From the NCBI RefSeq assembly GCF_006345805.1, contig NC_043001.1, positions 46,934,001 to 46,998,000 on the forward strand: a DNA stretch of 64,000 nt, written 5' to 3'. This DNA is from Octopus sinensis. Lineage: Eukaryota. Shown in pieces: positions 1-64,000 of the stretch. A program made the position numbers and the translations under genes. Each line of letters starts with the position of its first letter. Position 1 is the first letter of the stretch. The notes under the pieces are model-generated. The model did not search any database, had not been told where the DNA came from, and saw nothing but the letters and a program-made list of their open reading frames with translations.

Positions 1-689
1 TATATATGTATATATATATATATATATATAAACACACATGCACATATATATATATATATATAAAACAAATGGTAGAGACAGAAAATGGAATACATGGAAA
101 ACTTAATTGCTCACAATGATTATTGTGACACATCCTGTATCGATTCCTTGCAGGTGAAAAACTATACAGTTAGTGCATAATTTATTTAACAATTATTTAC
201 AGCATATTTTTCAGACCAACACATGTTTATATACGCACCACACAAATGCATTAATACATTTATGTATGACACTTCCTGTTTCTCTTCTTTCTTTTTTGCT
301 GTTTCTATGTTTTAATTCATATTTTTCTGTATGAAGTACACAAAAGTCATTACAGATAATCTACTTTCGTATATGCATGTACATGTGTGTGTGTGTGTGT
401 GTGTATGCATGCATGCTCATGCATCACTATTTGTTTTATCAGTTTCAGCTCAAAGCCCTGGCCATGCTGGTGCACCGCCGATAATAAAAACACACATACA
501 CTATAATGTATCTATTCATTCTAAAAATCTTCAGCCACATTCAAATCTATATATCTGATTGCCATTGTTTTTTAACATTGGAGAAAAGCTTCTCCTACAT
601 GCAATTCACAAGTGTAAAGGGACTTTGAAACACTGTAGAGTTTTGATAATTTTATTTGTCTCCTCAGCTTATCTTTTTCCCTGGCTCTT

Positions 690-830
690 TAAAACTTCAG
701 CAGTTTTCTCAAGATTCGCTTTGGATCTGTTTTCGACTCACGCTACCTTATGATATTCTATCTATCATTGATGAATCTAACAAGACCACAAATTATTTGC
801 TGAAGTATGCTGATGCCTGCCAAATAGATA
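690..830 (+). mobile_element. Small LINE RT fragment
   Basis: LLKYADACQI resembles the RT YADD motif region. Confidence 0.45.
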
Positions 831-1142
831 ATAATGCATGGGGTGCACCCAGAACTGCAAAAATCCAAGCAATAATGTATGTGTCCATTTAAAACTGGCA
901 GATTTAAATGTGGCTATCAGATTGCTAATTTCATTATTTGCACTCTACCTATATTTTACCCTACCTTTGGTATTCAAGTGCTAGTTTTTCCACTTTGTGT
1001 TACATTTATATGCTTGTATTTGGAAATCATTTTGAAAACAACAATGTGTGCCTAAGTAAATAGAACAGCATAAGTTTGCAGTTTTATTTTATTTGAAGAA
1101 CAAAAAGAGATCAATAAAAAAAAGAAGACATAATATACTCAC

Positions 1143-1346
1143 ACCATAAAATATTCCAAATTTTTTGGGAAGAGTGACATTCATAGACTTGGGAATATAT
1201 TTAGCCAAATTTGCAATAACAGGATCCTTATATCCCCAAATAATGTCACCAACAGTCAACGTCTTGAAGGGTTTGTCCATAAATGTGAGCAAATTTACAA
1301 GCGTTTTTATAGTTGCATTTGTGTATCTTACAAAATTGACCACAGT
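1143..1346 (-). CDS. CD36/SCARB-family coding exon 4; gene continues beyond the left edge
   Basis: Acceptor tttcag|ACT. 68 codons TVVNFVRYTNATIKTLVNLLTFMDKPFKTLTVGDIIWGYKDPVIANLAKYIPKSMNVTLPKKFGIFYG with the family F...TV.....WGY.DP and FG.FY motifs. Donor GGT|GTGAGT, phase 0. Confidence 0.95.
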
Positions 1347-1829
1347 CTGAAATGATCAAGTATTAGAAGACAGTATAAATCAGAAGTTTTATTATAAAAT
1401 AAAGCTTGAGAGTGTTAAAAGTGAACAGTTTGAAACTGTTCCTATGGCTTAAATATTGTGTAAACATGTAGGATTACATCAAATGTGCAATGCTCAGTTC
1501 ACACCCTCTTATTTGATTATATAACTGAAAGAAATATCTGATTTGAAATTTATCAAAAACTAAATAAAGTCAGAAAAATACTGCTCTACACATGTGATCA
1601 GTATTTGATATAACTATAATAGTTAGCCACTACTAACTACTATAGCCATTGTGACTAACTGTTGTAGATACTATTATAGATATTAGCCTGTAGTTCATAC
1701 TTTACTTGCAACTCTATCCTAATCACTCTTAGGAAAACTCTTCCCAATACCTTTTCTCCATACTCTGTTCTCACCACCATATACACATAATCACCATGTA
1801 TGAAAGATTTTCCAATCATTGTAACACAA

Positions 1830-3230
1830 TGAGGTGAGCGGCTGTGACAGAATTCCTCTCATACCCCTTAAATGCTCAAAAGAACTAACTCCTATCCTCA
1901 CCAAACTCCTCAAGATTCTATTACAGTGTTAATCCCTGGAAACATGCTACAATATCCAAACAGATTATTGACCAATCATATTCCACCACAAAACTGATGA
2001 TTTCAGTTGTCAATAATCTTTCTTCCTTGGGTATCTCTCCCTCCAAAGAAGGATATACTGGATATTTGTTCTCATTGTTAAGCGCTGGTCACTCACCCTT
2101 CAACAAGAACAATATCATTGCACTTGATGTAAGCAAAGATTTCAACCATATCTTGCATGAGAATCACCTGGAATATGGTTAATGTCCATCTCTCATTTCT
2201 TGGATCAGAAATTTTCTGCAAAATGGCAAAATTGTAGCATATGTCAATAGAATTCTCTCTCACCCACACTATTAATTTTTGATGTACCTCAAAAGATGCT
2301 GATATCTCTAACACACTTCCAACAGCATCAAGATATAACCACTAACAACACACATTAAAGAAACGGTTTTGAAAAATATATAATAAATATGCAATAAAAC
2401 CCTTAAAAATCACAACAAATGCTAGGCTTCACAATCTCAAATAATCTCTCATGGTAAACTTATATACATGTAACATTGCCAAAATAGCATCACAAGGACC
2501 AGGGTAAAGTAAAGATCCCTTTTGGTCATGAATGAACATGGGACTGCATCTAAAAGGCTCCCCTCCAAGGCACAAGTCCAGGCAAGATTGTTTATGGAAG
2601 ACCAGCAGTCACCCATGCATACCAGTCTCTCCTCTCCGTGCCACTGATGTTGTCCAAGGGAAAAGCAAAGACCAATACATCTTGGCACCTGTAGCATCAC
2701 AACTCATTTCTACAGCTGAGTGAACTAGAGCAATGTGAAATAAAGTGTCTTACTCACGAGCACTGCATACAACCAGGTCCAGGAATTGTAATCACTACTG
2801 CATGATTGTGAACCTGATGCTCAAACCACTGAGCCATGCACCATCACAGGGACTAGGTTTCCAAGAAATATTTTAGCCCTAATCAATTGCTGACCATCTA
2901 CAAGGACCTAGATTGGAGTCTTGCTCTACAAACTTCCAAGACAAAATCAAAAAGAAAACCATCTGATTGGCAGGAGCTCATAGATACGGAGTTACTTATC
3001 TCTCTCTTCTACTGGTTCTGCTTTTCTGAACTAACAAGCTTTCTACTAACAGTGTTTAGGTCCACCAGATGCATCTGATAGTTTCTGCAATATTTCACTC
3101 CAAAACTCACACTAAATACATTTACTCAATCATTCTTTTTATGAGCTGCACACTCCTGGAATTCTTTCTTTGCCCATGTTTTCTCCTGCATACACTGACC
3201 TACAGGTATTCAAACTAAAGATGAAATATA
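1830..3230 (+). mobile_element. CR1/Jockey-type LINE RT remnant interrupted by a SINE (~2440-2860)
   Basis: Degenerate ELTPILTKLL, IIALDVSKDFNHI, SLISWIRNFLQ and 3' LSLFYWFCFSELTSFL peptides. Boundaries approximate. Confidence 0.6.
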
Positions 3231-4097
3231 GTGATATCAGTAAAGAGAACAAAAATTAGTTGCTAAGTAGGAATTGCAGATAATATATACAAAACTGATT
3301 AATGATGGTTGGTGACAAATGAACAACAGCTCAATACGTTTTGACAGCAAGAACAGGTGAAATACAATTTCACCCATCAAAGAAAGTACACTGCTGCAAC
3401 AAGACCATTTTGCAGTTAGGTCAAATACTGCAATGAACATATGAGGTAACTTTAGAAAAACAGAGATACTGCCTTTCATCCTTTGACCAATTAATTAAAA
3501 TCTGATGTAGAATCTGATGCAAGGGTTGCTGTAGTAATATAAAAACATATGTTTATGTTGTTAGCTGTCCATAAATACAGTAACAGAGTTTTTATCATTG
3601 CTGTGCTTTTTTTTTTACCTTTTTCAATAAGATGTAGGATATGTTTTTTTCCCTAAAATTATAGTATCCCAACAAGGCCAAAGGTTTACTGGCAAGAATC
3701 AATAAAAGAGTAAAAGAAAATCACAATAAAATAAAGTGGATGGCATAATTGGTAGAACTTTGGGCAAAAAAAACCTTGTGGCATTCAGTTTGTATCCCTC
3801 TATGTTCTAAGTCCAAATTCTGTCACAGTTGACTGTGTCTTTCATCTTTCAAAAGTTAATCAAATAGGTACCACTGGGGGACAATATAGCCTTAACCTAC
3901 TAGCATTTAAACTGGCCATATCTGGCCAAAATATTCATGTACAAACTGCCCACATCTAGTCTCATACATCAACCCTATAATGTCATTCTAAAAATTAACA
4001 CTTACCTCATCAAAATCTTAAAGCTACAAGATAATGATAGCCTAGCAGGTGAAACCAGTAAATAAATAAATGAGTAAACCTTTATGAAGTAACATAC

Positions 4098-4236
4098 CAA
4101 AACTGGGAGGTTTGGTATAATGACAACATTAGATTCAGGTCCTGCAGACTTCTCTCTGTCAAAGATGTAGTATTTGTTTTCCCGATATGATACTGTACCA
4201 TTTTCTAGGACAACATCAACCTTTTCAATATGTTCC
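4098..4236 (-). CDS. CD36/SCARB-family coding exon 3
   Basis: Acceptor ttacag|G completes the AA|G Lys codon. Encodes EHIEKVDVVLENGTVSYRENKYYIFDREKSAGPESNVVIIPNLPVL (family NGTVSY and PNL motifs). Donor TTG|GTATGT; 139 nt. Confidence 0.95.
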
Positions 4237-4536
4237 CTGTAATTCAAGAAATTACCCAATTAGACAAAAAGCTGAGGATGAAAAGGGAGAAGAGGAATGG
4301 AGATAGAAAAAGAAAAGTGGGGAGAGACAAACGTGAGTGATAGTACATGCATGAGAGAGAAAGAAAATAGGCAGAACTGTATAGAAGGGAGGACAGAGCT
4401 GAAGTGCTACTGAGAGTGAGGAATGTGCTGAGAAGTTGATGAGAGAGAGAAAGAGAGAGAGAGAGAGTGTGTGTGTGAGAGAGAGAATGGTGTTATGAAT
4501 TAGAGTAGGATGAAGGAGAGAGAAGAAAGGAAGAAT

Positions 4537-4573
<37 letters not shown>

Positions 4574-4580
4574 AACCTAC

Positions 4581-4741
4581 TTGTATGTGTATGGGCCAGT
4601 TTCTGTAACTGAAGGGTTTGTCCCATTTTTCTGGATTGCTTCACTGTTGGTGTAGTTGAAGACATATACTTGGAAATATACAGGAATCGGAGGATTGAGC
4701 CAATTATTGAATGACTCTGAATTATTGGTTAAAGGCACTTG
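4581..4741 (-). CDS. CD36/SCARB-family coding exon 2
   Basis: Not in the ORF track; found by manual translation. Acceptor aatcag|, 161 nt, QVPLTNNSESFNNWLNPPIPVYFQVYVFNYTNSEAIQKNGTNPSVTETGPYTY(K), donor AA|GTAGGT, phase 2. Contains the family W..PP.P.Y...Y.FN.TN and GPY.Y motifs. Confidence 0.95.
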
Positions 4742-5202
4742 CTGATTGGATTAGTGCATTAATGGAAGAGAAAATAAAAAGTTTATTTTTGTGAATTGTT
4801 CATTATAAATATACATATGCTATATTACATAGTTTATTTTTGACAAAAAAAAAATGAAAACAGAACACACTCAATGTTTAGTATGTGTATGTATAAATAC
4901 TGGGTTGAAAAATATTCTTGGATGGAAAAAAAAAATCAAAGGCAGCTTTCATTATTTTCTATCCAAAAGGTTTTTTTCAACCCGATATTTACATGCTATT
5001 ATTTATAGTTTTACATGTACTTTGAATCCAATTCCAGAAAATAATTATTCCACATTCTCTCTCTCTCAAAAAAAAAACAAAACAAAACAAACATCCATCC
5101 ATCCATCCATACATCAGTAGTTCATATATCTGAAAAAGAAGCACTCTAAAACATTAGAGCAGTAATATATTGATAGAAGGGTGATTGTTATGGTTGGTCA
5201 GA

Positions 5203-5262
5203 GAATGACAATTGGTTTCACACCTAAAAAGCACTTAGCTGTATAGGTGACTCATCAGACTC
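5203..5262 (-). ncRNA. Minimal type-I hammerhead ribozyme motif (family A), intact core
   Basis: GAGU-CUGAUGA-GU[CACCUA..UAGGUG]U-GAAA-C-CAAUU-GUC-AUUC. Stem I is GAGU/AUUC; the putative cleavage site is after GUC (between 5207 and 5206). Confidence 0.7.
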
Positions 5263-5331
5263 AAATGAACAGAGGCACATATCCTCCCTACATGTTTTTC
5301 TTCCTCCGTTGTATAGAGATTGTGTGCTTTT

Positions 5332-5391
5332 GAATCTGATGAGTCATCTATACAGCTAAGCGTTTTATAGGTGCCAAACCAATGGTCACTC
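5332..5391 (+). ncRNA. Hammerhead motif (family A), degenerate partner
   Basis: GAAU-CUGAUGA-GU[CAUCUAUA..UAUAGGUG]C-CAAA-C-CAAUG-GUC-ACUC; G12 is absent (CAAA). Confidence 0.55.
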
Positions 5392-5577
5392 TCTGACTGG
5401 CCATAATAATGAACCTTCTAAATATCATCATCATCATCATTGTTGGGTTGGACAGTTTGACCGGGGTCTGGTAAGCTAGGAGGTTGCCAGGAGGCTCCAG
5501 TCTGATCTGGCAGTGTTTCTACAGCTGGATGTTCTTCCTTACACTAACTCAATAGGTCTCCTCAAGCAGTGTGTGTG

Positions 5578-5609
<32 letters not shown>

Positions 5610-6496
5610 ATATATATATCATCATCATCCTTTAACGTCCGCTTTCCATGCTAGCATGGGTTGGATGATTTGACTGAGGACTGGCGAACCAGATGGCTGC
5701 GCCAAGCTCCAATCTGATCTGGCAGAGCTTCCACAGCTGGATGCCCTTCCTAACTCCAACCACATATATACATATATATATATATATATATTGAGACCTT
5801 TGGAGATATGTTGTGCTTGAGAAGACCCAGCAAGCCAAGTGAGACTGTAACCATGGCCTATGCCAGTGCAGCATAACCAGCCTATTTAAGAGGACCCTTC
5901 AATCATTGGGCAATAAACTGTTGAGGCAAGTGAAGTTGTTGTCATGTCCGATGACAGTACTGCCTGATTGGCACCTGTACCGGTGGCACGTAAAAAGCAC
6001 CATTTGAGTGTGGTCGATGCCAGTGCTGCCTGACTGGTCCCATGTTGATGGCACATAAAAAGTACCATTCGAGCATGGTTCTTGCCAGTGCTGCCTGACT
6101 GCCTCCTGTGCCGGTGGCACATAAAAAGCACTATTCAAGCGTGGCCAATGCCAGTACTGCCGGATTGGCCCTTGTGCCGGTGGTATGTAAAAAGCACACA
6201 CTACACTCTTGGAGTGGTTGGCATAAGGAAGGGCATCCAGCTGTAGAAACTTTGCCAGATCGGATTGGAGCCTGGTGCAGCCTTCTGGCTTACCAGCCCT
6301 CAGTCAAACCATCCAGCGCATGCCAGCAAAGAAAGAGGACGTTAAATGACAATGACAATGATGATGATATATATATGTATATATTTATATATATATACAT
6401 AGTTAATCCAAACAAGAAAGCACAAAAAAACACAACGCGAGGATGTGGAACAAATATAGTATTATTGGACGCTCAGGAGAGAAGGAAAGAAGGAGG

Positions 6497-6531
6497 GTTT
6501 AACGTTTCGAGTGGAGCTCTTCGTCAGAAAC
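6497..6531 (-). ncRNA. Minimal hammerhead motif (family B) in a Penelope-like short repeat (~6400-6700)
   Basis: GUUU-CUGACGA-A-GAGCUCCACUC-GAAA-CGUU-AAAC. Perfect 4-bp stem I and palindromic AACGUU at stem III. Confidence 0.65.
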
Positions 6532-6702
6532 ATAGGAGAAGGAAAGATCCAGAGAAGGGAAGACAGAGGAAAAAAATCGCCAACGGTACACACGCAGTCA
6601 TATACAGATATATATATCATCATATAAAATACAAAATGGGACAAGAACACAAAACATCCGGATAACTAGGTAATACAAAAAGGGACAACAAAACATACAT
6701 GT

Positions 6703-6735
<33 letters not shown>

Positions 6736-7055
6736 CATACAGTAAATTTGACAAAAAGAATACGAGTTTGCCATGGAGCATGGAAAATCAGATATTTCAG
6801 ATAGAGTCCTTCCTCAGGGAAAAATTGACAGGAGTGAAATTAAAGAGAAACAGAACAGTTTTACATCATCTAAGAAAAACTGGTTGCAGTTGATAAGGAA
6901 CACAAAACCACTGGAGCTTCATACAGAGATGGGAAAGAAGCAGGAGAGTAAAACTGGACCAGTGATATAAAAGGAAAGAGGATGGAATAAGGAGAATAAG
7001 TAGGCAAACACTGCATGTATTTTAAACATTTTCATCATGCATTGGCCCCTTATGT

Positions 7056-7232
7056 GGAGGCGCAATGGCCCAGTGGTTAGGGCAGCGGACTTGCGGTCGG
7101 AGGATTGCGGTTTTGATTCCCAGACTGGGTGTTGTGTGTGTTTATTGAGAGAAAACACCTAAAAACCCCACAAGGCTCCAGCAGGGGGTGGTGGCGACCC
7201 CTATTGTACTCTTTTGCCACAACTTTCTCTAA
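7056..7232 (+). mobile_element. tRNA-derived SINE, 3'-truncated, with 15-bp target-site duplication
   Basis: A box TGGCCCAGTGG and B-box-like GGTTTTGATTCC; CATTGGCCCCTTATG at 7040-7054 and 7233-7247. Confidence 0.85.
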
Positions 7233-7726
7233 CATTGGCCCCTTATGGGTGAGACTGTACAAATAGTCATGGTGCATCATAAGGTGAAGACATGCCTTGT
7301 CAGGTGACTTGTCAACAAGTACCATGTTCTTTAATCACCATTTTGTTTATTTCAATTAGAATACATGCTGGTATACATGTGTTGGAATGAAGAACAGTTT
7401 TCTTAATACATGAAAGGCTTCTTTCAGTTTTTGTCTATCAAATACATTGATTAGAATTTACTTAGCCTGGAGCTATAGTAGAAGACCCTTGCCCATGATG
7501 GCATGCAGTGGGATTGAACCCAAAACCATGAGGTTGTGAAGCAAACTTCTTAACTATACAGCTATGCTTCTCCTGTTAACTTGATGCCATGTGGTGAGCA
7601 TAACTGGAAACTGTAACTCAGGCAACTGAACACAAATGTTCCCATAAGCATGGTTTCCTTTTCTGTGTCCCGAATGATCTCAGAATCTAATCACTCAGTC
7701 TCTGCAAATTGTCATCTTAGTATTAT

Positions 7727-9990
7727 GTGCATGGAATGATGCATTGTCATTCATGTGGATTCTCAGGCCACGCACCAACAATGAGGTTGCACAATACCCC
7801 TGATTTTGTACATTCTGATTGCAATCTGTTTGGCAAACTTCTTGCAGAAAAATGGGTGGAAAAGGTCATAGAGGTAGTTAGGGTCTGTGATAAAGTGCTT
7901 AAACTCAGGCTAGTCTTGTAGAATAGCATAGCTACAATTATCTCTGCCTATGCCCCGCAAGCAGGCCTACCAAATGAACAAAAGGACCACTTTTATGATA
8001 TTCTTCAACAGGCTACCTCAAACACGAGTGACAATGATCTCATTTTTGTACTGGAGATTTTAATGGGCATGTCGGCCAACAACCTGGTATCTTCCATGGT
8101 GTATATGGGAGCCATGGAATTGACACTCTCTGAAGAATGTACCCTCCAGCATAGACTAGTTATTAGTGACTTTAGACTCAAGGCCAGAAGGATGCCAAGA
8201 AGCAGACCAATCTGGAAAAGAAGGATTTGGAAAATTAAGAACCCTTCTCATGGTCAGAGATTTAGGGGCATCCTCATTGAGAAAAAATTGATGAGAGGGA
8301 GGAGGAGCTACAGACTTGTGACATAAAAGGCAACTGGGAATTCCTGCGAGACAGCTTGCTGAGTGTCACAGACCAAATTTGTGGCTGGTAAAAAGTCCCT
8401 TCCAGACCTAGGGTAATGTAGTACTGGAACAATACTGTACTGCCAAAGGTTGACCCAACTGAGGGACCAGCGACCCAAATTAACAGTACCCTGGTAGATA
8501 AAGCAATTAAGGATATGAAGACTGAGAAAGCCCCTGGCCCATCAGGAATCACTGTTGAGATGCTTAAAATATCTGTTGGTGTGGGTCTAGTCACCTATAT
8601 CGTAAATCAGGAAGTTCACGAAGGAGTCATACCCAATGACTAGTGTAGCAGCACCATAGTCAACTGCTACAAAAGTAAAGGGGATGCTTTAGACAGAAAT
8701 AACTACAGAGTTATCAAATTGCTGGATCAGGTGATGAAAGTTATGGAGAGGGTCATAGCCCAAGTGATTAAGGAGAAAGTTATCCTAGATGAGATGCAGT
8801 TTGGTTTTGTGCTAGGTAGAAGCACCACTGATTATCACCACTGTATTTCTGGTAAGGCAACTGCAGAAGAAATACCTAGCCAAAGATAAACCTCTGTACT
8901 TGACTTTTGTTGACTTGGAAAAATCCTTTGACAGGATCTCCCGATCCCTTATCTGGTGGTCAATGCAGAAACTAGGGATAGATGAGTGGTTGGTGAAAGC
9001 CATACAAACCCTGTACAGGGATGCTGTCAGTAAGATGAGGATTGGCAACGAGTATAGTGAAGAATTCCGGGTAGAAGTAGGAGTTCACCTAGGACCAGTC
9101 CTCAGCACCCTCTTATTCATCATAGTCCTCCAGCCAACAACATCTACGCTGATGCCCTTGCTCTAATAGCTGAGTCACTACCAGAACTAGAGATGAAGTT
9201 TCAGGTGTGGAAGCAACGTTTAGAATCGAAGGGCTTTAGAGTCAACCTAGCAAAAACAAAAGTCCTAGTAAGTAGGAAGGCAGACAAATCACAAACCCCT
9301 TCAGGTAGATAGCCCTGCTCAATCTGTAGAAAAGGCATGGGTAGAAACTCTATATGTACCTGATGTAAGCTACGGAGACATAAGAGGTGCAACAATGTAT
9401 GCAGCAGATGCACAGGGGCAATAAACACTGAAGATGTACAGAAAATAGATTCCATCACATGCCAGGGGAAAAAAAACTAGAAGTAGTTGATAGCTTCCAC
9501 AACCTAGGCAACCAAGTCTGTAGTGGTGGGTGGATCCTCTGAGAGCGTAGCTGCTAGAATAAGAATACCCTGGGCAAAGTTCAGAAAGTTCCTACCTCTG
9601 CTAGTGACAAAGGGCCTCTCACTCAGAATGAAAGGTAGACTGTATGATGCATTTGTGCAAACTGCCATGCTACATGGCAGTGAAGCATAGGCCATGACTG
9701 CTGAAGACATGTGTAGACTTCAAAGAAATTAAGCTAGTAGACTTCAAAGAAATTAAGCTGGATGCATAATATCAGTGAGCATACATGACAGAGTGTAAGT
9801 GTCCTAAGAGAAAAGTTGGACATAAGAAGCATCAGATGTAGTGTGCAAGAGAGACAACTGCACTGGTATTGTCATGTGTTGCATATGGATGAGGACAGCT
9901 GTGTGAAGAAGTGTCACACCCTAACGGTGGAAGGAACCTGTGGAAGAGTTAGACCCGAGGAGCACCATCCGAATGTGGTTGATGCTAGTG
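7727..9990 (+). mobile_element. RTE-clade LINE, degenerate (APE endonuclease + RT remnants)
   Basis: Fragments WVEKVIEVVRVCDKVLKLRLVL, IISAYAPQAGL, KAPGPSGIT, FVDLEKSFDRI..SLIWWSM, EEFRVEVGVHLGPVLS and RQLHWYCHVLHMDEDSCVKKC; many stops and frameshifts. Confidence 0.88.
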
Positions 9991-10194
9991 CACCCTAACT
10001 GGCTCCCATGCTGGTGGCACGTAAAAAGCACTCACTACACTCTTGGAGTGGTTGGTGTTAGGAAGGGCATCCAGCAGTAGAAACGTTGCCAGATCAGTTT
10101 GAAGCCTGGTGCTGTCTACTGGCTTGCTAGCATGGAAAGCAGACGTTAAACGATGATGAAGATAATAATAGATGAATGGATCGGTGGAGATATA

Positions 10195-10229
<35 letters not shown>

Positions 10230-10319
10230 TGGGAGCATACAGCATCAGAACTTGAAAATATACCACTAGAATTCTAGAGTTACTACATGTACATGTACCA
10301 AGGATCTGATGTCACACTT

Positions 10320-11150
10320 GAGCTATTTAATAACTTGAAATTCTTTGGATACAACAACCCACTCCCAAATGACATAGCTAAGGACATTAGAAAGTTAAGA
10401 GTTGCTAAAAATGTCATTGTACTTATTTTCTGATAAGATATGTACAAAGTTAATACTAATAAGTTTAATCAGCTAGTAATTAGTGTCACTAATAAGTACC
10501 AGAAAATTACTGATAAAACATATAACTCTACAAATAAATAAGCTAAGGCAATTGCAAAAACAGAAAAAAATCCATATAGATAACAGAGATGAGTTCTTAG
10601 CTAAATGTGAAGTAACTATAACATTAAGGGATCATAGTGCCAAGTTGATAAACAAGCCAAATTATAGGTTAATTAACCACATTAGAATTAAGTTAGAACT
10701 AACCACTAAAAAATATTCAAGAGACATAAAAATTAAGAAAAATATCAATCTACAACAATGGACCAATAGTACCTCAGAACTATCATGGATTAGGAATATT
10801 ACAAATAAGTTTCATGTTGGGTTTGCTCAAATTAATATTTTAGTTTTTTACTCTTCAATAGCTTGATCCCTGTAAATTAAAGCGTTAAGTTGTAAATGCA
10901 ATTTCACCAGCATTTTATTTGTAGAGTTATATGTCTTATTGGTAAAGTGATAATGTACGCACACAAGAGTGTGCTCTTCAGAAGCAGAGTGGCTTGGGAA
11001 CAAAAAAAGTTTGACTGCTGATCTATTTCTTGTCCTAATGGGATCATATGACTATGCTGACACATATGACTTAATCAGCTCATATACATTAGACCTCTTA
11101 AAATACAAATTACTAAATGCAATGTCTAGCTATACCAAGATGATGGTTTA
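10320..11150 (+). mobile_element. Penelope-like element RT remnant
   Basis: NKPNYRLINHIRIKL...INLQQWTNSTSELSWIRNI...FAQINILVFYSSI resembles the PLE RT N-terminus (RLINP.KSE...NQW.NT..V..WF...FD...FYPSI). Confidence 0.65.
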
Positions 11151-11186
11151 GTGGTGTCACATATATGCAAAAGCCATGCTTTAGAC

Positions 11187-12420
11187 CAGTGATTCTCAAA
11201 CTTTTCAAAAAATTTTACATGCCGGTCCCCTTACAGATTTTCAGATGATTCACAGTCCCCTATAAAATGCAGTATAATTAACATTAAAAAATTACATTCG
11301 TGTACTGTATTTTACGGACTATGAACCATACTGTCCATAAACCCGCAACCCTGAAAACCACAGCTTAATTCACACAATAGCCCATTAGGGTACCGTAAAT
11401 ACACATGAAAATATGGGGAATCAATTCTCATTTGGTCACAAAACAAATGAGAAAAGAAAACAGTCTGAAAATATCCCCAGCATCCTGTATTAACTGTGTA
11501 AGACCCATTTATGCCTATTTGGCAGAAAGAAACCACAGGTCATACACCAAAAATTACAGTGGTTCTCAAGTTTTTGACATCACCTTCCCCTTTCACCATG
11601 TTTTGGATGTTATTCTTCCCCATTGGCAGGTCATTCCTCATATTGATTATCCAAGAAGTGCACTTCAACCAATTTAGCTATTTTCGGCAGAAGAATTGCA
11701 ATAGCATCCCAAAATGTATAGAAGTTTCTGCCAGTTGGACCACTAGTATGCACAGAAAACCACAATTTTAGTAGAAACATTGTCTTCTTCACCTCTCATG
11801 AAGGTTTACCATCCCTTTTACTTGAATCCCAGATACATAACATGACATAAAAAAAAATTATATAAGAAATTATTAATTCACAAAAACAGATCATCTGTCA
11901 TTTTATTTACAGTAAAGTTTAGTGTGATGGATGTACTTGCTTTGCAGTCACCAGCTCTTCTGTATTTGGCTCTGTTTTGGAGAGGGCAACCCTCATATCT
12001 GGTGTGACACACAGTCAATTTTGTAACTTTGTTTTGATGGCAAGGAGAGTGGAAAACACAGTCTCACACTCATAGGTGGTTGGAAATGGCATCAGTACTT
12101 TAAGAGTCATCTTTGTGACATCAAGATATGACTGTGTCATTTCAATCCAAAAGTCAGAACAGCACAGTTCATGGAAAAAAAAAAAATTTGAACTGCCATC
12201 ATTAACCAAATCAATGAACTGCTTTTGAATTAAATTGTTTTCTGTAGACAGATTGCTAACAGAGAGTACAAATGGGTTCCTGATAAAGTGTCAGTATTTG
12301 TCAAAGTCATGAAGATCATGAAAATAAAAAGATATTTCCCTGCCAAGTATTGACATATGTTGTTTCATGAGTTCAACGATATTGTCATCGACTTGAAGCT
12401 TGTTTTCATCGATAGTGACT
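11187..12420 (-). mobile_element. hAT (Charlie/Buster-type) transposon 3' remnant
   Basis: TLKVLMPFPTTYECETVFSTLLAIKTK is the hAT dimerization motif (12015-12209). A CAGTGATTCTCAAA TIR-like end lies at ~11187. Confidence 0.75.
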
Positions 12421-13278
12421 TTTGCTACAGCCTCGGGCTGACCAAAGCCTTGTGAGTGAATTTAGTAGACAGAAACTGAAAGAAGATCATTGTATGTGTG
12501 TGTGCGTGTGTGTGTATTTGCGTTTGTTCCCCCCACCACCACCATTTGACAACCAATGTCGGTGTGGTTACATCCCTGTAACTTAATGGCTTGTCAAAAT
12601 AGACCAATAGGGTTTTACTAGGCCTACAAAGAATAAGTCCTGGGGTCGATTTGTCTGACTAATGGCAGTGCTCCAGCATGGCGACAGTCAAGTGACTGAA
12701 GCAAGTAATTGTATTAAATTATGGCTATTATTTTAAAACAAGTTTAAGAATAACAGCAGAACATTCACCGGTAGAATGATTCAGTATTAAGACTAGACAC
12801 AAATTTATCGTAAAGTTCAAGTTGACTCGGACAGGTTGAATAAACTGATTAGTGAAACTTGAAGTCAACTTGAACTTTGCAATATGTGTGTGTGAGTGTG
12901 TGTGTATGTGTGTGTATCTATCTATCTATCTATCTATCTATATATCATCATCATCATTTAGCGTCCGCTTTCCATGCTAGCATGGGTTGGACGGTTCAAC
13001 TGGGGTCTGGGAAGCCAGAAGGCTGCACCAGGCCCAGTCTGATCTGGCAGTGTTTCTACGGCTGGATACCTTTCCTAACGCCAACCACTCCATGAGTGTA
13101 GTGGGTGCTTTTTACGTGCCAGACGGAGCTGGCAAACAGCCACGGTCGGATAGAGTTTTTTATGTGCCACCAGCACGGGGGCCAGGCGAGGCTGGCAATG
13201 GCCACGATTGGATGGTGCTTTTTACATACATATACACACACACACATACATATATCTATAGTAATAAAGATAATATTC

Positions 13279-13628
13279 GATGGATGGAATTTATAATTTT
13301 AATTCATCGCTGTATGCATTTCCACAAATCACAAGTTTCTTACAATTATAGCCTGTATTCCTGAGATGGTTACAGTGTGTAGTATCCATAGACATTGGGT
13401 GGATTAAATTCCTGCAGTCATTTCTTCAAAGGATATGACTCAGGCATTCATTTACCCAGGCCATATCGCCTGAGAAAATATACACATCAATATGATCCAT
13501 CCGATGTCCATAGATATGATGGACTGTACTGCAATCATTCCAACAATATGGACTATGATCACAAGAAACATGTGATTTGTGGAAATGAACGTAGTGATGC
13601 ATTAAAATATTTATAAATTCCATCCATG
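13279..13628. repeat. Long imperfect inverted repeat (foldback/MITE-like)
   Basis: Arms of ~140 bp (ATGGATGGAATTTATAA...CATTTCCACAAATCACA(A/T)GTTTCTT...) around a ~80-bp spacer. Confidence 0.8.
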
Positions 13629-14710
13629 ATAATTATTACCACATTATATTGGCACAGCTCGGCAGAACCCCTAAAATCTGCTATTCCCAGCTAGTATCAT
13701 TAGGCTGTAGCTAGGATAATAAACTAGGAACTTTTATATGCATATTCAAAAACATTTCCCATAAACAAACTTAAAGAATACATATATCAATATATATATG
13801 TGTATATATATACATATAAAGCGCTCTCTCTCTCTATATATATATATAGTACAAAGGTAGGGGTTATGAATGTAACCCACTATGGGATATCAATTATCCA
13901 ATATACTGTTGGTAAAGTACCCAAATTCTTAATACATAAATGAAACAGCTGTAAGAAGTAGTTTATGAATTTCAATAATTTATAATATGACTTTTAAAAT
14001 ATGTATTTGTATTATTTTTATTATTATATTACCTATTGATTTATATAATGTTTTGTTTGCTTTTGATGTTCTCATTTGTATACTTAATAAATAATGTAAA
14101 ATTGTAATATCCGTAAGTTGATGAACGAGATGAATTTGATTCTCTATTTTCTTATTTGTATTATATATATATATATATATATATACTAGCTGATGTACCT
14201 AGTAATTCCCAGGAAAGCAGGGCTTATCCCTTGGTTCCATCCATTCTCATAATTGTTTCGCTGATCCAATAATAACAATACAATAAGTTATGAATACCCA
14301 AATTGTGAAGTCAGTTATGTAATAACATGAAATCAGTTACCCAGTCATAAGAATTCAAGTAAAGTAGCCCTGAAAAGGGCTTTTGTGTGTTCCCAGAGAA
14401 TATTACCCTCAGTGGTGCTAGTGTTGGTATATTTGTGAATAAGTCACTAACCGAAATAAGTGGATCTATTGTTTAGGAAAATACTATTTACTTGTTTAAG
14501 TGTTGTGCTGGATAAATTGCGAAAATAACTCTAACATTTCAAATACTAAGAAATAAGCATACTCAATTTGATTTATACCAAATGATTTAGGAAACTGAAT
14601 GGATTAGTTCCCTTGGCTATACATACATATATACATACATACATACATATATACATACATACATATACATACATATATATATACATACATACATACATAT
14701 ATATATATAT

Positions 14711-15013
14711 ATGCCGTTTTTACTTTTTCGTTTCTCGTTGAGTTCTACGTCTATTTGTGGTGTCCTGTACACACGTATATATATTTATATATGCATGTAT
14801 ATATACATGTAGATGTAGGTACATACATATATGTTTGTATATATGCATATATGTTAATTATTACACTATTGTATGACTGAGTGCCCTCGCGTCGATTCGA
14901 TTTGTTTGGTTTCGTTTCTTCTTCTTCTCTAAGCTGGTTTTTATATATAATTATGATGCGAAACTCTATAACTCCTTCTTCTCTCTCTCTTTCACCCTCT
15001 TTGGCTTCCTTCC

Positions 15014-15050
<37 letters not shown>

Positions 15051-15642
15051 TCCTCATCTCTCACACAGCTGGATCGACGAACTTCCTTTCCTTGGCGGCC
15101 TTCTTCAAGTAAACATGTTTCTTCTTGCGCTCGTGAAAAAATTTTTTTCCTCGTCTAGGCTTATAGGCCCTCATTATTTGTTTTCCTGTCCTGTTTCTAC
15201 CCCTTCTTGTACTGTATTTTTTGTAATTGTATTTATATTTTGTATTTGTTTTTAATTGTATTGGTTTTACGTCCTGTTTTTGTCACAATTTTTTTTTTCC
15301 TTGTTTTTACACCTCTGCAAAGGAATTTTATTTAATTCTTTCGCAGGAAGGACTAGTTCAACGAGATGTGTTCTGTCCTCACCTTCGAAACACGCTGGAG
15401 TTGAACTAGGGACAGCTGATGAAAGGGATTTTTCCTTGTGTAGTTGTCTTGTACTCTGTTTTTTCGTTGTTAAAAAAATGGTCCGTTCCATGCCGTTTTT
15501 ACTTTGTCGTTGAGTTCTACGTCTATTTGTGGTGTCCTGTACACACGTATATATATTTATATATGCATGTATATATACATGTAGATGTAGGTACATACAT
15601 ATATGTTTGTATGTATGCATATATTTTAATTATTACACTATT
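14711..15642. mobile_element. ~930-bp element bounded by ~160-bp direct repeats (Penelope pseudo-LTR-like)
   Basis: Near-identical direct repeats 14711-14870 and 15490-15642. The interior minus strand has a weak resemblance to the PLE C-terminus (ISLDEEK.F...). Confidence 0.55.
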
Positions 15643-16289
15643 ATATATATATATATACATATATAAGCAATAAGATATAAAGAGGTGATGCTTCAATTTA
15701 AGTAACTAATTCAACTGACTCTCAATTATATATATATATATATATATATATCATCATCATCATCATCGTTTAGCATCCGTTTTCCATGCTAGCATGGGTT
15801 GGACGGTTCTACTGGGGTCTGTGAAGCCAGAAGGCTTCATCAGGCCCAGTCAAATCTGGCAGTGTTTCTACGGCTGGATGCCCTTCCTAACGCCAACCAC
15901 TCCGTGAGTGTAGTGGGTTCTTTTTACGTGCCACCCGCACAGGTGCCAGACAGAGCTGGCAAACAGCCACGAACGGATGGTGCTTTTTATGTGCCACCGG
16001 CACGAGGGCCAGTCGAGGCTGGCAACGGACACATATATATATATATATGAGAAAACATGTTCAAAAAGAACAATTCAAACTTTCTGTGGGATCCAAAAAG
16101 AGAGAATAGGTGATTTCTAATAAGGATTCATGAAAAACAGCCAAAACGGGTAATAAGAATATGAAAATAATATTTGAGGAGATTCGTTATAGAATCTACT
16201 GTATTTGAACATTTTACTATCACTGAAGATAACAAGTATTTTGCGTCAAAGAATATATGATAGTGAAGATAGTGATAATGAGGATACTG

Positions 16290-16620
16290 AAAACTTTGTA
16301 GCAGCAAAATAAGTACTTATAGTGGTTCTGATAAAAAATGCTCCTTCAAGAGCAAGTAATTTGAAAAGACATTTAGAGTGCTTTCATCTAAAAGTCTTAG
16401 AAAAAGTAAATGAAAAGGATGAAACAAGTGTAAAAGGCCCAAGTGCACAAGAAGCAAAGCCAAGTACTTCAACTTCAGTCAGTGGAATATCAACTGCAAA
16501 GCAAACAAGTGTCACAAGGTTCTTTACTTCTGACAAAATAACGATAACAAGGACTGCAGAAACATTTAGGAAGTGTCTTATTGATTTAGTTGTAAAAAAA
16601 GATAAGGAATGGAAGATAAG
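16290..16620 (+). mobile_element. hAT transposase N-terminal (BED-finger) remnant
   Basis: SNLKRHLECFH followed by KQTSVTRFFTSDKITIT...FRKCLIDLVV. Confidence 0.6.
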
Positions 16621-17699
16621 GTACAATTGATAACCGAGGCTAAAACTATATTACAAGTATCTATGAAAAACTAATTAAAAAATATGTTAAAATTACAGAT
16701 GTTTATTACTAAAAATGTCTGAAAAAATGGAAAAATTGCTTTTCATTACATTCGCTTAACTTTTGTTGTTGGAGGAATGGCAGTGTCTTACTACACCTGA
16801 AGTAGTTGACTATTTTGGCATTTTGCAGGAATTCTTTCCTGAATCCCCACAAAGATAGGCTTGGGTGTAGCTAAGCGGTAAGAAGTTTGCTTCCCAGCCA
16901 CATGGTTATGGGTGCAATCCATCTGCATGGTACCTTATGCAAGTGGTTTCTACTGTAGTCTCAGGCTGACCAAAGCCTTGTGTGTAGATTTAATAGACAG
17001 AAACTGAAAGAAGTCCATTGTATATACGGGTTTGTCCCCCACCACCACTTGACAACTGGTGTTACTGTGTTTACATCCCCAAAACATAGTGGTTTAGCAA
17101 AAGAGACCGTAGAATAAGTATCAGGTTTATAAAAAAAGATAAATAAGCACTGGGGTCAATTTGTTTAACTAAAATTCTTCAAGGTCAATACCAACTAAAA
17201 TTCTTCAAGGCTGCAACCATTATGACTGAAACAAGTAAAAGATAAGATGAAGATATGACAATTTTGATGTTTGTTTAAAACCTTAGGTGTAACTAGATGA
17301 CTGGACATTATGAAACAGTCAGAGCTATTAAAAATGAATATAGAAGAAAAGCCAGAATGAAAATGAGACCCCCCCACTACAAAAAAAATAATAATTTAAA
17401 CACCAAGTAGGTAAAGCTGCAATATGCTGTCTTAACAGAAGCACTGGGGAGTTTTGGCAAAACAAGAAGCTCCAGGCTTTGGTTTTGGTGTATTTGAAGG
17501 TCATCTACTATCAACTTTACTTAAAAGAATATCAACCCTTTACGATTTAAACTGGCCAAATTCAGCTGAAATATTCTACTTGTTTTATGTTCAAACTGGC
17601 CAGATATGGCCTCTCACCCCTATCCTATAATGTCATTCTAAAAATATACAATTGCATCATCAAAATCTCAAACCTAAGCATTACATTTGATAAAATAAT

Positions 17700-18650
17700 C
17701 TGAAGGGTTAAAGAACTCAGAGAAAATTGATCTGATAAGATTGCACACAATGAATCAGAAGTGAAAGGTTTGTGTGAAGATTTCACCTCAAATTATTCTG
17801 ACACTTCCACATTACTACAAAGAAATTTTCAGATGGAACAAGTGGTAGTACATCTTTGAGATGAACTGATAAATGTAGAACAAAAGTTCTAAATCAACTC
17901 CATGGCTGCTTGGTAATCCATTTACACAAGACCCATTTCAATACATTGTAGAAAGGTTCATGTAAATGTCAGAATTAGTGAACAGTTTTGAAATTGATGT
18001 GGACAGTATTAAACTTATGATATCATTTTACAAAGGTGATACTGACCAGAAATTAGTAAACAAGTGTTATCTAAAGGAATATCTGCACCTTAGAAAATTT
18101 CAGGACACATAAGAAAAGATGTCAAAAATGCAATGTGCAGAATTTTTTCAGCTTATTTGTAAGCAACACCTAGTTAAACAGTTCCCTAATATTGGTTTCA
18201 AATTTTAGCACAAGGCAACCAATTTTGAGGGAAGGTGTAAGTCAAACACATCAACCTCAGTGCTCAACTGGTACTTGTTTTATTGACCCCGAAAAAATGA
18301 AAGGCTAAGTTGACATTGGCAGAATTTGAGTCCAGAATGTAAAAGACAGACGAAATGTCACATGTCACTGAGAATTTTGCCTGGCATAGTAACGATTCTG
18401 TTAGCTTTACCGCCTTAGAGTTACCTAATATTACTCATATGTTTAAAGTGTACTTGACAATATCTATCATGAATTGAGAAATAGGAAAAAAAATTTTTCA
18501 GACCTATCCTTTATAAAGAACAAGTGTCAATCATGACTGAAAAGCACTTAAATTCTTTATGTACAGTGTCTCCAGAAAATGATATGAGGATTTCTTACAA
18601 CAAAACTGTGAGTGAATATGTTGCTAGAAACAAAGAGTATATTGTAAAAT
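17700..18650 (+). mobile_element. hAT transposase C-terminal remnant split by a SINE (~18190-18415)
   Basis: Degenerate ...VKQFPN / MTEKHLNSLCTVSPENDMRISYNKTVSEYVARNK, like the M.QERL..L...SIE C-terminal motif. Confidence 0.55.
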
Positions 18651-19541
18651 ATGCTTTCATATAGCATGTACTATTTCATGGGATGTATGTTAAATAGTGT
18701 TAATGGTGTAATATAAGTAAACAAATAGTGACGTTCTAATCTTTTGCGTGTACAATTTCATATCCTATGTCATTTTCCCAAGATCCTCTTTCATTTGATG
18801 AAGATATTTTAAACTCGTTGCATTTATAATCTTTCTGATGTCTAATAATGGTTATCGATGTGTACGAGCCTTTTCTCAAACATATTTCAAATGTATTTGC
18901 GAGGAACTGAAAAAGCAAATTTCACTTTGTCATACTTTTTTTGCCCCGCCTAAATTTGTGTTTTGCATGCTCAAAGAGATCAAAGATAATTTTCTGAAAT
19001 AGTGTTCTGAATATGCTTTAGTGTTTCTAATGCATTTAGAAAAGGTCATTTGCTTAGCTGATATAGTTTTTGTAAAGTATTGAACATTTGCAAAGAAAAA
19101 AATAACGAAAGAAATTTTTCTTAAAGTAAAAAATGTAGTAAATATTACTCATTATGCCCCACCCATCCCTACCCAAAACCTGAGATTGCTCCCACCACAA
19201 AAATATAAACACTCTAAAGTAGCTAAAAAATTATAAAATAGCCAACCGTAATTTATGCCATATTTTCCCAGCATTTTCATTCAAGTTAGTTGACAAGCCT
19301 GAAGGAGTGACTTCACCTGGTTATATAGGTGATCAAACGAGAAATACTGAATATAACTCTCTAAAAGTGTTCCTGAGGAGAGATGTCTAGCAACCCAAAA
19401 CTTTTGTCTCGCAGTTTCCCCAAGTTCCGACTAGTAGGTATTTGTATACAAAGTAGGATAATCTAGATCGGTGAAATACAGTCTATTACTATGCATATTA
19501 TTTACATTTGACGGACATTTGTCCTCATCTTGTTTGCTGTT

Positions 19542-19587
19542 AACACAACGTTTCGACTTATATACACACCAGCCTTCATCAGATATC
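19542..19587 (-). ncRNA. Minimal hammerhead motif (family C), intact core
   Basis: GAUAU-CUGAUGA-A-GGCU(GGUGUGUAUAUA)AGUC-GAAA-CGUU-GUGUU; stem I has G-U wobbles. Confidence 0.6.
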
Positions 19588-19899
19588 TTGGGGAAGATTT
19601 CGAACCTGGGTTCTCATTCCTAAGGTATTTTTCGATGTTATTATTATTATTATTATTATGGCATTCCTTCGATATAACTCGACAAAATCAAAACATTTCC
19701 CTTCGGGTATTTCCGTAGCTTATGGAGTATAGATATAATGAAATTATACCAGCAATATCTCATTTTAATGCATCCTTGCATATTTGTTCTTACCTGTTTC
19801 AGTCGAGTTATATCGAAAGAATGCCATTATTATTGTTATTATTCAGGTCACATCGAAAAATACCTTAGGAATGAGAACCCAGGTTCGAAATCTCCCCAA

Positions 19900-19947
19900 G
19901 ACACCTGATGAAGGCTGGAGGGTATATCAGTCTAAACGTTAGGTGTT
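19900..19947 (+). ncRNA. Hammerhead motif (family C), degenerate partner
   Basis: GACAC-CUGAUGA-A-GGCUG(GAGGGUAUAU)CAGUC-UAAA-CGUU-AG-GUGUU; G12>U plus a 2-nt insertion. Confidence 0.5.
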
Positions 19948-21082
19948 AATAACAAACAAGGTGAGGACAAATACCCGTCAAATGTAAATAATTCCTCATC
20001 TCTTAAATATAGAACTGTATTATTATTATTATGCATGTTCTAACGATTGCACAGCTGATCATATAAGCAGGCCACACGTTACCCTGTAAATGCATTTCAA
20101 GGAGTAGCCTCGTATATTTTCGAATAAGAACGTAAACAAGCCTGATTACTTCTACAGTGAATTCGATTGCTATTTCTTTGTGGACAAGAAGTTTTCGAGA
20201 TCGATCGCGATTGAGGAGTCGAAAGTCTATTAAAGAAAGTATTACTGATATTTCCTTTGAAAGAATATTTCGACTCGTTGATCTTGGGGGGTCTCTTCTG
20301 GGTCGTCACGCCCAGAGTGACAAATAGCATTACTTGTAGCAAATAGGTTATGTCACTACTCTAATAGATCAAACTATATATATACAGTTATTTAATCGAT
20401 CGAAAGTATTACTATTCCCTTTGAAAGAATATTTTAACTCGTTGATGTCGAGGGTCTCTTCTGGGTCATTTCAAACGTTTGAAACGTTAATGCTTTTCTG
20501 TTTTTTAAGAAAACCTAATGACTTTTGTGCTTGCCTTGTATTCTAACATACTTTTTCTATTCGTTTAAGTTTACAACAATAATATAGAGTGCCTTTCCGA
20601 ACGGTCATCCTGTTCTTTACATGGAGGCTGTAACATTAGGGAGAATTGGCAGTTATTTCCAGCATATCTGATGTCTCCATAAAGGCTCTCTCACGAGTTC
20701 AACGTACACAACAAATGGGTGTGTTAGAGCATGGATGAGACTACAATATATTCGTAAACACAGACACTCACAAAGACACACAAAGACAAACAAACACTCA
20801 CAGAGCCAGTAAAACAAAAAGAGAAAGGCAGGTAGCAAAATAATTTAAACATAAAATGGATTGAGTAACAGACGAGAGAGAAAATGGAAAGAATAGATTA
20901 ATTGAAAGGCAGTCGAGGAAAACAATGATAAAGATAAAACCGAGAGTTCGATAAATATACAAAACAGCGAAAGAATCAGAACGGTAGGACATACAGAATC
21001 GAGGGTGTATGATTACGAGAGGCTTAACGAGGAGTAGAGATGTATATGATAGATGAAGGAGAGAAACAGAATATATACTCAC

Positions 21083-21196
21083 ATCATCGATTTTCTTTCG
21101 TAATATATAGCTAAAAAGTGGGAACATACCACCACCAATTGCCGCTATAACGAACCCTGAAACAAGTAATCCTATTATTGGTTTGGTAAACAACAT
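21083..21196 (-). CDS. CD36/SCARB-family scavenger receptor class B, coding exon 1 (N-terminal TM helix)
   Basis: ATG at 21196-21194 encodes MLFTKPIIGLLVSGFVIAAIGGGMFPLFSYILRKKIDD (38 codons). A short tail, a Gly-rich hydrophobic helix and a basic end match the CD36 family N-terminus. Donor GAT|GTGAGT, phase 0. Confidence 0.88.
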
Positions 21197-22869
21197 CTTG
21201 AAAGACGGGTAAGATGTGATCTGATTAAACAGGCAACTTAAATCGTTGACAACCAACCGAGTAAAGATTATAAAAACAGCGGTTTAAATCAACAAGGGAG
21301 ACAACTCTACATAACTGTGTTCGATATTTACTGGAACGCATGGGAGAGAGGAGAGAGAGAGAGAGAGAGATGGATGATGTGTGTGTGTGTGTGTGTATGT
21401 ATGTATATGTATGTGTGTGAGACAAACGAAAGCGTGTAGCACACAACACAAACAGGATGAATTATATTTTTAATAACAGTTTGATTCAGCTTCGCCTGAC
21501 TTAAAATTGCTTGGGCGTGTACACACACACAAACATTCACAACTATAAACATGTATATCCTCATACACAAATACATTCTACTCTGATCAACTTACTCACA
21601 AACATATATATATATATCACACGGCCACAGCCTTGGACTGAAACATATAAAGGAAATAAATACATACATATACACCTACATAATCACATACATACGTCGT
21701 CATATATACTCTTTTTCTCACCCTCTTTTTGTTGTGAATCTCTCTTTCTGCTTTCCACTAATACATATTCCCATACAAATAGACATTCACAACTACTTTT
21801 TCTGCAGTTACAAGGTATATGCATAGAAACACACACACTGATTTAATTCACTTCACTTTTGCTTTTACATGTACTGATATCAAATCATAATAATGACGTC
21901 ATGTACATGTTTTGTCTTGGTGTAAAAGATGGGCTACTGCAAATATTCTGCTCAATACCACAGATTTGCTTGTCAGTTGTTTGACCTGAACCAGTTGAGC
22001 ATATGTCTTGGTGACTGAGTATATGTGCATCTTTGATCATGAGCAGGAGTAGTGCGGGAGCATCATAGCTATGTGTTGAGAGGAATTCTATGGGGTTTAA
22101 ATAATTCACTTCTGGAAACGTGGGGGTTTCGTCCAACATCCTTACACAACCCTTATTCAGGGACCTGTTGAGTGGGATGGGCTACTCAGCCTGAAGAAGA
22201 TTCTAACTGGGACCCACCTCCAAGGTCATGCGCTGTTTGTTATAATATGAGATCACCATGTTACACACATATGGTTGTGATACATGTGCTTTGTGTACTC
22301 TTATCAGATGGGTAGTCATGATGGATATATTGAGCTTTATACATTTGTACCCCAGTGTCACTTTGATGGCATGTGCTGCTCTCTCATTCATATTATAATC
22401 CTTTCTGCTGAAGGCAAAAGGCCAGGAATTTGTGTTTCACTGGTACTTAATTTATTGATCTCGAAAGGATGAAAGGCAAAGTCGACCTCGGCAGAATTTG
22501 AACTCAGAACATAGCAACAAGTGAAATACTGCTAAGCATTTCGTCCAGTGTGCTAACAATTCTGCCAGATAGCCACCTTAATAATAATAATAATCTTTTC
22601 TACTCTAGGCATTAGACCCGAAATTTGGGGGGAGGGTGCCAGTCGATTATATAGACCCCATACGCAACTGGTACTTAATTTATCGATCCCGAAAGGATGA
22701 AAGGCAAAGTTGACCTCGGTGGAATTTGAACTCAAAACTTAGCCACAGGCGAAATGCTGTTAAGCACTTCGTCCAGTGCGCTAGCGATTCCGCCAGATAG
22801 GCACCTTAATAATAATAATAATAATAATAATAATATAATAATAATAATAATTATTATAATAATAATAAA

Positions 22870-23945
22870 GATGGGTAAAGGTGGAAGTGGGCTAATTAGC
22901 GTATGGGTGTGCATCAACAGTGAAAGAAGAAACATGGCAGAATATTTAGTAAACTGCAAGTAAGACCTGCTACAGTAAGTTGCTAATGCAGAAGGGTTTA
23001 ACAAAAATGGACTTGAGAATGCTCATAAATTCCAATCAAGAATAGCCAATGAGAGAGAAGAAACCCTACTCTGCATGGCATTACATGGTCATTTCCTCCG
23101 TGAAACCAGCAAATTAAAAAACCAGGAAGCATCATGGAGGTAGCTTAACAAGGGTGATCTAAAAAACAATAATGAAAGCCTAATTGCCGCTGCCCAGGAC
23201 CAGGCGTTGAATACCAACTCAGTAAAAAAGAACATATACCATACGAGTGCAACGGACCTCTGCAGAATGTGTGGAAAGAGAGTCGAAAGTGTGACTCACA
23301 TTGTTAGTGCTTGTGAAAGTCTTGCGCAGAAAGAGTACAAGTGTAGACACGACAAGGTAGCCCAAAACCTCCACTGGCTACTATGCCGTAAGTATGGCTA
23401 TGAGGTTATAGGTGCTACTATGCCTTAAGTATGGATATGAGGTTACGGGTGCTTGGTACCAACATACTCCAGAAGAGGTAATGGACGAAAAGGGGAAGGC
23501 AAAATTCCTCTGGGACTTTGACTTCTAGACAGACAAAGTATTAGAGGACTGAAGGCCAGATATAGTAACCTTTAGGAGGGACAAGCAAGCGTGCTTAATA
23601 ATTGACATGGTAGTGCCCGGAGATCAACATATCATCATGAAAGAAAGAGAAAAGGTTGATAAATATGGATACCTGAGAATTGAGATCACTAAAATGTGGC
23701 AGCTACGAGATTCAAACATAAAGGTTATCCCTATTGTCATTGGAGTATTGGGTTCAATACTACCCAGTCTGAGAAAAACATCTGAAAACTTTAGAAATAC
23801 CCTACAATCTAGGTGTATTGCAAAAGTTGGTATTACTTCAAACTGCATGCATATTGTGTGAAGTACTGTCTGTCTGAGGTCCTTGTTGTGACTTGACAAA
23901 CAGTACAAACCCCCGGTAGACACAGTATCTTCAATCAACAACCTC
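22870..23945 (+). mobile_element. 5'-truncated R4/Dong-like non-LTR retrotransposon (REL endonuclease)
   Basis: Zinc knuckle CRMCGKRVESVTHIVSAC, RHDKVA, then PDIVT...IIDMVVPGD...KEREKVDKY...VIPIVIGVLG (PD-(D/E)xK type). Frameshifted by a ~37-bp tandem duplication near 23390-23460. Confidence 0.85.
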
Positions 23946-24598
23946 ATGATATTTTATACTGTGTGACATCTATAATTATAATAACAACTCCCACCACCAC
24001 TATCATCATCATTCTCATTATCCTCATTATCCCTTTCATATAAGTTTCTTCATTCTGGTGCATCGGTGATATGTCACCCTGTTGTGGATGAACTTACTGA
24101 AAGATACAATCTTACCTCTTTTTTTTTCCATATCATCTTATGTCACGGGATACTTTGCCATTAGCTTACAACGCTTGACTCAGCCTGTACGCCTCAGTAT
24201 ACTGGACAAAGACACAGCTGAGTACTTTAGGAGTTTATTTTGCCACTATGACACCCTGAGTTCAGTTTTACTGCATGGTATCTTGGGCAAATATCTTTTA
24301 CCATAGTTTCTGGTTAAGCCAAACTCAATGAGTGAAATTAAGTAAAGTGTGTGAAATCTCACACAGGTTGATAAGTGACTATTATTCAAGAGACTAGCTG
24401 TATCACCATTATTCTACAAGAGGTTTACATTAATAGTATATATTTCTGTGCAATACTCATATAGTTATTGTATCTGTTTTGCAAGATTATGTGAATTTGT
24501 GCATTGAAAGTAAAACACACAGACACATGAATATGCAGAAGAATACATACATATATACATACGTACATATGTACGTGCATACATATGTACATACATAA

Positions 24599-24629
<31 letters not shown>

Positions 24630-25448
24630 GCAAGCACACACATGCACATGCACGCAACAAGGTCTTAAGCAGACAAGCATGGCCTCTGTAACAGACTAAA
24701 TCAAAAGTCATTGAAAAGGTTACTAGTAGCAACAAAAGAGCTTTGACAAACAAAACACAATAAATGACTTACTGTTTAACCAAAGTAAGCAAACAATCGA
24801 TTAGTTAGTTGGATATTTAACCAATTGACTAATAATAAAGGAGTGGAATTAAACCAGTGCATTCATTAATTTTGGCATAACGACTCTTCTTAGATACAGC
24901 AAAACTCAAATAGTTACATGCAAATTCATTATGAAAAATGATGCAATTGATCAAATAAACGAATACTCACTGACAAAGTTGATTAGACACTGATTTGTGA
25001 AGGTGTGTGGTTTAGAGGTTAGTGTATTCAGCTCATGATACTAAGGTCATGAGTTCAATACCTGGTGACACATTGTGTACTTGAGCAAAGTGTTTTTTTT
25101 TTCACATTGCTCCAGTCCACTCAGCTGGCAAAAATGAGTTGTAACTGTAATTCAAGGATCCAGCTTTGTCACATTCTGTGTCACACTGAATCCCCCTAAG
25201 AACTATGTTAAGGGTATGTGTGTTTGTAGTGTGCTCAGCTACTTGCATATTAATCTCATGAGCAGGCTGGTCCATTGATTGCATCGACTGGAATACTTCT
25301 TATTGTAACCAACAGAATGCTACTTTTTTTTACAGTGATTTAACTTATTTTTTTATGTATGTTTTGTAAGTGAAGCGTGTGCTTATGTGCGTTTATGTAT
25401 GTATGTATGTATTATGTATGTATGTATGTATGTATGTATGTATGTATG

Positions 25449-25498
<50 letters not shown>

Positions 25499-25997
25499 CA
25501 CACTGAACTACAAAAGAAATGTCGCATTGCAAAAGATTATTTGTTTCTCACACAATATGGATATTATATAGATTTTATCATATTTCTAGGTAATTTAACA
25601 TCAGGAAGATGTCACTGACTCACAACACCACTCTCTTTTGAAAACACAAGGATTGCATGTAAGGTTTGAACACGCTCACTTTTCATGAACATAGTAATGC
25701 TCACAAATACATCTTTATAAAAATAGTGTTATTTTGTATTGCATTATTGCTGGTTTACAGCTGAATTGCTTTGTGCTGTTTCCCTTTTGTAAGGGGCTGC
25801 ATAACTTCCAGGATGTCCTATACTGATAGTATGAGCTCATCTGAGTATTTCTCCTCTGAAGAGAAACTCCTTAGAGCTATTGATAATGTTGATAAGATGA
25901 ACTTTGCAAAGGTTGCTAAAAGCCATCAGAAAAATATTATTTTGAAACAAGTTGGAAGGTTCAATGAACTATCAAAAAGGATAGAAGTAATGTAAAT

Positions 25998-26430
25998 GTG
26001 TCCCCACCCCGGGATGTCATGTTGAGTCAGAAGGAAAATTTGATTGTATTTCGAACACTTTCGACAGAGAGTCAAAAATTAGAAATTATGGCTCAAAGCC
26101 AAACTGAAAAGGCATTAAAGCCCATATGTTTTACTGGTTTACAGCTGAATTGTTTTGTGCTGTTCCCCTTTTGTAGGGGGCTGCATAGTTTCCAGGATGT
26201 CCTATACTGATAGTATGAGCTCGTCTGAGTATTCCTCCTCTGAAGTATGGCATGGTGGAGGTGCTGTTCAGGGATGCATCAACTGCCAGATTGCACTCTG
26301 TAACCCCGCCGAAAACGAGGAGATAGTGTTCCTACCCACCCACCGGGGAAGACGTACTTCCAAGATGAAGGTGGAAGACACACCTCCAGAGATAAATGCA
26401 TGGGGATTTTGTACCAATCTCATGCTTTCC
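25998..26430 (+). mobile_element. LINE ORF1 (gag-like) N-terminal fragment
   Basis: NLIVFRTLSTESQKL...EKALKPI, then YGMVEVLFRD...FLPTHRGRRTSKMKVEDTPPEI; interrupted by a 105-bp duplicated segment. Confidence 0.45.
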
Positions 26431-26559
26431 AAAGTCTTTATTTCAGCTACCAACTGTTTATTCATTAGATCATAGAAAATTAATACTTTTGTTCCTTTGT
26501 TTTTTTGTTGTTTTTTTTTTTATTTTATGGGGAGGGGATTGTGAGTTTTGGGAAACCCA

Positions 26560-27200
26560 CGAGTCCATACAAGTTTTTTCCATGTTACCCGGATTAGGGG
26601 AAGGACTGGTGGTTGCAGAGAAAGAGTGTGGAAAAGTGGGCTCTGGGTGGGTGTGGGATGGGACTCAACACTGCCAGTTTGTGTCTTCCTTTTTCTTTTT
26701 CTTTTCTATTTTTCCCCATCCTTCTTGTTCTGTGATGATTTCTGGTGGAGGTAGAGGTGCAGTTCCCTTTTTGTTAGTGGGTGGTGAAGGGCAGTCAACC
26801 TTAATGTGACCCTTTTGGCCACATTAGTAACACCTAGGGATTCTGCCCTCCACTTTAACCCTCAGCACTACATCTTCCATAGTGACTGTTTCTATAATTT
26901 TTTCGGAGTCTTCTGGGGTGGCTTGAATTAATAACTCAAGCCCTTGCCCCTACCAGTTCTTATGGTCCATGCACATGGCTTGGAGGACCACCACTTTCTC
27001 CTCCAAGTCACTGAAAGGTCAGTCTATTGTTTTAGGTTTGATCTACTTCCTTGCCATACCATCTATAATTTGAGATCATCTCTCTCTTGCCCTCTCTGGT
27101 TCAACCGGCTGATAGAGAGCACACATCTCTATCTGTGTCAGCCGTTAACCAGGAGCAATAGCATCGGCTGAATGGAAAATGACAATGTAATCCTCACCCT
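26560..27200 (-). mobile_element. LINE ORF1 (gag-like) fragment with CCHC knuckle
   Basis: Minus strand EDVVLRVKVEGRIPRCY*CGQKGHIKVDC (CX2CX4HX4C). Confidence 0.6.
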
Positions 27201-27545
27201 TTCTTCCTCTCAGAATGCACAGCATACACACTACCAAATATCAGCAAACTGCCATCACATCATTACAATTGTCAATCACTATTATGTATATTTTATTGAA
27301 CACCATTGGCAAATAAATTTGTAAATGTTATTCCTTTCCTCTTCAATGTTGTTATTACACTGCTTCATCCTGCCTTTGACTATCTACATATGGTGACCCT
27401 TTGCATGTTACCACTACATTTAGTAACTCTGATGTACACTCACATCAGTCTGTTACAATAATATAATATCCTGTTACAATAATACAATAATATATATCCT
27501 GATTACCACTGTTGGCTTTTTATGTTTATTTTTCTATACCATGAA

Positions 27546-29270
27546 AGAGGTTACTTTGAACACTTGGGTAACTTTGAACAAAATATATTTTGTTTCCTCT
27601 TATTGCTTGTTACTAAAATTTTTACAGAATTGTTTAAATGTGTTGTTAAACTTTAGAATTATATTTCTATGATAATATAATTTCAATACAAAAAGTAAAA
27701 TTTATAAATATAACTTTGATTATCCACTCAAAGAAAAAATTTGTCAGCTTCTTCAAATTCCAGTAAAACAAACGTTTTTGCAAAATATGAATACTTTTGT
27801 CAGTAGCTAAAGCACTTCTTGCATAACAGATACAAGTTTTTGTTAAAACATGATGTTTATATAACTAGTTAATTTTCTATTGAAGTGTTTTTATAACTTT
27901 GGTATCTTTGTAAAAACTTGTATAACATGATAGCCCCACCCACCATCCTTGGATTATCAAGTGGAGTTATTTTGAATGTTGTTCAAAATAACCGGAATAG
28001 CTATTTCCAGCCGTAAGCAAGCTGCTACTATGGTTCAAACTAATAGTGACCAATATAAGTTAGGTATTTAAGATTTTTAAATGTTTTTTCCTATTTATGA
28101 ACAATATTTCACCCATAGAATTAATGAGGTGTAACTGCAAATTTATCATATTTTTTACAATGGCTTGATAACCAGAATCAGTTTTTCTATCTGTTGCAAA
28201 GTCTAATTCTTTAAACTATATTCTTTTTTTTTTAGGATCAACTTGTAGTTTGGATTGAGATTAGCATTAACCAAAAAGTTATGCCAAGAATTTATAATAG
28301 AAAACCTGGCTCTCGAAGCTATAAATCCTATAATCAAAAGAGTCTGGATAAAGCAGTGACAGATATTAAAGCAAAGAAAATTACCCTTTGAAAAGCCAGT
28401 GTTGTTTATAAAATGCCAGTCAGAACTCTGAGTCATAGATTGAACAATAAGCATAGCAGGCAACCTGGTCACCTTTCAGTGTTCAGTGAAAAAGAAGAAG
28501 CAGTGTTTGTTGCTCACATTACAGCTGTTGCAGAATGGGGGTTTCCATTTGATGCTATGGATTTGAGAGTTCTTGTCCATAATTACATCACAGCTCAAGG
28601 TCACACAGTAATGCAATTTAAAAACAATTTTCCTTCATCTAAATGGGGCTAATTCATTTTTAAAGTGAAGCAAATCCCAATTAGTATCACGCCTGTACCA
28701 AAATATCAAAAGATCCGGAGTATGTTTAAGTGCTACAGAAGTGTCCTTGTACTTCCAGCACTTGAAAGTGACTCTTAGAGTTGATAGAAAACTTATCTCT
28801 CCAAATTACATCTTCAACTACAACGAGGTTAACTTGTCAGATGATCTGGGTACGAAGATTCCCTGACCTTGAACAAGAATGGGGTATATAAAATGTGACC
28901 TACTGATAACTGTGTGACATATTCTTTAGTGCTATAACACTTAAAGCTGTTCATTGACTTTTCTTTTGTATCTGTTAACAAAAAAACACTTTTTTATAAC
29001 TCGTTTCTTTGTTCAATGTTGTACTGCATAAGAGTAATTTTGAACATAAGGAAAAAAAAAACATTACTGTTCAAAATAACCCCAAATCAGGGGTTACTTT
29101 GAACAGTGACAATTATATAAAAAAAAAGTAATCAAATATTGACTGCAGATTATTTTTATTTCATATATCAGTTTACCTATTTAGTCCCCCTAACAAAGTC
29201 AAATTTAGTTAAGATTGAAAAAAAGGTTATGAAATTATTGCAATAAGAATTCTAAAACTGTTCAAAGAAT
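27546..29270 (+). mobile_element. pogo/Tigger-like DNA transposon, internally deleted
   Basis: From ATG 28281: MPRIYNRKPGSRSY..., psq-type HTH (ASVVYKMPVRTL), CENP-B HTH (VFSEKEEAVFV...WGFP...DLRVLV...FPSSKW) and the start of the DDE domain (IFNYNEVNL). GGTTACTTTGAACA subterminal motifs at both ends. Confidence 0.75.
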
Positions 29271-29299
29271 GGTTTCTACATGAGTTGGATGAGTTCTTT

Positions 29300-29520
29300 T
29301 CAGCACAGCTTGCATTCCTTTGTCCTCTACTTCACAAGATCAATCTTCCCTGCTTCATTCCATATTTGGATTGATATTCTTCCATATATTCCCTCTACCT
29401 AGAGTATCTCAGTGCTATGTCATCCTCCAAACATACAACATGCCTTGCCAATGTAGCATTATCTCTCAAATCTGATGCTCTTACACCCATCTTTCCTCAT
29501 CTTATTTGTGGTCCATCATT
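29300..29520 (-). mobile_element. RTE LINE 3' remnant
   Basis: Degenerate match to the RTE C-terminus seen at 9800-9960 (R.K.GVR....LARHVVCLEDD). Confidence 0.4.
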
Positions 29521-29709
29521 CCTGTACACTAACATTGCACACCTGCATTCAAAGTCCACATACAGCAATTACTTTTGTACATATGCATTATACAAATTGT
29601 TTTTCATTTGGAGGGAGAAATTTTTTAACAAAGGTTTTTTTCTTACTGGACTTGTATACTTAATTTCATTGATAATTAATAGTTCTTTCTACTGTAAACA
29701 CAAAGCATG

Positions 29710-30365
29710 AAATTTTGAGGGGGCAGCTAGTCAATTATATCAACCCCAGTGATTGACTGGAGCTTATTTTATTGACCTCAAAAGGATGACAGGCAAAGTC
29801 AAACTTGGTAGTATTTGAATTCAGAATGTAAAGCTGGAAGAAAAACCACTAAACATCTTATCTAGTATGCTAACAACTCATATTTCTTTATTGCCCACAA
29901 GGAGCTAAACATAGAGGGGACAGACAAAAGTTGATTACATCGACTCCAGTGCATAACTCGTACTTAATTTATCGACCTGGAAAGGACGAAAGGCAAAGTT
30001 GACCTCGGCGGAATTTGAACTCAGAATGCAGCGGCAGACGAAATACCACAAAGCATTTTGCCTGGCATGCTAACGTTTCTGCCAGCTTGCCGCCTAGTAT
30101 GCTAACAATTCTTATTTCTTTATTGCCCACAAGGAGCTAAATATAGAGGGGACAAACAAGGATAGACAAAAGGATTAAGTTGATTACATCAACTCCAGTG
30201 CATAACTGGTACTTAATTTATCGACCCGGAAAGGATGAAAGGCAAAGTTGACCTCGGCGGAATTTGAACTCAGAATGCAGCGGCAGATGAAATACCACAA
30301 AGCATTTTGCCTGGCATGCTAACGTTTCTGCCAGCTTGCCACCTAGAATGCTAACAATTCTACCT
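29710..30365 (-). repeat. Nested/tandem copies of the same SINE family
   Basis: Two ~230-bp full copies (29881, 30112) sit inside an older copy; TAG(T/A)ATGCTAACAA(C/T)TC occurs three times at the junctions. Confidence 0.8.
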
Positions 30366-30454
30366 GCTTACCACTAATGAATAATAAAAGGCATAGCTAT
30401 CAACTGCTGTTTATTTCATTCTTTTTCTAATTCTGCCTTGATAACTAAGCCATA

Positions 30455-31170
30455 CTAAAGCATGGAAAATTGCCAATGTCATTCCCCTCTTCAAAAAGGG
30501 TGATCACACAGCACCTATCAAGTACTGTCCTATCAGTTTTACTAGCTGCATCACCAAACTGATCGAGTCTTATGTCAGAGAAACACTGTGGAACTTTTGG
30601 AACTCTAACAGCCTTATTCCACCCTCACAATTTGGATTTATCTGTAACTTCATCTGTGGCTAACTCATCAAGTTTCTTGAAGATATCATCTGAATCACTG
30701 ATGACAGCTCATGAGTAGATATTATCTATTTTGACTGCTAAAGCCTTCAATTCTGTGCCACACAAAAGACTTATGGCAAAACTCTCTGCAAAGGGCATGA
30801 AAATGATCTATATAACTGGCTGAAGTCCTTCATTCTCAGTCTTAAAAAGATAATCATGTTTCTAGGACAGCACTCTACACCCAATGAGACGATGTCTGGT
30901 GTATCATAGAGATCTATTCTTGGATCCCTGTTGTTTGCTTCATATATTGATGATATAAATACCAACTTGAAGAATATTACAGTGTTGAAATACACTGATG
31001 ACATCAATCTGTACCTTGATATAAAAAGAATAGATTTTCCTGCAATCAGACCTGGACACAATGCAGCAATGGATTACTGACTGGTGACTCAAACTAGCAG
31101 TAAACAAATGCACCACCATGAATTTGGGGAGGAAAAGCCTAGCTTTTACATACTCCCTCTATGACATCAA
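30455..31170 (+). mobile_element. CR1-type LINE RT remnant
   Basis: WKIANVIPLFKKGD, SQFGF, AFNSVPHKRLMAKL, ILGSLLFASYIDDI, VLKYTDDINL. Confidence 0.85.
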
Positions 31171-32111
31171 CCTTAAGAAGTCTGTTAGATTTGTAAGGAT
31201 TAAAAAAATGAATAAGGCAAAAATAAAAGATTAGTTTCTTCCTAATTCTGATGTAAGAGTACTAAATTTTACTAAATATTAGCTCTTTCAGAGAACTACT
31301 TAGGTATACTGGGTGCACTAAAGCAGAACCTTTACTGTAGAAATTGAAAGGATTCAGCCAGGCATTAAATTATTGACCCAGTATAAATTTTGACAATTGT
31401 ATACTAGCAAAGCCAAGTTAAACTCTTTCTTTGTCAGTGGCTAGCCGCAAGCTAGTTCTCAAAATATAGTTTGAAATATATACATATAAAGCATGTAATG
31501 GCTTACACACACACATGCACATGCACACACATACATAAATTACATTATGAGAGAGCCATTTTAACCTTTTAAAAACCCATAAATCTTAATCCAACAAAGA
31601 AACTACTATGTTGTTGCTCACCCTTGTAGAAATAGTAGCTAATCAACCTCAAATTTTATACCCTACTATCTTACAAACAGAGGATACAGTTGAAAATTAG
31701 GACCTGGAAGCAATGTTTGAGAGTTTACTAGCTGGAATGCATTTAGTAATATATCTGTTAAGTGGACAAACAACAACAAAATGTAGTAACTCTTGCATAT
31801 CTTCCATTCTTTCAAAACATTTTGAATTCCTGGTCTCTCTCTACATTAGTTAGGTTTTTATATACTTCATTTTTTTTTCTTACTTTTTGTTTTGCATTAT
31901 TTATTTCCTTTCATCTTTTATTTCTTTCAGTCATTTGACTACGGCCATGCTGGGGCACTGCCTTGAAGAATTTTAGTTGATCAAATTGACTCCAGGACTT
32001 TTTTCGAGCCTGGTACTTATTCCTTCTGTCTCTTTTGCTGAACTGCTAAGTTGTGGGGACATAAATACACCAACACTGGTTGTCAGGCAGTAATGGGTGG
32101 TGGGACAAAAG

Positions 32112-32142
<31 letters not shown>

Positions 32143-33129
32143 GTGCTCGCACACACACACACACACACAATGGGCTTCTTTCACTTTTCATCTACCAAAT
32201 CTACTCGCAAGGATTTGGCTAGCTTGAGACTATAGTAGAAGACACTCGCCCAATGTGCCATGCAGTGGGACTGAACCCAGAACCATGTGGTTGGGAAGCA
32301 TGCTTCTTACCACAGTTAACAATAATTTCATTACTTTATAAACATAGGAGTTGGTAACATCTTTTGCCTCTCTCCTTGTTTATATAAAGCATTACTTTTT
32401 TATATACATTTTAATCAGTTCAACTTTTGTGTGTGAGTAACTTTTGTCAATTTGAACTTCAGACTTGCCAGTCTACTTTTGTGTTTAGATTCTATTCCCT
32501 TTTACTCCTGTCTTTCTCTTCTTTTGTTCCAATTTCCTGCCTGTTTTATTTTATCTTTTATTTTTTTATCTCCTACTTGTTTCAGTTGTTAGACTGTGGC
32601 CATGCTGGAGTACCACTTTGAAGAACTTTTAGTTGAACGAATCGACTCCAGTACTTATTTTTTATAAGCTTGGCATGTATTCTATGATTCTCAGTTTGCC
32701 AAACTGCTAAGTTATGGGGATATAAACACACAATCGCTGGTTGTGAAGTGGTGGTGGGAGACAAGCACAAACACTCACACACACATGCACGCGCGCACAA
32801 GCACACACAAACGTGCATGCATGGGCTTCTTCCTGTTTCCGTCTATCAAATCTGCTCACAAAGCTTTGATTGGCCCAAGACTTGAACCTAGAACCATGTA
32901 GTTGCAAAGTGAGTTTCTTACCAACAGTCATGCCTGACCCTATTTATGCATGAAATACTACTATTAATATTACTAATAGTCTCAGAAATTTTTTTCTTTG
33001 TATGAGGGAAGAAGCAGGAACTCCTTACTACAGATAGATAAAGAAACTTGAAACCTTTCACATGTGCTGTCTGCACAATATCTGTAACATAAAATGACAG
33101 GATGTGATATCAAATTTCAAAATTTTAGT

Positions 33130-33575
33130 AAAATGTGATACCTCTGTTATCAAAAGCATGCAGTTGAGAATTCAGAGCAGACAGGTAGACATCCTGTTTG
33201 AAGGAAAAATGATCATGTTCTAAAAAAATTCTTTTGTATGGCCAACAAGTACAGGGATATTGCAGTAAAGAAAGACCCATTGTTAGGTATAAGGCTAACT
33301 TGAAGCAATCACTAAAATCTCTAGAGCTTAATTTGACATCTTGGGAAAGTCATTGCCTCGACTGGTCTGCATGGCATAAAATGTGACATGATGCCATAAA
33401 ACAATTTTTCAGTTGAAGAAACAGAACAATAAAAGAGTTATATCCTGCAATCAACAGACAAATTTGTTCAATTCCAGGCAAAATCAAAATCATCAGTGTT
33501 CCTATTGTGACTTCACACTTGGACTCAAACTACTTCATACCTGGACTCAAATTACTTCATACCTGGACTCAAGTT
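33130..33575 (+). mobile_element. LINE 3' remnant ending in a 22-bp x3 tandem repeat
   Basis: Degenerate SWESHCLDWSAWHKM peptide; ACTTCATACCTGGACTCAAATT-like unit three times at 33510-33575. Confidence 0.45.
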
Positions 33576-34499
33576 ACATTTATACACCCATTGCTAACAG
33601 ATGCAACTTCTTTTATTTTCAATCTTATCCCACCTTCTTTCTGTTTTTTTTTTCTTCATTTAACCCTTTCCTCCGAACATTCATACTTTGAAATCAACAG
33701 AAGTGACCATCAGCACTAAAAGTAGTTATCTGCCGCAGTTTCCTCAAGGATGGGTTGGGAATGAATAGTTAATAATGTCATCCAAGAAATATGTGGACAC
33801 TGTCACAAAGCATGTTCATGTTAGCATTTACTGTGATAAAGTTAAAAGTTAGGACAAATTCTATTGCCATGAAAAGAAGAGGAATCTGATAGAGACTAGA
33901 GACAGACCCTTCAATTGACATATGAAGTTTTTTTTCTCAGTTGAAAGGGCTTTCATAGCACAGAAAATATGAAAAAATTTGGAAAAATTTCACTTTTTAT
34001 ATAGGAGCAAACTATGTGTTGAGGCTAAATAACACTTCTATGACATAATTTTTCTAATTTTAACTTCATGTTATTTCCCAAACAATTATAGCTCTAAAAT
34101 ATATTGACACACAAACAACTCTCTCTCTCTCTCAGAGATAAAGAGAAGGGGAAGAGAGAGGATAAGAGAGGTGGTGGGAATTATTCTAAATAAACTTATA
34201 AGTCATTGCTAAGAAACAGAATTTTATGATTTCCATGATCTGAAAAATAAACAGTTTTCAAGAAGTGAGGAACCAAAATATTTCAGTTTAAATATCATGA
34301 TGACATTTGTTCTCTCTCTCTCTCTCTCTCTCCCTCTCCCTCTCCCCCTCTCTCTTTCTTTCTCTCTCTCTCTCACTTTGTCTGTCTGTTTCTCTATTAA
34401 TCTATCTCTCTTTTCTTTTCCTACTGGAAAAGTACCACCTCTATAGCAAGACACCTATTTCTATCCCTTTATTATAATCCAGTCTCTCAATTGGATTCA

Positions 34500-35402
34500 A
34501 AGCCATCTCCTTCTTTCGAGGTAAACTATTCAAAGAAGACTTCAAAAGTAACTAGTAATGATTTCTCTTGAAAAATCAACAAAATTTGGCATCATGGTGT
34601 TATCATGTACCTGCAGTAAAAGGGTTTAGCCCTCGAGGACATTGAAGCTGACATAGTTGATACATAAGAGGATGCCACTCCAGCTTTATCTACAGTGTAA
34701 AAGAGAGCAGCTGAATTTAAGAGGGAATGGAGAGTCTTGAAGATGACCCAAGTTTTGGATGTTCTGCAATTGCTACCACTGAGGAAAACGTTGATTGTGT
34801 TCACCACATGGTGATGGATGACCAGTAATTGACTATAAATCAAATAGCCAGTGCTATTAGCATATCCCATAAGAGAACTGAGAATATTCTGCACAATGAG
34901 CTTGGCATTATGAAGATTTCTATTTGGTGAGTGCCACATCTTCTAGCACCTGATCTAAAGCACACCAGGTTGATTACATCACAGGAAAATCTGACATTGT
35001 TTCAGGTAGATCCAGCTGGTTTCTTAACTCAAGATGAGTGTTGGCTTCCTTACTTTGAGGCAGAGACAAGTTCTTGATTTCAGTGGCTGCTGTAACTGAC
35101 TGTGTCTTTGAACTGTTTGATCAGCCTCCCTATTTTCTGATTTGGCCTCCTCTGACTATCATCTGTTCCTCAACATGAAAAAACACTTGGCTGGGAGCCA
35201 GTATCACCATGATGATGATGATGTGAATCTGCTGTTGACCAACAACATGAAAGCTTCTTCAGCAATGGGATTCAAGCACTGCAACATTGATGGAAGAAGT
35301 GTGTGAACTATAAGGGGGACTATGTGGAAAAGCTAATCTTATTTGATCCACATTTAATGAAAGTCTCTTGGTCAGCCTATGAACTTTTCAGGCAATCCCT
35401 GT
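34500..35402 (+). mobile_element. Older degenerate mariner remnant
   Basis: QIASAISISHKRTENILHNELG...W*VPHLL, TQDECW, SSDYHLFLNMKKHLAG and GDYVEK fragments. Confidence 0.75.
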
Positions 35403-35709
35403 CCGACTGTGTGCAAAATAACTCAGAAAGTTGTGAACAGTATTTGATAAAACTTGCAAGAAAAGTTGGTAATGACACAAAGAACAGATGATGAAATTTT
35501 GGTAGTCAGCCGGGAATTTTTATGGATTCTTGAAGGATTTTTCATTTGTTTTATTTACTTTACATGAAGTATTAGTTACATTCTTTGATTATCTCCCTTG
35601 AAAACACGTTCATCGTTTGCAGGTAACCTATGGTGGCGTTGCTGTTTCCAAAGTTTATTTTCGTTTCTTTATTAGTAATTTTACTTGCATATCTATCTTA
35701 AAATGAGCT

Positions 35710-36130
35710 GCTTGGCAGAGGTCTGTGGAGGCTGACATGACAAGGCTTAACTATTGGTATTGACTCAAAAAGCTCAGGCTTTGCTCCCTCCATCGCCGCT
35801 GTGAGCTCTATATCATCTGTATGATGTGGAAAATATTCCATCAACATTGCCCATCTTTCAGATTTGTCCGAGGCTTAGTCCCTGTGCCATCCGTCCACTA
35901 CAGAAATGTTCGTGTCATATCACAACACTATGACAGAACTATTTCACCTCAATTGGCCCTGCTCTCTTCAACATCGTGCCAGATACACATAAAGGAGGAA
36001 AGTGACTTCACAGCATTCAAATGATCCCAGATGATTACCCCCAACAAATACCAGATAAACCACCCACACCCAGATATGTCTCTGAAAACAATAACCCTCT
36101 GCTTGAATGGGCTATGGTTCCCCAGAGCTG
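35710..36130 (+). mobile_element. CR1/Crack-type LINE 3' end
   Basis: NYWY*LKKLRLCSLHRRCELYIICMMWKIFH matches the YWERLKKL.LYSLQRRRERY.II..WKI C-terminal motif; followed by QIPDKPPTP.Y. Confidence 0.7.
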
Positions 36131-36599
36131 ACTGTTTATCTCTTCCAGGCGGTGCTATTAAATTAGACATGGCCTGAGTCAACTTTGGCCAAAACTTATC
36201 TAAGTAATCTAATCTATGCTGTAACCTTTTAAGCAAAGCATGACAACGTGAGCAGAGGCTGATATCTTAACATTTCTGATGGTCTTAAGTATAGAAAAAA
36301 ATTATTAAAAATTTATATAGAACTACATTCAGAGTATGTCTATAAGCTATTGTGTTTAGACCTGGTTTCTATCCTCAAACTGTTCCATTTTGTAGATGCA
36401 ATTTTTTTTTTAATAAAGCACTCCAAAATTAGAAAAATCAAAAACCTGCAACAATCTCAGTCCCATGAGTATTGGTTAATGGATTTTCAACTATGTAAAG
36501 AAACTGATTGTGGTGATCGTAGTTTTGACGGTAATTGTGGTGAAAGCAGAGACAGTGTTGATGATGACGATGGTCGAGATAAGTATGGGAGGAGGATAA

Positions 36600-36930
36600 A
36601 TTAGTATTAGTGGTTATAATGGTGACAGGAGTGGTGTGATGTGTGATGCTGAGGTGATGGTGGTAATAGTGGTGTTGATGATAGTGTTAGTTGTGTGATG
36701 GTGATATTGTTGTGGCTATACTGGTTGTGGTGGTGAAAGTGACTGTCAAGATAACCGTCATGATAATGTTGATGACGGTGTATGTGGTTGAAGTGGAAGC
36801 AATAACAATGCTGCTGATGATGTTGGTGGTTGTGGTGGTGGTGATAGTGGTAGGATAGTTGTGGTGGTGATTGTGATATGGTGGTAGTGGTGGTGGTGGT
36901 GGTGGTGATAGTTGTTGTCGTCGTCGTAGT
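36600..36930. repeat. (GGT/GAT)n low-complexity tract
   Basis: Direct inspection; explains the His/Thr/Val-rich spurious ORFs. Confidence 0.9.
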
Positions 36931-37616
36931 GCTGCCCCTGCTGGTTTGGCAGAGGTCTGCGCTCTCCAAGTGCTTTTCTAGTTATATTCAAAATTATTCC
37001 TATGATTTGTGTAACTCTATCTCAGTGTTTTTCTCTTCCTTTCTCCCTGATTTAAAATGATAGCAATTATTCTAATTCACTGCTTGAATATATAATTTAA
37101 CTGACTATTTATTGTTCTACTACTTTTCACTGATGATGTAGAAGAAAAACAGAAACAAATTGTCAGTATATGTAGCACAAATATGAAATATCAGTTTCAA
37201 ATTTTGGCACAAACCCAGCAATTTTATTTAGAGAAGTGGGTAAATCAATTACATCAACCCCAGTATTCAGCTAGTATTTATTTTATTGATCCCTAAAAGG
37301 ATAAAAGACAAAGTCAACACCAATCTTTAATATGAAATATTAAATGCATGAACAGTGCAGCATTTTGAGTCACTTATATGGATTAACTAAATAAAAAAAA
37401 ACATGATACAGTTTTACATGCTTTCCTCCTGAACACGAAAATGAATGACTCAATAATTAAATGGCTTCTAACAATGCAAGGGGCTTGATATATTCATAGA
37501 TGTTAGTCCTGAAGACGATACAAGAGGAGCATATGCTCATGCCCAGGCTCACCTATCTTAGACACACACATATGAAATATGACTATTTGTTAACATAAAG
37601 GCTAAAGATGGAAAAA

Positions 37617-37661
<45 letters not shown>

Positions 37662-37936
37662 TATATGTATATATATCATCATCATCATCATCGTTTAACG
37701 TCTGCTTTCCATGCTAGCATGGGTTGGACGATTTGACTGAGGTCTGGCGAACCAGATGGCTGCACCGGGCTCCAATCTGATCTGGCAGAGTTTCTACAGC
37801 TGGATGCATTTCTTAACGTCAACCACTCTGAGAGTGTAGTAGGTGCTTTTAAGTGCCACCGGCATGAGGGCCAGTCAGGCGGTACTGGCAACGGCCACAC
37901 TCAAATGGTGGTTTTTATGTGCCACCTGCACAGGAA

Positions 37937-37971
<35 letters not shown>

Positions 37972-40500
37972 TCATCATCATCGTTTAGCGTCCGCTTTCC
38001 ATGCTAGCATGAGTTGGACGGTTCAACTGGGATCTGGGAAGCCAGAAGGCTGCACCAAGCCCAGTCTGATCTGGCAATGTTTATACGGCTGGATGCCCTT
38101 CCTAACGCTATATATATTTATTCATTGTGCACTAAACAGTGTTTATTCTCTGCTTTTGTTTGTATATATGAAGTGTGGGAGGAATGCTACACATGAAGCC
38201 TTGCCGTATAGCCTTTTGGCGTTACTGCATTGTGGTATATGTGAATATGAAATAAATCCAATGATGATATACATGGTTTATGAATAACAAAATGACAAGC
38301 TGGCTAAATAATATAGCAGAAAATGAATTGCTGCTGGTTTAGATTTTAATACTTAACTGTGAAGAGAGGAAAAGAGAAAGAGAGAGAGAGAGAAAGAGAG
38401 AGAAAAAGAGAAAGAGACATACACAGACATAGGCCGACAGTACTAAGGGAAATAACTTCTATGGGCCACATGAATAATTTCCCCTAACTTCTTTGATTTC
38501 ACATCCGTTGTCCATGTTGGCATAAGGTTGGATGGTGTTATCAGAGCTGGCAAGTCGGGGTGGGGGTGGGGGTGTTGGTGGGGCTGTACCAGAGTCCAGT
38601 CTGATTTGGCATGGTTTCTAGGGCTGTATGCCCTTTCTAATGCCAACCACTTTACAGAGTGTGCTGGATACTTTCACAAGGCACTAACAAGGGCGCTTTT
38701 ATGTGTTGCAGCACAAGCACTTTTATGCATCGTTGCACAGGCGCTTTTACATGACACTGCTATGAGTGCTTTACACAACCAGAAGGATCAGTCTTTAATA
38801 CTTCTGCTGCGAGGTGTGGATCTGGTCAAAAATTGTAACACTTTTTTTTAAATAACAAAAACCTTTGGAAATTGATCAAGGAAGCCTGTGTAGAGTATGC
38901 TATGCTGATACTGTTTAAAAAACTGAAACACGTGCATAGATGTCCCTTGTTGGCAAAGATCATAATTTCCTCAAAGCATGTAAATTAACTTCAAGAAATA
39001 ACTTCCTCATTTCTTTATATCATAGTCCTTTTCCTTTTACGAGTTGTTAAGAATTGCCACTATGCATTTGTTTTCTACCTCTAGTTAAGAGGGAGATTTT
39101 CATTAATTCAAAACTTTTTTGCATACAGCATTTAGAACACCGCTCCTTAACGTGTTTAACCATATAGACAGTGTGTATATAAGAGAGATAGAGAGAGAGA
39201 AGCTGACAGAGAAGAGTCCGTATGAGAGAGAAAGTGTGAGAAAGAAGGAAAGAGAGAGAGGCGGAAAAGGTAGTTGCATCATCATTATCATTTAACGTCT
39301 ATTGTCCTTGCTGGCATGGGTTGGACAGTTTGACTTGGGCTGGCATGCCGGAAGGCTGCACCAGACTTTAGTCTGATTTGGCATGTTTTTCTATGGTTGG
39401 ATGCCCTTCCTAATGCCAACCACTCTAAGAGTGTAATGAGTGCTTTTATGTGCCACTGGCACAAGTGCCATTTGCATGACACTGGTGTGCATTTACATGC
39501 CCATTTGTGTGACACTGGTATCTGCCACAATTGCGACTTTGCTTGGCTTGATGGGTCTTCTTCTCAAGCATGACATAATGTCAAAGGTCTCGGTCACTGC
39601 CTTCATGAGGCCCAACACTCAAAAGGAATTCAGCCACTTTGCCTTTGTGAGGCCCAATGCTTGAAAGGAACTCTTGCCACTTTGCCTCCGTGAGGCATGA
39701 TGAATAATTATTGGGTTCATTTCTTGGAAGGATTTTTATATTTATTTGTTATCTGTTAATGCAGCTGGGGTTTGTCATCAACCTCCTCATCATCATTGCT
39801 TTAACATTCACATGTCCAGTTGTATGTGGCAAAATGTGTGAATGTAAGGGGTTAATGTTAGTTAAAAGTGACCCATTAAGATGAATTTGCTTTTTAGGAG
39901 AAATTTTGGTGAATCTAAGAATGACACTTTAGCTATAAAATAGGATTGATAAAAACCTTATTGCAAGAGATAGAATTTAAAGTGTAGCAGAATATAAATC
40001 TTGGGGCCAAGTATTTTTAGGGTAAATTTTATAAGGGTAATTGAATAGATTTTATGTCTTTGTGGATCAGGAGGTAACCTGTAGAAGCCACCCTCATTGC
40101 ATGGAAATTTAGAGTGCATGTTATATAATAAGATAAGATTAACTAAGTGACTTGAATAAGTGAAGTCCAAGTGTACTCAGGCTGATGTCAACAGGTTCAT
40201 TGGAAATCATATTTATCTGCTGTTGTTGTAACGTTTTCTGTCATCTTTTATCTCTTATCTGTTGTTTGTTTCACTCATTAGACTGTGACCATAATGGGGC
40301 TCTGCCTTGAGGAATTTCACTTGAATGAATTGACCCCTAATCAGTACTTTTTATTTATTTTTGAAGCCTGCTACTTATTCTGTCAGTCTCTTTTGCCAAA
40401 CTGCTAGGTTATGGTGCTTAAAAATACCAACACCAGTTGTCAAGCATTGTTTGAGAGATAAATACAGACACAAAGCCACACACACACACACACACGTAAA

Positions 40501-40900
40501 TATCATCATCATCATCATTTTGCATCCGCTTCCCATGCTAGCATGGGTTGGACGGTTCAACTGGGGTCTGGGAAGCCAGAAGGCTGCACCAGGCCCAGTC
40601 TGATCTGGCAATGTTTCTACGGCTGGATGCCCTTCCTAACGCCAACCACTCCATGAGTGTAGTGGGTGCTTTTTATGTGCCACCAGCACTGGTGCCAGAC
40701 GGGGCTGGCAAACGGCCATGGTCGGATGGTGCTTTTTACGTGCCACCGGCACTGGGGCTAGGCCAGGCTGGCAACGGCCACGATCGGATGGTGCTTTTTA
40801 CGTGCCACCGGCACGGAGGCCCGTCGGGGCAGCGCTGGCAACGGCCACATTTGGATGGTTCACTTACGTGCCACCGGCACTGGTATCACAGCTACAATTT
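40501..40900 (-). mobile_element. (CAT)n-tailed SINE-like repeat with internal ~45-bp tandem subrepeats (representative copy)
   Basis: CATCATCAT...TCCGCTT(T)CCATGCTAGCATGGGTTGGACG...GTGCTTTTTACGTGCCACCGGCAC. Further copies at ~5620, 5880-6350, 12946, 15752, 37676, 37969, 39290, 42010, 50110 and 53700. Confidence 0.8.
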
Positions 40901-41919
40901 CCATTGATGTTGATCGATTTCGATTTTGATTCTGCTTTCCACTTGCGTCAACAGGTCTTCACAAGTAGAGTTTTGTGTCTCAAGAAGGAAAGGTATGCAT
41001 AAGTGGACTGGCTACATCCCAGGTAGAGGCCATGGGTTATGGTCTCACTTGTCCTGCCAGGTCTTCTCACGCATACACACATACATATCTTTTACCTTTT
41101 TTACTTGTTTAAATCATTACATTGCGGCTATGCTGGAGCACTGCCTTGAGGAAATTTAGTCAAATTAATCAACCCTAGTACTTAATTTCTTTTTAAACCT
41201 GTTACTCGTTGTATTGGTCTCTTTTGCTGAACCATTAAGTTATGAGTGGTTTAAACACACTAACACTGTTTGTCAAGCAGTGTGGGGGACAAACATACAC
41301 ACACACCTGATGGCTTCTTTTCTGTTCCTGTCTACCAAATCTACTCACAAGGCTTTGATTGGTCTAAAGCTATAGTTGAAGACATCTGCCTGAGGTGCCA
41401 TGCAGTGGGACTGAACTTGGAACTATGTGGTGGAGAAGCAAACTGCTTAGTACACAGCCACTCCTGTGCATGTAGGATACTGTTCTTATCTTTTTCACAG
41501 TTAGGAGAGAACTGACTGGAATATGAAGCTGATTTTATAAGAAGTCTTTTATGGTGGATAGGAAGTACACAGTTTGTAATGTTGAGCTATGTGAAAATAC
41601 TGAATGGCCTTGAACCAGTTTATTACTACACCTGTACTTTCCATAGAGTTAGTGGATATTGTTGGGGGTAATTTCATCAAGAATTGCTTGTTGACTTTAC
41701 TTGGATCAATGAGACTAGTGAAGTTTAACTAAAGTTTGGTTTGTGTTTTTCAAAAATTATAGTTGGGTTTTTAGGATAAAAAATTCAACTCAATTTCTAA
41801 ATTCTGGGCTATCTATGCAGAATTTGTCAGTGTTAAGGATAGTAATGTCAAAGTGTTAAGAGTATTTTTTGGTGGGTGCCTGTTATGGAATTGGAGGCTA
41901 CTCATTGTATGTTGCATGA

Positions 41920-41991
41920 ATCTTGTTGGTCTAGGGGCATGATTCTTGCTTTGGGTGCGAGAGGTCCCAGGTTCAAATCCCGGACAAGCCC
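41920..41991 (+). pseudogene. tRNA-Pro(TGG) pseudogene or decayed gene
   Basis: ATCTTGTTGGTCTAGGGGCATGATTCTTGCTTTGGGTGCGAGAGGTCCCAGGTTCAAATCCCGGACAAGCCC. 72 nt, about 7 differences from canonical eukaryotic tRNA-Pro; pairs 1:72 and 2:71 broken, one T-stem mismatch; no encoded CCA; TTTT at 41999-42002. Confidence 0.85.
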
Positions 41992-42811
41992 ATCATTATT
42001 TTACACTCACAGATTGGTTGGCATTAGGAAGGGCATCCAGCTGTAAAAACTCTGCCAGATCAGATTGGAGCCTAGTGCAGCCATCTGGTTCGCCAGTCCT
42101 CAATCAAATCGTCCAACTCATGCTAGCATGGAAAGCAGACATTAAACAATGATGATGATGATGATTTCTAGTTTTGTCCAACTACAAGTGTGGACATTGT
42201 TAATTAATTTTTTAGAGTGATATTTTCTTTCAGAGATCTTTCTGGAATTTATTTTTCTAGTGTCAGTTATATCTCTTACTAATTAGAAGTCTATGAGACA
42301 AAAAGTAAAAGCAATCACAAAAAAATGTCTCAGAATGATCAATGAGGCATGTTTTTGTTCTGGAGTCAAATTTTAGGTTTAGATGTAGTGTTTGGGTTAT
42401 TTCTATCAAAGTAATGAGCTTCATTTGAGTCTTTTTATGAATTTGTTAGTTTTGAAAATGTGCATTTTTTGCTAGTATGTTCAGGAGGATATGATTCAAG
42501 GATAAATTTACCTGTTTTCTCTCCTGTATCATCTCATCTCTTCCATAGATCATCCTTATGGCAAGTCAGTGTATTAAGGAACTAATTCATTTCTCAGTTC
42601 TTGACTAGTCTGAAGGTTCTTATCTTGAAATGAAACCCTGGAATGAGACTGAGCTTTCCTACTGGCTAAATTATGAAGAAAATTGCCCTTACAAATCACC
42701 TCATGGTGGTTCATTAGAGGTAGATTTTCCTTTGGGTTAAAATGATCTTGGAAAAAATTGTAAGCTATGGAATCACTTATTAACTCCAAATATGGTAATT
42801 AGATTAATATA

Positions 42812-44102
42812 CGAGGGGCGTTCAATAAGTAATGCCCCTGACCCACTTCCCATAGCAGTAGAGCAACGAAACTTGGCACAGTTATTAGTCTTTTTCTACA
42901 TAGGAACCACTCAGAGTTACACATTTCTCCCATCGTTTGATGCAACTCTGGAGACCGTTTTTGTAGAAGACCCCAGCTTGGTCCTCCGACCACGACGTGA
43001 CTTCAGAAATCAAGGCTGCATCATCTGGGAAACGCTTTCCTTTCAAAAACAACTTCATGGCTGGGAAGAGGTGAAAATCAGAGGGTGCAAGGTCAGGAGA
43101 GTAGGGAGATGGGGGAGGAGTTCATAGCCGCATGCTTGTGCTTCTGATCTGACGACACGCGAGTTGTAGACCGGAGTGTTGTCCTGCAGGAGGAGGATGC
43201 CTTTGCTGATCTTGCCCCGCCTCTTGATTTTGATAGCTTCTCTTAATTTCCTCAAAAGTGAAGCATAATAGGCTCCTGTAATTGTGGTACCCTTTGCCAG
43301 GAAATCTGTCATCACTACTCCGTCCTGGTCCCAGAAGACTGTGAGCATGACCTTGCCAGCGGAGGGCTGTCCCCTTGCCTTCTTTGGAGGAGGTGAGTCA
43401 TGGTGCTTCCACTGCATTGACTGGGCTTTGGTCTCTGGATCATAGTGATGGACACAGGTTTCATCCTGTGTAATCAGTCTTTTGAAAAATTTTGACTCAT
43501 CTTCTTGGCACATCTCCAAATTCATCCTCGAGCACTCGACGCGTTCTTGCTTCTGGAAAGGTGTGAGCAACCTGGGAATCCATCTGGCAGACACCTTTTG
43601 CATATGCAAATGGTCATGAATGATAGTTTCCACAGACCCGGTACTAAACTTGACCTCATGGGCTATTTGGCAAATAGTTATGCGTCGATCTTCCAAAATG
43701 GCAGCCTCAACTTGACGGACAGATGCCTCATCAATGGCAGAAGGGGGCAACCAGATCTGGAAGCTGTTTCCACAGAGTTCCAACCATGTTTGAATTTACG
43801 ATGCCAGCGTTTTACAAGGTCATATGATGGGGCATCATCACCATAAGTTACTTTCATTTCATCAAAAGTCTCCCGTGGTGTGCGTCCTTCCAAATACAAA
43901 AACCGGATCACTGCTCGACACTCAACAGGCTCCATTTCACACTTGACTCAGTTCAAACACCTGTATATTAGAAACCACAATTAGTTCAGAGCTGTAATTT
44001 GCCACCTAATCTATATAGATATAAATAATTGCACATGTAAATTTTCAGCTAGATCAAACAACTGAAAGTGGGTCAGAGGCATTACTTATTGAACGCCCCT
44101 CG
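42812..44102 (-). mobile_element. Full-length mariner (DD34D, irritans-like) DNA transposon, 1,291 bp
   Basis: 37-bp TIRs CGAGGGGCGTTCAATAAGTAATGCC(C/T)CTGACCCACTT with 1 mismatch, flanked by TA at 42810-42811 and 44103-44104. Contains a transposase. Confidence 0.96.
42885..43935 (-). pseudogene. Mariner transposase with two 1-nt frameshifts
   Basis: MEPVECRAVIRFLYL...WIPRLL...ITQDET...LLQDN...(HPP)YSPDLAPSDF...YVEKD*. Frameshifts near 43745 and 43110. The second-to-third Asp spacing is 34 after repair; 1051 nt + 2 = 351 codons. Confidence 0.92.
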
Positions 44103-44806
44103 TATGTTTATATTTTATAGTGAGTCAGAAATTCATTTAGTTACATAATAAATAGGATGATAACAGATAATCTATCATGTTCCATTTTCTTATATGATTA
44201 TTTTTTTTGTACCAGAAATTTCATTGAGTTTCATTCACTTGAATGATAAGTTCATATATGTTCTATCAAAACTTTATTAAGATACATGATAACAAGGATG
44301 ATATCACATAATCCATTGCACTATAATTAGTTACATAAATACTGTTTTGTATCACAAATGTCATTGAATTTTATTCTGCTATATGATAAGTTGATGTTAT
44401 GTACTCTATCAGTTAGCTAGATGGTTATGAGCTGATGTTGGATAATCCATCAAAATTTAGATTTTCAGAAATGTTTCAATGATACATTGATATCAGATAC
44501 ATTGAGTGTTGTTCAACTATATGATAACAATTTGATATCATAGGAACCATCTATCTGAAAAGAGAAAAAAAAAACAAATGATGCATTAAATAACTGTGAT
44601 ACGAAGACAGTTAAATTAGATGGATAATTGTTACTGTTGTTGTTGTTGTTGATGATGATGATGCTGATGATGATGATGCCGCCGATTATGATTTAAATGA
44701 GTAAGCTGATGATTATGACTAAAACCACAAGCAATCAAGATGATAACAACTAACCCTGCACTCCAACAAACTAACAAAATTGATGATGATGATGACAATA
44801 ATGATA

Positions 44807-44844
<38 letters not shown>

Positions 44845-45820
44845 AGGGGATGACAACAAGGAGAATCCCCAATGATTATCACAATAACAATAGCAAAACT
44901 CGTAGGGCACTGATAGTAATAATGATGATCATCTCATTTTCATCAGTTTTATCATTATGAACATGAAGGTGTTGATGGTATCAACAACAACAACAACAAC
45001 AACAGCAGCAGCAGCAAGATGACAGAAGCTATTTTAAAATAGACTCCTAGACAGCAGATATATAATCGCAGTGTGTAAATGTTGACTGGATATATAGATA
45101 GCATGTAGAAAATTATTAGAAAGAGATAGTATGTAGATATTGATTGGACAGATACAATGAGCAGATGTTGACTGGACAGATACAGTGTTTAGATTTTGAT
45201 AGGGTCACCCACTTCTACCCAGCTTGTACCTTTCAGTGCAACTTGGGCACTTTCAGATCCTACTAGCTATTTTATATCTCTGTCTATGTATGTCTGTCTG
45301 TCTCTCTCTCTCATGAGCATACCAGGTGTGAGTAGCCATGCAGATTTCTATGGAGAAACCTGTGCTGCCCCACTCATAATAATCCACTCATCCCTTAATA
45401 TGAAGCTAACCTTCCCCTCACCCAATCTACCCTAGGGTTCATAGTCCTGCTGCAAACTACATGGTGATCTCAATAGCACAGGTGGTACGAAATAAAAGCA
45501 CTTAGTGCAAGCTGTAAAGGGATAGGTGTTAGGAAGGATATCCAGTCATAAAAACCACACCAAAGTAGACACTGGAGCTTGATGCAGTCCTTGGACACAG
45601 TGGTCCCTGTCAAACAATTCAGCTCATAGCATTATGGAACATGGACGTTAAATGATGATGATGATGAAGACATAGACAAGATGTTATAAATGATGACTGG
45701 ATAGTTGATGTGTGTACATGTTGACTAGAAAGACATAAATATTGCGTGGATGTGACTGCATGTGTATCGTTGACGATTTTTTCCTCCGCCTTCCCTTCTT
45801 TGGATCTTTCCTTTTTCTAT

Positions 45821-45855
45821 GTTTCTGACGAAGAGCTCTGCTTGAAACGTTAAAT
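45821..45855 (+). ncRNA. Minimal hammerhead motif (family B), second copy (repeat ~45735-45950)
   Basis: GUUU-CUGACGA-A-GAGC(UCU)GCUU-GAAA-CGUU-AAAU. The flanks are the reverse complement of the 6400-6700 repeat. Confidence 0.65.
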
Positions 45856-45945
45856 CTTCCTTCTTTCTTTTTTTTCTTGAGCGTCCAATAACACTATACT
45901 TGTTCCACGTCCTCGTGTTTTCTCTTTTTGTTTTCATGTTTGGAT

Positions 45946-45980
<35 letters not shown>

Positions 45981-46353
45981 AGTATTGACTGGATAGATAC
46001 AATTTTCAAATGTTGGCTGGATACATAGATAAAATATAAAGATGATGATGATGATGACTGGATAGGTCGTGTATAAATTTTGATAGAATATATAGACACA
46101 ATGTGTTGATATTGATATTCAGTTTTAATGAATTATGACTTGATTGCAATAACTAGAAATAAAAAAAACATTTCAAGTCATTATCCTTGCTTTAGTGTGG
46201 TTCTCTTCAATGCAGGTACAGTTTTAGTTAATTAAAAATTATTGTGTTCACCACATTATGTATGTTAGTACTCATATCTACACACCATGAGGCAATGTGG
46301 ACTGGGCAGATAGACACAGTTATAGAATTAATGGCAGTAGCAGCAGCAGCAGT

Positions 46354-46730
46354 GGAGACGCAATGGCCCAGTGGTTAGGGCAGTGGACTTGCGGTCGGAG
46401 GATTGCAGTTTCGATTCCCAGACCGGGCGTTGTGTGTGTTTATTGAGCGAAAACACCTAAAGCTCCACGAGGCTCCGGCAGGGGATGGTGGTGACCCCTG
46501 TTGTACTCTTTTGCTCCAACTTTCTCTCACTCTTTCTTCCTGTTTCTTGTCCCCGACTTCCTACGCAACCACTGAGCCTGGATGTGCATTCATCCATCCA
46601 TCGATGCTCTCGGTGTCGAGGGTTGACCTGCTTTCTCTTCTGGGAGTCTTACGAATAGCAAAGGACCATGTATTGGACTTCTCCCACTATGGACGAAGAC
46701 CGCTTCGCTCAACAAACAAACAAACAAACA
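46354..46730 (+). mobile_element. tRNA-derived SINE, longer copy of the 7056 family with (AAAC)n tail
   Basis: Same head (GGAGACGCAATGGCCCAGTGGTTAGGGCAG...GTTTCGATTCC) and a simple-repeat tail. Confidence 0.8.
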
Positions 46731-47890
46731 AGCAGCAGCAGCAGCAAGTAGTAGTAACAACAGAGGTAATAACAGAATAGTAGTAGGAGCAGTAACAGAT
46801 GCACATCATTAAATACAAACCTCGTATTTACTCTGCTTTACTTTTGACCGACTATTCAATGGCTGATTGATAAGGGACCACTTTTGCATTGTTTTGGAGA
46901 TAGCAGACAGATCCATACCAAACTAGAAAGGAAAGAAATAATAGAAATAGATATAAAAAAGTTTAATAAATAAATGCATGCATAAAAGCTATGCTGAAAA
47001 AGGAAAAGATGAAGTGGACTCTGATATCAGTGGGGAAATCAATTTGTATAGGAGGGCAATAACTCTGAATAAGAACTAATGCAAAATAAAAAGGACATTT
47101 TAGGTAGTCAATCTCACTAGAGCTGATGGCATGATATAATGCATCCAGTACATTCTTATTTCTTTATTGCCCACAAGGGGCTAAACATAGAAGGGTCAAA
47201 CAAGGACAGACAAAGGGATTAACTGATACTTAATTTATCGACCCCGAAAGGATGAAAGGCAAAGTCGACCTCGGTGGCATTTGAACTCAGAACGTAGTGG
47301 CAGATGACATACTGCTAAGCATTTCACCTGGCATGCTAACGTTTCTGCCAGCTTGACGCCTTTACATTCTGTAAAGTGGTTAGTGATGGGAAAAGCATCC
47401 AATTATAAAATGACCATCCCATGCACAACAAATAATAGCAGTTTTTGGATGTTGTTGTATTTATCACATAGTAAATGAGTGCAACAAGGAGGCAAGACCC
47501 TGTCCGAGATCAACATTAATGATGTTGGTGAAGATGATCATAATGTTGATTTGTATGATTCTTTGTATGTAGCTACTTGCAGTTGTTTATGTCTAACCTC
47601 TGATCAGCCCTGCTTGAGCAAATCCATGTTCAAAAATATTCTGGACATGACCATCACATCTTTTTTTCAGACAGTTCATATTCAGGGTGATTTCGTTATC
47701 AAATGTCTCCCTCCATGTTCAAAACGTTAGGATATATATATATATATATACATATAATTTAAGAGATATTTTGCTGAAATTTGTAGCAGGTCCAGTAGCC
47801 ACATAAAGTGGTGAGTTTCCTTGTTGGTTCGTATACAGCTAGGTTGAGCTATACAAACCAAATGTATCAAAGTTCAAGCTGTAATCTACC

Positions 47891-48466
47891 TTATTTCTTT
47901 ATTGCTCACAAGGGGCTAAACATAGAGGGGACAAACAAGGACAGACAAAGGGATTAAGTCGATTACATCGACCCCAGTGCATAACTGGTACTTAATTTAT
48001 AGACCCCGAAAGGATGAAAGGCAAAGTCGACCTCGGCAGAATTTGAACTCAAAACATAACGGCAGACGAAATACCTATTTCTTTACTACCCACAAGGGAC
48101 TAAACACAGAGGGGACAAACAAGGACAAATGGATTAAGTCGATTATATCAACCCCAGTGCGTAACTGGTACTTATTTAATCGACCCCGAAAGGATGAAAG
48201 GCAATGTCGACCTCAGTGGAATTTGAACTCAGAACATAACAGCAGACGAAATACCTATTTCTTTACTACCACAAGGGACTAAACACAGACAAACGGATTA
48301 AGTCGATTATATCGACCCCAGTGCATAACTGGTACTTATTTAATCGACCCTGAAAGGATGAAAGGCAAAGTCGACCTCAGCGGAATTTGAACTCAGAACG
48401 TAACGGCAGACAAAATACCGCTAAGCATTTCGCCCGGCGTCTAACGTTTTTAATAGCTCACCGCCT
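47891..48466 (-). repeat. Head-to-tail array (~3 units of ~180 bp) of a tRNA-derived SINE
   Basis: Units start at 47891, 48076 and 48256; each has GAAAGGATGAAAGGCAA(A/T)GTCGACCTC...GAATTTGAACTC. Only the last carries the full tRNA head. Confidence 0.85.
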
Positions 48467-49349
48467 TTAATCTCTGTAATCTACCTACCCATCTTTGGCA
48501 ACAAAAGCAAAATTGGTGTAAGTACTTACTGGATTGTATTTCATGCATTCATCACCATCTTCATTTTCAACTTCATTTTCCTCTTCATCATCCTTTATCT
48601 CCTTGTCAACTGGTTTCTGTACGACAGAGTGCTTTTGAAATAGACAGTGTCACTGAATATTATATATTTGTACACACAAACACAAACATATATACATACA
48701 TGCATATTCAGATGCACACATATACTTCACACATGCAAACGTGCAAATATTCCCACAGACACACATGTGCATACAAATGCATACACATACATCATCTTTG
48801 TTTTAACATCCACCTTTCTATGTTTGCATGGATCCAATGGAATTCGTTGAGATCTGGCCTTCCTCTCACCAACGCTCAACTATTTTCCAAGCAAGGTAAT
48901 ATTTTACCATGACGTGACATATTTTCATGGAAGACTGGGAATGAACGATACTGCTTGCATGATGATGACACTTATTTACAACTATCATGTAATGTCAAGG
49001 TAAAGAAACACACACACACACACTGCTGTTGGTATTTACCTGTGATCCTCTGAACAGCTTTATATCTTCTAAAGAGAAATCAATCCAGACAGGTGAAGGT
49101 TGTAGTAAAATTAATTTTAGTTCAACAACATTCGTCAATTCACAGATTAACTACATTAGAATGATCCAGAAGATATACATGAAAGAAAGAGAAAAGGAAA
49201 AGAAATAATTTTATCCACAAAAAAAAACAATAAAAAATAAATTTTTAAACTCATGCACAAGGACATACAGTATGTATGAAGGTGTGTAATTAAGTTAATG
49301 GATCCTGATATACGACTGGTAATTTTTCTTTTTATTCCTTCTTCTCCTC

Positions 49350-49495
49350 CTCCTCACCACCATGACGATGACCATGACTACAACCACCATCATCATCATC
49401 ATTGTCATCATCATTGCCACCGCTGCTGCCGCCACTGCCACCACTGCCACCACCACTGCCATCACCACCGCCACCACCACCACCACCATCATATT
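49350..49495. repeat. (CAT/CAC)n low-complexity tract
   Basis: Direct inspection. Confidence 0.9.
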
Positions 49496-51684
49496 CAATT
49501 AACATCCACTTTTCCATTCATGCACAAATCAGATGGAATTTGTTGAGGTAGATTTTTCTACATCTGGATGCCCTTCCTGTCACCAACCCCTAATTCTACC
49601 AATCCACCATCCAGGACGTACTTTATCAACTGAAAAGGATGAAATGCACAGTTGATCTTGGTGGGGGTTTGAAATTAGAGATCAGGGACTGAATAAATAT
49701 TGGTTTCAAATTTTGGCACAAGGCCAGAAATTTTGGTGGGAGAAGTAAGTCAATTACATTGACCACAATCCTCAACTGGTACTTACTTTATCAACCCCAA
49801 AAGGATGAAAGGCAAAGCTGACCTCAGCGAAATTTGAACTCAGAATGTAAAGACAAATGAAATGCTACTAAGCATTTTGCTTAATGTGCTAATGATTCTG
49901 CCAACTCTCTGCCTTATAGAGGCAGAATAATTATTGCAAGGTTTTTCATCCAATGGTCAAGCAATTCAGTGACTCTAATGATAAAATTAAAGAATTTACA
50001 GTATTTCATTTGGTTCTGCATTTTCAGTCATCTTTTTGTTCGAGTACATGCATAGGCATATTTTACTGACTCCAGATGAATGAAAGCTAAAGTCTCTGTC
50101 AAAGATTGAACGTAGAAAATAGCCGTGCGGGTGGCATGTAAAAAGCACCATTCGAGCGTGATCATTATCAGCATCACCTTACTAGCATGTGAAAAAGCAT
50201 TTGAGCGAGGTCATTGCCAGTGCTGCTGAACTGGCTCCTGTGCAGGTGGCACGTAAAAAACACCATTTGAGCAAGGCCGTTGCCAGTACCGCCTGACTGG
50301 CCCTCGTGCCAGTGGCATGTAAAAGCACCCACTACACTCGCAGAGTGGTTGGCGTTAGGAAGGGCATCCAGCTGTAGAAACTCTGTCAGATCAGATTGGA
50401 GCCTGGTGCAGCCATCTGGTTCTCAGTCAAATTGTCCAACCCATGCTAGCATGGAAAGCGGACGTTAAACGATGATGATGATGATGATGACCATAAAACA
50501 TTCATTTTATCATTTATTCCAACATTTATTTCAACTCGGTGTCTTATCACAATGAAGATACAAACTGAGGTAAGTTCCTTATGTAACACAGTAAGATCTT
50601 AGTAACCTGTTTGTAATGCAATAAATATTAATTTCAAATTTTGGTACAAGGCCAGAAATTTGGGGGAGAGGTAAGTCGATAACATCAACCCCAGTGCTCA
50701 GCTAGTTCTTATTTTATTGACCCTGAAAGGATGAAAAGCAAGGATGACTTCAGCAGAATTTGAACTCAGAATGTATGAACGGATGAAATGCTGTTAAGCA
50801 TTTTGCTCAGTGTGCTAATAATTCTGCCAGCATGCTGTCTTAATTCAGCAAGTGTTGTCAACAAATGTTAACACTTTTAAACCACAAGGGTAAAGTGGTG
50901 TTAGCTTTTTTAACTACATGTTTGACACAAAGTTTGAACCGAAATGATGTGTTGGAACAGACCTTATATTTTGGAAGAGTTGTTTTGCCAGTAATTAAAC
51001 ATATGCATTGATTGTGATTATTATTCATATATTTATTATTTCATTATAAGAAGGAATCTTTTTTGTCATAGTCCTGTGGCCTGTTCATACATTTATGCTG
51101 TATCTCATAAAGAATAAAGAAGAGCATAATAACCATTATTGGTTCATATGTTGAATCATATTGGAAAATATAACTCTTCAAAAATACAATAAAGTTGATA
51201 TAGTTTATTATAAATGTTTGCAAAGAAATCATGTTTTTCAAAAGCAATAATACTGTAACTGGCAGAGTTATATTTACCAATAACTAAACACTCAAATAAA
51301 TAATTGTTATTCCTTCCTTCATTATTTAAATATTAGTGTTAGGAGGTTGTGCTACACCCCTACTACTATTCACCTTAATTATTAAATGATGAAGAAATGA
51401 GTAAGATTAACAGTCGGTACACATGTTTAATTATTGGAAAATGTGACTTTCTCAAAATATAGCAATAATTCTTTTGTATTAATGGAAAATACCTATATTT
51501 ACCTGTTTTTTGCCAATCACAAAGTTGCTCTCTGAGCCAATTTCACAGTGTGGGGCTGGCATTAATGGATACTTTCTCAGGCATGTCTTCCATACTTTGG
51601 AATCTAAGTTTTTTCCCCAAAAAAGAAAATAACAAGAATGAATTTAAGCATTTATGGATATTTATAATACATAAATAATAATTA

Positions 51685-51746
51685 TGTTATCCCATCTAGG
51701 CATAAACCTGAACTGCTGTTCAGGTTTATGCCTAAATGGGGTAACA
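51685..51746. other. Near-perfect 62-nt hairpin
   Basis: 29-bp arms TGTTATCCCATCTAGGCATAAACCTGAAC / GTTCAGGTTTATGCCTAAATGGGGTAACA, 4-nt loop, 2 non-Watson-Crick positions. Confidence 0.8.
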
Positions 51747-51789
51747 CTGATGTTCTGCTTCTAGTGAAGCAATTATAGAAGTTCTTAAC

Positions 51790-51995
51790 TGAGAGAGCAA
51801 ACCACTATATTTAACAGTCACCAAGCAGGAGAGGACCATTGACAGGCACCATGCTCTGTAGTCTAGTGCTTAATATTAGATGAATGTTTTGTGATATTTG
51901 TGCAAGCCATGTACAGAGGTGCTGCCTGTAAGGTGAGAGTTAACAATGAGTTCAGGAAGAAATTTAGAGTGCAGGTAGGTATTCATCAGTTCTTA
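51790..51995 (+). mobile_element. RTE RT fragment
   Basis: VQAMYRGAACKVRVNNEFRKKFRVQVGIHQ parallels AIQTLYRDAVSKMRIGNEYSEEFRVEVGVH at ~9000-9090. Confidence 0.65.
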
Positions 51996-54900
51996 GCCTA
52001 TACCTTTTTATTATAGTTCCTTCTACATATCAATAATCATATTTCAAATTTTAAATTGTAGTCTCTCAAAGATATTAAAATACCTGAAATGGACATCATA
52101 CCAATAGGACTCCAACAAAGAGACCATCTCTTGCATGTACAGAAAAGTGATTAGAGAAAACAAAACTGATTTGAAACCACAAATCGACAGCAGACTCAAG
52201 TAACACTAAAAGCAGCATTGTTTGCTCCCTTGAATTACCTAGTTGTATTCCCCTTCATTCATGCCTACAAAACACACATACTTTTCTTCCCCTTCCCATC
52301 ACCTACACAGTATTTTTCCCCCCTACCATGGCCACTATCATTTTTGCAAGCCCCACATTAACCAGTTTCTGTAATCCTTTTTTATCTCAGAGCAACAACC
52401 TTCTGGAATTCCTTCACACCCATTTTTTTTCCTACAAATATTTCTTTACAGATTTTCAAGCTGAGCATCAGTCACATCAATCTCACACATCTGGGAGGGC
52501 TTGTGAACTTTATGGGCACTGTCCATTCTTCCTTGTTAAACCATTAAGACATATTTTGTTGTTAGTAACATTTTGATAGCTTGAGGATAATCAAACAAGT
52601 ACCTGTAATTTATTAAGTGTAGGATATCCTCTGAACTTTTCTCAGTTCAATCCTCATCCCAAGCTGCAGAAAAGTCCATCACAGGGAGTGGGGGTGCTTA
52701 ATTTCCCAGTGTAATTAAATACATAAAACATGGATCTGTATATATATATTTATTTATTCATAACAGACACTGTAGTGGCAGTTTAGTAATGATATATAAA
52801 TAGTTTAAAGTTCTGAGTGCACTGAGGCTGAATGAGATCCACTTAGGTCAAAATAAAGATTGTTTATTTATCAGAACCAAATGTCTTTCTCTTGGTTATA
52901 ACCACAAAATTATTTTAAAACAAGGTTAAGTGTACATTGTTGTACAGAGTTAGTGAAGGTGTCAGGGACTTAGTACAATGCTAGTGATAGGATACAGAAG
53001 GCTGACTTTTGACTGGTAACCTGTCACCTTGTCAGCTTAATCTGATTATTGTTAGGTTACATGAGGCGGGGGTGGGGGCACATCATCGAATGACAAAAAC
53101 TAATTATCTTACCTTGATTAGCAAGTTGGAACTTGGCTTTGATTGTAAGTAAAGCTGTGTAATAGTTTTGAAAGTGGATTTCATCAATCTAATTACAAAC
53201 AGAATATATAATTAGCAATAAAGAGTTGTTTTTTTTAATTTTAAAGAGCATAGGTTTTTTTTTGGTTATGTATTTATAAATAACTTGAAGGTATTTTTAC
53301 CTATCAAAGACAATCGTTATTTTTTATTGATATACAAAATGACTGCTTCATTCCTTTATCCGTTTCTGATTGATTTATAAACCAGTCACTTATAATATCA
53401 GCAACTGCTCTATATTATGGGTACAATTATATTATGGGTACAAGCCACAATTGTTTTTGTCATTTTGTTGTATCTCAGGAGGATCATTAAGCCAATAATA
53501 AACAAGTACTGGTTTTATTTCACTTCTTTTAGTATTAATTGTCCTTTAGTTAAGTGTTAGTGGAAAAGGTTGAGTCTCTCACAGCTAAGATTTACCCTGT
53601 GATTTGGAGAAACTTAGGCCATAGATAAAGAATGCAGAAGTATTAAAGCCACTCACCCTGGTAAAGAAGATTCACCCTGGTGAAGAAGAGTCCTGTGCTG
53701 GTGCCATGTAATAGCACTAATGTGGTTGCTGTGTTAAAAGCACCCAGCACACACCGTAGAGTGCTTAGTGTTAGGAAGAGCATCCAGCTGTAGAAATCAT
53801 GCCAAATCAGACTGGAGCCAGGTGCAGCTCTCTGGCTTGCCAGCATGGACAATGGACATTAAATAATGATGATGGTGGTTTTACCATCACTTCTCTTGTT
53901 TAACCTCTCTCCATGAGAAAAAAGAAAGAAAGGCTCAATTTAATTCACTATTATAACCAAAAGTAAACACATTTTCTGGTTCTCTTCATTAAAAAGATAT
54001 TAAATAATGCTTATTTCATCTTAGAAAAAAAAGGTTAATCATTAAATATTCTGGCACCTCTTCTATGCAACATGGCTTATATCCCATCAATTTACTTCCT
54101 CTATTAAATACTTAAAGTATTTAAATACAGAAATATGATGATGTTTGCTTCTTGATTGTGTACTGTTTGATAGAAGGCATAATATCTACATGAATAAAAG
54201 TAATGTTAAATAAAAACAAAATCTAACATGATCCAACATGGGAACCTCTACCTTGTTGTTTTTATTCCTGATCCTTGGTATAAGAAGTAATATGGTTGTG
54301 GTTAAGAAGCTCATTGTGCAACCATGCGGTTTTAGGTTCAGTCCCACTGTGTGGTACTTTAAGCAAATGTCTTCTATTAGAGCCCTGGGTTGACCAATAC
54401 AGTGTAAGTGAACTTCATACATGAAAGCAGTGTGGAAGCCTGTTGTGTGTGTATATATGTATATATATGAGTGTGTGTGTGTGTGCGTACATTATATTAT
54501 ATATATATATACTAGCTTAAAAGGTGGCTTTTAAGCTAACTCCTGTGATAGGCTCTTCATTGGGCCTTGGGCCCATTAATGACACTTCATGCATTGAGTA
54601 CATATTAAATTTTATTAAACTTGACCAATATTTTTCAAGCAATGAACAATTTTCATCAAAACAATGATATAATTTGTCGACTTGGAACTTATTGCAAAGC
54701 TGTGTGATAAACAACATTTTTTTGTCTTCCGATTTGGAGGTCAGTACAGTTTTTTTTTTCAATCTAACCTCTTTCTTTCTCTCTATCTCTTTCTGTTGAT
54801 TGTTTTCAACCATCACATCTCCAGTATCACCACCATCGCCACTGCAACTGCCATACACACACCATTCAAACTTCTGACACCACCACCATCAATACCTTTG

Positions 54901-56069
54901 ACTTTGCTGCCTTCAGATCTACTACCATCACCACTAACTATCATCGTCAAAGTGTGACACACTGACACACAGAAATTCGTTTTGGCATTTATTATTATAG
55001 TTATATGCCCCGTGTCATTCCTGCTTTTATTCGTTACTGTTTCCAATTTTATCTTCGTCTCTTGTTTTCCTATTCGTCTCTGTTGTCACATTCTTTCCTT
55101 CTACCAAGGAAATCTAATGCCCATAGCTTAGCTTTTCCTTGGGGCTGGTCGTTTTGGAGCAAATCTCAGAATTAAACAGCCGAAATTTGCCATGATGAAT
55201 CGGTTTCTGACTGAAGAATGAAGGCTCTGAATGACTGTCTGTTTACCGTGTTCGTCAATTCGTGAATTTCACGTTCTTTATATATAAAGTTTTATTCTAT
55301 ATATGTATATATATGTATATATATATGTGTGTATATATATGTGTGTGAATATATATATATATGTATGTGTATATATATGTAGCTTAATAATACTAAAACT
55401 CCAGAGATGTATGAGTGAATCTAAAATATCTAAGAAATAGTATATTTTAACTTAATTTTTTTGCATATTTATTTTCATACTTACCTTCGGCAGAGCAGTA
55501 CAAAAATAATTTGTGATATTAGAACCTCTATTTATTAATGGAAACGATTAAATAAAATTTTTGTTTGTTATTTCTTGACAAAAAAACATGGCTTCCATGA
55601 CATCAACACACATACAAAATATGCACACATCTAATGAATGTCATAGTGTGTCAATCAACACAAACACACACCCGCTATCTGTGACATATACACACACATA
55701 GTCTTCACGCTCTCTAAGAAAAAAAGTCAACTTTTTGGCACACACAATATTTTTATCATTTAGAAATATTTTTAAATGAATGTGATTTCAAAAATGTAAG
55801 TTGTTTGTACAGTAAGTATTTATATTTTAGCTTTCTTTAAACAGACAATGTTTTAATGTTTTTTAAAAATTATTTTCAAGTGAATGGTGATCTTTCGAGA
55901 GAGAGAGAGAGGGGAGAGAGAGAGGGAGAGAGAGAAAGAGAGAAAGACAGAGAGGAAGAGAGTAAGTATTTGATAATGAATGTTATTGTAATAATTTGTA
56001 TTTTACCACATAAAAAACAAAAAAAAAACAAAATCTCTGCACTTTCTGTTGAATTTTTTTTTATCTTCT

Positions 56070-56400
56070 ACCGTTTACTTGTTTCAGTCATTAGACTGTG
56101 GCCATGCTCGGGTACCACCCTGGAGAATTTTTAGTTGATTGAATCGATCCCAGTACTTATTCTATCAGTCTGTTTTGCCAAGTTATGGAAACATAAATGT
56201 ACCAACACCAGTTGTCAAGTGTGATGGGGGAACAAACACACACACACAATGGGCTTCTTTGAGTTTCTGTCTACCATATCCACTCACAAGGCTTTGGTCA
56301 GCCTGAGGCTATAGTAGAAGACACTTGCCCAAGGTGCCATGCAGTGGGACCGAACCCAAAACCATATGGTTGAGAAGCAAGCTTCTTACACACAGCCACG
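56070..56400 (-). mobile_element. SINE family with CA-microsatellite core (representative copy)
   Basis: ...GGGCTTCTTT(C/G)AGTTTC(C/T)GTCTACCAAATCCACTCACAAGGCTTTGGTC...GAAGACACTTGCCCAAGGTGCCA. Other copies at ~7420, 12425, 16850, 31920, 32575, 41100, 54280, 56460 and 58770. Confidence 0.75.
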
Positions 56401-59400
56401 ATGGCAAATAAATATCTTATTTTACCTTACTTCTTGCAAAAACAAAAACAAAAGAAAACAAAACAAAAAAACAGGCATGGCTGTTTAGTAAGAAGTTTAC
56501 TTTTTAACCACATGATTTCAGATTCAACCCCACTGCATGGAACTTTGAGCCAGCGTCTTCCAGTATAGACTCAAGCCAACCAAAGCTTTGTCAGTAGATT
56601 TGGCAAACGGAAACTGAAAGAAGCCCATTATGCGCATGCACACGTGTTTGTATTCTCCTCCCCACCTTTTGACAACAGACGTTGTTTTGTTTACGCCCCT
56701 GTAACTTAGCGGTTCGTTATAACTGACCGGTACAACAAGGACTTAAAAAACAAAATAACATAAAGAACTGGAGTTGATATATTCGACCAAAACTCCCCAC
56801 GACGGTGCCCCAGCACAGCTGCACTCCAGTACTTGAAACAAGTAAAAGATAAATCAAGTTGTGTGGTTAAGATGCGGTACGTCAAGTTACGTCGCCTATC
56901 AAAAAAAAAAAAAAATAAATAAATAAAATAATTACAAGAACACCGAAAAAGGAGACCAGTTTTATGGATCCTCTGTTAGTGTTAGTGATAGGTATTTCAG
57001 TTGGCTAGCACAGCTGAATACAACTTTGTAACCACGAAGGAGGCCTAAGGTGGTTGCTCGACTTGCTACAAATAACAGCCAAAACGCTTATATATCAATC
57101 ACACCCTACATTGTGTACATACGCGAAATGTATATGAAAATGTTATGATTAGAATACTTTTAATCGGAGGTCTGCTCAATCATTGCTGACTCTAGACTAA
57201 ACAACAGTTATGTGTGTGCGTGTGCACGTGCGCGCGTAATTAAATAATAAGTAAAAGCACATTGTTGCTTACCCCAGAGATAACTAGGTAGGGAAAAGTG
57301 ATTGGAATGATTTTTTGACCGGTTATGAAATTCGCGTCATTACCAACAAGGATGGAAACGGGTGGTTGTTGCGAACACGCCAAAGCCTTCTGCACTGTTG
57401 CCGCCATAGCAACGTGTCGACAAACGTTGTTGACTGATAGAACAGTGTTGCGACGGTGGTGTTAGAACTGGACTGGTCAGTATTGGTTTCATATACTGAT
57501 TAAGGGGTGTCCCGAAAACAAAGGTAGCGAAAAAAATGTTACTGGAAAAGATAACATTTTATTTAATAACTATAAACAGTTAAAGGAATAACGCAAAAAA
57601 TATCTCAAGTCACTTACTAAACTGATAGCACATGAATTGTACACAGTATATGTATGATGGCCTTACACATACGTGGAAAAATACCTTTATTCAATTTCTC
57701 AATACAATTTATTGAGCTGGCAGAATCGTTAACGCGCGCCGGACGAAATGCTTAGCGATATTTCATCTCCCTTCATGTTCTGAGTTCAAATTTCGCCTGA
57801 GTGGACTTCGCTTTCATCTTTTCGAAATCGATAAAATAAGTACCAGTTGAGGACTGGAGTCGATGTAATCGACTCTCCCCTTCCCTAAATTTCAGGTTTT
57901 GTGTCTAGAGTAGAGTATATATTTAGTGTTTTTAAAGTTGATGATCAACATGAACAATCCAACAAATGTCACGAAGAAACTCTGTCACAGTCTTGTGTTT
58001 TTTTTTTCGTCGAACGACACTTTTTTTCTGTGACTTTTTTTCCCAGGATTTCGATGACTACATTGGCTTTAGGTACATGGAAAGTTGTTTCATTTGTAAA
58101 TGCTAATGCCTATTGAAAAACAATCTCTAAATTATCTATTTAAAAAGATGTCAGTTAATATACTGGATAATATATATTTGTAGTAAATATATTACGGCAA
58201 AGAGAAATAATAATTTCTGATTTGGGCTCAAGGCTAGAAATTTTGAGGTGGGGGTGTTAGTCAATTACATCGACCCCAGTTCTTGACATTACGTTATTTT
58301 ATCTACACCGAAAAGGTGAAAAACAAAGTTGACCTCAGCGAGGTTTGAACCCAGAACGTAAAGAACCGAAACAAATACTACAAGGCATTTTCCAACATTA
58401 ACGATTCTTTTACAATCCTGTTTACTCTGAAACCAAGGAAATGAGTTCCCTAGAATCACGTGGAAAAGCCTTGTCAGTGCCTCTCCTGACCTGGAATTTG
58501 TAATTGCCAACTTCGTCCCGTCAGAAACTGCATATACTGCGACCACATTATCCCACCCCACCTAACCCCATTTAAGCATGAATATCATGCAGTTAGAACC
58601 CTCGTCATCACTTCAGATGCTTGCAATCACTGAGAAATTTCTCTTGCAATAGCACATCCTCAACACAAGACAAAACCGAATTCTCAAAGCTCAGTGAGCT
58701 CGATAATAGAATATTGATCCCCATATTTGGGACAGTGTTGAGACTATGTCCACAAAACATTGACCACAGTACTTACTTTCAAGTGTGCTATTTATTTCAT
58801 CGATATCCATTTGCCGAACTGCTAATTACGGAATATAAACAAAGTGTGCTAATTTTTTGCAAGCTTTTTGAAAATAAAGACTGAAACGCACACGCACCCA
58901 ACACATTCATACATAAATATACAATGAGCTTCCACGCAATTTTTGTCCACCAAATTTGATTTGCAAGGCACTGGTCATTTTAGGTCTATAGTAGAAGGCA
59001 CTTGCCTATTATGCCAATAAGCGAGACAGAACTGAAGACAGCTTAGCTGTGGTGCAAAGCCTATTTTTTGATATCAACGCTTTTCTTGGAAAGCTGCAAA
59101 TAAAAGCCACTGCTTTCTTTCCCGAACATATATAGATCTTTCTACTTATTTGTGTGTGAAAACAACTGTTTTAAAATACTGTTTTGGATTAGGTGAAGAA
59201 TCGTAAACAAAATTTTTGGCAGGGTAGCGAACGATTCTGCAGGTAGGATACCTCGAGCTGATGAACTTTTCGGAAAAGTAGTACACGAGGGAAATGATAA
59301 TTTTTAAAATGGGATTTAGGGTGAGTTCAGAAAAAAATTTTTATTTAGCAACATTTTTACAGGAAGGAAAGAAACAAAAATAAAAGTATTGAAGATATAA

Positions 59401-59885
59401 TCATCGAGGAAGAACCCAGAATTACTTGAAGAAAAGAAAAAGTGTGTGGCGATATACTAAACAGCAAAAGCTGAGTATGGGGAGTAACAGGTTGTCAACA
59501 AAGACCAAATGCGTTCGATCGCGCGCAGACATAATTGCTAAGATGTTGCTGCGGAGAATAGCCTGCAACACTCGCATCAACAGCTACCCCACCTCGCGGG
59601 GCTCATGTCTCAGACTAACCGCTGTTATAATTGGAAGTCGCTAAAATTACTGTTTTTGTTTTCCTTAAACAAAAACATGTTCCAATGTATTTATGTTTTG
59701 CTGTCGTCATTTCGGTGATCACCCTTAACTCACTGTGCTCGAAAGAAGTTATCTCCCTTAATATTGCATTCCCAATTAGTGTCTTTCTACGAGCAATTAA
59801 TTATACTTTAAATAATCAATTTATCCATAAAAATATGTCTTTCCCAAGACATTTTTGTTTTTTGTTTATCTATCACTTTTGGCGA

Positions 59886-59963
59886 AGGTAAAGAATACGC
59901 ACACCACCCTTTTTCGAAGATTAGGGTTATGCCGAACATGGGTGGTGCGCGTATTCTTTACCT
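59886..59963. repeat. Short palindromic element, 24-bp arms
   Basis: AGGTAAAGAATACGCACACCACCC and its complement with 1 mismatch; TTAGGG in the spacer. Confidence 0.75.
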
Positions 59964-60952
59964 AAACGTTGCCCCTGAACCTTTTAATCAAATAGCGTTT
60001 TCAGGGGTAGGGAGTCTAAGAAGCAGCTCAGTGGTGACTCGACCTGCTAGAAATAACAGATCTCTGAAACGACATAAAGTCATAGATAAGGAAAAGACAC
60101 ATCAACAGTGCAGATATTTATATTCCTCAAAAGACGGGATGGTCATGACTGGAATATCTTTCAGTATGGATTTGCTTAATCATGGGCTGACTTGGACTAA
60201 ACAATAACAATTTTAAGCAAAATAAGTACTATAAGAATATAAATTAAAGAGAAGTGAAATTTCGGAAACTCAGTTTTCAGATTGTACGAAACTAAAATTA
60301 TATTACATATTTAATACTTATAAACTCGGATAAATTAGTATTTCATCAGATATAACTGACAATTAATTTTATACATTTCACACAATATATATATATATAT
60401 GAATTTGGTTCTACATATTCACGTCGTCACAAAAAAAAAATACGAAAATGAAAAGAATCAACTTTATCGCTTAGAGACAACTGTTGGTTTATCATGGAAG
60501 TTCACGATGTGTTGTGTCAGTCGTCATTCTCTGAGAGGAGGCTTCAGTGAAGTAAACTTTTCTTCACTTAGGTATGGATACTGGATCACAGACTTAGCTC
60601 GTTGGGTACTTACTTATTGCACAAATCTGTTGTTACAAAAACATAGCTAAATAACTGGAGTGTGGTATAATATATACAAACATTATATGTATACGTACAC
60701 GTGTGTGTATGTATGGCATAACTGCAGAAATGTGCCTACCCGGACGACTTTGTTCTATGATAACTTTCCTGAAAATGCGTATTTTTCAATGAAATTCTCC
60801 AGAAATACATTTTCATTGTGTAGATTATAGTTTTAAGAAAGTTATGGGGCAAGAATGTCGACGGTGGGGGTCACGCTTTTGCAATTACTATAAAATACAC
60901 TCACACACACGTTTAGTTATAGTTTTCGTTCTTAAAATAGATTTATTTTATA

Positions 60953-61198
60953 CAGTAGAGAACATTCTGCTCTGACCGGTCTAGTTTTCAAAGTTCGAAT
61001 TACATTCGCAGAACTTCTATAGCTATGTTTTTGTAATGCACTGCTTGCCCCCCACCCCTCTGCAAGCTTTGTTATTGTTCTGGATTGACACTCACCAGTC
61101 ATTCGCTTTAGAATATACAGCAATGCCTCGGCTATCGCGGGTATTACATTCCAATCCCCCTGTGATAGGTGAAAATCCGCGAAGTAGAAGCTATACTG
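60953..61198. mobile_element. Tigger/pogo-type MITE
   Basis: TA|CAGTAGAG ... CTATACTG|TA ends; subterminal ATCCGCGAAGT motif. Confidence 0.65.
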
Positions 61199-61209
61199 TA
61201 CATTTTTGG

Positions 61210-61303
61210 GGGCGGAGGTAAAGAATACGTACACCACCGGGTTTTCGGCGTAACAAAAACCCTAACCCTAACCACCCAGTGTACGTATTCTTTACCTTCG
61301 CCC
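61210..61303. repeat. Second copy of the short palindromic element, 25-bp arms
   Basis: GGGCG(G/A)AGGTAAAGAATACGTACAC arms; the spacer contains CCCTAACCCTAACC. Confidence 0.75.
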
Positions 61304-61603
61304 ATTTAAAAGAAAATTATTTTTATAATTTGTATATATTTATTTTATTATAAAGGCAAAACAACAACACGTAAGCTTAAATAATAAACCGCGATATGGC
61401 GAGGGATTACTGTAGTCAGTGAAAGTGTTGCTAACTGTTCTGAAGATAACAACCACAGTTGTAATATAATGGTGTTTTAATAATTTTAATGTTTCAAACA
61501 ACTACTAAGCTTTTAAACCGCAATTGAAACTCGAGAGAAGATGAATAGAGTAATACTGGGATCCCACTAGTGTTAAACGATGTGATATGGTAAATGCTGG
61601 GTG

Positions 61604-61670
<67 letters not shown>

Positions 61671-63810
61671 TTGTGTGTTATTTTCATTTTATGGTCAATC
61701 TAAAGGGTTTAACCCGAGCAAAAAAAGTGTAATAGTTGTCAAACTAAAGAGTTTGACCCATTTTACTTCCACTTTCCATACTGGCATGGATTCAAGTGCA
61801 AGACCTCGTTGGACCTATTGCTCTCATACTCGGTAGGAGGACCCAATCTTGCTGACGCTTCATTTCTGCGTTTGATGCCCTTCCAATCACCAACCTTTTT
61901 AACTAAAAAGATTGGTGATGGGTACAATTTATTGTGGTACCAGCACGAGATTAGTATTGTCTCATGGTCTTGACAAGACTAATGGGTCCTTTGTTACCGT
62001 GTCCATCTGCTCCCCAACCATTTTTGATGGTATAGAGTATAGTTTTATGGAAGTGTACTGAATATATTTTATGTGATATGTGTACTAATGCTGTTACCTT
62101 GTATCCTGCAAAACAAAAGGAGGGTTCTTATTGTTCTACATTGTCTCCATTTGTACTAAGCAATTTCACTAAAGGAATGGGTACAAGACGATTGCGAAAG
62201 AACTAGAATGAAAGAGAGAAAAGGAGAAGAGTATGATGGTCTATTTAGGAAATAGAAAAGGGGCAATGAAAGAGGTAGTACTAGTATTTGTAAAATGTAA
62301 TGAAACAGTAATTGTAGGGGGTAATGGAAGAGAATGAGTGATGGAGAGCTGTAAAATGATTAGTTGTAAGAGTGTTGTAAAAGTTGAGTGACCTGAAGGA
62401 GAGAAAGTGGAAACAAGCAGTATAACATTAGCTGGTAAAGAGAACATGCATAATGAATTGTTTAGATGGCAACTCTAAGAGACTAAGGGAGGGTGCGTGA
62501 AGTGGGGTGTATCAGATACGATGTAATTTCTCTCTAACAAGTCATTGGGATCAGGAAGAGACATAGGAGGGAAAGAGATACCAACAGATCTGATGCAATC
62601 TCTTGATAGCTAACAATCATGATGAGATGGAGGCATTAGATGCTTGTGATAGAGTGATAAATAGTGAGAAATGAATGATGTACTAAATGTTAGTAGGAGA
62701 GATAGTATGTGTTTTGGTGTGATGAGTGTTAGTGAAACCAGGGTAATGTTACCTGGTAAGAGAATGATGAGTGCCAATAAAGTGGTTTGAAGGAGAAAGA
62801 GTGTTGGCTAGTAAGGGGTGTATTGGTTATTAATAGGTCTGAAGCAATCTCTTATTACTCAAGCAATATGATGAGAGGAAGAAATGACAAAAGAGAACTA
62901 GTTGGTGGCAGAAATAAGGATTTAGTATAAACAGCTCTAGTGTTTCTCTCATTCCATGGATATTTCGATTGGAGCTTCCAGCTGTATGAAAATTTCCTGA
63001 TGCACCCCACTTGTCAGAAAACAGCTTCAGGAGTTGTGAATAATGAATTTGTGTGTAGTCTGTTTCTGAGAGCTATTCTATTGGACCTCTGTCTAATCAT
63101 TGAAACATTGATTTAATTATGAACATAGAAAGAAATTATACATTAATCCCTATTTTTGTAAGCAATTATATCCCTAAAAATTTTATTTGCAGAGAGCAAA
63201 AATTGAAAGAAGATATATGAAATGGACATGTGTGTGTGTGCATGCATGCTTGCATGTGTGTATGTGGGAGAGAAAGAGGGTGAGAAAGAAAGATTAAGAT
63301 TATTAACCCCACAAAGAGGTAAAAGAAGATAGACAATATAGCGAAAGGTTTGGCTGAATGTCATCCTGTACTCCCCTTCTTGCTAGCGAAATGGTATATG
63401 CCAGCTGTGTGAGAAACTGGTTGTTTTAATGGTGGAACAAACAGGGGAATTCCATTAGAAAAGGTTTTAATCGATTTTCTCAGTAACTATGGGGGCTAAG
63501 AAAAAAATACAAACCGCATTCCAATCTATGCAACCGTCTCCACATGTGTGCCATTTTTCACGCGAATCCACCCAGCTGTTTGGCTATGAACCTCAAGACA
63601 AGAAAGAATACAACAATCACCCATGTCCAATTTATATTATAGATATATACACACACACACACATATATATATATCGGACAGTGCATGTACACACACATAT
63701 TTATATTATACATCTTTTTGCATGCGCAGAAATCTATAATGTACTATGCATAGCACATATTTGCCTTTCTGATATTGTTCACTTTATATTGTATTCTTTG
63801 TCACTGCCTG

Positions 63811-64000
63811 TTAAACTGCAGATATAACTTGATATGACATTTTGGTATTTCTGAATATAGCAATGTGGTTGGTTTTAGCTCCTTCAATGTGTCTGTCATT
63901 CCAGCTACCATTTGTGGACCTACCTCCAAGTTTTGGAGTGTCCACATAAGTTTTGGAGGTAGGACCTGTGGTAGGTGTTTCTGCTCTCTGTATCACTGTT
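63811..64000 (-). CDS. Possible terminal coding exon of a neighbouring gene
   Basis: The frame is open from the window edge: TVIQRAETPTTGPTSKTYVDTPKLGGRSTNGSWNDRHIEGAKTNHIAIFRNTKMSYQVISAV*. No recognisable homology. Confidence 0.2.
   Translation of the reverse strand, partial: TVIQRAETPTTGPTSKTYVDTPKLGGRSTNGSWNDRHIEGAKTNHIAIFRNTKMSYQVISAV

What the first reader, a model, noticed from the sequence alone, without database searches (positions are those of the whole stretch)
5203..19947. Hammerhead ribozyme motifs from three unrelated repeat families concentrated in intron 1 of a CD36-family gene
Seen: five CUGANGA-stem II-GAAA-stem III-NUH-stem I motifs within intron 1 (4742-21082), belonging to three different sequence families. 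Three of them (5203-5262, 6497-6531, 19542-19587) are in the pre-mRNA sense with intact conserved cores. Known: minimal type-I hammerheads with short palindromic stem III occur in Penelope-like elements and are thought to act as dimers. An extra A between A9 and G10.1, seen in families B and C, is a tolerated natural variant. Inference: these are PLE-derived, but sense-oriented self-cleavers in one intron could affect splicing or co-transcriptional turnover of this receptor transcript.
Basis: partly seen in the sequence, partly recalled or inferred. Interest (0 to 1): 0.75.

Follow-up and report, generated by a model that had tools for sequence, protein, structure and literature searches.

The report
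Decayed retrotransposon hammerhead motifs in octopus intron
The hammerhead-ribozyme-like motifs in the first intron of this octopus CD36-family gene are real, but they are leftovers of short Penelope-type retrotransposon fragments that are common in octopus DNA, and they are very unlikely to cut the gene's RNA.

Summary
A CD36-family gene lies on the minus strand, and its intron 1 spans 4742-21082. The three pre-mRNA-sense copies keep CUGANGA...GAAA; the two antisense partners have lost G12. This is far above chance: 3 strict hits against 0.02 in shuffles.

They are Penelope-like-element (PLE) type minimal HHRs. Families B and C have the extra A after A9, G10.1-C11.1, the ACGU palindrome instead of helix III, and a 4-5 bp helix I. 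Families A and C are head-to-head inverted pairs of 5'-truncated tails, a PLE hallmark. Family B is a ~220-nt unit in (TA)n.

The clustering is not special. A sixth, intact copy lies outside the intron at 45821-45855. In 102 kb of unrelated Octopus vulgaris DNA there are four more HHR elements, in sense, antisense and intergenic positions.

Self-cleavage of the pre-mRNA is unlikely:
- B and C have no helix III and no tandem partner.
- Helix I is worth about 0 kcal/mol.
- A and C are locked in hairpins of -127 and -269 kcal/mol, and the complementary arm is transcribed first.

Verdict: ordinary transposon relics, low interest.

The parts
5203..5262 (-). Family A hammerhead motif in the pre-mRNA sense. 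Layout: GAGU-CUGAUGA-G(U)CACCUA..UAGGUG-U-GAAA-C[CAAUU]G-UC|AUUC. H17 is C5207. 10.1-11.1 is G.U, helix II has a bulged U, and helix III is 2 bp.
   Evidence: energy of the HHR fold +0.8 against MFE -12.6 kcal/mol
5332..5391 (+). Family A partner arm, antisense to the gene. CUGAUGA is intact and G12 has changed to C (CAAA). Helix III is ACC[AAU]GGU.
5167..5425 (.). Family A element: a head-to-head inverted pair of two 5'-truncated copies with their 3' ends facing outward. In the sense RNA it folds into one long hairpin.
   Evidence: (74% over 263 nt), (-127.3 kcal/mol, z -14.4)
6497..6531 (-). Family B copy 1 minimal hammerhead in the pre-mRNA sense. Layout: GUUU-CUGACGA-A-GAG[CUCCA]CUC-GAAA-CG-UU|AAAC. 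H17 is U6501. There is no intramolecular helix III, only the ACGU palindrome.
6395..6606 (-). Family B copy 1 unit, about 215 nt, bounded by (TA)-rich microsatellite on both sides.
19542..19587 (-). Family C minimal hammerhead in the pre-mRNA sense. Layout: GAUAU-CUGAUGA-A-GGCU[12 nt]AGUC-GAAA-CG-UU|GUGUU. H17 is U19547. Helix I is 5 bp, three of them G.U. There is a 2-nt indel relative to the partner arm, directly after the cleavage site.
19899..19947 (+). Family C partner arm, antisense to the gene. CUGAUGA is intact and G12 has changed to U (UAAA). Helix I is stronger here (GACACC/GGUGUU).
19497..19992 (.). Family C element: a head-to-head inverted pair with arms 19497-19683 and 19802-19992 (86% identical) and a 118-nt unique centre. 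It folds into a long hairpin in the sense RNA.
   Evidence: -269.1 kcal/mol, z -31.6
45821..45855 (+). Family B copy 2 minimal hammerhead with an intact core (10.1-11.1 is G.U). It lies outside the CD36 intron. The whole unit, 45747-45971, is 85.5% identical to copy 1.
10504..11189 (+). Degenerate Penelope-like-element ORF remnant (N-terminal and RT region, with stops and frameshifts), antisense to the gene. No hammerhead is recognisable beside it.
   Evidence: (tblastn E=2.8e-19)
21083..21196 (-). CD36-family gene exon 1 (ATG to donor).
4581..4741 (-). CD36-family gene exon 2. Intron 1 is 4742-21082.

Best explanation
The motifs are inherited parts of three families of short Penelope-like-element (PLE) derivatives that inserted into a large, transposon-rich intron of an octopus CD36-family gene.

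In PLEs a minimal type-I hammerhead sits near the 3' end (in the pseudo-LTR). It is thought to process tandem element transcripts as a double hammerhead, in which the palindromic 15.x/16.x segments of two copies form helix III.

Only dead fragments remain here. Families A and C are head-to-head inverted pairs of 5'-truncated tails, made at integration. Family B is a discrete unit of about 220 nt that targets (TA)n.

In the host pre-mRNA the three sense copies are most likely inert passengers:
- B1 and C cannot form helix III alone and have no tandem partner.
- All three have a helix I of about 0 kcal/mol.
- A and C are sequestered in long hairpins whose complementary arm is transcribed first.

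The only probable RNA-level consequence is long intronic double-stranded RNA, not self-cleavage.

Shown: sequence, structure, repeat architecture, background occurrence. Inferred: PLE origin, mode of integration, catalytic inertness.
For: - The motifs sit at the stated coordinates and far exceed chance.
- Features that my descriptor did not require match the published PLE min-HHR signature (PMC4209133). These are the extra A after A9 in B1, B2 and both C arms; G10.1-C11.1 in B1 and C, with G.U in A and B2 consistent with decay of the C11.1-G12 CpG; and the ACGU palindrome.
- A and C are inverted pairs with 5' ends abutting and 3' ends outward. PMC8557442 describes this for PLEs, together with a (TA)n target bias. 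PMC4209133 notes dual min-HHRs 100-700 bp apart on opposite strands.
- The same architecture recurs in O. vulgaris: L002 8963-9203 and L003 4436-4744, both flanked by (TA)n.
- Family B has a diverged relative in O. vulgaris (L005 15920-16105). It shares the same ends and (TA)n flanks, and it has one compensatory change in helix I, G-C to C-G.
- A PLE-type ORF remnant lies in the same intron.
- Inertness: the HHR folds score +0.8, -1.2 and -2.8 kcal/mol against MFEs of -12.6, -5.1 and -3.8. Helix I duplexes are +0.2, +0.6 and 0.0. Double-hammerhead folds score -0.5 and -3.7 against dimer MFEs of -20.5 and -18. The hairpins score -127 and -269 kcal/mol. There are no tandem arrays.
- Published assays: a single min-HHR shows no detectable cleavage, and dimers cleave weakly (PMC4209133; PMC6765202).
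Against: - No full-length PLE carrying these exact tails could be retrieved, so PLE ancestry rests on architecture rather than on a physical link to an RT/GIY-YIG ORF.
- Only two or three copies per family were available, so covariation evidence is a single pair.
- Nearest-neighbour energies ignore the tertiary stabilisation of the hammerhead core, and in vivo chaperones could help.
- All three intact intronic copies are in the sense orientation, and in both inverted pairs it is the sense arm that kept G12. Each has a chance of about 1/4 to 1/8, which is not significant.
- No target-site duplications were identified.
Confidence: 0.75

Rival explanations
1. The sense-oriented hammerheads cleave the nascent CD36-family pre-mRNA, as dimers in trans or as a B1-C heterodimer through their shared ACGU palindrome, and so modulate splicing or transcript turnover.
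For: - Three intact cores lie in the sense orientation in one intron.
- B1 and C share GAAACGUU, so a 4-bp intermolecular helix III is formally possible.
- Intronic self-cleaving ribozymes that affect expression are known: CPEB3 (PMC10274809 abstract) and the amniote intronic HHRs cited in PMC7229834.
- Xenopus retrozymes are mildly depleted from introns.
Against: - B1 and C are 13 kb apart and there is no tandem copy.
- The active folds are about 15-20 kcal/mol less stable than competing dimers.
- A and C are trapped in hairpins, with the complement made first.
- Helix I is about 0 kcal/mol.
- Published min-HHRs are inactive as monomers and weak as dimers.
- Similar motifs occur in other octopus genes in both orientations.
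- The cores decay at CpG sites as neutral DNA would.
Confidence: 0.05
2. Families A and C are MITE-like foldback DNA transposons, with terminal inverted repeats moved by a transposase. Their hammerhead-like motif is incidental rather than a PLE inheritance.
For: - The elements are short (260-500 bp) and almost fully palindromic.
- The O. vulgaris examples have 52-56 nt terminal arms at 98% complementarity, more conserved than the interior.
- A mariner-type transposase ORF lies in the window at 43055-43783.
Against: - Seven to eight different repeat families in about 166 kb carry a full hammerhead motif, against about 0.05 expected by chance.
- They share min-HHR features that the descriptor did not require.
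- The motif always sits in the same place relative to the outward-facing ends.
- The unequal arm lengths and unique centre fit two differently 5'-truncated retro-copies.
- No TSD typical of a DNA transposon was seen.
Confidence: 0.08
3. Family B, and possibly C, is a monomeric non-LTR retrozyme or SINE-like non-autonomous element in its own right, mobilised by PLE machinery, rather than a truncated PLE tail.
For: - B1, B2 and the O. vulgaris relative share the same 5' and 3' ends, which is not expected from random 5' truncation.
- The unit size of about 190-225 nt lies within the retrozyme range (PMC7229834).
- The 2026 preprint derives animal retrozymes from PLE pLTRs and finds dispersed monomers.
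- Family C has a 43-nt block, identical in both arms, that contains a B-box-like GGTTCGAAATC.
Against: - There are no tandem copies.
- The hammerhead is the minimal PLE type, without the loop 1 / loop 2 contacts of canonical retrozyme HHRs.
- ARAGORN and Rfam find no tRNA-like head in the intron.
- This reading is largely compatible with the best explanation and differs only in naming.
Confidence: 0.12

Closest known systems
Minimal hammerhead ribozymes of Penelope-like elements (Cervera & de la Pena 2014, PMC4209133; Lunse et al. 2017 as cited in PMC6765202)
   Same: - Type-I topology with a 4-5 bp open helix I.
- A nucleotide inserted between A9 and G10.1.
- The G10.1-C11.1 pair.
- Helix III reduced to a palindrome (ACGU) that can pair only with a second copy.
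- Occurrence as dispersed single motifs and as pairs on opposite strands a few hundred bp apart.
- Many divergent families per genome.
   Different: - No RT/GIY-YIG ORF is attached to these copies.
- Helix II of family B is only 3-4 bp, against 7-8 bp in the Schistosoma families.
- Family A has a small real helix III and lacks the extra nucleotide.
- Octopus families are not described in the papers I could search.
Metazoan non-LTR retrozymes and Schistosoma Sm-alpha SINE-like elements (PMC7229834; preprint 10.64898/2026.07.22.740005)
   Same: - Short (about 150-450 nt) non-coding, AT-rich units that carry a type-I hammerhead.
- Related to PLE pLTRs.
- Monomer copies are dispersed, and many are intronic (about 43% in Xenopus).
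   Different: - Retrozymes are defined by tandem arrays and usually have canonical HHRs with loop-loop contacts.
- Here every copy is solitary or in an inverted pair, and the ribozyme is the minimal type.
Conserved intronic hammerheads of amniotes (Rfam HH9 RF02275, HH10 RF02277) and the intronic CPEB3 HDV-like ribozyme
   Same: A self-cleaving-ribozyme motif in the sense strand of an intron of a protein-coding gene.
   Different: - Those are single, highly conserved, monomer-active ribozymes with full helices.
- The motifs here are repeat-borne, minimal and decaying.
- They get no Rfam score even at E<=10.

Membership tests
Hammerhead ribozyme, type I | Conserved core C3 U4 G5 A6 N7 G8 A9 | tested here: met
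   Present in all six copies, including the two partner arms.
Hammerhead ribozyme, type I | Conserved G12 A13 A14, the A15.1-U16.1 pair, and H17 not G | tested here: met
   Met in 5203-5262(-), 6497-6531(-), 19542-19587(-) and 45821-45855(+). Not met in the partner arms at 5336(+) (CAAA) and 19905(+) (UAAA).
Hammerhead ribozyme, type I | Three helices around the core within one molecule | tested here: not met
   Families B and C have only A-CG-U with no loop, so no intramolecular helix III is possible. Family A has a 2-bp helix III. Helix I is 4-5 bp at about 0 kcal/mol. The HHR fold is never the MFE.
Hammerhead ribozyme, type I | Match to Rfam hammerhead covariance models | tested here: not met
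   No hit at gathering score or at E<=10, even on 0.6-1.5 kb stretches. Control: Rfam also misses four clear O. vulgaris motifs, so this test is weak for the minimal type.
Hammerhead ribozyme, type I | Site-specific self-cleavage after H17 | not testable with these tools
   Needs in vitro transcription or mapping of RNA ends.
PLE minimal hammerhead (min-HHR) | Unpaired nucleotide between A9 and G10.1 | tested here: met
   An A in B1, B2 and both C arms. Absent in family A.
PLE minimal hammerhead (min-HHR) | G10.1-C11.1 base pair | tested here: met
   G-C in B1 and in both C arms. G.U in B2 and in the family A sense copy, consistent with CpG-to-TpG decay of C11.1-G12. G-C in the A partner arm.
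PLE minimal hammerhead (min-HHR) | Palindromic 15.2-16.2 (and loop 3) that allows a double hammerhead | tested here: met
   ACGU in B1, B2 and C. Family A has ACCAAUUGU / ACCAAUGGU, which is near-palindromic.
PLE minimal hammerhead (min-HHR) | Located in the pseudo-LTR / 3' region of an element that encodes RT plus GIY-YIG endonuclease | tested here: inconclusive
   No ORF adjoins A, B or C. The motif lies 40-105 nt from the outward 3' ends. A and C show the inverted 5'-truncated-copy structure described for PLEs. A separate PLE ORF remnant lies at 10504-11189. No further octopus DNA could be fetched to build consensi.
PLE minimal hammerhead (min-HHR) | Family members show compensatory changes in the helices | tested here: inconclusive
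   One compensatory pair: helix I position 4 is G-C in B1 and C-G in the O. vulgaris relative. Too few copies.
Metazoan non-LTR retrozyme | Head-to-tail tandem repeats of about 150-450 bp, each with a hammerhead | tested here: not met
   TRF finds only a 66-nt SINE-internal array and a microsatellite in the intron. The descriptor finds no tandem motifs.
Conserved intronic hammerheads (HH9/HH10) | Match to RF02275/RF02277 and conservation at orthologous intron positions | tested here: not met
   No Rfam match. Orthologous introns could not be fetched, because the CD36 query found no homologue in the protein collection.
MITE / foldback DNA transposon | Terminal inverted repeats plus a fixed-length target-site duplication | tested here: inconclusive
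   Long inverted arms are present. No convincing direct duplication flanks A or C by inspection.

The most novel reading that the evidence does not exclude
B1 (6497-6531) and C (19542-19587) share the GAAACGUU segment. They could pair in cis across 13 kb of the same nascent intron, or with other family transcripts in trans, to form a heterodimeric double hammerhead that cuts the CD36-family pre-mRNA. Dispersed PLE relics would then act as a distributed, copy-number-dependent brake on host transcripts. A weaker variant: the A and C hairpins serve as intronic dsRNA substrates for the very active octopus RNA-editing or small-RNA machinery.
Probability: 0.03. Interest if true: 0.65.

Novelty: new member of a known kind. 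Interest (0 to 1): 0.15.

Why it matters
As it stands this matters little. The finding adds octopus-specific families to the already massive catalogue of PLE-type minimal hammerheads in invertebrate genomes. It also shows that a local cluster of sense-oriented motifs in one intron needs no functional explanation.

Two modest points are useful. First, Rfam hammerhead models miss this whole class, so covariance-model scans undercount ribozyme relics in such genomes. Second, head-to-head PLE tail pairs create very stable intronic hairpins in which the hammerhead is masked. That is the more realistic way these insertions could touch host RNA biology.

Tried and rejected
- Rfam at gathering and permissive thresholds on the window and on short sub-stretches gave no hammerhead hit. 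A control on O. vulgaris loci showed the models are insensitive.
- I tried to find more family copies by pattern scans: IMG/VR for A, B and C and JGI metagenomes for B and C. All returned 0 hits.
- The CD36 N-terminus found no homologue in the protein collection, so I could not fetch the orthologous intron from another species.
- The search for homologous proteins with the PLE-like ORF returned 0 hits. The exhaustive representative search then gave 195 relatives.
- Pfam on the three reading frames of 10300-12700 returned nothing.
- Pfam on full-length relatives gave only a weak GIY-YIG hit at E=9e-4. A PDB profile search was uninformative. The PLE label for that ORF therefore rests on motif reading (KDHK..RLINP, YRDDGL, C-terminal ..YIG..) plus that weak hit.
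- BLASTN of A, B and C against five O. vulgaris loci found no copies. The B relative was found only by a one-mismatch descriptor scan.
- I asked whether the O. vulgaris B-like unit is the tail of the PLE remnant about 850 nt upstream on the same strand. I rejected this: (TA)n tracts intervene and no C-terminal ORF remnant lies between them.
- ARAGORN found no tRNA-like head for family C.
- I considered a G12-specific loss pattern in the partner arms. It rests on two cases only, since the third partner arm lacks core 1 altogether, so it is not significant.
- Inspection for target-site duplications was inconclusive.

Full report
**Gene context**

The window carries the 5' end of a CD36-family gene on the minus strand.
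- Exon 1 runs 21196..21083 and ends at a GTGAGT donor.
- The next exon starts at 4741, after a CAG acceptor.
- Exons 2 (4741..4581) and 3 (4236..4098) follow with GT/AG borders.
- The joined 138 residues hit Pfam CD36 (PF01130) at E=1.4e-39.

Motifs on the window's minus strand are in the pre-mRNA sense. The organism is an octopus: an ORF from the window's commonest SINE matches only Octopus vulgaris proteins.

**The observation**

I listed every CUGANGA on both strands. I then wrote a structural descriptor requiring:
- helix I of at least 4 bp;
- CUGANGA, then 0-1 extra nucleotide;
- helix II of at least 3 bp next to GAAA;
- A15.1, a 15.2-16.2 pair, U16.1 and H17 not G.

It returned 6497-6531(-) and 19542-19587(-). 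With slightly relaxed helices it also returned 5203-5262(-).

The two antisense motifs are the inverted partners of the first and third. They start at 5336(+) and 19905(+), and G12 is replaced by C and U respectively.

In 400 dinucleotide-preserving shuffles of the window, the strict descriptor gives 0.02 hits against 3 observed, and the relaxed one 0.125 against 5.

BLASTN shows no similarity between the three families beyond the motif. Rfam reports no hammerhead family at gathering score or at E<=10, even on stretches of 0.6-1.5 kb. It also fails on four clear O. vulgaris motifs, so this negative mainly shows that the models do not cover the minimal type.

**What the elements are**

*Family A* (5167-5425) and *family C* (19497-19992) are inverted repeats. 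Their arms are 74-81% and 86% identical and surround a unique centre of 70-118 nt. In both, the hammerhead strands point outward. That is, two 5'-truncated copies abut head to head, and the motif lies 40-50 nt from each outer 3' end.

*Family B* is a discrete unit of about 215-225 nt bounded by (TA)-rich microsatellite. A second copy, 85.5% identical and with an intact core, lies at 45747-45971(+), well outside the gene's intron.

A one-mismatch scan found a diverged B relative in O. vulgaris (L005 15920-16105). It has the same ends, the same internal landmarks (CCTGAGCGT) and (TA)n on both sides. Its helix I carries a compensatory G-C to C-G change, and its core has A6 changed to U.

**Comparison with published PLE hammerheads**

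Cervera & de la Pena (PMC4209133) list four features that emerge in PLE min-HHRs without being demanded by the search:
- families with covariation;
- a conserved G10.1-C11.1;
- palindromic 15.2-16.2.

They also note dual motifs 100-700 bp apart on opposite strands.

B1, B2 and both C arms have the extra A. B1 and C have G10.1-C11.1. All B and C copies have ACGU. In B2 and in the family A sense copy, C11.1 is U, as expected from decay of the C11.1-G12 CpG.

Craig et al. (PMC8557442) describe, for PLEs generally:
- heavy 5' truncation;
- an inverted 5'-truncated copy adjacent to the main copy, forming inverted repeats;
- hammerheads near the 3' ends;
- an insertion bias for microsatellites, including (TA)n.

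The same intron also holds a degenerate PLE-type ORF on the plus strand at 10504-11189. An exhaustive HMMER search with ORF 10483-10866 found 195 relatives. Full-length ones (about 720 aa) show KDHK..RLINP, YRDDGL and a C-terminal YIG motif, with a weak Pfam GIY-YIG hit. tblastn maps them to the window at E=2.8e-19. No hammerhead is left beside that remnant.

I could not obtain a full-length element carrying the A, B or C tails. PLE ancestry is therefore strongly suggested by architecture but not physically demonstrated.

**Is the cluster unusual?**

Five 20-kb O. vulgaris loci were reached through SINE-derived proteins. They contain no A, B or C copies by BLASTN. They do contain four good hammerhead motifs of other families:

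| Locus and strand | Features | Position relative to genes |
|---|---|---|
| L002 9020-9099(-) | long helix II, CAUAUG palindrome | antisense in a DTW-domain gene |
| L002 11434-11497(+) | - | intergenic |
| L002 20305-20365(-) | - | sense, within a myotubularin-related gene |
| L003 4600-4663(-) | extra A, G10.1-C11.1, CUGAUCAG palindrome | antisense in a kinase gene |

Two of these sit in (TA)n-flanked foldbacks of the same head-to-head design.

Counting independent insertions with intact cores, intron 1 has 3 in 16.3 kb. The rest of the window plus the O. vulgaris sample has 5 in about 150 kb. That is a nominal fivefold excess, Poisson P about 0.02, based on three events and uncorrected for the region having been chosen because of them. 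Orientation among genic copies is 4 sense to 2 antisense.

At roughly one motif per 20-30 kb, an octopus genome would hold on the order of 10^5 such relics. This fits the 'massive and widespread occurrence' reported in 2014.

**Can the sense copies act on the pre-mRNA?**

B1 and C have no intramolecular helix III, and A has two base pairs. The hammerhead folds compare with the MFE folds as follows:

| Motif | Hammerhead fold (kcal/mol) | MFE (kcal/mol) | Helix I duplex (kcal/mol) |
|---|---|---|---|
| A | +0.8 | -12.6 | +0.2 |
| B1 | -1.2 | -5.1 | +0.6 |
| C | -2.8 | -3.8 | 0.0 |

- The family C sense copy differs from its partner by a 2-nt indel exactly after the cleavage site, and by two C-to-U changes in the 5' strand of helix I. 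The partner's helix I is worth -6.5 kcal/mol.
- Properly nested double-hammerhead structures score -0.5 (B1+B1) and -3.7 (C+C) kcal/mol. Alternative dimers score -20.5 and -18.0.
- No tandem partner exists.
- The gene is transcribed from high to low coordinates. For A and C the complementary arm is therefore made first, and the sense RNA folds into single hairpins of -127.3 kcal/mol (z -14.4) and -269.1 kcal/mol (z -31.6) that bury the motif completely.
- Published tests found no cleavage by single min-HHRs and only weak cleavage by dimers or trimers (PMC6765202).
- In Xenopus, about 43% of retrozyme copies are intronic, with only mild depletion.

Self-cleavage that affects this transcript is therefore improbable. 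Long intronic dsRNA is the more realistic by-product.

**Verdict**

The sequence observation is correct and non-random. The PLE attribution is well supported. The suggested effect on the host transcript is not supported. The locus is an ordinary example of a known phenomenon and adds octopus-specific families.

Noticed in passing
window 10504-11189 (+), possibly extending to ~12300: Degenerate Penelope-like-element ORF remnant (N-terminal KDHK..RLIN-type motif, HKS.LF, YQDDGL) with stops and frameshifts, antisense to the CD36 gene. No hammerhead is recognisable at its 3' side.
   Followed up: yes
window ~9000-9750 (+): Fragment of a non-LTR (LINE-type) reverse transcriptase C-terminal region with stops. 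The Pfam RVT_1 hit is weak (E=0.0049, below cut-off).
   Followed up: partly
window 43055-43783 (-): Mariner/Tc1-type transposase ORF of 242 aa (Pfam Transposase_1 PF01359, E=1.1e-25).
   Followed up: partly
window 41922-41988 (+): The only Rfam hit at gathering score in the window: a tRNA-like sequence (31.2 bits against a threshold of 29). It lies about 30 nt upstream of a copy of the window's commonest SINE body (42021-42165), so it may be the tRNA-derived head of that SINE.
   Followed up: no
window 5440-5760, 5951-6360, 12920-13081, 15732-15893, 37656-38121, 40502-40642 and others: A very abundant octopus SINE, present in at least 12 copies in the window. It has (CAT)n ends and an internal 66-nt tandem array (5951-6197). 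Its spurious ORFs are annotated as hypothetical proteins in O. vulgaris.
   Followed up: partly
window 60296-60357 (-) and 33453-33500 (-): Two further hammerhead-like candidates with one core mismatch (G12 changed to U, G12 changed to C). The first has an 8-bp helix I and the extra A. They may be decayed copies or AT-rich chance matches.
   Followed up: no
window 19600-19642 and 19843-19885: A 43-nt block is identical in both family C arms, although the arms are only 86% identical overall. It contains a pol III B-box-like GGTTCGAAATC. ARAGORN finds no tRNA-like gene there.
   Followed up: partly
L002 8963-9203 and L003 4436-4744 (Octopus vulgaris): (TA)n-flanked foldback elements carrying hammerhead motifs. 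Their terminal 52-56 nt arms are 98% complementary while the inner arms are about 83%. In L002 the head-to-head junction falls inside the hammerhead, so one arm lacks CUGAUGA.
   Followed up: partly
L005 16953-17576 (-) and 15920-16105 (-) (Octopus vulgaris): A PLE ORF remnant (tblastn E=1.3e-5) lies about 850 nt upstream of a family-B-like hammerhead unit on the same strand. (TA)n tracts intervene and no C-terminal ORF remnant lies between them, so I treated the adjacency as a separate insertion.
   Followed up: partly
C11.1-G12 and the ACGU of helix III in all copies: The conserved C11.1-G12 step and the ACGU palindrome are CpG dinucleotides. Several core or near-core changes are CpG-type transitions: C11.1 to U in B2 and in the family A sense copy, and G12 to A in the L002 partner arm. 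This suggests that methylation-driven decay preferentially inactivates these ribozyme relics.
   Followed up: no
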